The translations under genes and the position numbers were made by a program. The notes under the pieces were generated by a model. That model did no database searches, had not been told where the DNA came from, and saw nothing but the letters and a program-made list of their open reading frames with translations. A stretch of DNA of 64,000 nucleotides from Eledone cirrhosa (Eukaryota), in NCBI GenBank assembly GCA_964016885.1, contig OZ024741.1:190030001-190094000 (forward strand). Direction: 5' to 3'. How positions within the stretch are numbered: the first letter of the stretch is position 1; the number at the start of each line of letters is the position of its first letter. Shown here piece after piece: positions 1 through 64,000 of the stretch.

Positions 1-1281
1 GAAAGGAAGATAACTAAATGGCACAAGACATTCTACCATTTTTGGCACAACACTGCTCTTTCTCACACTCTTGATTAATTAATTAAATTGATTATAAAAT
101 CTTCCACCATTGGAAGTTGATTGTTATAGTATCTATTTGACTCTCATTCCAAAAACCCAGTTGTAAAACCAGGTTGTGTGTGTGTTTATGTGTTTATGTT
201 TAGTTTTTGGCATTTGTTTTACATATGTAATAAATCTCTTCTTGGAAATTTCTCAACATCAATTCTCAATCAATCATTCATTTTTTGAAAAATATTTATA
301 CATCTATATGTTTTCATATTTACATATTTTCATTGATATATAATTTTATTACCATTGTCAGTTTATGTACCCTTTCCATGCTGGCATGGTCTGTGTGGGG
401 CTTTACAGTCTGAGACAGTTATTATTCAGCAATATTGCCCTCCTAGAGGAATCGGAGGATCATATCTTCCACATATGTTCTATTTTTTTTTTTTATATTT
501 GTTTAAATTTTCACACAGCATATAAACTATAGTCATACCTACATTAAATTCATCTTATATGTTACTCTGAAAATTTGGAAATGTGAGAATCCCAAATGCA
601 GAAAATAACTGTATTAACAATCGATCACTATAGATAATAGCTGAGAAAACCGAGTAAGCTACCTCTAGAGATGGAAGACAATGGCTTGAGGTGCCTATAA
701 GGAATCAAACTTATACTATGTAAATTGTTAATACAACTATTTGCTGTTATGGGAAATGATTAATGGTTGTTTGGCAGAATTGTTAGAGCTTCAGGGGAAA
801 ATGCTTTGTGATGTTTGTTCCAGCTGCTTAAGTTCTGCATTCAATCCCACCAATGTCAACTTTGCGTTCCTGGTTAATAAAATAAAGTACCAATCAAGCA
901 CTGACATCAGTGTAATCAACTTATCCCTCTCCTGAAAAATTACTGGCCTTGTGCCTTAATTAAAAACCATAATTATTATTACTATCGCTTGCTCTGATCA
1001 ATCAAGATCCCAGACTTCATTTGCTTGCCGAGTGTGGTGGACCTCATCATATCGGACCAAGGAAACAATGTTTCCATTGGTCTTTCTATTGCTGATACTA
1101 TCAACTGGTCGCAATGTGAAATAAAGTGTCTTGCTCAGGGACACAACATATCACCCAGTCTGAGAATTGAACTCGCAACCTCATGATTGCGAATCCAACT
1201 CTCTAACCACTAAGCCACTCACCTTCAAATTACTATAATCATTCTTAATATTATTATTTTTATTTTCATTTCTCGGTGCAG

Positions 1282-1317
1282 ACAGACCCATTTCACTAAG
1301 CTCGTCTTATCTTGCAG
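1282..1317 (+). CDS. Candidate 36-nt phase 1-1 micro-exon (RPISLSSSYLA) of the + strand receptor gene
   Basis: Pyrimidine tract + tgcag acceptor, GCAG|gtgtgt donor, open in the phase that joins the Ig exon. No homology support. Confidence 0.2.
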
Positions 1318-1745
1318 GTGTGTACTATGTCTCTGTTTGCACAAATATGTATGTATGCATGTGGACATTTTCTTTTATTATGTATGTTTGTATGTGTCAT
1401 AATCATCATCATCATCATCATCATTGGGTATCTGTTTTCCCTGCTAGCTAAGGTTGGGCGGGAATGTATATGTGTGTGTGGCTTTGTGTTCATGTGTGTG
1501 TGTGTGTGTATATTTCCTTGATATTTTTACTACAAGAGTAAGAGAGACCCATTTCATGTGTTTTAATAATAGAAAGCCCTAATCATATCATACACATACA
1601 CAACAGGCTCCATGATGCCAAGCCTTATCTTTTAGGTAGGGTACTTATTCCACTGATCTTCACTCCTCAAACAACTAAGCTGCAGGACATATTGCTTATG
1701 TGGGACATAAAAAAACACCACAATTTTGAACTGTATTAACATGAA

Positions 1746-1792
<47 letters not shown>

Positions 1793-2029
1793 TCAGTAGA
1801 CTTCCATTCAGTTTCTGTCTACTAAATTTTCCTCTCAAAGCTGTAGTAAAAGACATTTTCTCAAGGTGTAAAATCACAGTGGAATTGAACCTGAAACTAT
1901 GTGGGTGCAAAGCAAACTTCTTAACCAAACAATATGACTGAAAAGAAATATAGGAGGGTCATGGTTGGAATACCTTTGATCATATTTGACTGCTCAGTCA
2001 TGGACTGAGCTGGATACTGAACACAACGG

Positions 2030-2438
2030 AATAATTGTTTCTACTTTAGGCACAAGGCCAACAATTTGGGGGGAAAGGTAAAGTCAATTAAATCGACTCG
2101 TGCATTACTGGTACTTTATTTTATCGACCCCCATAAGGATAGAAGGCAAAGCTAACCTCAGCAGAATTTACACTTAGAATGTAAAGGGCCATAACTCTAT
2201 GTCGCGAAGCATAGATGCTCTAACGATACTGCCAATCCACCAACAATAGAATAATTGTTTCTACATTTGGCACAAGGCCAGCAATTACCCAGTGTATTAC
2301 TGGTACTTTATTTTATCGACCCCGAAAGGATGAAAGGCAAAGTTAACCTTGGCGGGATTTGAACTCAGAATGGCAAGGACCGTAACTCTATGCGTCAAAG
2401 CATGGCGTCCAACCCTCTACCGATACTGCCAATCCTCC
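2030..2438 (-). mobile_element. Two tandem family A SINEs
   Basis: Reverse complement of the family A head, core and tail, twice. Confidence 0.88.
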
Positions 2439-3763
2439 AATGCTTTCTATAAGGAGTAGCAGGTCTGCTATGACTCACCTTGCTGAGTCACACATGAGAA
2501 AAATACTTCCTTGTCAAATCTACTCAACTTCAAATCTGATTAAAGCTTAGTGTAGTTGTTGTGCTGTTACTGAGGTTGTTGATGTTGTTGTGGTTGTTAA
2601 TATTGTTGCTGTGGTTGTCTCCATAAGTCTATTTAGTTAATTTTTTTTTAATATTCAAGCATATATATAGATAATTTTGATCCCCACTCTTTTTTTTTAT
2701 CTAAAATGTTTCAATATGGGTTTAACATGGCAGTGGTGGTGAGGATGATTTAAATATGAATTTTGTTTGTAATGTCTAAAATACTAAAATACCAAGAAAA
2801 AAAATAAGAAACAAAATATTTTTCTTTTTTAATTCTTAATTTTTTTTTCATAATTCTTAGTTAGAATCAAAACTGTTTCATAATATCTGAGATTAAATTT
2901 CAAAGCATGGCTGACTAGAGATTATCTTGGTTGGATTGAAAAAAACAGAAGAAAACAAACCCCAACAATTCCTTCTTCAAGTAAAAATTGTTTCTTTTAT
3001 ACATGTCTGGTTCCATTCCAAGTGGAATGAATCTCTCAGACAAACCAAAGAATATGAATTATATTCATTGATTATTTCAAAAGAAGTATATTCTGAGGAA
3101 ATGTTCAATGTTTTAAGCATTCTATTTGTTTGTGCTTGTGTTTGAGTTTGTCTTTATGTTTGTGTGTCTGTATTTGTCATCATCATCACTTTTACATCCA
3201 CTTTCCCATGTAGGTATCGGTTGGGGAGGACATTTTAAGACAAAGTATATAACCACGTGCTCTTTCTGGCCCAATTCTTTTAGTTGTCTCTTACGATACA
3301 GTGTACCTATTAAAAAAAAAACAGAATACATTTTATTACATAATGTGTTCTAAGTATGTGTGTGTACTGAAAATTGAATGAGGAAGTATATTAGAAAATC
3401 TATATATAATACAAAAGAGAGATGTTTATTGGTTGGTTGAATCACACGAAAACTACACACACATACAAATACATACACACACACATCTAAAGAGGGAGAG
3501 ATACAGAGGGAGAGGTATAAAAAGAGAGATAAGCTGTTATACAGAGAGAGAGATAATTAAAGTGTTAGATATTCAGAAAGAGAGAGAGAGAGGGAGTGAC
3601 GTCCCACAAAAGATAAGAATCAGCTTAAACTATAGATCAAAGTATATCAGTTGAAGGTTTAACAATATTGCATTAACTTTTATAAAGTAGTTTTACAGTC
3701 TTTGATTTTACAGAACAAAGAAAAATTGATACTATTTGAAATTAATCTACCCTCCAGCTTTTA

Positions 3764-4119
3764 TCCATATACTACTTACAGACCGTACTAACGAAGCAAC
3801 ACTTCAGAAGCAATGTTATCCGGTATATTGCTGCGTTTCCGATGACGTCCTTTGGAGCTGAAAAAGATCATACTGACTATGATTATTTCAAAGCATTTAA
3901 AATCCAAGGCCAATACTACCATTTAATCGGCAGTTTACCCCCCACCCCCCACCCCGCCACCAGCCTAATAAGGAAGTTTTATGATTGTTTTGTTTTATGT
4001 CTCTCTCACACACATTACGGCCTCACCTTATACTAGACGACACATCCAATACAGTCATTTTCTCTTTTATCCGTCTTCTCTTAACTGTTCTCCCGGGCAA
4101 AGCCGAGTACCTCAGCTAG
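3764..4119 (+). mobile_element. Miniature Helitron retaining a Rep fragment
   Basis: MTSFGA...FKIQGQYYHLIGSL resembles the Helitron Rep N-terminal region. 3' CCCGGGCAAAGCCGAG hairpin remnant and CTAG|T end. The 5' A|TC boundary is tentative. Confidence 0.75.
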
Positions 4120-4175
4120 TCTAAGATGAATTTAATGCAGGTAAGGTATAACTGTAGTTATTCCTTACCTACATT

Positions 4176-4585
4176 AATGATCGAAAGAATACGATCACGA
4201 ATACAAGCGGCCGAAATGGGATTCCTCCAAAGGATCTTTAGATTAACGTTACTTGATAAAGTGTGTAGATCGGAGATCAGAGAATCACTCTAGGTAGAGC
4301 TGGTACTTCTCCGAATTGAGAGATCACAGCTCTGATACTATGTGGTTAGAATGTTTCAGGAAAGAATCGCTGGACAGATTTTACAGGCAAAACCAACAGG
4401 TAGGAGACCCAGGGGTAGACCCTGAGCAAGATGGTTAGACAACATCCATGAGCTTGGCTGGTCATGCTTGGGGATCCAGTCGGATCAGTTGGAGGCAGTT
4501 GCTTCTGACAGTACCCGCTGGAGGGAGTGTTTGAGGACTCTACCCTCATGACCCTCTCAGGAATAAGTGAGTGAAGAAGAAGAAG
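4176..4585 (+). mobile_element. Rex3/Expander-like RTE 3' fragment (also ~26677-27010 and ~33557-33935)
   Basis: RSRIQAAEMGFLQR...VEPLLL.I.RSQ...PTGRR..GRPRAR remnants and a (GAA)n tail in three copies. Confidence 0.75.
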
Positions 4586-6473
4586 GTATAACTACAGTTT
4601 ATAAACTTCACTGTAAACTAATGTGAAAAACATTGTGTTATTCTTTCTGTATAGAGAGAAATATAAGAGATTGACTTTACATTTTCTGCAGTTAGTTGGC
4701 CAATCATCAGAAGACAAATACCTGTAATCTTCCACCTATAAAGGGAATCTATAGTCGAATACTACTTATGTCAGGTCAAATGGTTGTGTAGTCAAAATGT
4801 TTGTTTCACATCTACTTGGCTCCTTATTCAATCCCAAAGCCTTGAATCGACTGGTCTTGAGACAAAAAGTTTTTAGACAGAAGCTATGCGGAAACTTGTC
4901 AGAGCAACTATTCCTATTCTTCAGTGATAAACTTAATCCTTTGCCTAGTTTAACACTACCACCTTACTCTTGGATGCTCTTTTTACAGAACCTATTCTGC
5001 TGCAAGCATTTTGACTAGGTGTTCAGTTCAAGGATACTTTATATCTCTATCTCACCAGTCTTGGAGAGCCTGAAAGGGGGTTATTGATGTTTCCCTTCTT
5101 CCTCTGACTAAGCCATAATTCAAAGTTTAGTAAGTGCTACAGGAACTGAAAACAGACAATGGTGAATCACACAAACAAATATAATTTAACAAACAAGCCG
5201 TTGTTGATGTGCTGAGACCAGTGAATATCCTGCCCTGGAAATTGATTATTTTCTGAAATTGAGACTAGTATAGGTTTTTAATTGCATCCTGTTAAAGCTT
5301 CACTTGTTTTGATTACAGTATTTACGAAATTATATTTCTCCTCTGTGTTTTAAATTATTAGCACTAGAGAGAGTCAAAGTAGAAAGAGGTGATGGAGAGA
5401 AAGAGATTTACAGGATAGTGGTGGTTATATATATATATATATATATATTGTACAGTAGTGACAAAATAGAGAGACAAAGAGAGGCAGCAATTTTATGTGA
5501 TCTGTCAAATTGTAAATTGATGGTTTCTGTTCAGAGTGCTCTCTGTTTAAATTGTCTTCCTCTCGGTGTGGTTTAATTTATTTTATTGTTTACTAATTTA
5601 AATTCATATAACAGCAATAATGATAAATATGATATCTGACATAGACAAAAGATCAGCAACTGCTGGTGGGGTAGTTGAATGACCCTTAGTATCTCACATA
5701 GTAGCTGGGAGGTTGAAAAGTAACACTGACCTCTCTATAACACAACACACACAACCTATACTCAACACTATAACACCACCCACATAACATATACTTTACA
5801 CACTCACTACTCAAAACTATAACACAACTCATGCAGTGCATATATTACAACCCTCATACCACTGACAACAACTCATGTAATTTTTTTTCTACACAATCAT
5901 CACCCAATATTATAACACAATCTTCAAAGACATATTTTACATTAAAACAACAAAACATATGTAACACAACTTATATTGCGTGCAATCAAAGAACTCTTCA
6001 GTTACAGTATTACCTTGACCAAGGGCTAGTACCCTCTCCCAGCTGTGTTCTCTGGCCTACAGTCACATATTGGGGGGTCTGTCCTGTTCAGCATAAATCC
6101 ACAAGTCAGCAATGCTTGGACACTGAGTACATGCATTACAAACAGGCTTGGGGCTGAAATTTTACTATGATTCTAGAGTTTATCTCAAAGTAGCAATGCA
6201 CCCCAATAGCCAAGTCAACTTATGGTGCTTCTAGAAGCTGCCCATATCCCACAGAATGACGGTCCTCTAAAATAGACTGTTCTGTTGATTCTCATCATTC
6301 TTGAACACCATAAACCCTCTGTAGAATGCCAGGGTGTACCAACCATGTTGCTGTATTGTAAATAACTGGGTGTTTGATGACATTCTAAACATTAGGTTCC
6401 CAAACTTAGTCTTCGCGTGGCTCATGACTGCAACTTTGTCAAAGAGATATACTACAGAAAAACATGCCTAGTA

Positions 6474-7650
6474 AATAGGGACTACACCTACTCACCACCC
6501 AGGAGTATATGTAGATCCTGCAGCTACAAATAGGGACTACACCTACTCACCACCCAGGACTATATGTAGATCTTGCAGCTACAAATAGGGACTACACCTT
6601 CTCACCGCCCAGGAGTATATGTAGATCCTGCAGCTACAAATAGGGACTACACCTTCTCACCACCCAGGAGTATATGTAGATCCTGCAGCTACAAATAGGA
6701 ACCACACCTCACAACCCAGCTACTAACAACAACCACATCTTCTCACCACCCAGGAGTATCTACATATGCTACAGCTACAGCAAGGGACCACACCTTTTCA
6801 CCACCCAGGAGTATCTACATATGCTACAGCTACAGCAAGGGACCACACCTTTTCACCACCCAGGAGTATCTACATATGCTACAGCTACAGCAAGGGACCA
6901 CACCTTTTCACCACCCAGGAGTATCTACATATGCTACAGCAAGGGACCACACCTTTTCACCACCCAGGAGTATCTACATATGCTACAGCTACAGCAAGGG
7001 ACCACACCTTTTCACCACCCAGGAGTATCTACATATGCTACAGCTACAGCAAGGGACCACACCTTTTCACCACCCAGGAGTATCTACATATGTTACAGCT
7101 ACAGCAAGGGACCACACCTTTTCACCGCCCAGGAATATCTACATATGCTACAGCTACAGCAAGGGACCACACCTTTTCACCACCCAGGAATATCTACATA
7201 TGCTACAGCTACAGCAAGGGACCACACCTTTTCACCACCCAGGAGTATCTACATATGCTACAGCAAGGGACCACACCTTTTCACCACCCAGGAGTATCTA
7301 CATATGCTACAGCTACAGCAAGGGACCACACCTTTTCACCACCCAGGAGTATCTACATATGCTACAGCTACAGCAAGGGACCACACCTTTTCACCACCCA
7401 GGAGTATCTACATATGCTACAGCTACAGCAAGGGACCACACCTTTTCACCACCCAGGAATATCTACATATGCTACAGCTACAGCAAGGGACCACACCTTT
7501 TCACCACCCAGGAATATCTACATATGCTACAGCTACAGCAAGGGACCACACCTTTTCACCACCCAGGAGTATCTACATATGCTACAGCTACAGCAAGGGA
7601 CCACACCTTTTCACCATCCAGGAATATCTACATATGCTACAGCTACAGAC
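6474..7650. repeat. 55-bp minisatellite preceded by ~4 divergent ~56-bp units
   Basis: Unit CACACCTTTTCACCACCCAGGAGTATCTACATATGCTACAGCTACAGCAAGGGAC repeated about 16 times, including two 49-bp variants. Confidence 0.97.
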
Positions 7651-8304
7651 AGCAACTACAATGACCCATTGAATAATAGGTTCAGTACAATATATCTTAT
7701 GGGCTTCTACATAGTTTCCATCTACCCAATTTCATTCACAAGGCTTGGATTGATTAAAGGCACTTGCCCAATATCCCAAGGTCTTGAATAAGCTGATCAA
7801 AACTCAGAACTGCTTGATTATAAAGCAAACTCCTTAACAACATAGCTACATGTCACACACACACACATGTGCGCACACACACACACACGTGTGTGATTGA
7901 CTCATTTATAATATTTTATTTTTCCCTAGTTTAGATACTGAATCGTTATGAACTTTTTTTTTTTTTTAATTAATAATATTGGCAGGACATAAAGACAGCA
8001 TTGATCTTGAAGAAATCGATAATGAAAACGCACATACAAATATTATTTGTTGAATTTACTTCAGATTTAGATTAATTCCATCAGAAATCTAGAGTTCCAG
8101 TTGAAATGGCAGCTGGCTAATTTTCTTACCATTCTCCTATCCATAAAACCTACTTTAACAATGTTTTGATGGCTTTGTTGATAAAGGAGAAAAATTAAAA
8201 GAAATTCTTCATACAAATAAACACATGCTTATGTTTTTCTCTCTGGGTGATAAATATTTGAATGAATTATAATCACCAATATATATTATATTATATTGCT
8301 ATAA

Positions 8305-9092
8305 GGGCGGTGGATTGGCAGTAACAGTAGAGGGTCGGGCGCCATGCTTTGGCGCATAGAGTTACGGCCATTCTGAGTTCAAATCCCGCCGAAGTTAACT
8401 TTGCCTTTCATCCTTACGGGGTCGATAAAATAAAGTACCAGTAATGTACTGGGTAATTGCTGACCTTGTGCCAAAAGTAGAAACAATTATATTATATTGC
8501 TATTATATTACTATTATTAGGGCTACGATCTGAGTTCAAATCCCGCCGAGGTTGACTTTGCCTTTCATCCTTACGGGGGTCGATAAAATAAAGTACCAGT
8601 AATGCACTGGGTAATTGCTGGCCTTGTGCCTAAAGTAGAAACAATTATTAGGGCGGTGAATTGGCAGTATCGGTAGAGGGTTGGATGCCATGCTTTCTAG
8701 CATAGAGTTACGTACCTTTACAGTCTGAGTTCAAATCCCGCCGAGATTAACTTTGCCTTTCATCCTTACGGGGTCGATAAAATAAAGTACCAGTAATGCA
8801 CTGGGTAATTGCTGGCCTTGTGCCTAAAGTAGAAACAATTATATTACTATTATTTGAAATCACTACTATATTATAATATATTGTATATATATTATATTAT
8901 TAGGGCAATGGATTGGCAGTATCGGTAGAGCCTCAGACATCATGCTTTGCAGCATAGAGTTATGGCCCTTTACGTTCTGAGTTCAAATCCCACCAAGGTT
9001 AACTTTGCCTTTCATCCTTACGGGGTTCATAAAATAAAACACCAGTAATGCACTGGGGTAATTGTTGGCCTTGTGCCAAAAGTAGAAACAGT
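8305..9092 (+). mobile_element. Head-to-tail cluster of four tRNA-derived SINEs (family A)
   Basis: A-box-like TGGCAGTATCGG, B-box GAGTTCAAATCC, core CTTTGCCTTTCATCCTTACGGGGTCGATAAAATAAAGTACC, tail GTAGAAAC(AATT/ATT)n. The second copy lacks its head. Confidence 0.9.
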
Positions 9093-9135
9093 TATATTAA
9101 TTAAATTTTAATGTATTGTATTTATATTACTATCA

Positions 9136-10017
9136 TCTATATATATAAAACAAAGAATGTCTGTGTATCTGTTTTCCTAAAACTTGAGAACTACCCAACC
9201 AATTTTTTCAAACTTTACACATGTAATACTTATGGTCTTATTGCGTGTTCTGAGCAAAATAAATTTCAAATTTTCAATGCCCTAGGGACCGCATTAGGCA
9301 ATTTAGCAATCTCTTTCTCTTAGTCTTTCTCTTTTTAGATAGATACATAGATATAACGTCGCGCCCTTATAATATCTGGCTGTCTGCATTACGACATTAT
9401 GACGCAATCAGTGTGTGTGTGTATATATATATATATATTCTTATGCCAGGGAACGTCTTCACAAACCAAAGTATCGTCTTCCTATTTTCCTTCGGTTGCA
9501 ACGTTTTTCGAAATATTTACATCTGCATTCACAGATTGATTTTTTTAGTTTCAGAAGATCCCGTTAAGGTTGAAAGCAGCGATTCTTTGCTTAAACATTA
9601 ATATGTTGTTTTAATATAGATATTCGTGTACAGATATTTTTACATACACAAAAACAAAATATAAACAAACAAGGCTAACGATTACATCAGTTAGTCTTAG
9701 TGTACTTCATACTGCTATTAGGTAGAAGATCCCGTTAAGGGTGAAAGCAGCGATTCATTTTCTGCGTTCACAGATTGATTTTTTTAGTTTCAGAAGATCC
9801 CGTTAAATGTGAAAGCAATGATTCTTTGCTTAAACTTTAATCTGTTATTTTAATATATATATATATAATTATATATTTGTGTACAGATATTTTTGCATAC
9901 ACAATAACAAAATATAAACAAACGTATTTATTTTACGAGGCTCGATAAGGATAAATATATATCAAATATATAAGAACCCTAGAGCAAATCCCGAGCAACG
10001 CCGGGCCATTCTGCTAG
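9136..10017 (+). mobile_element. Non-autonomous Helitron
   Basis: A|TCTATATATATAAAA start; same CCCGAGCAACGCCGGG hairpin and CTGCTAG|T end as the 15.6-19.6 kb element. No ORF; internal ~150-bp duplication. Confidence 0.88.
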
Positions 10018-12012
10018 TATTATATATATTATGCTATATTAACTATTATATATTGTTGGCAGTCGATTGTAATCAAGTATGACTTAATGTTAGTTTTTTT
10101 TTTTTGTTTTTTGTTTTTTGTTTTTTTTTTAAATTATTATAGTTAAATAATAAAGAAACTTCATCAATGATGTTTCATTCTTTCATGCAACTATAGAACA
10201 AAATCACTGGCACAACCATGTCCAGAGCTATTGCAGGATACAGTGCCAGTGTGGGAGATCTTACTCTAGCTCTTTCTCTCTTTCCTTCTTGTTGTTCCAC
10301 CCATTTCGATCTGCATTTTTTCCTACTATACCATATAGTACCTTACAGTATTTATTTAGTGTTCTTGACAATCTGATTTCAAATCCCTCCAGAATCCACT
10401 TCACCTTTCATCTTCCCAGGGCTTGATATAATAAAGTGGCAGTTATGTATTGAGGTTGATTAAATTGTCTAACTATATTCTTCCCCAAAATGGTTTCAAA
10501 GACTGGTAGTTTTCTACCATATTGAACAAAAAATAGGTAGTAGCTAAAAAAAACTGACTCGGATTGTAACATACCATCCAACCAGTGGCAATGGCAGCAG
10601 CGTCATAAGAATCATATTAGTCTTAAAGTATTATATGCAGGAAGAAAAATTATAAAGATTGGGCCATGCAGTAATTTTGTGGATGGCTATTGTGTATGGT
10701 ATTTTTTAGCTCCTACATTTTAACATAATCTGACAGTCGCCACATGCAGATTCAAATAATCAGTTAATCCTTTTCTTTACTCTTAGGTATTGGAAAACTA
10801 ATGCATACGTCTCAATCAATCTAAACAGATGAATCATTAGATATTACAAATAATTCCACATTAAATATATTAACAGGTTGTCCCATTTATTAAAGTAATA
10901 CAAATCATATGTGTGGTTGGGCCAATGAGGTGGTGTGGTCTGTATATGGTTAAACTAGACTTGCAAGAGGTATCTACAAATTTCTCTCTAATCATGTCTT
11001 GCTATCTATAAAACAAGAGACAGGATTTCAGAAGAAATTTTACACAACTAAACTATACTACTTTCAGTCCCTAAAAGTTGGAAACCTCCCCTCAAAATAT
11101 AAGGGAACTGAGAAGTTTTTTTGAAAGGAGGGCCATCAGATATTGACTGAACCCTCCTTTATAAGACCTGAAAGAGCACATTAGAATATGTAGTCCTGGA
11201 TATAATTTGTCTCAATAAAAGACGAAATGATCACAGATGGAAGGCTTTTTTTAATCATAGGTCTGCTGAATCAAGGCTGACCTGGGGTTAAACAACAACC
11301 AACTATAACTCTACATACTCTATTCTGTATATGCTGTTTATATACTAGATATATGGCTAAATTAGGGAGTTTATCTGCTACAAAAACAGTCGGTTTTTAT
11401 TTTTTTGTTTTTTTACTGTTTGTGTCAGTTTAGTCAAAGAAGGAAGGAATGTTCATGGCCCTTTTCAAGACCTCTGAGACTGGTGGGAGGAAAGTATGAA
11501 GGTATCCTCAATCAGCGATTTAGCCCAGATGATTACAATAAAGTAAACTGCACTAATGACACCTATGGGTTAAGGTTAAACTAGTGGTGTTAAACTGAAT
11601 GACAAATTATGTTTACCATCCAAGTATACCACAGTGAGATTTGAACTCATATCACAAAGAGCTTGAATATATATTGCAAGTCATCTCTACATATGCTCTA
11701 ACAATTTTGCTAATATTGACCTTGAAAGGGTGATAGATAAAGTTGTTAATTTGAACTGATAATGCAGAGAGCTTAAATAAATATTGCATTCAATATTGGT
11801 CAAATCTTGACTTTTAAAAAATGGAAACAAACGTTATAATGTATTCTTAGATATACTTTGTCAGAATAAAAACAGAATGGTTGCAGTTGGAACATCATTA
11901 ACTTTTTCATTACTTCTTTTCTAATGAAATACTTTGTATTTTAATTAATAAATGAAGAATTTGGGAAGGGTTTACTAAAATTAAATTTCATTATTTGTAA
12001 TATGCGGTAATG

Positions 12013-12420
12013 AGCGGTGAATTGGCAGTATCGGTAGAGAGTCGGACGCCATGCTTTCCAACATAGTTATGTCTCTTTACAGTCTGAGTTCAAATCCCGC
12101 CGAGGTTAACTTTGCCTTTCATCCTTACGGGGTCGATAAAATAAAGTACCAGTAATGTACTGCATAATTGCTGGCCTTATGCCAAAAGTAGAAACAATTA
12201 TTTGTAATATGCGGTGGATTGCAGTATCGGTAGAGCGCCAGACAACATGCTTTACTGCATAGTTACGGCCCTTTGTGTTATGAGTTCAAATCCCACCAAG
12301 GTTAGCTTTGCTTTTCATCCTTACAGTAAAATAAAGTACTAGTAACTACTGGGGTTGATTTAATCGACTTTCCCCTCCCCCTTCAAATTGCTGGCCTTGT
12401 GCCTAAAGTTGAAACAATTA
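12013..12420 (+). mobile_element. Two tandem family A SINEs
   Basis: Same A/B boxes, core and tail as the 8.3 kb cluster. Confidence 0.88.
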
Positions 12421-12947
12421 TTTGTAATATGTTCTTTTTTGAAGTTATGTTGGAAGGTTTTAATTTGAGTAGGAACCCTTCAAAATATGTTGTTTTATTT
12501 TATAGAAACAGAGACAGTTTTGGATTTGTTGATACCCAAAGTGATAATTATGTCTGCTGAATAAAACATAATTTATAATATACAGATTTTGTTATACTTT
12601 GGGAGAGTCATGCTGCCAATAAAAACACATGGATCTGTTGGTTTTTACTTCAATTAATTATAAATTTCCGGGTGGTTGTTTATATATTGTCAAAGCTCTT
12701 TCGTCACACATTCTGTGACCTCCTCAGTGACTGGGTTTTTTATGTTGTGTCTCTCCTTGTTAGAAAGATGTGCGTGATTTAACTCTTCCTCGAACCATCA
12801 AGATTTGGTTAATGGGGCCGATTGTAGATGTGTAGTTTACGTTCGTAGTTGACTTTGGTTTAATCTGGTCGTATTTACGTTTCAAGTTAAGGTAATTGAC
12901 GGTCTTAGTTACATATATATATATATTCGTTTTTTTTTTTCTTCCAG

Positions 12948-13247
12948 GAACCCATCTTACCGAACCACGTATCAAAATCTTGCCGAAATGGAGGTTACAC
13001 AAAGTGAAAGGGTCTAACCTGCAGATGACATGTGTAGTCAACACACCCGTACCACCAATTTTTATGAAATGGCTGTTTATTAGTATTGACCGCAATGACA
13101 CATTGGCCTGTAGCAGGGGAAATAACTCTGTTTCCCTTAATATCAAGAAGTTGAAAATACTGGATGCCGGTGCCTATATATGTGTTGTGAAACTAGCTAA
13201 CGGCAAGACTGTTAACAAAGATGCTGTAGTTTTCATTCTTGATAAAG
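12948..13247 (+). CDS. Internal exon encoding an immunoglobulin-like domain of the LDLRAD3-like receptor
   Basis: Poly-T tract + ccag acceptor and AAAG|gtactc donor; 300 nt, phase 1-1. Translation contains the Ig signature LQMTC...KW...VSLNI...DAGAYIC. Phase-compatible with the downstream LDLa exon; the linkage itself is inferred. Confidence 0.8.
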
Positions 13248-13353
<106 letters not shown>

Positions 13354-13619
13354 GTATATATAATAGATTGATTCCTGATGTATGTTGGGAGGTGACCACA
13401 GTTTAAAAAGGTACACAATACATTAGTAAAGTATAGGCATCTTTATTTTTTTTATAGAAATGACTTCTACAGGTCTAAGACTGTTTCGTTCGTAAAAAAA
13501 TCATCAAGACTTTCCTGATGATTTATAAGTGAAACAGTTCTAGTGTTGTAAATATATATAGTTTGTGTATTTACTCTGCAGTATAGTGTTTAGGGTGTGA
13601 GTAGATTCTTTTACTTGTT

Positions 13620-14370
13620 TCACATCATCATTCATTGGATCAGGCGAATTGCCCAGGCCAACTCCATTCTCCTTCTCCAGACATCTGTCCTCCTTTGCTA
13701 TCTTCAGGTGTTCAATTGTCAAACCAGCATCTTGAGTCAGTTGGTCAATATTAGTCATCTGATGACGCCCAATGCAAGAGTGTCCATGGGTTGACATCCA
13801 CAAAAGAAGACTGCTACCGAAACAAAGACAAGCTTGTTAACAGTGCCCAGCATATCTTATTCTTTTTTCCCTAACTAAAGCTGATACAGGATCGGTCCAT
13901 ATAGCTCTTCTTTCAAGGAATGCTGCTTCCAGAACCTGTTCAGCACTACGCGTAGCATTTGTGTGTATGTCCCCATCAATCTTGTTCTCTAATCTTTATG
14001 TCATTGTTCATGCTGAGGAGCCATACAAAAGAACTGAAGAAGCCTTTCTTTCTTTTTTTTTTTTGGTAGAGAGGACTTCCAGATTGACCTGAAGTTATTG
14101 AGATCACTGCATGCTCTAGCTATCCATATAGTTATGTCTTTTTTAGTGGATGAAATATCACTTCCAAGATAGGTAAATCTTTCAACTTCTTTTAGAGGTT
14201 TTCCATCCAAGGCTTTCATTTCACCATTCTGATTGAAGTTCATGACTTCTGTCTTCTTCATGTTCACATACAATCCTTTCGTGACCGCAGCACTGTTGTC
14301 AAGGGTTGAAACTGTGTACATCCAAATGGATGTACACAGTTTCAACCCACGGAGTTTGTACTTGTTGCCT
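13620..14370 (-). mobile_element. Degenerate RTE-like LINE 3' fragment
   Basis: GLYVNMKKTEVM...LKEVERFTYLGSDI typical of the post-RT region of LINEs. Confidence 0.7.
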
Positions 14371-14383
14371 TTATACATCATCA

Positions 14384-14830
14384 TCACCGTTTAACGTCCA
14401 TTTTTCTATGCTAGCATGGGTTAGACGAGTTGTCCTGTTGTGAACAATGCCAGATCAGGTGACCATGTCTTGCTCATACAAAACTGATTTTAGCTTGATT
14501 TCCACAGCTGGATGCTCTTCCTAACGCCAACCAAATTTACAGTGAGTAGTGGGTACTTTTTTTCGTGACACCTACACAACCACTTTACAGTGTGGGCTGG
14601 GTGCTTTTTGTCATGTTGCCATCACTGCCACTTTACAGTGTGAACTAGAGGCTTCACTAGATGTATGCTTCAGCCTGTCCTCATGAGAGATGTATAGGAG
14701 GGTGTGGTGGGGCGTGCATACTATATATATGCTTCAGCTTCAGCCCATGGGAAGGCGGGTCTTCTGTATTACTGCATAACGCCAGAGATCTAGGTCCTGT
14801 GTCATCTTTGATAGGTGCAATTAAGCAAGG
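14384..14830 (-). mobile_element. RTE 3'-end fragment
   Basis: (CAT)n + CGTTTAACGTCC + reverse complement of GGTTGG(C/T)GTTAGGAAG..CATCCAGC. Confidence 0.75.
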
Positions 14831-15571
14831 TCAGCTTTTATCACCTCATCCCAAGTCTATAATGAAGATTATATGTCGCTGCAAGTGTTAGTAGATTCAG
14901 AAGGCATCAAATAACGACAAAATCCATTATAAATATGTAATTCCATTTATTCGTGGTATAAGCATGGAATTGTTATAACGACAAGAAAAGGTTGATCTGT
15001 ATCGAAGAATTGACGTGTTGACACGAGCAAGTATTTCCGGAGACTCTATTCTCTCTGAGTTCACTTACGTTATCTGGTCTAAGTAGTCCAGTAACTCGTA
15101 TCGCTCCGCCGAAGGTTTTGATTGTCTCACACTTCAGCCAATTTACCTCCGTAACATAATTCTTCCGCAGAAGGAAAATACATTTAATTACAAAGTAAGT
15201 ATATATTTATTTACTGCTACAAGTCTTCCTGGGTAATTCAAATGTTTATAGCATATTAGTGGACATTGTTGTGAAAATTGGCAGTATTAGCGTAAAGACT
15301 TTAATGTGATGCAATCATAGTGCTGCTTTTTATTCTCCAAGAATGTCTTGCTAAGGATGTTTCATTAAGAGATAAATCATGTATAGGACCAAATGATGTT
15401 TAATGTATATATATTTATTTGTAAACAACATCGCATGCAAAGTTCAAACTTCCAAAGTGCTGAGGGGTTATAAAGTTCATAGAAAATGTAGGAAATTCAG
15501 ATGATGAAAATAAAACTGTAAACACAATTAATTGCTATAAATAACAGACTAGAAAATCAGGTAAAATACCA

Positions 15572-18500
15572 TCTCTATATATATAAAACGGTAGGTGTCT
15601 GTGTGTGTGTATGATTTTTATGCATTTCCACATTTCTCTACCGATTTTGATGATTTTTTTTTTCCAATGTGCTCCAAATTTACCAGGGCAGGTCAACGCG
15701 TAATTATTTTTGCCAAAAATTTCCTGCTTCTATGAAAAAAAATCAATGAAACTAAATACATGCTTCATTCCTCTCACTACTACCATCAAAAATATATGAA
15801 ACTACACAAATATTCAAAAGCAACAGATGAATTTATAAAACAACAAACGTAACAATAACAACGCTTAAGCATTTATTTACATGATACTCAACAAAGACAT
15901 TATATTTTATTGTTGTCCTTTTTGTAATTTTCTTTCTTTGTTTTTCTCAATATGAGACAAAAAATTAATGAGAAAACTTTTTCCTCGGGATTCTATTCAA
16001 AGTCGGGACAATTATTGCTTTTGGTCAAGAGAAGGTCATGAAGCAAAAAAATGTTCAAATCAATCAACAATAAGGGCAAAAATCGATCATGATCATTCCC
16101 CCTCTCTATAATTTAACTGCTTTACTCTCTCTGTCGCTCTTCACTCCTTATATGACAACACTGCAGAGAGAGAAACAATGTATATGATCAAATGAAGCGT
16201 TCCGTATATTCCCCCTCTCTATAATTTAACTGCTTTACTCTCTCTGTCGCTCTTCACTCCCTATATGACAACACTGCAGTGGAGCGTTCCGTATTGACAT
16301 ACGGCTTATCTGGGGCATTTTCAATCGGCTTATTGCAAATAACAACCCGCAAAATAACACTTCATATAACAGATTAATGCTATAGACATATGAATTGGAA
16401 TGTAACCCATGAACTTTTTCCTGGGCAAAATTATTCGAACAGAGATAACCTCATTGCCAGAGTTTTCAGACTGAAACTGGCTAAACTCATGGCTTTAATC
16501 AAAAAGGTCAGGTATTTGGGGCTGTAAAATGTGACATGTTCACCGTCGAATGGCAAAAATGAGGGCTGCCACATGCTCACATTTTGATTTGGTTAGCTGA
16601 TAAAATCAATTCAAATACCATAGACAGCTTCATTTCGGCTGAAATCTCTAACCCAGCAACTGACCAGGAATTACATGACATCGTCAAAGCTAACATGGTC
16701 CGTGTGCGTCGGGTCCTAATGAGCATCACACGTGTCTGAAAGGGGGGGGTCGTGCAGTAAGGGATACTCAAAATAATTTGTTGACCAGACTCAGACTGGT
16801 GGCGATGGGTAGCCCCTGTACAGGCGGAGACGGCCCGAGAACGGTGGCTTCACCACAACAGTAAGGGGAGGTCAAGTCGACAATAGATGGGTGGTCCCTT
16901 ACTGCTCGCTTCTCTTGAAGATGTTCAACTCCCACATCAACGTTGAGTTTTGCAACTCCATCTAGTCAATAAAATACATATGCAAATATGTAAATAAGGG
17001 CTCTGATGCCACAATGTTCGCATTTCAAGCTGAAAATAGCAGGGACGAGGTCACAATACCTGGCGGGGCGGTACATCAGTAGCAATGAAGCTTTTTGGTG
17101 CCTATTTAGTTTACCCCTACACCAACGTCACCCCGCCATCGTACAGCTTGCGGTACATTTGGAAAATGGACAAAGGGTTTACTTTACAGACTAAACCGCC
17201 GCCAAGATGGCCGCCGATCTAAAAGAGACCACTCTGACGGGTTTCTTCAAACTTTGCCAGTTCGATACATTTACGCAAACAATTGTGTACTCCCAGGTTC
17301 CATCCTACTTTATATGGTCGAAAAACACTTGGGTGCGGAGAAAGTCAGGTCAGGCTGCTGAAAGATATCCTGGTGTAAAATTTGACAGCTGTCTTGGAAG
17401 GGTTTACACTGTGACCCCAAGTCAGCATGAGTGCTTTCATCTCCGCCTTCTTCCGCATGAAGTTGTAGGCCCACAAAGTGTTCAGGACATCAAAACTGTT
17501 GATGGAGAAATATGTGATACGTACCGGGAAGCCTGCTTTAAGCGAGGTCTTTTGGAAGATGATTCGCAATGGGATTCCACTTTAGCAGAGGGTGCTTTGT
17601 TGAAATCAGCTAAAAGTCTACGGGAACTCTTTGCCATTTTGCTTCAAAAGTGTGAATTTGGTGATCCCAAATCTTTATGGGTCAAGTATAGAGACTTCAT
17701 GTCAGGACTTCCTGCGCCTGGCTCATCTGCAGTATACTTAAGTGGAAGTTGGTTACAGCGACATTATCTACAACTGGGCACTCATTGATATCGAGGACGC
17801 CCTCCTCGACATGGGTGGGAGTGAGTTGGCGACGTATGGCTTGCTGTCAACCGTCAGAGAGGAAGCTAACACGTTGGCCCCGGATTTGTTGCGGGAAACA
17901 GCATATGACATCGAATCTCTTTCCCAATACTTAGAGGAAAATGAGCCCAAATTTCTGTTGGACCAAGGGTTGGACTATTTAACTATCATTGATGCGGTTC
18001 AAAATCAAACTGAGGGTATTTACTTTTTCGATGCTCCTGGGGGTACCGGAAAAACTTTTGTAACGAAATTGATTCTCGCTAAGATTCATCAGGAGAATAA
18101 AATTGCGTTGGCCGTTGCATCGTCCGTGATTGCTGCTACTTTGCTGCCGAGAGGCAGGACAGCACATTCAACCTTTAAACACCCCTTGGATTTAGTAAAA
18201 TCTGAGACACCAACATGCAATATCAGCAAGAGCTCACACGAAGCTCTGGTTCTCAAAAAATGTTGCCTCATTGTTTGGGATGAGTGCACAATGGCACACA
18301 AGGGTGCCCTTGAGTCATTGGACAGGACCCTGAAAGACAGAGATTCTACAGCTCCTATGGGTGGCGTAACCCTTCTGCTATCAGGGGATTTTCGGTAAAC
18401 GCTGCCTGTCATCCCCAAAGGAACAAGAGCTGATGAAGTGCGTGCCTGCCTTAAATCGTCCATGTTGTGGTTCCAGGTGAAGAGTTTGTACCTGAGCACA

Positions 18501-19617
18501 AATATGCGTGCTCATTTGCATGTTGACAACATGTCTGCAGCATTTGCTCAGAACATTTTAGCACTTGGTGAGGGCAAGGTCCCTGCGGATGACAAGGGCG
18601 GCATAGCAATCGACTCCCTGTGCAACATTATGAGCAGCCCTTCTGACCTTTGGGAGGCAGTTTTTCCTAATGTCTCATCTAACTTTAAAAACCTCGATTG
18701 GCTCAGCGAAAGAGCCATCCTTGCTCCGAAAAATACCATGGTTAATTTTATTAACGAGCAGCTGATTGAGACGATTCCCGGTAAAGAGAACATCTTCAAA
18801 TCTATCGACCGGACGTCAGACCTCGACGATATCGTTAATTATCTGGTTGAGTTATTAAATTCCCTTGAGCCCCCAGAGCTCCCACCTCACATTCTTAAAC
18901 TTAGGGTTGGGTGCCCCATTATGCTAATAAGGAACTTGCGTCCACCAAAGCAGTGCAACGGTACTCGCATGGTCGTCAAGTCACTGACACCCACTTGATT
19001 GAGGCCACCATTGTAACGGGGTGCGGGAGAGGGGAGAATGTTTTCATTCCAAGGATGAACCTTTTCCCCTCGGCATCAGATATCCCTTTCGATTTCTGGC
19101 GATCCCAATTCCTGGTGAGACCATGTTTTGCCATGTCCATTAACAAGTCACAAGGGCAAACATTGTCGGTGGCGGGCATCCATTTGGGGGAGCCATGCTT
19201 CTCCCATGGCCACTTTATGTTGCCTGTTCCCGCGTAGCGAGCAGGAATGGACTTTTTGCTTACACTCCTCAAGGGATGACACGCAATATCGTCTACAAAG
19301 AGGTGCTATAGATGTTGGTGCAGGTGTTGGAGCTATGCCGTCTGGAAAACTGGTAGGGTCACCCATGGCGGACAGATCTGACACCCAGCGGCATCAGGAC
19401 CACCATCTTGCAACTTTGGTCTACTAAATTCGCTATTGGAAGTTTATTAACCCATCATTGAATGTCCAAAATGCTAATTGGTTCGTAATTTTAATAACCG
19501 GTTCAACTGCTTTATGCACTTAATTGATAAGCTTATTCGCTTTCAAGCCACGTTTACCTGTATGTAACTTTTCATAGCAAATGAACAAACCCGAGCAACG
19601 CCGGGCTAAACTGCTAG
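15572..19617 (+). mobile_element. Helitron with decayed Rep/PIF1 helicase
   Basis: Starts A|TCTCTATATATATAAAA and ends with hairpin CCCGAGCAACGCCGGG then CTAG|T. Rep HUH motif (VEWQK*GLPHAHIL, ~16545) and Tyr motif (IKYICKYVNKG, ~16968). PIF1 motifs APGGTGKT, WDEC, GDFR, FAMSINKSQGQT. Several stops and frameshifts. Confidence 0.95.
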
Positions 19618-20089
19618 TATATAAATATATTTATACATAAGTATATATGACATATATACATATATGTCGCACCTCCATTTTACATACTATATTTACAATG
19701 TACCACTTATTTTGTATGTCTAGTATATGAGTCACATACCAGTTTTTCATGTATTTTCATGGTAAAAGTTATATACAGTATTTATGTGAATGTGTGTAAT
19801 TCATTCGGCCCATAATGAGGGACTCTATTGTGACATACATGTTTTGAGCATTTAAACATGGCAGAGCCCATTCCTCTCCAGATGAGATCACAGTTGATTT
19901 CTTCCAAAAAGAAAGCAAGACAGAGAAGAATTGATCCCTTTGGTGCTATATTTATCGATACCAAAAGAATGAAAAAAGGTAATGCTGACTTTGGTGAGAT
20001 TTGAACTCAGCACACAGATTTAGGAGGAATAGTGCAATGCATTCTATCTGACACTCTAGCTGAGTTTCAGATTTTATTATTATTATTAT

Positions 20090-20738
20090 TGAATTGGCAG
20101 TATCGGTAGAGGGTCGGACGCCATGCTTTGATGCATAGTTACGTCCCTTTACAGTCTGAGTTCAAATCCCGCCGAGGTTAACTTTGCCTTTCATCCTTAC
20201 GGGGTCGATAAAATAAAGTACCAGTAATGTACTGGGTATTGCTGGCCTTGTGCCTAAAGTAGAAACAATTATTATTATTGTTGTTAGGATGGTGGATTGG
20301 CAGTATCGGTAAAGCGTCGGACAATATGCTTTACGGCATAGTTAAACCCTTTATGTTCTGATTTCAAATCCCACCAAAGTTAGCTTTGTCTTTCGTCCTT
20401 ATGGCGTCGATAAAATAAAGTACCAGTAATGCACTGGGGTTGATTTAATCGACTTTCTTCTTCCCCAAATTGCTGGCCTTCTGCCTATAGTAGAAATCAT
20501 TATTATTATTACTTTCAGTGTTAAGTGTGGTGGACTGGCAGAATTGTAAGTGTGTTGGACTAAATGTCTCATGGCATTTAGTTACGGCCCTTTATATTCT
20601 AAGTTCAAATCTCAACTTTGCCTTTCATCCTTCCAGGGTCAGTAAAATATAGTGCCAGTCAAGCGCTGGGGTCAATATAAATGAATGAATTATCCCTCTC
20701 CCCCAAATTGCTGGCCTTGTGCTTAATTCAGAAATTAT
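20090..20738 (+). mobile_element. Three tandem family A SINEs ending ~30 bp upstream of the LDLa exon
   Basis: Same diagnostic motifs; the third copy is the most diverged. Confidence 0.87.
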
Positions 20739-20770
20739 TGGTATTATTTTCAATGTTCTTCTTTCAACAG

Positions 20771-20896
20771 AAATGCCTGGTCCTTGTAATGAGCATCAGT
20801 TTCTTTGTCAGCCAACAAGACGATGTATTGCCAAAAAGTTCCGCTGTAACCGAATTAATGATTGTTCTGATAAATCTGATGAAAAGAATTGTATAG
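20771..20896 (+). CDS. Exon encoding an LDL-receptor class A repeat
   Basis: ctttcaacag acceptor and ATAG|gtgagt donor; 126 nt, phase 1-1. Encodes CNEHQFLCQPTRRCIAKKFRCNRINDCSDKSDEKNC (six Cys, DCxDxSDE motif). Confidence 0.93.
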   Translation, partial: KCLVLVMSISFFVSQQDDVLPKSSAVTELMIVLINLMKRIV

Positions 20897-21580
20897 GTGA
20901 GTCATAAATACCTAATGTTTATAGTTTAAGACATAGGCAAGTCATAAATACCTAATGTTGTTTATAGTTTAAGACATAGCCAAGTCATAAATACCTAATG
21001 TTGTTTATAGTTTAAGACATAGGCAGGTCATAAATACTTGATGTTGTTTATAGTTTAAGACATAGCTAAATCATAAATATCTCTATATTTACTATGATTT
21101 TTTTTGTGGTAAAGGCTTTACCTCACATAATATCAAATCTATGAGATTTTGATATTATTTATTTTGAGAACAATACATTAACATTAGTATGAACGGCCAG
21201 TTACAGCCGCTACAGTTTGAACAGAAAGAGGTGAGAGAATTCTGGCCAGATATGGCTGGTTTAAATGCTAATGGTTTAAGACAGATGAATCATAAATATT
21301 TAATAGTGTTTGTAGTTTAACACTTAGATAAGTCATAATTATCTAATGTTTGTGACTTAAGACATAAAGTATGTCAAAAATATCTTGTTTGTAGTTTATA
21401 ACATGCATGTCAAATATCAAATGCTGTTTGTAGTTGAAGACAAATGTTGGTCATAAATATCTTGTTATTTATAGTGTAAGATATTAGGTAAATCATAAAT
21501 ATCTGATAATGTTTGACTTTTACAACATATGTAAGTCATAAATATTTGATGTTTGTAGTTTAAGACATAGGTAGGTCACA
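20897..21580 (+). repeat. ~40-45-bp tandem repeat filling the intron after the LDLa exon
   Basis: Unit AG(G/C)(T/C)RAGTCATAAATACCTAATGTTGTTTATAGTTTAAGACAT, about 12 progressively degenerate copies. Confidence 0.85.
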
Positions 21581-21642
21581 GTGATGATATATTTGTGTGT
21601 GTGTTTGATATTGATTCTGTTTTTTTTTCTACCTACTTTCAG

Positions 21643-22496
21643 TTTTACAACCAACGTATGCTGTGACCAGACATCCTGACATTGAGATTGATGGTCAAGC
21701 TATCTTCATGCAAACTGCTGTCTACTCTGTGATTGGCTGTGCTATCGGTGTCATACTGCTCATCTCTGTACTCATCATCGCAGTTTTCCGAGTTCGAATG
21801 AAGCGTGCCGCTGTGCGACGTGCTATGGCACCAAACGACTCCGGCATGCGAGGAAATGCAACAATCGGTGGTGCTGCTGGTGGGGGGTCTTCGGCTGCAT
21901 CTGGATCCAATTCAGTGCCTCCTGAATATGATCCATTTCTCTCTCCCAGCAGCCAGCAACAACCGCACCACCAGCAGCAGTCGTCATCGTCATCGTCTCA
22001 GTATGGCAACATCATTGTGAATGTGAACAACGGTGTACAGTACGTCCCCGGCAGTGAGTTCCCACAATACATTGAGCCCCCTCCTCCTTATTCCACTGTG
22101 GTCGCAGGCCGGGAGTGTTCCCCACCACCACCATACAGCACCATTGACCCATCTGCACCCCCACTGCCCCCCTTGCCGCCGCCACCGCCACCACCTCAGC
22201 AGCAACAGCCATCATCTGCAGCAGCAGCAGCTGCATCTTCACCAATCCTCAATTTGTCTCCCACTCCAATTTCAACCCCACACAGCGAAACTCCAGAGAG
22301 AATTACGCCCCTCTTACCGCCACCTCGAAGCATGTCTGCATTAACTCCACCAATCCTTGCTGACCCCACGCAGACTGGAGAGCTACCGCGTACACTCCCT
22401 GCTCAGCTGTCTGCTTCCACAGCGGAGGGCCACCCCCCTCCAGGACACATTATTGTAAAAGATGGTAAAATTATTCTCACACCCAGGAACTCATGA
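21643..22496 (+). CDS. LDLRAD3: Terminal coding exon of LDLRAD3-like receptor: transmembrane helix and Pro-rich cytoplasmic tail
   Basis: Polypyrimidine + tttcag acceptor in frame with the LDLa exon. TM VYSVIGCAIGVILLISVLIIAVF followed by basic stop-transfer RVRMKR. NVNNGVQYV matches the NVNNGIQYV motif I recall from vertebrate LDLRAD3. PPEY and two PPPPYS motifs; TGA stop at 22494-22496. Confidence 0.82.
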
Positions 22497-24708
22497 CAAT
22501 GTGGTTTAAAAACATAATTATAATTATGTTTATCATCATCCTAATTATATGATGAATTATCATATAATTAGGATGATGATAGTGATGATGATGATGATAA
22601 TGATAATGATAATAATAAACTAAAAAGACTAATAAGAAAAATGCAAAAGGTTGTAATTCATATTCCCACATTCTTTGGGATATTTTACCTTGGATATTTT
22701 CTCTAGAAATGTAAAACTTGTATAAATTTTTTTTTTTAAACTTTGTTGCCGTAAACTGCTAAAAAAAAAGTTGGTATTGGAAAAAAAATGTGAGCAGTAA
22801 ACTGTTGAAAAAAATTTGGTATTGAAAGAAATATATAAGAACCCTCTCCCCTCCTTCAAAAAATGAATATATATATACACACAATGTATACATATGTGTG
22901 TGTATATATATAAACATACACAATGTATACATATGTGTGTGTGTGTATATATATATATTAATAGTATGCGTGTGTGTGTACAAGATAGTTCCACCTTAAA
23001 TTTGAATGAAAATAATTTTAGCGCTATTTCATTTATTTCATCTATATTTGTAATGTCTTTTAGACTTTCAAACTTTCAGAACTTCAAAATTTCACACCCT
23101 CTCCTCTGGAAACTATTCTACCACTATACAGATTTGTTTGTTTTTTTAAGATAATGTGCCATTTTTATTTTTCTTCTCTTCTTATCCTCCTCATGAGACC
23201 TTTTACATTTAAAGCACATCTTGAAATTCAGCTTTGGTCTTCTTTTTTTTTTTTTTCTTTACCATGTACCAGTTTGGGGAGGGTACCAATTTGTATTTTA
23301 AATGTGAATTCATGAAATGTTACCTTGGTCACCCAACCATCTCTCTCTCTCACACACATACACACACACACACACACAGAGCAATGAAGAGACAAATTCA
23401 GCTAACTCTTACATTCCTTTATCTGTAATTATTATTATTGTTATTATTACTACTATTATTATTATTAGGGCAGTGGATTGGCAGTATCGGAAGAATGTCG
23501 GATATGCTTTGCGGCATATTGTTACGTCCCTTTACGTTCTGATTTCAAATCCCGCCTAGGTTATCTTTGCCTTTTATCCTTACAGAGTCAATAAAATAAA
23601 GTACCAGTTATGCTGGATGAATTTATCAATCTTCCCCCTCCTCCCAAATTGTTCTGAGTTCAAATCCCACTGAGGTTAAATATTTCTTTTTATGCTTCCA
23701 GGGGTTGATAAAACAGTACTGAGGGGTGGCTTGAGTTAATATTATCAGCTATGCACCTCACTCCCAAAATCTGTGAATTTGTTTGGATCTATGTTAAAAA
23801 ACATTTGTTATTTTAAGTTTAACTCTTCTCACGGTCAACTTTTCCTTTCATCCTACCAGGGTAGATAAAATGATACTGTTAGTCGATTTAATCCACTAAC
23901 CCTTTCTCCAAAATTTGTAGTTTTGTGCCTATGTTAGAAATAATTATTATTACTTTTGGAGTTGTACTTGTTTGGCGAGTGACTTGATATTGTATGTTGA
24001 AACTGACACAATAACATAATGGAAAAAGTCATTTTAACCATTTAAAAACAAAAAAAATCTGTAATATTCATTTATTTTGGAGTATCAGAATTCTTGCAGT
24101 GGAATTATGTTAGTGACAGTTTGCAAAGAGGGCAACAAAAATTTTGACACCAAAATAAATGAAAAGTGAACATAATTCTTTTATGTTGTTTGAATGGCTA
24201 AGATGACTCACAAGGCAGAAAATTGGCAGTCATCAGAGTGTCATCCTTTTGAGGTCGATTAAAAAAATAACCAGTACTAGTGTTGATTTTTTTTTTTTTT
24301 TTTTTTTTTCCTCTCCTCTGGAAGAAACCGGCTGTGTTCAGACCTGGAACAGGGATGGGCTCTGCATGATTTAAAATGCCTAAAACATGATGTATGTTGC
24401 TACAGTGCCCCAACAACTCTGCCAGGAGTTACAAGTCCATACGTACAAAATGACTCTCTACTATGATATAATTATAATTACTATTAATATTTATTTCAGT
24501 TGCTGCTATTGTATGGTCAAGAATTGTCAATTTACACCAACATTCTTGTTGGTTAGTGAAGACCTTTGACCCCCTCAAATCAATGGAGACAAATGACTCC
24601 TCTCACATGCAATGCAATTTATTGTTCTTTGTCCTAGCATTTGAAAACTAAACAATAGAAAGAACATCCCCTGCAAAGACATTCCACCAGTTTTAATGAT
24701 TTCCTTAA

Positions 24709-24912
24709 CCCTTTACCATCTACATTACTCTATATTTACTATTGTATTTTCATGGTAAACACTTTATTTCACATAATTCTCATGTAATATCGAATCTACG
24801 AGATTGATATTTATTTTGAGAGCAATACCTTAACATCAGTATGAGTGGCCTGTTTGATCAGAAAGAGGTGAGAGAATTCTGGCCTGATATGGCCGGTTTA
24901 AATGCTAAAGGG
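24709..24912. mobile_element. piggyBac-type MITE, same family (degenerate third copy at ~21085-21278)
   Basis: TTAA|CCCTTTACCATCTA...TAAATGCTAAAGGG|TTAA; interior matches 31571-31763. Confidence 0.85.
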
Positions 24913-27034
24913 TTAAAATTGTGAAATCTATCTAAACTTAAATGGCATGATGTAGTGATTCTCATTCTATTCCTCTGCTTTTCCTTCCTACACTTACAAA
25001 GTGTAGCTGATGTGTGTGTGTGTATATATATATGTATATACCATATATACTCCGAAGTCATATTTTTTTCCATGAAAAACCAGCATATGACATCTCCTGG
25101 ACCAACAAAAAACCTCAATTAAAATGGAGGTGTGACTTTTACAAGAGTATATACTGTATATACCAAGTATTGTTTACCGGTTAACTAACGACTTGCTAAT
25201 TAGTCATGTAATAAATCCCTTTCCCACACATTCTTCTCTTGAATTTTAGATTTTTTTTTTTTTTTTTGTCTATGGCTTAGTGGTTAGAGCGTTGGCCTTG
25301 CAATGGAAAAGTTGTGAGTTCAATTCTCAGACCAGGTGATGTGTTGTTTCCTTGAGCAAGACATTTTATTTCACATCGCTCCAGTTTACTCAGCTGTAGA
25401 AATGAGATGATAGGGACTGGAGTCCATATCATTCCACTGCAAAGTGGTCGTGGAGGTGCCACGGCAAAAAAAAAAGCACCCAGCACTCACTGTAAAATAA
25501 GGTTGGTGTTAGTTAGGGCATCCAGCTGTAGAAGTCCAGCCTTGCAAGCAGGGAAAAAGCAGATGTAAAATGAAATGACGTGTGATGTGTATTATTGAGT
25601 GATATGGTGTTATTTAGACCTCAATGATTGAGCAAATCTATGATCAAAGCATTCCAGCCATGACCATCCTGTCTTATTCTTACCTTTAAGACAGTAGGTT
25701 GTGATATTTCAACTGCTATTTCTAGCAGCTTGAACAATTGCTTGTGGTTCCCTTGTTGTACATGGAAGTTTAATGTTGTATAGATTTTGTACAGAATATA
25801 TGAAGCTTAGCGAACACATGCTTTGCTGAAACATTGTGGTCATGTTGTAAGAATATAAGTAAATCTCCTTATATATACATGTGTGTGTGTGTATGTATAC
25901 ATATATATATATAGACACGCATGTATATGTAAATTTGTGGGAGGGGACATTCAAAATTATTTTAGGTCTCAATTTTTTTTTTTAAAGATCTCATTCCTCT
26001 TTGCCCATCCACCCATGTATTATGTCTGTGGAAAATGTAAAACATCCTCTTAGTCTAGTAACACATCTACTCCCATCTCTTTTCCTTGCCTCAACACCCA
26101 TACTTTGTATTGGTATTTTGAAGTACAATAATAATGAAATAAAAATCATGTCTCTCTCTAATCTGCAGATGTTCATAAGAAAAGAATAATAAAACTGAAC
26201 TAAAATAAAATCTATCGTCAACTACAATGAGTTTCACTTTTTTTTTAAGGGCGGAGGGAGGTTTGTAAAGTGTTGTAGAAAGAAATATAGACTTATATTT
26301 TATTATAAAGTAGCATGTAGATTTCTCATGTTGTAGAACAAAGTGTAACCATGTATTTATTTTATTGTAGAGTGAAAGATAGATTTAGATTATATTGTCG
26401 AGAAAAATCTAGCTTGCATTTTATTGCAGACCAACATATATGCTTCCATATTATAGAGCTAAATGTTGACTTCCATTTAATTGTAGAGTAAAACAGATTT
26501 GGATTTTAGTCTTCCAGTAAAATGTTGCATTTTATTGTATCATCATCATCATCATCGTTTAACGTCCATGTTCCACGCTTGCATGGGTATAGAGTATCAA
26601 ACAGTAAAACATACTTGCATATAATATTTTAGATAGAAAAAAATGTAGGTGTGCATATAATTTTATTGGAGAGTAGAAGGCAGAAATGAGATTCCTCCGA
26701 AAGGTCTCTGGAGTAACGTTACTCGATAAAGTACATAGCTCGGAGAACAGAGTCACTCCAGGTAGAGCCGCCACTTGTCTGAATTGAGAGATCACAGCTC
26801 CGATATTCTGGGCATGTAGTTAGAATGTCTCAGGAAAGAATCACTGGACAGATTTTACAGGAAAAACTAACTAGGAGACCCAGGGGGTAGACACCGAGCT
26901 AGATAGTTGGATAACATCCATGAGCTTGGCTGGTCTCAACAGGACCCACTGGAAGGATTGTTTGAGAACTGCCGCCCACAACCCTCTCAGGTATAAGTGG
27001 GTGAAGAAAAAGGCAAAATTGTTGTAGATGGATA

Positions 27035-29621
27035 TGTAGTGACCTACATTCCGCGGGCTCACATACATTCTCTGTGCGTGATTTGGCTCAGTTCAGCCAG
27101 TCAGCGCCAGTAGAAGAGGATGTATCCCTACGCGCCCTGAGGAAGAAATTCCCCGCGAAGATTCGAAGAATTTCTCTCTTGTACCAGAAACTTCGAGCCA
27201 GCAACACGCATAATGTAGCAGTGAGATATTGCACCCCTAGCCTTAACGGCGCAATGGCACATTCCCTTTTGTAACCTCTTTTTATCTGTAACTTCAACCA
27301 TATAAATAAACAAACATTTCATCTCTAATTACTGCGGTTGAAGTCGTTATGTTACTCGTGTCTCAATAACATCTTTAATCCATGCTGCTGTAATTGGCGA
27401 CCTGACGAAAGGAATATTGTAAATAGATGGTAAATAGATCGAGGGACCTTCCCTCACGTCTATGTCAACAAGATAATCCAACGAGGATACTATCACTTAC
27501 CACACTGGCAACTAACGACCACTGATTCTACCACCCTGCTAAAGTGGCGACCACAATAATAACCAATACCTGTTAAAGTGGTGACCGACGTAAGAATATC
27601 ACGCAGCCCTTCTTATTCATTCAGTTTAACTTTTATTGCCACGTCGCAACTTGCGAAAATCCAGAATATTCCTTTTAAGATTTTTTAAAAATTGGCAGTA
27701 TTTCAAAAACTTTTTCGCCACGAAAAAATTTCAAGATGGCTACCGACATGTCATGGCTACGCTTGACAACAACAATGACAGCAGCAGCGACAGCGTTGTT
27801 TAACCACTGACCAATACAGAGAACAGTGAGTGGCAGCTTCATAACCTTACCGACGCCAACCACCACACATCGGAAATTTCAAAACCTTCTGTCTCGTTAC
27901 CACAGGGACACGAGAAATTGAGACAGTAGTTTTCTCACCATTATGGCGTCAGACGTGGCTGCCATATTTGGTGACTCCTCTACAGAAGATTCTTTGACTT
28001 TGCTTTAACAATAAGCAACACAACTTTGTGGCGGGACGGTAAAATGGCCACGAAATCTCACAAAAACACCATACATCTAACCCCTAACGGCATTAGCAAA
28101 CTTCTTTTTCAGTTTTCAGATAGAACTAGTGTCTGTACACTGGTGATGTGTGAACTATTTGACTTTTAACTTATTGAGCAATTTCTCTGCTTCCCTAGAC
28201 TGACTTTGAATTATCAGTTTGTTACATTCACATATTTCTTTGTAGAATGCATTTACTTGTTTTGTGCTCTTTTGCTATTTGTTTGCTCATGGTTTTTGTT
28301 CATTCACATTCTTTGCTGTTTTACATGCCTGCATATGCACACATTTTTTTTTATCACACACCAACATGTTCTTGGTATATGTTCTTCAAACGTAATATTC
28401 TGCGAGTCCCTTTTCACCTGGTTGAGATGCTGTCACATGCTAGCAGCTCACAGAGCTTAATCCACTGGATTCAAACAGGCACCGCAACACGAGAATACTA
28501 ATTGCAGCTGAACTCAAACAGCTTCGCATCTCGTTGCACACTGATCGTCCATGACGGCCATCCGTCTTGTTGTTTTTGCCCGACTCGCTGGGAAAGCAAC
28601 AAATTGAACTGGACTTGTCATCATTTCGGCCACTTCTGTGAATTCGCCCGAAGTATGGAATTTACACTGCAGCCCACCTACAGATTGAACTTGCTTTTTT
28701 TTTTCTTTACAAAGCAACCAGCCATTTTTTCCTGGCTCCACAGCACATTCGACAATACATCTGGGGGCCATCATTTTCTCGCCAGCACTGGTAAACTACC
28801 ATAATAGCTTCGTTCACAGCTACTGGTACAACGCTTACCATTAACATTTAATGCAAGAACAGCAACTTCGCCCATGTCAGACTTTATCCGTTTTTTGTTA
28901 GACCTTTGGCGGTCACGTATAAACAACAAAACAACTGGTCATTTGACACAGCGGCTCAACACGGCCCGTAGCGCCTCATTTTTTGTTCTTGCATGCAACC
29001 TTCTGCTCAATTATTTTTTCACTGATGTGCTCTTTCAGCATTTGTTCTTGCTGATTCAATAATATGTGGGTCTTCGTTATCGATTTTCGGCTGAAAATCT
29101 GGTCGGAGGTGATGTAGTGACCTACATTCCGTGGGCTCACATACATTCTCTGTGCGTGATTTGGCTCAGTTCAGCCAATCAGCGCCAGTAGATGTATCCC
29201 TACGCGCCCTGAGGAAGAAATTCCCCGCAAAGATTCGAAGAATCTCTCTCTTGTACCAGAAACTTCGAGCCAGCAACACGCATAATGTAGCAGTGAGATA
29301 TTGCACCCCTAGCCTCGTCGGCTTAACAGCGCAATGGCACATTCCCTTTTGTAACCTCAACCATATAAATAAACAAACATTTCATCTCTAATTACTGCGG
29401 TTGAAGTCGTTATTATGTTACTTGTGTCTCAATAACATCTTTAATCCATGCTGCTGGAATTGGCGACCTGACGAAAGGAATATTGTAAATAGATGGTAAA
29501 TAGATCGAGGGACCTTCCCTCACGTCTATGTCAACAAGATAATCCAACGAGGATACTATCACTTACCACACTGGCAACTAACGACCACCGATTCTACCAC
29601 CCTGCTAAAGTGGCAATAACA
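27035..29621 (+). mobile_element. Non-coding LTR retroelement
   Basis: ~510-520-bp direct repeats at 27035-27555 and 29113-29621 (TG...CA ends). PBS-like TGGTGACCGACGT at 27579, purine-rich GGAGGTGA just before the 3' repeat. No gag/pol in the ~1.55-kb interior; no clear TSD. Confidence 0.8.
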
Positions 29622-30529
29622 TCTATAACTAATACTGCTAAAGATACAATGAAGGGAGATAGTTTCAATTCCAAATTGAGGCTATTTCTAGTCTTGGGTA
29701 TGAACATTACAACTATCATTTCAGCGATCAATCCTCTGATATGACGGGTGAACTGTATTTTGTGATATGATAGCAACATGCAACTTTTTTTTTTTATAGG
29801 TAAACTGAATTAATTGATAGCACTCTTACATATGTTGCTATCTACAAGATGGTGACAGCATGCATTAGTAGTCATCTAACCAAACAGACTTTCTTAAATG
29901 AGCTGCAAACCTTTATACACAAGATATTTCCTTTCTATATTGGTTGCCATCCTGCAAACAGAATCCCAATTTTTTTAACTAGTCATGTACTTGTAGCAAA
30001 GGATAGGTGAAGTGATAATGTGCTATGGTATAGTGTAGCAGAGAGGTAGAGTGGTAATGAAGTTGATAATGGGCAGGCAATTGAACACAAAATAGATGCC
30101 CTTCCTAGATTAGAGTTAATAGATTTAACAGAGGGTGAGAGGATATCGTCAGCTACAATCTTCACCATTCTGCCAAACTCGCACCAGTAGGTAGGTCCTT
30201 TTCCTCATAACACATCTGCCAATCGCCTCCATGAACCTGTCTTCCTCTTCTACAGATTCCTTCTACTTGAGGCACTCAGCACATTGATAAAACTGACATC
30301 TTCCGTATACATAGCAGTACAGTATTCGTATACACAACACCGGATTCCTCTATCGGCCCATAATCAAGCCTCATACAATCTGCCCTTCACTCTGAAAAAC
30401 CCTGTTGCCATGAGAGGTAACAATTCCCTAAACTTCTATCTCAATCTCACTCAAAGTCACTGTACTTTTGGTACATCCACCTCCATTGCTGAGGTCACCT
30501 AGGTTGCAAAAGTTATCAACTTCTAGTCA

Positions 30530-30792
30530 ATCTTCTGGACATTTGAGGGAGTTTATTTTGCATATACAATTACTGCTGAATTTCTCTGGGCATTTGAGGG
30601 AACTATTTTGCATACATGATTACTGCTGATTCTCCCTGGGCATTTGAGTGAGTTATTTTGCATATACAATTACTGCTGAATTTCTCTGGGCATTTGAGGG
30701 AACTATTTTGCATACATGATAAATGCCCAGAGAGAATCAGCAGTAGAGTGAGTTATTTTGCATATACAATTACTGCTGAATTTCTGAGCATG
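30530..30792. repeat. ~51-bp tandem repeat with an internal inverted segment
   Basis: TATTTTGCATA(T/C)A..ATTACTGCTGA.TT.CTCTGGGCATTTGAG repeated about 5 times. Confidence 0.85.
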
Positions 30793-31570
30793 TCACAGAT
30801 GAAGTTTAGTTTCTTTGATCTCACTACATTTCTTGAATCTCCTTTGTACATACTGGATACACTATGGCGGTTTTACCCACTTCTGCATATTAAGCACAAT
30901 ACTGCATATAAAACTGGTACTTATCAGTTTTATTGTAATTCCAAGAGGAACTGATATTAAAGTATTCTGGTTGGTATTTGAACAAATAAATTAAGTATCT
31001 ACAAAAGCATTCAAGTCCAATTCAGCACCAAATACTGATTTCCAGCTATTTCTTTAAAGCTTTGGTTTGGAAGAAAGGGGAGTCACCATAGACTTATCAG
31101 GCTCTCAGTGCCAGTGAGATCAAAGCTGTTGATGTTCTTCAACATCATTTCTCAATCACTTTAAATGCTGGCTATGAATTGGATGAGCTGTACAGTTCAA
31201 GTGTACCAGGTACATTTTATCATGGCACCAATACTAGAAAGGTTGGTGTGCCTTCGGCTAGACTTAAAAGCTCTCTCTACCCTATGGTGATTTTGTTCAA
31301 TCAACCAATTTATAGTGTACTGCATGCATTTCATCAATAATAACACTTGAGGCTGCCTTTGCCTTATGTGATAAAAACATTGGATGGTCATGTCCGGAAC
31401 ATCTTTAATTATAGATTGCTCAGTCAGAGCTGACTTTGGGCTAAATAACAAAAATTACTTTCTGTTCATATTGTAGAACTACATTTTCTAATGTGTCCTG
31501 TCACAAGGCTGCTATCAGTACATAAAGAGATTTAACCCAAATACCAACAGTTATGTTGTTTAATGCTTAA

Positions 31571-31763
31571 CCCTTTAGCATTTACATTATATATACTATT
31601 ATAGTTTCATGGTTTACCTCACATAATATCGAATCTATGAGATTTTGATATTTATTTTAAGAACACTATCTTAACATCAGTATGAGCAACCAGTTACAGT
31701 CAGTTTGATCAGAAGGAGGTGAGAGAATTCTGGCAGGATATGGCCAGCTTAAATGCTAAAGGG
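31571..31763. mobile_element. piggyBac-type MITE
   Basis: TTAA|CCCTTTAGCATTTA...TAAATGCTAAAGGG|TTAA: 14-bp TIR with TTAA target duplication. Confidence 0.9.
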
Positions 31764-33057
31764 TTAATCATTTCCGCCAATCCAACTGGATATAATTACA
31801 ACTCTCTCTCATCTGAAATTGTAAAGTGCAGGAATGTAAGCCCATCTGAGAGATCAGTAATTCCACTTGTGTAAACCCATCCAACCCTTTCTAGCAGGGA
31901 AAATAAACATCAAAATATGATGATGAAAGTCACAACAATTAAAACAAAGGAATTAGTTTACATAATTATTTTTTCTTATTTTATTCTTTTATTTTAAAAA
32001 GACTAGGCTAGCTGCTGCTGATGATGGTGGAGGTTATAATAATAATAATAGTAAATTTTGTAAAATTCCTGCTGTCAATCCAGAATTACATTTTACCTCT
32101 TGATAGATGATAATAATAACAATAATAATAGTTTGTAAAACAAGTACAAGGCCACACTTTTTTTTAAGAGGAGGGGGTAGTCAGTTAAATTGGCCCCCAA
32201 GTACTTTATTTTATCGACCCCAGGAAAATTAAAAATTATGTCATTCTTGTTGAAATTTGAACTTTACATTAAGTCCAAAACCAGCCATGATGACTTTGCT
32301 TTTCATCCTTCCAAGCTTGATAAAATTAAGTACCAGTCAAGTACTGGAGTCAATATGGCTGACTGTTTCCTTACTATAAAAAGTTTGGCCTTGTGCCTAC
32401 ATAAAAAACAATAATAATAAATGGTTTCAAATTTAGGTGCAAGGCCAGCAATTTAGGGGAGAGGGCATTTGTATTGTGCCCAATACTTGACTGGTACTTA
32501 ATCAACCCTGAAATGATGAAAGGCAAAGTTGACCTCAGCAGCATTGGAATTCAGAATGGTAAAAGCCAGAAAAAGTATTGCAAAGCATTTTTCTGACTCA
32601 AACAATTCTGCCAATCCACTGCAATAATAATAATAACATTAATAATAATAATGGTTAATAATAATAATAATTGGAGAAAAAATACTGTTTGAAGATTTTT
32701 TTTCTGACTTTTTTTTTTTTTTTTTTTTTTTTTACAATGGCAGGATTTATAAATTTTTTTAAAATTTCTTTAAACCTTTTTCTAAAAATATAAGTCAAAC
32801 TAAGTTATCTATCATTAAACATCCACCAATATGGAAAAAAGTTTAGAAATGAAAATTAATTCCCTTTACATTTGTTCATCCCAACATAAATGAAAGACAA
32901 ATTACAAGATGTAGGGCTCTCCAAGAGCTCCACCCCACCCCCAAGAACTGCAGCAGTAGTAGTTAGTTTAGTGGTAGTAGTAGAAGAGTCTGTGAAGTGT
33001 CGCTGCCATCTAGGAGGGCAGCAAAACAACAGCAAGTTTTCTTTTTCCTGCTTCCTT

Positions 33058-33110
33058 TTAAAAAACTTGGATGATGGAAGAACGGGCTTGACCAACCCCA
33101 ATCCATTTCA
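33058..33110 (-). CDS. ADSS: Adenylosuccinate synthetase last coding exon
   Basis: ttttacag acceptor, 53 nt. (V)KWIGVGQARSSIIQVF followed by TAA; GVG motif typical of the ADSS C-terminus. Confidence 0.96.
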
Positions 33111-34880
33111 CTGTAAAATATAAGAAGAAAAAAGGAATTATTAATTATAGGGTGGTTGATTACCAGAATCGTTACAGTGAAATAAACATTTTCTCAATTG
33201 CAGGAAGGTACTTATATTAGTTGATAGTTTCTGTTATCTGAAATACCTAATTAACAGTGGAGGAGGTTGCTCAGAAAGCAAAGTAGCTAGAATATGAACA
33301 AGATGAAAAAGGTTCTGGAAGCTACTATCTCTGTTGACAACAAAGGGATTTTCTCTCAGGGTGAAGGGTAGATTATTTGATGCTGGCATGAGAAGTATGA
33401 TGTTGTATGGCAGTGAATGCAGAAGATAGGCAAAGGTGCCACATTGTGTAAAGACACTTGATTTCATGTTACTCCAATCCACTCAGCTGGTAAAAATGTG
33501 TTGCATCTGACCATACCCTTATGTAAGGTCGTGAATTTTAGGTAATAACCAAAAGAATATGATCGCAAATAAAAGTGACTGAAATGGGATTCCTCCAAAG
33601 GGTCTTTGGAGTAATATCACTCAACAGAGTGCATAGTTCGGAGATCAGGAAGTCGCTCCAGGTAGAGCCGCTACTTCTCCAAATTAAGAGATCATCACAG
33701 TTCCAGTACTACAGACATGTGGTTAGAATGTTTAAGGAAAGAATCGCTGGACAGATTTTATGGGCAAAACCAACTGGCAGGAGACTTAGTGGTAGACCCC
33801 GAGCAAGATGTTTGGATAACATCCATGAACTCAGTTGGGGATCCAGCTGGATCATTTTGAGATGGTTACTTCTGAGAGGAGTGTGTCAGACGACTATCTC
33901 CACAACCCACCCAAGAATATACTGAGGAAGAAGAAATAATTCAAAAGGCCAGCTTTGTCTCACACTGTGCCATGCAGAATCTCCCCAAGATGTACATTGA
34001 GGGTGCATGTATCAGTGGTAAGCTCAGGCAATTGCACTTTAATTTCATGAGCAGACTTTTCTGTTGCTTAAACAACTGGAACACTCATCGGAATCAATAG
34101 TTCCAACATACAGATGAAAATATATTTATACAGTTAATTAATATTTAAACAGGTAGCTATCATTATTATCAGTTTTACATTTGTTTTTTCCATGCTGGCA
34201 TGGGTTGGACAAGAAGACCTTTTGAAGTAAAATTGTTTGCACAAAATGTTGATAAACAGCACTACTTGCAACATCAAATGCAAAGAGACACAAATAATGT
34301 AAACAGTAAAGATTTTTTTTTAAATTTCTGTATAAGCTTAAATAATACATTTACAAACATTGGTGGAAGCATATCCAGATGTAGAAGACTTGCCAAAGAG
34401 TCAGGAGGACTCTTCAGTTGTGTCATGAGAATCTTCCCAGTGTTGGTGATTTACACGATAAACTCACCCAGTACATTCTGTAAAGCGGTTGGTGGCAGGA
34501 AAGGCATCTAGCTGTCGAAAGCTTACCAAATAAAATGTTGGGAAGACTATGCTAAAGACATGACAATTTCCTTTGAGTTAATGCCACAATAAAATGCCCT
34601 CAGTAGAGTGCAAATTGTGTTGGGACCCCAACCCGCATGAATGTCGGAGGCTCTGCTTGAGTACTGATCAGTTCTGTCCAACCTTTGCTAAAAGAGAAAA
34701 CCAACGTTAAACTATGATGAACATAAAACTAGACAACCACATTACCATTATACTAAGATGATCTGACAACTCAACAAATTAGCAAATGTATACACTTAAC
34801 TGACAAACTAAAATTGTTTACCTCCAATTGTATCTCACACGCTGGTATGTTAGTATCCACTTAACCACTACTGGACAGAT

Positions 34881-34921
<41 letters not shown>

Positions 34922-35322
34922 TGGGCTTCCTTGCAGTTTCTGTCTACCAAACTCACAAGGCATTAGTCAACCCAAGGCAATAATAGTAAAGGTACACTTT
35001 CCCATAGCACTACATAATGGGATTGAACCCAAGCTTCTTAACCACAGATTTAGACAGAACAGTCAGTACTCAAGTGGAGCTATTGACTTCCCAGATGAGC
35101 TGGAGGCCTGCATCACACATTCTCACACTTTATAAACTGCTCTGATGGGCTGAGAACCCACATCTGGCTTACATACAATCCTGTTATACATCTAGATTAA
35201 AATATTTTTAGACAAGTAGTAGTAAATATATTTAAACAGGTGGCTGTAAATATTTTCAGCTATTTTGCTTTCATAAACTGAAATAAAGAAGAGAAAAGGA
35301 CTTTCAGTCCCTGCCAATTTAC

Positions 35323-35472
35323 CTGGTACATCTAAGAGCTCTTCAATCTTACGAACATATTTCTGTGCATTCTCAGGAAGATCTTCAAATTTGCGAATGT
35401 TTTCTGTCGAACTTAACCACCCTGGTAATGTCAAATATTCTACTTCTACTCGCTTCAAGTCTTCATCAGATG
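35323..35472 (-). CDS. ADSS: Adenylosuccinate synthetase exon
   Basis: ttcccag acceptor and gtaaat donor, 150 nt. SDEDLKRVEVEYLTLPGW...FEDLPENAQKYVRKIEELLDVP. Confidence 0.97.
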
Positions 35473-36595
35473 CTGGGAAAAAACAAAATTTTTTAAATTA
35501 ACAAAAATATCTTTTAATGCCCAAAATATCTTTTAATGAGGGCAGCTCGGATTAATCACAATCTACATATATATACCTCTTCCCTTTCTATTGAGTGATT
35601 CCCTATAATAAAACAGCCTACATACAGCCATGACTGGAAAGAAAAAAAAACATCTTTTTTGCTATTATTATTATTATTATTTTGAGGCAGTTGGCCCCTC
35701 TCACTTGCATTATTTTATTCATACGGGTGAGCTGAGAAAAATCGAGTATAAGAAGTTTCAGATGTAGTGTGAAAGAGTGACCACTGCATTGATATGAACC
35801 TGTGATGCATATGGATGATGATTGTTGAGTAAAGTGCCAAGAAATCCCAGTGGAAGGTAGCTGCAGTAGAGGAAGACCAAGGAAGGCTTGAATAGAAGTT
35901 GTGAGAGCTGATATCAGACCACTGAAGATCATACAGATGATGAAGGAATGCAACAATTGGAGAGATAATATGCTGAAAAAAATCTCATCCAATACATGTA
36001 AGCATGGAAAAGTGAGCGTATGATGTGAAGGAGGAGGAACCTCTGGCAATAAAAAAGAATCCTTTCAAGTGTTCAAGAAATGTAACCAGAGAAAGGCTTT
36101 AAATGAGCTAATTAATAGGATTGCCAGTAAGAATTCTTCAGACAGTCTTTGAAATTTTAAAAAAAAAACTCTTGTTGGCTAACTAGAACTGTTGAATAAA
36201 AATAACCAAAGAAACAAAAGCTTTGACTGAAACAACGAGTATTTCTGTCAATAAAGTGTCACAAATCTAAATGGTCTTCACTTTGGTTCTGAATAGTTGC
36301 AATTATCTGAAGCAATTACAATCAAGATTAGGATTAGGTTAACAAGCATAGTGAAAGTAATGAGAGGATTCCAACATGAACATTGCCTTTACATTGCCAT
36401 TGGAAAACACCAGTGGTGTGAAGAGGTAAGATTTATATGTATGAGCAAATGCCAGTCTCTCCCCTATCAAAAAGGTTTCGTTCAGGCTTGCCACTTGGAA
36501 AGGAACTTTGTAGATGAAGATCCAGTCTCACAAGACATAACAGAGGCCCCACTTAAACAAAGGGGAGAAAATTACTAAATATTAGAAGTAAAATA

Positions 36596-37054
36596 CCATA
36601 TATAATCGTATGTAAGCCAGAAATATGTGCCAAAGAGAGAGAGAAACAAAAATTGATGGTAAAATTTCACCAACTTCAAAAATCAATGTAAATGAGTTGC
36701 TAAAATAGTTTCGTTTTGCAAGTGAATATTACATTGGTTTCACATTCAACTTTTTTTTTTTAATATATATTTTGAATTAATATGGCCTTCAAAACGGTCA
36801 AAAATTGATTTATTTTTTTTTAAATCATTACATAATGGAGTTATGAAACAAAAACTATACTCTAAATGACACTTAAAACATTTTAAATACCAAAATATTA
36901 AACGTCATAAATATATTCTCCATTCCCGCGAATTTCAAAACCGCACCATCTAAATATGAGTTTATTACTTCCCTTGGATTATAAACAGGGTTTGAATTTT
37001 TGCCTATATCTCAGGCATAAAATAGGGGGCCAGCTTATATTTGAGTATCTATGG
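36596..37054. mobile_element. Tc1/mariner-type MITE with TA target site (smaller relative at ~25041-25156)
   Basis: TA|CCATATATAATCGTATGTAAGCC ... AGCTTATATTTGAGTATCTATGG|TA imperfect TIRs. Confidence 0.55.
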
Positions 37055-37504
37055 TATATACAATTTAATTCAGTTAGCTGAAGCCGTTAAGTTTCTGTAT
37101 GTAATGTTACCACATTTAATCAGTCAATCTCACAGAATGTGCGTGCGCGTGTGTGCGTGTGCGTGTGCGTAAGGATGAAAGGCCAAGTCAACCTCGGCGG
37201 GATTTGAACTCAGATCGTAAAAGGACGTAACTATGCTGGAAAGCATGGCGTCCGACTTTCTACCGATACTGCCAAAAATAATGATTATCTAACCCACACA
37301 CAAGTGTCCATGTCTCTCTATATGTTGACACCACTTAATCACAGATGTTTATCCTGTAACTTAGTAGTTTGACAAATAGAAATCGATAGATTAAGTACCA
37401 AACTTCGAAGTATGTAGTGGGGTCAGTATGATCCCCATAAAGGATCAGTATGATCCTCAGCATGCCTACAATCCACTAAATGAAACCATTAAAAGAACAT
37501 TTAC

Positions 37505-37602
37505 CTGGTATAGACTCTATAATTTTGCCATCAAGTTTGTAAGTTATTCCAATTTTGACTTCCTCTAGGATATCAAGGATATCCAGTTTAGTGATGGCAA
37601 CA
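37505..37602 (-). CDS. ADSS: Adenylosuccinate synthetase exon
   Basis: ttgcag acceptor and gtaaat donor, 98 nt. VAITKLDILDILEEVKIGITYKLDGKIIESIP contains the TKLD GTP-binding motif; phases match both neighbours. Confidence 0.97.
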
Positions 37603-37674
37603 CTGCAACAAAAGAAATTAGACATTAACATTGTCAATATCAATAGTAATCATCATCATCATCATCAATAATAA

Positions 37675-37858
37675 TAATAATTGTTTCTACTTTTGGCACA
37701 AGACCAGTGCAATTATCCCAGTGCATTACCGGTACTTTATTTTATCAATCCTGCAAGGATAAAAGGCAAAGTGAACCTCGGCGGTATCTGAACTCAGACT
37801 GTAAAGGGCCGTAACTATGCTACAAAGCATGGTGTCTAACCCTCTACCGATACTGCCA
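37675..37858 (-). mobile_element. Family A SINE (partial copy also at ~37170-37275)
   Basis: Reverse complement of the family A consensus. Confidence 0.82.
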
Positions 37859-37929
37859 AAACAATAATAATGTGCAAGTAGGCGTCCTACACTGTTCTCA
37901 GTCTTCCTGTTTTTTTTAAAGTCCTCTGG

Positions 37930-38990
37930 GCCATAACAGAGGAATCCAAGACTGGTTGCCTGTGCCAACTCCTATATACTGATGATATAGCACTCATAGC
38001 AGAAACTGCAAAAGAATTCAAGTTGTTCCAAACTTGGAAGCAAAATTTTCAATTAAAGAGCCTTAAAGTAAACATGATAAAGACCCTGCTACCACAAGGC
38101 TGTGAACAATGTGTAGAAAAGGAGTGGTTAGGAATTTCATTGGGTGTTACAGTGCACCTAGTGTAGACTATGGCTAAGAGATGCAGTGCAATCACGAGTA
38201 GGTTGACAAGGAAGATAGATTTTATATGCAGCAGGTGCACAGGAGTAGTCAATAGTAAGAGTACTCATCATCGTTTTTACGTCCATTTTTCCTCACTTAC
38301 ATGGGTTGGACGGGTCCTTTTCAGTACATCTCTCCACTTGCCATGTTCCTTCATCATCTCCTGAGTATCAGCGATTTGAGGTCAGCTCTCATTACCTCTA
38401 CCCAGGTCTTCTTTGGTCTACCTCTACTGAGGCTTCCTTCCTCTGGAATTTCCTGGCACTCAAGAAAGAAACTCTTTCAAATGTTCAGAAGGCTCACTGG
38501 AAGTAGTAGAAAGTTTTTGCTATCTGGGTTGCTATTACTAGTGGAGGTGGATGTACCAAAAGTGTTATAATAGCCATAGTGAGAACAGAGTGGAAGAAGT
38601 TCAGTGAGTTATCTCTGCTGGCAAAGTGAAAGGCAGATTATATGAAACATCTGTTAGAACTGTACAACACCATTGAATGCAGAAGATTTTTCAGTAGTTA
38701 AAATGAAATGAAGCCTGCATGTTTTACTGGATGTGTATTGCTAGCATACATGAATAGAGCACAAGTGAAATGAGAGAAAGGTTGAGTATAAGAAGAATTA
38801 AATGTAGCAGGCAAGAGAGACGATTGCACAGGTATGAGCATGTGATCCATAAGGATTGAGCACTTGAAGTGGATGGATCCTGTCGAAGCGGAAGACCAAG
38901 AAATTGAACCTCACAGAGATGACACGTGACTGAGTTGACTGGCACTATGCCATAATGCAAGAGCTATCTGCAGTACAAGTACTATAACAC
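37930..38990 (+). mobile_element. Old degenerate RTE fragment with an inverted internal piece (~38263-38460)
   Basis: Remnants of LLY(A/T)DD, the Cys finger (CSAIT..IDFICSRC) and the C-terminus; (CAT)n-headed reverse fragment inside. Confidence 0.7.
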
Positions 38991-40254
38991 TAAAAGAGAC
39001 CAGTGGCTAGTGTTTGGCAATTGAAATCAGAGATAATATATAATTGAATTAATTTGCAGGGAGGTGTATAAGCAACAGTGTAGGGAGTATAGCCTATTTG
39101 TTGAGAGAAGTATACAGCCACTGGATGGGTAGAGGGTGGGGGATAATACACTGTGTCGGAGGAGGATAATACACTGTGGGAACAGATAGTTAATTTTAGG
39201 GGAAGTGTAGTTAGGAGGAAGGGGGCAATTTGGTCATATGATCAAATCGTAAGCCGGCAACAAGGCAGGTAACTCATTTTCCACCACTCTTTTATATCTC
39301 AATTGGGGAATGTTCCAAAATATAAATGGGATTCAGCTGCAAACACACTAGAACTTGGTAGGCAATAATAATTAACTCTTGTTATTGTATTTCTAATGTA
39401 AAACACTGCCTATGAATATATTGAAAATAATCAACCAGTATTCAAGTTAGTGAAGAATTGTCAACCATGGCTAAATTCCTTTTCAAAGTTAACAGAAAAA
39501 TTTGTAAGAAAATTTCTCAACTATATTTGAAGCTAAATTAAACTAAAAAAAAAAAAATACACACACATGCATTGTGTTGTGTATCCTGGTTTTTAGAATA
39601 ACTATACTGTAAAAGACGACTAAAAGAGTTGGCACCAAGAAAGTTGTAAAATATGCCATGCCAACATGGAAAAGTGGATGTAAAAATGATGATAATGATG
39701 CAAGTACCTCTCCAGAAAAATAACGTAACCTAGCCATGTAAAACTAGATGAAAATCAGTAAAACCATAAAGCCACAGTCCTTAACCCTTTTGATATCAAA
39801 CCCCCTGAAACCACTGCTGGTTTTATAATTTTATATTTATCCCATCAAAATTTTATGAAAGAATTTTGGTAAGTTACGTTCCAAATACCATTTTAATAAT
39901 GAGAAAGTTGTCATATTACAAAGTTTTTCCAAATTGAAGACTAATTACTTCTGAAATCCACCCATATCAGCAAAGAAAACAAATGTGATAATGATGATGG
40001 TGGTGGCACTCCCCTCCCCTGTTCCCAGAATCCCATACAATAGTGTTCAGCATATAAACAACCAAATACCTACAATGAATTTGAAACCCTGACCTTTGAG
40101 TAAGATAAGATTTCCATATGGTACAGTAATATCCATTATCTATACCTCTTCCCAGCTAGGTGAACCAAGATAATGTAGAATATAGTGTACTGGCTCAGAA
40201 ACAATGAATTACCTTCCCCACTGAGGTGTTAAGTGAAAAAGAGGGTCAACTTAC

Positions 40255-40379
40255 GCTGAGAAGCCATTGATCATGTGAGAATATCGGAGCATAACCATAT
40301 CAATCCAACCAATTCGGCGTATCCTTCCAGTCGTCACACCAAACTCAGCACCACGTTTTTGCAACAGATCACCCAGTTC
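40255..40379 (-). CDS. ADSS: Adenylosuccinate synthetase, fourth-from-last coding exon
   Basis: Reverse strand ttcacag|...|gtaagt, 125 nt. [41 protein letters not shown] contains the conserved E(F/Y)GVTTGRxRRxGW motif. Confidence 0.97.
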
Positions 40380-40690
40380 CTGTGAAGAAACAACCATTGA
40401 ATTTATATAACAGAAACATCAACAAATCTTAACTATAATAAAGGGAGTGCAGGACAGCATCCAGAAGATATTTTTTAATCCTGTTAGTAAAATAAGTTGG
40501 ATTACTTTGAATAAATAATAAATGAATATTACATAATTTATCTACTAAATTTCGTAACATGATTAAACTTAAATAATTTTATTGCATATTTCAAGATTCA
40601 CTTCTTTTAAAAGATTCAAATTTCAATACTTCCGGTATATCGCCACCACCACCACGTACGTATGTGTATGTGTATATATATATATATATA

Positions 40691-41318
40691 TGGATGTGTA
40701 ACAGTAATATACGTGAACGACAAAGCATAAATGAATTGAGAGAGAGACTGAGCATAAGAGGAATCAAATGCTATGTGCAGGAGAGACGGTTGCGCTGGTA
40801 TGGACATGTGATGCATATGAAGGATGACAGCTGCATAAAAAGGTGCAGAGCACTAGAAGTTGATGGAAACCGCGGAGTGGGGAGATCCAAGATGACCTGG
40901 GATGAGGTGATAAAAGCCGACCTTACCCAATTACACCTCTCAAAGACAATGACACACGACCGTGACTTCTGGCGTCACGCAGTAATACAGAGTACCCGAC
41001 CTCCCATGGGTACATGCTGAAGCATATAAACAATATGCCCCCACACCGCAAGGTGGTCGCGGAGGTGCCACGGCAAAAAAGCACCCAGCCCACACTGTAA
41101 AGTGGACGTGTAGGCGCCACGAAAAAGCACCCAGCACTCACTGTAAATGAGGTTGGTGTTAGGAAGGGCATCCAGCTGTAGAAATCAAGCCAGATCAGTT
41201 CCTGTATGAGCAAGGCATGGTCAGCCGACCAGACACTGCACACAACAGGACAACCCGTCTAACCCATGCTAGCGTGGAAGCACGGACGTAAAACGGTGAT
41301 GATGGAGATGATGATGAT
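40691..41318 (+). mobile_element. RTE LINE 3' fragment
   Basis: WMCNSNIRERQS...RRLRWYGHV coding end, 3' UTR and (GAT)n tail; preceded by (TA)n. Confidence 0.9.
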
Positions 41319-41325
41319 ATATATA

Positions 41326-43600
41326 TGTTCTACAACGCGAGGTGTTCAGGATTGCTAGGCATTGTGTCAAGGAAAACAGTGATATTGTCGGGGAGAAGTG
41401 TGTCCTTAATGATGATGGTGTACTTGCCATCACTGATGCTGATAAGAAGGTAGCTTGGAAGTGTCACTATGAAAGGCTACTAAATGAGGAGAATAATTGG
41501 GAGAAAGACAGTTTCCCCCACATCGACCCAATAGAGGGACCAGCAGTGCAAGTTGAAGGTAGTATAATAAGTAAGGCGATCAAAGATATGAAGACGGGCA
41601 AGGCGGCCGGGCCTTCGGAAATAGTTGCTGAAATGCTGAAAGCATCTGGAACAGTGGGACACACTATGGTCACTCAGATAGTAAACCAAGTCATACAGAA
41701 GGGGGTCGTTCCAAAGAACTGGCGCAGCAGCATCATCATTAACTGCTACAAGGGTAAAGGTGATGCCCTAGATAGGGGAAACTATAGAGGCATTAAATTA
41801 ATTGACCAGGTCATGAAGGTCACAGAAAAAGTAATAGCGCAACTAATCAAAGAGCGAATTGATCTAGACGAAATGCAGTTCGGGTTTGTATCAGGTAAAA
41901 GTACAACAGACGCTCTCTTCATTGTACGACAACTACAGGAGAAGTACCTAGCTAAAAGTAAACCCCTATACTTAGCATTTGTTGACTTGGAGAAAGCCTT
42001 TGACAGAGTACCCCACTCGATTATCTGGTAGGCCCTTAGAAAACTAGATGTTGATGAATGGCTTGTGAGAGCTATAGAAGCCATGTATAAAGAAACAGTC
42101 AGCAAGGTTAGAATTAACAACGAATATAGTGAAGAGTTTAGCGTAAAAGTTGGCATTCATCAGGGCTCCGTTCTTAGTCCCCTACTATTTATTATTGCCC
42201 TTCAGGCTATAACAGTGGAGTTCAAGACCGGCTGCCCATGGGAACTCCTATATGCAGATGATCAAACGCTCATAGCTGAATCATTGGCTGAACTAGAGAA
42301 TAAATTCCAAACATGGAAGCATGGCCTAGAATCAAAAGGCCTTAAAGTTAACTTGTCTAAGACTAAAGTTCTAGTTTGTAGGAAGGAAAATAGGGCACCG
42401 GTCCCATCTGGGAAATGGCCATGCTCAGTGTGTAGGAAAGGAGTAGGCAGAAACTCCATTTTATGTCCCAAATGCAACGTATGGGTGCATAAAAGATGTA
42501 GTGGGATCACAGGTAAGCTAACTAAGAATATAGATTTTATATGTGGCCGGTGCTCTGGTGCAATAAGTAGCAGCAAGTGCCCCAAAATAGGAGCTCATTC
42601 CATTGCACAGATGGTTCTATAGAAATAGTGAACAGCTTCCGTTACCTGGGTGACAAAATCAGCAGTGAGGGAGGGTGCTCTGAAAGTACAGTAGCCAGAG
42701 TCAGAATGGGATGGAAAAAGTTCAGAGAGCTTATACCACTATTGGCCGCTAAAGGGTTCTCTCTAAAAATGAAAGGCAGGCTGTATGATGCCTGCATACG
42801 AACATCAATGTTACATGGCAGTGAGACCTGGGCATTGTGTGCCGAGGATATGTGCAGAGGATATGGGCAGACTGGAGAGAAACGAAGCTTGCATGCTCCG
42901 CTGGATGTGTAATAGTAATATACGTAAACGGCAAAGCATAAACGAACTAAGGGAGAAATTAGGAATAAGAGGGGTCAGATGTTTACTCGAGAGAAGACTA
43001 CGTTGGTACGGTCACGTGATGCGCATGAAAGACGACAGCTGTATAAAAAAGTGCAGGGGGATAAAAATAGATGGTAGCCACGGAGTAGGCAGACCCAGAA
43101 AAACCTAGGACGATTTGATAAATTCCGACCTCACACACTTCCACCTCTCCAAGACAATGTCACTGGACCGAGATCTTTGGCGCTACACAGTTATACAGAA
43201 GACCCGCCTAGCCTAAGTACAAAGCGAAACCTAGTCAGTAGGCACCTCTAACAAAATACACCCCCGTCCCACTACCCCCACCCCATCCACACCACCCCCT
43301 TAAATGTGAAGTTATGTTGGTACCACAACATCCAGTCCGAAACAAATGAGATCGTGTAGGTGTCACGACAAAAAAACACAAAGTCCACGCTGTAATGTGG
43401 CCGTGTAGGTAACACGGTAAAAACCTCCCAGTCCACACTGTAAACGTGGTTGGTGTTAGGAAGGGCATCCAGCCGTAGAAAACCCGCCAGACCGTCCTGA
43501 GCAAGACAACCAATCTTGCCTCAAGTGGGACAATTCCCGTCCAGACCCATGCTAGCGTGGAAGATAGACGTTAAACGATGATGATGATGATGATGATGAT
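41326..43600 (+). mobile_element. 5'-truncated RTE-clade LINE with RT and internal Cys/His finger
   Basis: RT motifs NYRGIKL, QFGF, FVDLEKAFDRV, HQGSVLSPLLF, LYADD; C-terminal RRLRWYGHV and GRPRKT; (GAT)n tail. Contains stops and frameshifts. Confidence 0.93.
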
Positions 43601-44250
43601 ATGGAATGATATGTCACAAACTACACGGACTCAGAGTAACTGGAAAAGTAGGTGAGTGGCTGCACGACTTCTTAAAGGACAGAAGCCAGACAGTCGCAGC
43701 AAACGGGGCACTCTCAAAGGAAACATCAATAACAAGTGGGGTGGCCCAAGGCACAGTCATGGGACCACTACTGTTTTTGGTGGCTCTTTCAGACATGCCC
43801 TCTGTAGTACATACAACATCCCTCACTAGCTATGCTGATGACACTAAGGTAGCACAGGTAATCAAAAACCTGCCTGACGCTGCCCTTTTACAATAAGATC
43901 TGGATGCCATATACAAATGAGCAATTTAATGCTGGCAAATTCCAAGCCCTACAATACAAACCAGCAAACACGAATACAGTACAACACAATTACGCCGGAC
44001 CAGGAGGGACCGATATCCCCGTGTCGAAATCGATACGAGACCTGGGTATAGACATGAGCGATGATGCATCTTTTTCTTCACACATGAAAGTGGCGTCAAT
44101 GTGCAGACGACTCGCTGGCTGGATCTTGAGGACTTTCCAGACAAGAGACCGCGACACCATGTTGACACTATGGAGGACATCTGTCCTCAGCCAACTGGAC
44201 TATTGCTCCCAGTTGTGGTCACCCCATAGTGTCAAACTAACCCCGTTCCA
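43601..44250 (+). mobile_element. Degenerate CR1-type RT fragment
   Basis: SGVAQGTVMGPLLF, SYADDTK, RDLGI, LDYCSQLWSP with stops and frameshifts. Confidence 0.85.
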
Positions 44251-44314
44251 AAATATCTTATCCCGTGCAACGCTAGTATATAATATATATATATATATAA
44301 TATATATATTATAT

Positions 44315-44654
44315 GGAGGCACATGGCTTAGTGGTTAGAGCATTGGCCTTGCAATCGAAAGGTTGCGAGTTCGATTCTCAGACCGGGTGATGTGTTGTTT
44401 CCTTGAGCAAGACACTTTATTTCACATTGCTCCAGTTTACTCAGCTGTAAAAATGAGATGATAGGGACTGGGATCCCTATCATTCCACTGCAAAGTGGTC
44501 GTGGAGGTGCCGCAGCAAAAATCACCCAGCACTCACTGTAAATGAGGTTGGTGTTAGGAAGGGCATCCAGCTGTAAAAATCAAGCCAGAATCAGTTCCCA
44601 TCCCACCCTTGCAAGCAGGGTAAAAGCGGACGTAAAATGAGATGATGAAATGAT
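44315..44654 (+). mobile_element. tRNA-derived SINE family B with an RTE-like 3' end (other copies at ~25272-25580 + and ~1100-1225 -)
   Basis: A box TGGCTTAGTGG, B box GTTCGATTC, CORE-like CCTTGAGCAAGACACTT. The 3' part GGTTGGTGTTAGGAAGGGCATCCAGC...GACGTAAA(ATG)n is shared with the RTE LINEs here. Confidence 0.88.
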
Positions 44655-44951
44655 ATTATAAAATATATATATATATAATAAAATATATATATATAATAAA
44701 ATATATATATATAATAAAATATATATATATAATATAATATATATATATATATAATATAATATATATAATATATAATATATAATATATATATAATATATAT
44801 ATAATATAATATATATAATATAATATAATATAATATATAATATAATATATATAATATAATATAATATATATATATAATATATATAATATAATATAAATAT
44901 ATATAAATATATATAATATAATATAAATATATATAAATATATATAAATATA

Positions 44952-47390
44952 TCTGATCATGCTATGATCATTGCCAATCTGGCACTTGAGGGCAGCAACA
45001 AAAACCAGGGCCATCTCCAATCTGCTTGCTTTGATTGGAAGAGGGCGGATTGGAACTTGTACTGCACTGAGCTACAGCGCCCAAACTGGCATGAGATGTA
45101 TAACTCTGGAGATGTGAACTCTATACTCCAGAGCATCCTGGACTCAATATGGATAGCGTGTGCAGCATCAGTGCCACGGAAGCGGAAAAATAACCACCCC
45201 AAAAGTGCAATCTGGGAAACTTCAGCGGTCCGACTTGCCAGGAAAGAACGTCGGAACGCTGAACGGGAATATAAACTGCATAGAACAGATGCCAACAGAA
45301 AAAAGCGGAATAAATCTTCTAACCATCTCAAGCAAGTGACAAAGAAGGCAGTGCTTGAATTTGAACAGTGCATCGCAACCAATCCTGACAGTAAGGTGTT
45401 CGGGAAATATGTTCATTCAAAGCAGAGACCTCACTCTCCAGTTGGTCCTCTTCGCAATCCCCACACAAGCCAGATCACTGACGATCCCAAGGAATGCGCA
45501 GAAATCATTGCTGAGTGCTATGCAAGTATTTTTACTGTTGAAAACCAGAATGTACCATCTCCACCATCTCTAACATCAAATTCCATAACAACTATGGAAT
45601 TTACACCTGCAATGTTGCGACGTCACCTTAAGAATAAGCGCAACTATGCCTCCCCTGGTCTTGATGGTGTGACATACCTGCTTCTCAAACGTGGCAGGGA
45701 TTTCCTTTTGCGCCAGCTTTCTTTTTTCTTTCAATACTGTCTCAGCAATGGTGCTACTCCGGAGCAGTGGAAAACTGCCAGTGTCATTCCCCTGTTCAAA
45801 AAGGGCAACCGCATGTCACCTGTCAACTACCGTCCAGTCAGTCTTACAAGCTGTATGGCCAAAATGATGGAATCCTGTGTCAGAGAAACACTTTGGAACT
45901 TCTGGAGCTCTCACAGCCTCATCCGGCCCTCACAGTTTGGATTTATCCCTAACTCCAGCTGCTGTGATCAGCTTATCGAGTTTCTTGAGGACATCACCCG
46001 GATCACTGACAGCGGCTCATGGGTGGATGTTGTTTACCTTGACTTTGCTAAGGCTTTTAATTCTGTGCCACACAAAAGACTTATGGCAAAACTCTCTGCA
46101 ATGGGTGTGAGGGATGATCTTTTCGACTGGCTGAAATCCTTCATTCTCAGCCGAAAGGAAGTAGTCACGGTTCTAGGACAGCATTCTTCACCATATGAGA
46201 TGTCATCTGGTGTACCACAGGGATCTGTTCTTGGTCCTCTTTTGTTTGTGGCATATATTAATGACATAGATGCCAACTTACAGAATGCCACGGTACTAAA
46301 ATATGCAGATGACATCAAGCTGTACCTTGAAATCAAAAGGACTGATCCTGATATTTACAACTCTTTCCTACAATCAGACCTGGACACAATGCAGCAATGG
46401 ATCACAGACTGGCAACTGAAGCTGGCTGTGGACAAGTGTACCACCATGCATTTTGGAAGGAAAAATCCAGCGTCCACATACTCCCTCCACAACACTGACA
46501 TCAAAAAGTCCTCTTGTGAACGTGACCTGGGCATTACTGTCAGCAACGATTTGCGTTGGACAAAGCATGTCTCTAAGATTGTCAAGAAGGCCGAGGGTGT
46601 CTTGGCATCACTCAGCAAGACCTTTGTTAGCCGCTCTCCAGCCATCTATTTAAAACTGTATACAGCTATGGTGCGACCACACTTGGAATTCGCATCATCA
46701 GTCTGGAACCCCTATCTTGCTCGGAACATTGACCTCCTGGAAACTGTTCAGAGACGTGCAACCAAGCGCATACCCTCCATCAGACACCTACCATACTCTG
46801 AACGCCTTGCTTCCCTGGGCATGGATTCATTGAAGCTCCGACGTCTGGCAATGGACTTGGTGAATACCCACAAAGTTTTTAACCATCTCGCCAACTGCAA
46901 CCCTGAGCGCCTCTTTGATCTCCATGTGTCTAACACACGTGGACATGCCTACAAGATAAGAAAACAGCACCGCTCCCATGACTTTCGCAGACATTTTTTC
47001 ACGCTCAGAGTTGCTGAAGCATGGAACAAACTGCCTGCGTCAATTGTTAGCTGCCGAGACACTTCATCCTTTAAGACACTCATGCTTCCCAAAATACGCC
47101 AAAACTACACCTGATGTACCCCTTCCATACACATGCACACATGTGTGTATCATGACTCGTGCACTGTTCATTTTACTGATGTTTGTGCATTACCCTATGT
47201 ACTGTACATGCACTTTTTTGATGAGTTGTGGTGCACCTGGGCACAATATTTCGTTATTGTTATTATATCATGACTCATACACTGTTTATTTTCCTGACAT
47301 TTGTACATTATTCTATGTACTATACATGCACCTTTGATGAGTTGTAGTGCACCCGAGCACTGTACACAATAATTTCATTATTATTATTAT
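44952..47390 (+). mobile_element. 5'-truncated CR1-type LINE with an uninterrupted 716-aa RT ORF (44964-47114)
   Basis: NYRPVSLTS, QFGF, VYLDFAKAF, SGVPQGSVLGPLLF, YADD, RPHLEFASSVWNP, TRGH, WNKLP. 3' UTR has a duplicated ~120-bp unit and an (ATT)n tail. No endonuclease domain present. Confidence 0.95.
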
Positions 47391-48950
47391 AATATATATA
47401 TATATATAATATATAATATATCATCATCATCATCATCATTTAACGTCCGCTTTTCCCTGCTGACCTGTTAACAGACTCCTAACTCCTTTTTTGAATGTGT
47501 GTGTATACATATAGATATATATATGTATGTGTGTTTATATATATATCTGTCGATGCGACCAGATTTCAATACAGCAACAACATATATATATATATAAGGG
47601 TTAAAATACTGGAGCGTGTTGGAGTTAAACACCCTCTTCGTATTATAGAAATGACAGTAAAAGGTATAGCTCAATGTAGTTAAACAGAGCCGAAGAATTA
47701 TGAAAGTAAAACAAAGAAGCCTTCAATACATAAACTTTAATTACTTAAACTATAGCTAATATTATACTGCCTTATTGGATATTTTAAATATTGTTAATAT
47801 TAATTTATCAAATAGGGTTTTCGAGTCATTTACCGGGGTTATTTCCTAAGTTTTTACTTAACTGCATGTGAGACCTAAATGTATACTTTTGTTTTTGTTT
47901 TTTAATTTCCGGTTGATCCTATTTATTTATTTTACATTTTTTATATTTTATATTTTGTTTGCAATACTACTGTGCATTATATTTACTGTCTGGCCCTTAC
48001 TCACTCATCCACATACATGTCCGTTTACCAACCTTGTAATTATAAGTAATTATATATTATATTATGTTAATTATTTTATATTATGTTATGTTAATTATTT
48101 TATATTATATTATATTGTATTTGTTATTGTAATATTGATCCTTATTACTTACCGTTAATTATATGTAACATTATGATATGTTAAACTTTATATATCATGT
48201 AAGATGTTTATATTTTTGTACCATCATAATTTTTGGGTATTGTACAATTTATTTTTCCTCACCTACTCTGTAACTCTATATGAATTGATTTGTTAACTTG
48301 CATGCCATTATATATTGTATATTATAAATGTTAGTATATTATTATTATAGTATTATTGTGACATCTATATTGTTTGTGTAAATTAACCGGAGATTATCTA
48401 TTCTATTATATTATATTATATAGTATATAATTGTATAGTTTATTATATATTATATGTGCTACTTATAATAATATCATATTATTACCTCATGTATATTGGG
48501 TATATGTATTATTATTACTATTATTATTTTTATTCCTATCATGCTTATTTATATTTAAACTCTTAATAAGGTTTAATTTGTGCAGTTGAAGATGGATATG
48601 TGTATTGATGTATGTGTATGTGTGCGTACGTGTGCGTACATATATACATATGTATATTGTACCTTTTGATTTTTATTGTAATTTTAATATTGGTAAAGGT
48701 ATATTATATTATATTACATTGTATTATATATAATTCCTGCTCTATATAACCTCCTTTGTTTAGCTCTAGGGTTTTTTTGCTTTGGACTATATTTGTAATA
48801 TGGTTCTAAATGTTATACACCTCCTTAGTAATTTTTATTATATATTTTTATTATATATTTTTACCCATAATCTTGCAATACTTTAGTGTATGTACACTCC
48901 ATATTCTTCGGAGTTTCCGGCTTGTATTGGCCGATAATACTTCTTGTTGT

Positions 48951-49002
48951 TTTAATTGCCCTGATGAGTCCTGAATAGGACGAAACATTGTTGGCTAATA
49001 AA
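48951..49002 (+). ncRNA. Minimal type I hammerhead ribozyme motif
   Basis: GCC-CTGATGA-GTCCT(GAAT)AGGAC-GAAA-C(ATT)G-TT-GGC: intact CUGAUGA and GAAA cores, 5-bp stem II, short stem III, stem I GCC/GGC. Confidence 0.85.
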
Positions 49003-49158
49003 GACTTTTGATGTATTGAAGGCTTTGTTTTACTTTCATAATATATATATATATATATATATATGTCTCAGTCGATACGACCAGATTTTAACACAGCAAC
49101 AACAGCGACAGTAACAACATCAACAACATTGCCTGTGTTGAATGTATGTGTATGTTTG

Positions 49159-49191
<33 letters not shown>

Positions 49192-49565
49192 ATGTATATG
49201 TATGTGTATATATCACACATGAAGCGAACAAATTTCAAAATTTCAACCCACCAAATTTCAACACCAACAACAGCACCATTGTCTGCAGCAGTAGTGAAAT
49301 GAACAACAACAACAACAGCAGCAGCAATAGCAACAACAACAACAACAACTGCCACCATCAATCAGGCCTTAAAAACAACTATAATACTAAATAACTATTC
49401 TGTTCTTGGCACTGGGGCAGCGATTGTCCCAGCGAATTGCTGGTGCCTTGTTTTGGGGCCCGGAGAGTGGAGAGCCATTGCTCTTTGCTGTAAAGCAAAG
49501 AATTATTATTATTATATAAAAACTGAACTGGAAAATTCAACAGCTGACATGATTTTGTATCAGTA

Positions 49566-49603
<38 letters not shown>

Positions 49604-50243
49604 TGGGGTGGGTGGGTGTGTGTGTGCATGAGTGTTGGTGTGTGAGTGGCGTGCGTGTTTGTATGCATGTGTTGGTGTGTGTGTGTCAACTGTTTTTTTT
49701 TTATGTTTTTTTTTTTTTTATTACCATTCTGTAAAATGGAGGGGTAGAGAGGGCCTATGAGTCCAGTAAGACATTCTCTAGTGCTGGTTGCACAAATAAA
49801 AGCACCCAGTTCATGCTGTTAAGTGGCGCTGATGTTAGGAAAGGCATCCAACCAGTGTATCAAAGCCAGAACGATTATAAGCACACCAACAATTATGTAT
49901 ATATTCTATTCTAGGGTGGGTAAAATTCCCAAGATCCATGGACGAGTTCTCTCCAGAAGTCTGTCACGCATTATCGCTGCCATTTGTTGTTGCTGCTACT
50001 GTTGTTCATTTCACTACTGCTGAAAACAATGGTGCTGTTGCTGGGTTGAAATTTTGAAATATGTTCGCTTCGCGTGTGACACACACACACACACACACAC
50101 ACCACAAGCAATGGTGTTTTTGCTGTTGTCGCTGTTGTTGTACTTGTAGTTGTTGCTGTGTTGAAATCTGGTCGCATCGACATATATATATCATTTCATT
50201 TTACGTCCACTTGTCCCTGCTTGCAAGGGTGGGACGGGAACTG

Positions 50244-50278
<35 letters not shown>

Positions 50279-50280
<2 letters not shown>

Positions 50281-52460
50281 GGTTAAAACACATAAACAAG
50301 GACCCGATTTGAAAATCAGGCCCATTGTCTCTAGCGTGGAGGGCCCACTCTACAAAATATCGTGGCTGCTCTCCGCACTACTGAAACCCATTCTACACAC
50401 ACTACCGGCCCACGTCTGCAGCTCAAAGGAGGCCTTGGAGCGACTACACCATCTGGCGCCCAACACCAGAAAGGACAACGGTTATGCCTTCAGTCTTGAT
50501 GTGGTCGCCCTTTATACCTCCGTACCAGCATCCCCAGCTGTCGACCTGTTGACCGAACGAGTCCGAGCATCTAACTTACACTGCTTCGGACTCGCACACA
50601 CGGACATCCACCAACTCCTCTCCTTCGTTGTGGATAATGCACTCTTCAATTTCCTCGGCCACACGTACAAACAAATCTCTGGGCTACCTATGGGCTCTAG
50701 TCTGTCCGGCATACTTGCGATCTCGTACATGGACCACCTGGAACGCAAGGCACTCAATACCTGCCAACCCAACGCCGTCGCCTTCTACTCCAGATACGTT
50801 GATGACATCCTGATACTTCTTCCCGGGAGATGGCGAATGAAATTCACCAAATCTTCAACGATACTGACCATCACGTCGATTTCACCATCGAACACCCAGG
50901 AGAAGACGGGTCACTCGCCCTCCTCGACTTCCGTATCAACATCTCGGAAGAAGGAGACATAAACACCACCTTCTACCGCAAAGCAGCGTGCAATGACTTA
51001 TTTGTGCATTACAACTCAGCCCTCCCCAACAACGCTAAGAGAGGCTATGTCCTAAATGAACTGACACGGATCACTAATAGATGCAGCGACCCGATGGGTG
51101 GTCTCACCCATACCACGCAATTCCGTAATCTACTCAGATCTAATGGTTATCCCAAGCGACTGATTAACGGAATTAGAGACCCCAGACCCAATAGACAGAC
51201 ACCCACTAGAAACTTAAAAGCAGGTGCTTCTTTAAAATCCCCCACCTGAGTGAATATACCACGAACGCCATCCGCAGGGCCATACGGACGGAGGGACTTG
51301 ACATACATTTGGCCCACACAGGACCTTCGCTGCGAAGATGCCTCTCCAACAAACCCGACGAGTCAGATGGGACGTGTTCCCTCAGCAACTGCCCGATACG
51401 GGGAGCAGATTGCCTACGCACCTATGTCGTATATAAGATTCAATGCGATAAATGTAACAAGTTTTACATAGGTAGCACCATCCGACCCCTACATGTTCGT
51501 ATCAAGGAACATATCAACACCAACGCATCTTCCTTCCGTAAACACATCCTTAAATGCGGAAACCCACAGGGTAGACCCTTGGTCACAGTGCTAGCGACTG
51601 AACGCAGCATCGGATCCTTAAGGATAAAGGAAGCACTTGTTATTAAGAACCTCAGACCCCCACTTAACAACCGGGCTGAGAGAAATGAGCTGACATGGCT
51701 AACTTAACCATAGTGACCATTCACAGCTTATGGCCTGCTATCTTCACACACACGCACGTATATGCATACCCATACGCATACACACACACATGTTTTTACA
51801 ACCTACCACCTTTCACACCCTTTGATTTCCAGCTTCTACAGCCCACTATCTTTCACACACACACACACTCACACATACACACAGTTACACACACATGTAT
51901 ACCCATACGCTTACACACACACACATCTATATTTATACACGCACACATGTTTTACAACCTACCACCTTTCACACCCTTTGATTTCCAGCTTCTACAGCCC
52001 ACTATCTTTCACACACACATATACACACTTACACTTATACACACAGTTACACACACACATATTTACACACACATATTTTACGGCTTTCACACGCTAGCGC
52101 ACCCTCTTGATTTAACCCATTTGGTCAGTAGCTTTTGCCACAGCCTATCACGCGCACTCTTTCCCTCGTTTAAATTTTAAATAATTTTCTCCCCATAACG
52201 GCATTCCTGTCTTAACGACATCACAACTTTCTCCGCTTGGCCTGTTCCCCCCCCTTTTGGAACTTTCCCCCGTTGATGGGCGTGAGCCCGAAATATTGGG
52301 ATTAAATCTCCACTACGGTAACCCTTCTACCTTTGTTTTGTTTTTGTTTTCATCTTTGTCTCTCTCAATTTTCACTTTCTCCTGTTTCTCCTATCTATCA
52401 TTCACTTCCTACCTCGAGATTTCCCTCTGCATTGTTGTGGCTTTCTTAACTACGTATTTT
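50279..52460 (+). mobile_element. Penelope-like retroelement (RT + C-terminal GIY-YIG endonuclease), 5'-truncated and frameshifted
   Basis: KTHK..IRPIVS, SLDVVALYTSVP, GLPMGS, RYVDD, NGYP; then CSLSNC linker and VVYKIQCDKCNKFYIGST.RPL..RIKEH. Frameshifts at ~50825 and ~51210. The 3' boundary is approximate. Confidence 0.93.
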
Positions 52461-52959
52461 ATATATATATATATATATATATACGATATTAAATAAATGG
52501 AAACTATATTTATAAAACCATATTTATTTCATTATATATATTTCAGGGATATCATATTAACAATATGTTATGCCTTCCTCAGACAAAATACAATATAGAC
52601 AGTTTTATAGATAAATAGATTTGACATACCGTTCAACATCGACTTGTATTTGAAAAAGTTGATTTGGCAGATACAAGTCGATGTTGATTTTTCAAATACA
52701 AGTCGATGTAAAACGGTATGTCAAAACACTGAATTTGTTTTTTTTTTACAGTGAAAGTTACGATACACACGCAATTGTATGGATTTCTTAATATATATAT
52801 ATATATATGTGTGGGTGTGTGTATGTGTATATGTGTATGTATATATATATATATATATGTGTGTCTGTATGTATATATATATGTGTTTGTGTCATCATCA
52901 TCGTTTAACGTCTATCTTCCAGGCAAGCATTGGTTTAGACGTAAAGAAAAAATGATCAC

Positions 52960-53175
52960 ACACGCAATACTAATTAACTCCATATCACTATAGAGACCTG
53001 TTGTAAATAAACAAACGCAATACTAATTAACTCCATATCACTATAGAGACCTGTTGTAAATAAACAAATGCAATACTAATTAACACCATATCACTATAGA
53101 GACCTGTTGTAAATAAACAAACGCAATACTAATTAACTCCATATCACTATAGAGACCTGTTGCAAATAAATAAAC
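52960..53175. repeat. ~56-bp tandem repeat, about 4 copies
   Basis: CGCAATACTAATTAACTCCATATCACTATAGAGACCTGTTGTAAATAAACAAA. Confidence 0.9.
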
Positions 53176-53585
53176 AAACAAATTCACAGTGTACACACGT
53201 ATATACACACCCACACATATATATATATATATTAAGAAATCCATACAATATAGATATATAATATAATACAATATATATAATATAATATATAGATATATAA
53301 TATAATACAATATATATAATATAATATATAGATATATAATATAATATATAGATATATAATATAATATAAATATATAATATAATATATATAATATAATATA
53401 TATATAATATATATATATATAATATATATATATAATATAATATATATATAATATATATATAATATATATATATAATATAATATATAGATATATAATATAA
53501 TATAAAATATATAATATAATATATATATAATATATATATAAATATATAATATATATATATATATAATATATATATAATATATAAT

Positions 53586-53616
<31 letters not shown>

Positions 53617-54002
53617 ATATATATATAATATAATATATAATATAATATATATATATAATATATATATAATATAATATAATATAATATATATAAATAATAT
53701 ATATATAATATAATATAATATAATATATAATATAATATAATATAATATATATATAATATAATATATATATAATATAATATAATATAATATATATAATATA
53801 TATATAATATAATATATATATAATATAATATATATATTATATAATATATATATAATATAATATATATATAATATATATATATTATATATATTATATATAT
53901 ATATATATTATATATATATTATATTATATTATATTATAATATATAATATAATATAATATAATATATATAATATAATATATAATATAATATATATAATATA
54001 TA

Positions 54003-54043
<41 letters not shown>

Positions 54044-55368
54044 TATATAATATAATATATATATATAATATAATATATATATATAATATAATATATATAA
54101 TATAATATATATAATATAATATAATATAATATATATAATATAATAATATAATATAATATATATATTATATATAATTATATATATATAATATAATATATTA
54201 TATTATATATATTATATATTATATTATATATATATTATATATATATATATTATATATATATTATATTATATTATATATATATTATATTATATATATATTA
54301 TATTATATATATATTATATTATATATATATATATTATATTATATATATATATATATATATATATTATATTATATATATATATTATATTATATTATATTAT
54401 ATTATATATATATATATATATATTATATTATATATATATTATATTATATATATATTATATTATATTATATATTATATTATATATTATATTATATATATAT
54501 ATATATTATATTATATATATATATATTATATTATATATATATATATTATATTATATATATTATATAATTATATATAATTATATATATATAATTATATATA
54601 TATAATTATATATATATATATATAATATAATATAATATATATATAATATATAATATAATATAATATAATATATATATAATTATATATGTATATAATATAT
54701 ATAATATAATATATATATAATTATATATAATATAATATAATTATATATATAATATATATATAATTATATATATTATATATATAATATATATATAATTATA
54801 TATATAATATATATATAATTATATATATAATAATATATATAATAATATATATAATATATATATAATATATATATAATATATATATAATATATATATAATA
54901 TATATATAATATATATATAATATATATATAATATATATATAATAATATATATAATAATATATATAATATATATATATAATTATATATATATAATAATATA
55001 TATAATAATATATATAATATATATATAATATATATATAATATATAATTAATATATATATATAATATATATATAATATATATATATAATATATATATATAA
55101 TATATATATAATATATATATATAATATATATATAATATATATATATAATATATATATAATATATATATAATATATATATATAATATATATATAATATATA
55201 TATATAATATATATATATAATATATATATATAATATATATATATAATATATATATAATATATATATAATATATATATATAATATATATATATATAATATA
55301 TATATAATATATATATATATAATATATATATAATATATATATAATATAATATATATATATATATATAT

Positions 55369-55568
55369 NNNNNNNNNNNNNNNNNNNNNNNNNNNNNNNN
55401 NNNNNNNNNNNNNNNNNNNNNNNNNNNNNNNNNNNNNNNNNNNNNNNNNNNNNNNNNNNNNNNNNNNNNNNNNNNNNNNNNNNNNNNNNNNNNNNNNNNN
55501 NNNNNNNNNNNNNNNNNNNNNNNNNNNNNNNNNNNNNNNNNNNNNNNNNNNNNNNNNNNNNNNNNNNN
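55369..55568. other. Assembly gap (200 N)
   Basis: Run of exactly 200 n; a fixed-size scaffold join. Confidence 0.99.
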
Positions 55569-56253
55569 TATATTATATATATATATATTAATATATATAA
55601 ATAATATATATATTATAATATAATATATATATATATATATAATAATATAATATATATATTATATATATATAATATATATAATATATATAATATTAATATA
55701 ATATATATATATATAATATATATATATATAATATATATATATAATATAATATATATATATAATTATAATATATAATATAATATATATATATAAATATAAT
55801 ATATAAATAATATATATATATATAATATATAATATAATATATATATATAATTATAATATATATATATAATATATAATATATATATAATATATATATAATA
55901 ATATAATATATATATATATAATAATATAATTAATATTATATAATATAATATATATATAATATAATATATAAATATATAAATATAATATATAATTATATAT
56001 ATATATAATATAATATATATAATATATATATATATATAATATAATATATATAATATAATATAATATATATAATATAATATATATATATATATATTATAAT
56101 ATATATATATAATATAATATATTATATATATATATATATATAATAATAATATTATATATATATTATATATAATATATATATATAATATATAATATTATAT
56201 ATATATATATTATATATATATTATATTATATATATATTATATATATATTATAT

Positions 56254-56285
<32 letters not shown>

Positions 56286-56295
56286 ATATATATAT

Positions 56296-56392
<97 letters not shown>

Positions 56393-57201
56393 TATATATA
56401 TATAATATATATATATATAATATTATATATATTATATATTATATTATATTATATATATATATTATATATATTATTATATATATATATTATATTATATATA
56501 TTATATATATATATTATATTATTATATATATATATTATATATTATATATTATATATATTATATATATTATTATATTATATATATATATATATTATATATA
56601 TTATATATATAATATAATATAATATATATTATATTATATATATATATATATATATATATTATTATTATATATATTATATATATATATATAATATAATATA
56701 TATTATATTATATATTATATTATATATATTATATTATATATTATATATATTATATTATATTATATATATTATATTATATATATTATATAATTATATATAA
56801 TTATATATATATATAATATATATATAATATATATATAATATATATAATATATATATATAATATATATATATAATATATATATATAATATATATATATAAT
56901 ATATATATAATATATATATAATAATATATAATATATATATAATATATATATATAATATATATTATATATATAATATATATATATAATATATAATATATAT
57001 ATATAATATATATAATATATATAATATATATAATATATAGTAATAATATAATATAATATGTATATAATATGTATATAATATATTATAATATATAAATATA
57101 ATATATATATAATATATCTATAAATAATATATAAATAATATATAATATATAATATATCTATATATAAATATATAATATATATATAATATATATATAAATA
57201 T

Positions 57202-57233
<32 letters not shown>

Positions 57234-57309
57234 ATATATATATATATATAATATATATATAATATATAAATATAATATATATAAATATATATATAATATA
57301 TAATATATA

Positions 57310-57500
57310 AATAATTGTTTCTACTTTTGGCACAAGGCCAGCAATTACCCAGTGCATTACTGGTACTTTATTTTATCGACCCCGTAAGGATGAAAGGCAA
57401 AGTCAACCTCGGCGGGATTTGAACTCAGATCGTAAAGGGACGTAACTATGCTGGAAAGCATGGCGTCCGACCCTCTACCGATACTGCCAATCCACCGCCC
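57310..57500 (-). mobile_element. Full-length family A SINE inside the A/T array
   Basis: Near-consensus copy from GGGCGGTGGATTGGCAG to GTAGAAACAATTATT, flanked only by A/T simple sequence. Confidence 0.92.
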
Positions 57501-58408
57501 TATATAATATATAAATAATATATATATAATATCTATATATAATATATATATAATATATATATATATAATATATAATATATATATATATAATATATATATA
57601 TATAATATATATATAATATAATATATAATATATATAATATATAATATATATAATATAATATATATATAATATAATATATATAATATATATATAATATAAT
57701 ATATATATAATATAATATAATATATATATAATATAATATATATAATATAATATATATAATATAATATATAATATAATATATATATATAATATATATATAA
57801 TATATATAATATATATATATATAATATAATATATATATATATAATATAATATATAATATAATATAATATAATAATAATATAATATAATATAATATATATA
57901 TAATATATATATAATTATATATATATATATATATATAATATATATATATATAATATAATATATATATATAATATATATATAATATATATATATATAATAT
58001 AATATATATATATATAATATATAATAAATATATATATAATATAATATATATATATATATTATATATATATAATATAATATTATATATATATAATATATAT
58101 ATAATATAATATATATATAATATAATATATATATAATATAATATATATATAATATAATATATATATATAATATATATATAATATAATATATATATAATAT
58201 AATATATATATATAATATATATAATATATATATATATAATATAATATATATATATATAATATAATATATAATATAATATATAATATAATATATAATATAA
58301 TATATATATAATATATATATAATATATATATATAATATATATATAATATATATACATATATATTATATATGTACATATATATTATATATACACACTATAT
58401 ATACACAT

Positions 58409-58450
<42 letters not shown>

Positions 58451-58512
58451 TATATATATAAATATATATAAATATATATATATAAATATATATATATAAA
58501 TATATATATATA

Positions 58513-58598
<86 letters not shown>

Positions 58599-58750
58599 AA
58601 TATATATATATAAATATATATATATATAAATATATATATATAAATATATATATAAATATATATAAATAAATATAAATAAATATATATATATATATATAAA
58701 TATATATATAAATATATATAAAAAAAAATCTATATATAAATCTATATATC

Positions 58751-58789
<39 letters not shown>

Positions 58790-58856
58790 CTTCATATATA
58801 TATATATATATATCTTCATATATATATATATATATATATATATCTTCATATATATC

Positions 58857-58887
<31 letters not shown>

Positions 58888-58907
58888 CTTCATATATATA
58901 TATATAT

Positions 58908-59612
58908 ATCTTCATTCTTCTCACCATTTTTATTCCTTAGTCCATTCATTCTCTATCATTTTTTCCCCGAATCCAATCTTTGCCTTTCTACTCGATACTC
59001 TGTCGTATTTTCCAAAACAAATCTTGTATTTTTATTTTATGCTTGTTAATTATGCCCAAAATACGGGGATCTTATTTAAACCTTAACCTTCTCTTATTTA
59101 AACCTTACCTTGTCGCTAACTACCCCAACCTTAATTCTGTCGTATTTTCAAAACAAAACTCCTTATACATTTTTAAACATATTGTTATGCTGGCTAAATT
59201 ATGCCCCTAATTTCAAGGACTGTATTTAAACTCTCAACCTCTGCTCCCTTCTATCTTCTAAACCCCCCCCCCCCTTTACATCATGCTGGTTCGTGGCCAC
59301 CCCCACCCCCCCTCTATCACCATATACAAGATAAACCCTACAAGTACGAAAAAAATCAGAACCGCCAAATTCCTATTCCGGGATGGCTGCTTACATGGTA
59401 TAATGTAACGTACAAATATTTCTTCATTCTTCTCACCATTTTAATTCCTTAGTCCATTCATTCTCTATCATTTTTTCCCCCCGAATCCAATCTTTGCCTT
59501 TCTCCTCGATACTCTGTTGTATTTTCCAAAACAAATCTTGTATCTTTGTTTTATGCTTGTTAAATTATGCCCAAAAATACGGGGATCTTATTTAAACCTT
59601 AACCTTCTCGCT
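58908..59612. repeat. ~190-bp direct duplication with ~512-bp period
   Basis: TCTTCATTCTTCTCACCATTTT...AAACCTTAACCTTCTC at ~58908 and ~59421. Confidence 0.8.
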
Positions 59613-59921
59613 AACTACACAATATCCCTCCCACCCGCCCCCCACGCACCACCATTACGTGGACCAATCATAAGTCAGAGGCCTATACTATCGCTTACCT
59701 GATTGCCTTTCGATATGATGGATGGACTACGGGATTCTGGAGAGTTGAAAAGAAAAATCTGGACGCTCAGTGACAATGCCAAAGATAAAGACAAATTCAC
59801 CTCGTGGACGAGAATGCAAGCACTCCTCTTTGTTTCGACCGCGGATGGTTTTAAATATATATATATATATATAAAAATATATATATAAAATATATAAAAT
59901 ATATATATATATATATATAAA

Positions 59922-59953
<32 letters not shown>

Positions 59954-60111
59954 TATATATATATAAAATATATATATATATATAAAATATATATATATAT
60001 AAAATATATACTCTTTTACTCTTTTACCTGTTTCAGCCATCCGGCTGAGGGCCATGCTGGGGCACCGCCCTTGAAAATATATTATATATATAAAATATAA
60101 AATATATATAT

Positions 60112-60140
<29 letters not shown>

Positions 60141-60142
<2 letters not shown>

Positions 60143-61381
60143 GACCAAAGTACTAGTTTGTAGGAAAGAAAACAAGGCGGCGGTCCCTTCTGGGAAATGG
60201 TCGTGCTCGGTGTGTAGGAAAGGCGTAGGTAGAAACTCCATTTTATGTCCTAAATGCAAAGTATGGGTGCATAAAAGATGTAGTGGGATCACAGGTAGGC
60301 TAACTAAGAACATAGATTTTACATGTGGCCGGTGCTCTGGTGCAATAAGTAGCAGCAAGTGCCCACAAACTACTAGCTCTTTCAATTGCGCAGAGGGTTC
60401 TATAGAAATAGTGGACAGCTTCCGTTACCTGGGCGATAAAATCAGCAGTGGGGGAGGGTGCTCTGAAAGTACTGTAGCTAGAGTCAGAACTGGTTGGAAA
60501 AAGTTCAGAGAGCTTATACCACTATTAGCTGCTAAAGGGTTCTCACTAAAAATGAAAGGCAGGTTGTACGATGCCTGGCATACGAACAGCAATGCTGCAT
60601 GGCAGTGAGACCTGGGCATTGTGTGCAGAGGATATACGCAGACTAGAGAGGAACGAAGCTTGCATGCTCCGCTGGATGTGTAACAGTAATATACGTGAAC
60701 GGCAAAGCATAAACGAACTAAGGAATAAATTAGAGATAAGAGGGATCAGATGTTGTTTACTCGAGAGAAGGCTACGTTGGTATGGACACGTGATGCGCAT
60801 GAAAGTCGATAGCTGTATAACAAAGTGCAGGGCAATAAAGATAGACGGTAGTCACGGAATAGGCAGACCTAGAAAAACCTGGGACGAGCTGATAAACTCC
60901 GACATCACACACTTACACCTCTCCAAGACAATGTCACTGGACCGAGACCTTTGGCGGTACTCAGTAACAGAGAAGACCCGCCTTACCTAAATATATAGTA
61001 AAACCTACTCCAGCCAGTAGGCATCTCTAACAAATACACCCCGTCCCACCACCCCCACCCGATCCACACCCCCCCGTTCTATGTAAAGTTATGTTGGCGC
61101 CGCGCCATCGAGGCCGAAACAAATGAGATCGTGTAGGTGTCACGACAAAAAAACACACAGTCCACGCTGTAATGTGGCCGTGTAGGCAACACGGTAAAAA
61201 CCTCCCAGACCCACACTGTAAATGTGGTTGGTGTTAGGAAGGGCATCCAACTGTAGAAAACCTGCCAGACAGTCCTATGCGAGCAAGACAATCACTCTTG
61301 CCTCAAGTGGGACTACCCCCGTCCAAACCCATGCAAGCGTGGAACACGGACGTTAAACGCTGATGATGATGATGATGATGA
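60141..61381 (+). mobile_element. 5'-truncated RTE LINE, same family as 41326-43600
   Basis: High identity to 42360-43600, including the Cys finger, RRLRWYGHV and (GAT)n tail. Confidence 0.93.
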
Positions 61382-61483
61382 TATATATATATAAAATATA
61401 TATATATATAAAATATATACTCTTTTACTCTTTTACCTGTTTCAGCCATCCGGCTGAGGCCATGCTGGGGCACCGCCCTTGAA

Positions 61484-61508
61484 AATATATATATATATAT
61501 AAAATATA

Positions 61509-61563
<55 letters not shown>

Positions 61564-62386
61564 AAATATATATATAAAAATATATATATATATATAAAAT
61601 ATATATATATATATAAAATATAAAATATATATATAAAATATATATATATATATATAAAATATATATATATATATAAAATATATATATATATATAAAATAT
61701 AAAATATATATATAAAATATATATATAAAATATATATATATATATAAAATATAAAATATATATATAAAATATATATATAAAATATAAATATATAATATAT
61801 AAAAATAATATATAATATAAAATATATATATATATAAAATATATATATATATAAAATATATATATATATAAAAATATATATATATATAAAATATATATAT
61901 ATATAATATATATATATATATATAAAATATATATATATATATAAAATATAATATATATATATAAAATATATATATATATATATAAAATATATATATATAT
62001 ATAAAATATATATATATATAAAATATATATATATAAAATATATATATATAAAATATATATATATAAAATATATATATATAAAATATATATATATAAAATA
62101 TATATATAATAAAATATATATATATAAAATATATATATATATATATATATAAAATATATATATATAAAAATATATATATATATATAAAAATATATATATA
62201 TATATATAAAATATATATATATATATATAAAATATATATATATATATAAAATATATATATATATATATAAAATATATATATATATATAAAATATATATAT
62301 ATATATATATAAAATATATATATATATATAAAATATATATATATATAAAATATATATATATATATATATAAAATATATATATATAT

Positions 62387-62425
<39 letters not shown>

Positions 62426-62620
62426 TATATATATATATATAAAATATATATATATATATATAAAATATATATATATATATATAAAATATATATATATATA
62501 TATAAAATAATATATATATATAAAATATATATATATATATATAAAATATATATATATATATAAAATATATATATATATATATATAAAATATATATATATA
62601 TATAAAATATATATATATAT

Positions 62621-62659
<39 letters not shown>

Positions 62660-62968
62660 TATATATATATATAAATATATATATAATATATATATATAAA
62701 ATATATATATATATATAAAATATATATATATATATATATAAAATATATATATATATATATATAAAATATATATATATATATATATAAAATATATATATAT
62801 ATATATATAAAATATATATATATATATAAAATATATATATATATATATATAAAATATATATATATATATATATAAAATATATATATATATATATATAAAA
62901 TATATATATATATATATAAAATATATATATATATATATATATAAAATATATATATATATATATATAAA

Positions 62969-63000
<32 letters not shown>

Positions 63001-63291
63001 TATATATATATAAAATATATATATATATATATATATAAAATATATATATATATATATATAAAATATATATATATATATATAAAATATATATATATATATA
63101 TATATAAAATATATATATATATATATATAAAATATATATATATATATATAAAATATATATATATATATATATATAAAATATATATATATATATATATAAA
63201 ATATATATATATATATATATAAAATATATATATATATATATATAAAATATATATATATATATATATATAAAATATATATATATATATATAT

Positions 63292-63357
<66 letters not shown>

Positions 63358-63375
63358 TATATATATATAAAATAT

Positions 63376-63423
<48 letters not shown>

Positions 63424-63890
63424 TATATATATATATAAAATATATATATATATATATAAAATATATATATATATATATAAAATATATATATTATATATAA
63501 AAATATATATATATATATATAAAATATATATATATAAAATATATATATATATATATAAAATATATATATATATATATATAAAATATATATATATATATAA
63601 AATATATATATATAAATATAAAATATATATATATATATATAAAATATATATATATATATAAAATATATATATATATATATAAAATATATATATATATAAA
63701 ATATATATATATATAAAATATATATATATATAAAATATATATATATAAAATATATATATATATAAAATATATATATATATAAAATATATATATATATAAA
63801 ATATATATATATATAAAATATATATATATAAAATATATATATATATATATAAATATAATATATATATATAAAATATATATATATATAAAA

Positions 63891-63922
<32 letters not shown>

Positions 63923-64000
63923 TATATATATATATAAAATATATATATATATATATAAAATATAAAATATATATATATATATATAAAAGATATATATATA
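61484..64000. repeat. [(TA)nAAA]m compound microsatellite
   Basis: Variable (TA)n runs punctuated by AAAA to the window end. Confidence 0.95.

Follow-up and report, generated by a model that had tools for sequence, protein, structure and literature searches.

The segment at 47597..49042 of the window (the whole 64,000-nt stretch analyzed, from contig OZ024741.1 of the Eledone cirrhosa assembly GCA_964016885.1) can be read with high confidence as a single 5'-truncated and 5'-inverted copy of an autonomous, coding Penelope-like element (PLE) of the Hydra clade, lying in a (TA)n tract and probably a recent insertion made by the reverse transcriptase (RT) and GIY-YIG nuclease of the element itself. 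The window copy encodes nothing and matters little, the genome holding thousands of such fragments from a retroelement of known type. It does carry a caution, as PLEs with long AT-rich 3' untranslated regions (UTRs) leave many hammerhead fragments without an ORF, which can pass for non-autonomous families. The value of the parent family is modest: it is a young family with numerous copies that keep an open frame, and no longer Hydra-type element was found here or in the descriptions consulted. Its two sharp termini permit a clean count of PLE reverse-transcription priming.

Layout of the segment

The segment is flanked by (TA)n target tracts at 47582..47596 on the left and 49043..49064 on the right, both read from the sequence. 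Relative to a natural full-length copy (L066, the reference), the window copy consists of positions 4606-4743 in inverted orientation followed by positions 3314-4643 in direct orientation. The inverted piece comprises a 100-nt tail running from the long terminus (47597..47696, minus strand, reference 4644-4743) and the last 35 nt of the element body, which end before the hammerhead (47697..47731, minus strand). The inverted and direct pieces overlap by 2 nt (AT) at a genome-unique junction, 47730..47731, from which the distal ∼1.3 kb of the ∼1.9-kb AT-rich 3' UTR, or pseudo-LTR, extends to the short terminus (47730..49042, plus strand). In full elements, the 100-nt tail sequence is found directly upstream of the 5' UTR and ORF.

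An earlier note on this DNA described an AT-rich, ORF-less segment between TA tracts, and this description holds: the GC content is 24.9%, and the segment harbors no credible ORF, the longest stop-to-stop frame being 98 aa and of low complexity. The inverted terminus was also recognized, as a recurrence of 49011-49042 at 47697-47731. The recurrence exists, with a 3-nt indel, but the inverted piece is all of 47597-47731, because 47597-47696 is the inverted form of the 100-nt tail that trails the terminus elsewhere. The interpretation of this piece as an inverted partial terminal repeat of PLE type was right. The substitutions that separate the window copy from the nearest copies compared amount to 0.9-1.7%, so the insertion is young. 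A target-site duplication is unreadable within (TA)n. The ∼43-nt flanking repeat (47539-47581 and 49062-49104) was considered as a duplication and rejected; its two parts are 83% alike including TA and 95% complementary to 50149-50191, and the repeat therefore belongs to an older inverted-repeat element.

The hammerhead motif

A minimal type I hammerhead motif occupies 48955..48999 on the plus strand, with a predicted cut after 48992 and a stem III that forms a near-palindrome with a 1-nt loop (ACA-T-TGT). Its parts lie where they had been quoted: CTGATGA at 48961-67, GTCCT at 48968-72 opposite AGGAC at 48977-81, GAAA at 48982-85, CATTG at 48986-90, GTT ending at 48992, GCC at 48958-60 opposite GGC at 48993-95, and AATAAA at 48997-49002. 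The Rfam Hammerhead_1 model matches 48955-48999 with 31.2 bits (E 6.9e-5), slightly below the gathering score of 34, and a strict hammerhead descriptor matches none of 5000 block-shuffles of the element. Across 10 aligned copies, the core is invariant and the stem cells pair in 99% of cases versus 21-44% in slid controls. Covariation, proposed earlier as a check on the stems, is present but thin in these 10 copies, with a single stem I pair changed on both sides, in two rows that belong to one family. In 14 of 16 copies selected for their ORF, hammerhead identity to the window is 93-96% where UTR identity is 52-92%; in the two most distant copies, the values are 73% and 46%. The reading as a minimal type I hammerhead was right, and, to judge from its conservation, the motif is likely to be functional in the PLE family.

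The AATAAA (48997..49002, plus strand) overlaps the 3' strand of the extended stem I and reads AGTAAA in three of the 10 aligned copies. No terminus in the sampled copies has a poly(A) end, and nothing supports AATAAA as a poly(A) signal.

The nucleotide at the predicted cleavage site is T, C, A, and G in 73, 22, 5, and 0 copies, respectively, by hand count of the first 100 of 2,093 copies listed. Stem III is self-complementary (duplex −4.7 kcal/mol), and its 1-nt loop repeats the pattern of the published Hydra hammerheads given in rows of File S2 of PMC8557442. In axolotl retrozymes, such hammerheads are described as cleaving better as dimers (PMC7229834; PMC6155905). The catalytic fold is absent from the minimum-energy folds of both monomer and dimer; tandem transcripts would probably be cut as a double hammerhead or with the help of protein.

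Two pieces seemed to begin close to the predicted cut, but nested genome counts show no accumulation of 5' truncations there. The counts fall from 2,366 to 2,184 to 2,093, such that 2,093 of the 2,184 copies with the bases just 3' of the cut also span it, and the loss across the cut site (2,184 to 2,093) is smaller than the loss over the neighboring 4 nt (2,366 to 2,184). With no excess of copies starting at the cut, the template was uncut or re-ligated, and the RNA reverse-transcribed into DNA was intact through this site.

Two more hammerhead motifs, of other families, are present in the window at 12727 (minus strand) and 13515 (plus strand); the former has paired stems and recurs in several locus flanks, and the latter looks decayed. 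Minimal hammerheads of seven or more additional families, most having a palindromic stem III, were encountered by chance in the flanks of loci such as L018, L028, L037, L063, L064, L072, L077, L085, and L106. The genome seems rich in hammerhead-bearing PLEs. Rfam microRNA matches in the window are far below threshold and were dismissed as microsatellite noise.

The parent element

Longer stretches around copies of the segment run upstream into RT and GIY-YIG coding sequence. Among the 29 other loci fetched first (one doubly fetched locus is taken once), 11 have a match to the window that ends at 47730 with shared sequence continuing beyond; the match ends there because the window switches to the inverted piece. 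The segment had been taken for a self-contained element of ∼1.45 kb, which fails: upstream of 47730, further 3' UTR and then the ORF are found in other copies.

The full unit of ∼4.74 kb consists of a short 5' UTR, an ORF of ∼896 aa, the ∼1.9-kb AT-rich 3' UTR, in which the hammerhead precedes the short terminus by ∼50 nt, and the 100-nt tail. L066 is a natural copy of 4,743 bp, with the ATG at 76, an ORF of 896 aa, the hammerhead at 4559, the short terminus at 4643, and the long terminus at 4743. Another copy, L031, displays in order an inverted partial copy, an upstream pseudo-LTR with hammerhead, the tail, the 5' UTR, the ORF with one frameshift, the 3' UTR, the hammerhead, the terminus, and TA. 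A genome search with the N-terminal 221 aa returned 18,800 candidates, of which 150 were scored; stop-free frames of at least 840 aa number about 40 among these by hand count. In 19 of 20 loci picked for long frames, a stop-to-stop frame of 844-970 aa contains YRDD.

The ORF product is a telomerase-like RT followed by a C-terminal GIY-YIG nuclease. When the structure predicted from 97 sequences (mean pLDDT 81) is compared with the PDB, telomerase RTs take the first seven places, in line with a PLE. Pfam finds no RT match in the PLE protein and places GIY-YIG below threshold (E 0.003-0.015), and a sequence search of the PDB with the same protein gives nothing meaningful (one match, E 0.47). Between subfamilies, the core ORF has a dN/dS of 0.12-0.21 in 8 of 14 comparisons; values among the six closest copies are 0.28-0.58. 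Two N/S-rich inserts of ∼145 and ∼45 codons, predicted to be disordered, are nearly neutral between subfamilies (dN/dS 0.57-0.84), and they account for the length of the ORF, ∼896 aa as against ∼700 aa in most relatives. Among the 120 of 380 matches listed, the nearest proteins are 34-51% identical in the best local alignment and mostly ∼700 aa long.

The closest outside relatives, P0004, P0005, and P0007, carry N-rich inserts at the same two positions, and the inserts may hence mark a sub-lineage. A sister Hydra family, found in L077 (3003-5537) and L078 (2933-5467), shares 61% protein identity and has an 829-aa protein and a 2.25-kb 3' UTR. With at least eight copies that have identical scores and 844-aa open frames, it has probably been active very recently.

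Clade assignment and relation to known elements

Craig et al. (2021, PMC8557442) define the Hydra clade by a C-terminal GIY-YIG domain, RWK and DKT motifs, a CxCX5C linker, CxxC and CxH flanking the catalytic E and N, the lack of CCHH, a canonical hammerhead, and (TA)n insertion; a length generally <3 kb is descriptive rather than diagnostic. The parent family has a single ORF with the RT preceding a C-terminal GIY-YIG nuclease, of which the window copy retains nothing. Among 19 long frames, DKT (DKG changed to DKT) is found in all 19, RW in 18 with R (or C) rather than K as the next residue, CxCX5C in 18, a GIY-YIG-type motif in 18, and CxxC before the catalytic E in 17; CCHH is absent, with only one Cys inside the GIY-YIG core. 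A hammerhead with a canonical core lies near the 3' end, and insertion is into (TA)n. The length is at odds with the description, at 4,743 bp in L066. In a by-eye comparison with the published alignment (PMC8557442), the motifs follow the Hydra rows and not those of Penelope/Poseidon, Nematis, or Neptune. Judged from its motifs and this by-eye comparison, the parent family belongs to the Hydra clade.

Membership in another PLE clade (Naiad, Neptune, Nematis, or Penelope/Poseidon) or in a new one is very unlikely. Naiads also use (TA)n targets and occur in cephalopods (PMC8557442), but they combine an N-terminal endonuclease and a CxC domain with the lack of a canonical hammerhead, whereas the nuclease here is C-terminal and the hammerhead core canonical. 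DKT, CxCX5C, and the absence of CCHH rule out Neptune, Nematis, and Penelope/Poseidon as these are defined in PMC8557442. The unusual length and the inserts could suggest a separate clade; against this, the protein aligns end to end with its ∼700-aa relatives once the two inserts are removed. Naiad had been the initial guess from the RT motifs and was dropped when the nuclease proved to be C-terminal.

The Hydra clade is already known in a cephalopod through Hydra-1_Obim of Octopus bimaculoides, an element of 2,507 bp in (TA)n the hammerhead of which has other stems (PMC8557442 supplement). The earlier suggestion of a family undescribed in cephalopods therefore fails at the level of the clade, though the difference in hammerhead stems makes the present element a different family. 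A search of the literature found no paper that names the parent family. In Octopus vulgaris, 31 recently active Penelope-like families are reported without clade names (PMC13282606). The parent family may already be in some repeat library, or it may be unnamed; it departs from described Hydra elements in length only.

As described in PMC8557442, the Hydra clade, including Hydra-1_Obim, has in common with the family studied here the single ORF with RT and C-terminal GIY-YIG, the same motif set without CCHH, the minimal hammerhead near the 3' end with a near-palindromic stem III, the (TA)n target, 5' truncation, partial tandems, and an inverted 5' copy. The unit of ∼4.74 kb contrasts with 2.1-2.7 kb in the Hydra families listed there as complete, and the ∼1.9-kb 3' UTR, the 100-nt tail, and the two disordered N/S-rich inserts set it apart from described Hydra elements. 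In-frame N-rich inserts in the RT-endonuclease ORF, and a tail on one of two inverted pLTRs, are also described in the Penelope elements of Adineta vaga (Gladyshev and Arkhipova, PMC3846280); these are low-copy families of a rotifer and belong to another clade, with inserts of up to 1.5 kb as opposed to ∼145 and ∼45 codons.

Copy number and autonomy

The last 163 nt of the element return 1,804 candidates in the 3.0-Gb genome, and all 40 scored are 97-100% identical. The 32-nt hammerhead core has 2,340 exact genome matches and its reversed control none. A 29-nt pattern spanning the inversion junction matches the genome once, at the window itself. A sample of 40 insertions was taken as the first 40 of the 81 clusters formed by the first 100 exact hammerhead matches, all on one contig. 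The 5' ends of these insertions are spread between reference positions 1 and ∼4520, and none shares the breakpoint of the window copy.

The earlier note inferred a non-autonomous ribozyme-bearing family. That a retrozyme-like element or deletion derivative was amplified as a 1.45-kb unit by PLE RT is now most improbable, since the junction is found only once in the genome, which refutes a shared unit. It is true that ORF sequence is present in just 11 of the 40 sampled insertions and absent from 29, and that animal retrozymes have been described as non-autonomous PLE derivatives (10.64898/2026.07.22.740005). The ORF-less majority is accounted for by 5' truncation within a long 3' UTR, which measures 1.7-2.3 kb across ORF-selected copies, and the scatter of 5' ends in the 40 loci argues against a fixed unit. 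Of the 81 clusters, 62 are single, 17 are inverted pairs, and two are direct pairs spaced 4,671 and 4,757 bp; none has the 150-450-bp tandem arrangement of retrozymes. Loci that look divergent represent subfamilies in which longer members extend to the ORF, and 18 such loci contain no shared internally deleted subfamily. Jumps from ORF to terminus in L084 and L110 have different junctions. No full-length copy in the loci read has an ORF unconnected to a 3' UTR of the window type. Outside the 40 sampled loci, the genome may contain a rare deleted subfamily.

The homologs are thus the ordinary 3' ends of coding PLEs, which makes the window copy a truncated PLE. The note was probably correct in proposing mobilization by PLE RT. 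Animal non-LTR retrozymes (Cervera and de la Pena 2020, PMC7229834; Li et al. 2026) resemble the segment in their type I hammerhead, low GC, and link to PLEs; as described in PMC7229834, they are tandem non-coding repeats of 150-450 bp with one hammerhead per unit, whereas the window copy is a one-off truncation of a coding element.

Termini and a proposed mechanism of insertion

The family uses just two end sites, which are separated by 100 nt and each followed by TA, and 5' truncation varies among copies. In the 40 sampled copies and the window, all 54 outer termini give way to TA runs, some beyond a short duplication. Of the sampled insertions, 24 have a single terminus (13 short, 11 long), 15 carry a terminus on each strand, and in one no terminus was detected. 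Each of the 15 inverted insertions combines one long and one short end (13 scored by script and two read from the output). In another 39 loci, the two outer ends are resolved on opposite strands 14 times, always as a mixed pair; in L033 the long and short end types share one strand, and in L065 a single end is resolved. Counting the window, every inverted insertion resolved at both ends (30 of 30) pairs a tailed end with an untailed one, versus about half expected if each strand picked its site independently.

A possible basis for this pattern is provided by PAc, the Poseidon element of Anolis carolinensis, studied in vitro by Frangieh et al. (2024, PMC11167929). In that account, both target strands are cut and extended, the tail is set by two internal start sites of the RT, and hammerhead cleavage, which protein assists, is dispensable for insertion. 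The mixed ends fit two RT start sites like those of PAc. By analogy, a tandem transcript would be bound by the PLE protein, both strands of a TA tract would be nicked, and reverse transcription would proceed from two fixed internal sites 100 nt apart, one per DNA strand. For the window copy, the cDNA from the long site would have halted after ∼135 nt and that from the short site after ∼1,313 nt, the two being joined over the 2-nt overlap.

The resemblance to PAc, as described in PMC11167929, includes two fixed termini that define an optional tail, AT-rich targets, and copies that read through the hammerhead cut site. PAc belongs to another clade and has a tail of 30-40 bp, compared with 100 nt here; its start sites are inside the ORF, whereas here they are upstream of it, and the hammerhead here lies far upstream of the start codon.

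A stricter rule, in which each start site is used once per inverted insertion and one RNA is primed twice by a protein dimer, with each site and each target strand serving a single time, has roughly even chances of being correct. If true, this would constitute a PLE form of twin priming, left unresolved by the in vitro work on PAc; the strictness and the single-RNA reading would be new, a tail at one end only being already known qualitatively. The dozens of open-frame copies would then offer a ready model for the unstudied Hydra clade.

Genomic context

The insertion lies antisense to the adenylosuccinate synthetase gene (ADSS), as had been claimed. Exons on the minus strand are found at 35309-35497 and, nearest to the insertion, at 40254..40385, and the next upstream exon is past the end of the window, which makes the insertion intronic as well as antisense; ADSS pre-mRNA would consequently stay uncut. 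Host co-option of the copy, e.g. for the processing of antisense RNA within this ADSS intron, is scarcely credible in spite of the intact hammerhead core within a housekeeping gene, as an intact core is expected without selection at ∼1% divergence from sister copies, the copy is one of at least 2,340, it is antisense with no second hammerhead nearby for a double hammerhead in cis, and it bears changes private to it, in loop II and close to the terminus.

The window harbors several other repeats and coding remnants. A 725-aa open frame at 44937-47114 (plus strand; Pfam RVT_1, E 2.7e-36) ends ∼480 bp upstream of the PLE copy and represents a 5'-truncated LINE, presumably CR1/L2-like. Further RT fragments lie at 41318-42028 and 50279-50959. 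An old MITE-like inverted-repeat element with arms of ∼260 bp, 78-83% complementary, spans 49061-50191, and a 43-nt terminal piece of it (47539-47581) is on the opposite side of the PLE copy. A PIF1-like helicase fragment at 17742-18395 (plus strand; Pfam E 1e-39) is probably a Helitron remnant, and an exon-like frame at ∼12950-13250 (plus strand) has, by eye, an immunoglobulin-type C...DxGxYxC pattern. Open frames of 321-354 aa lie within a 55-bp tandem array at 6473-7648. Two (AT)n arrays are very long, at 53217-58909 (∼5.7 kb) and 61485-64000 (∼2.5 kb).
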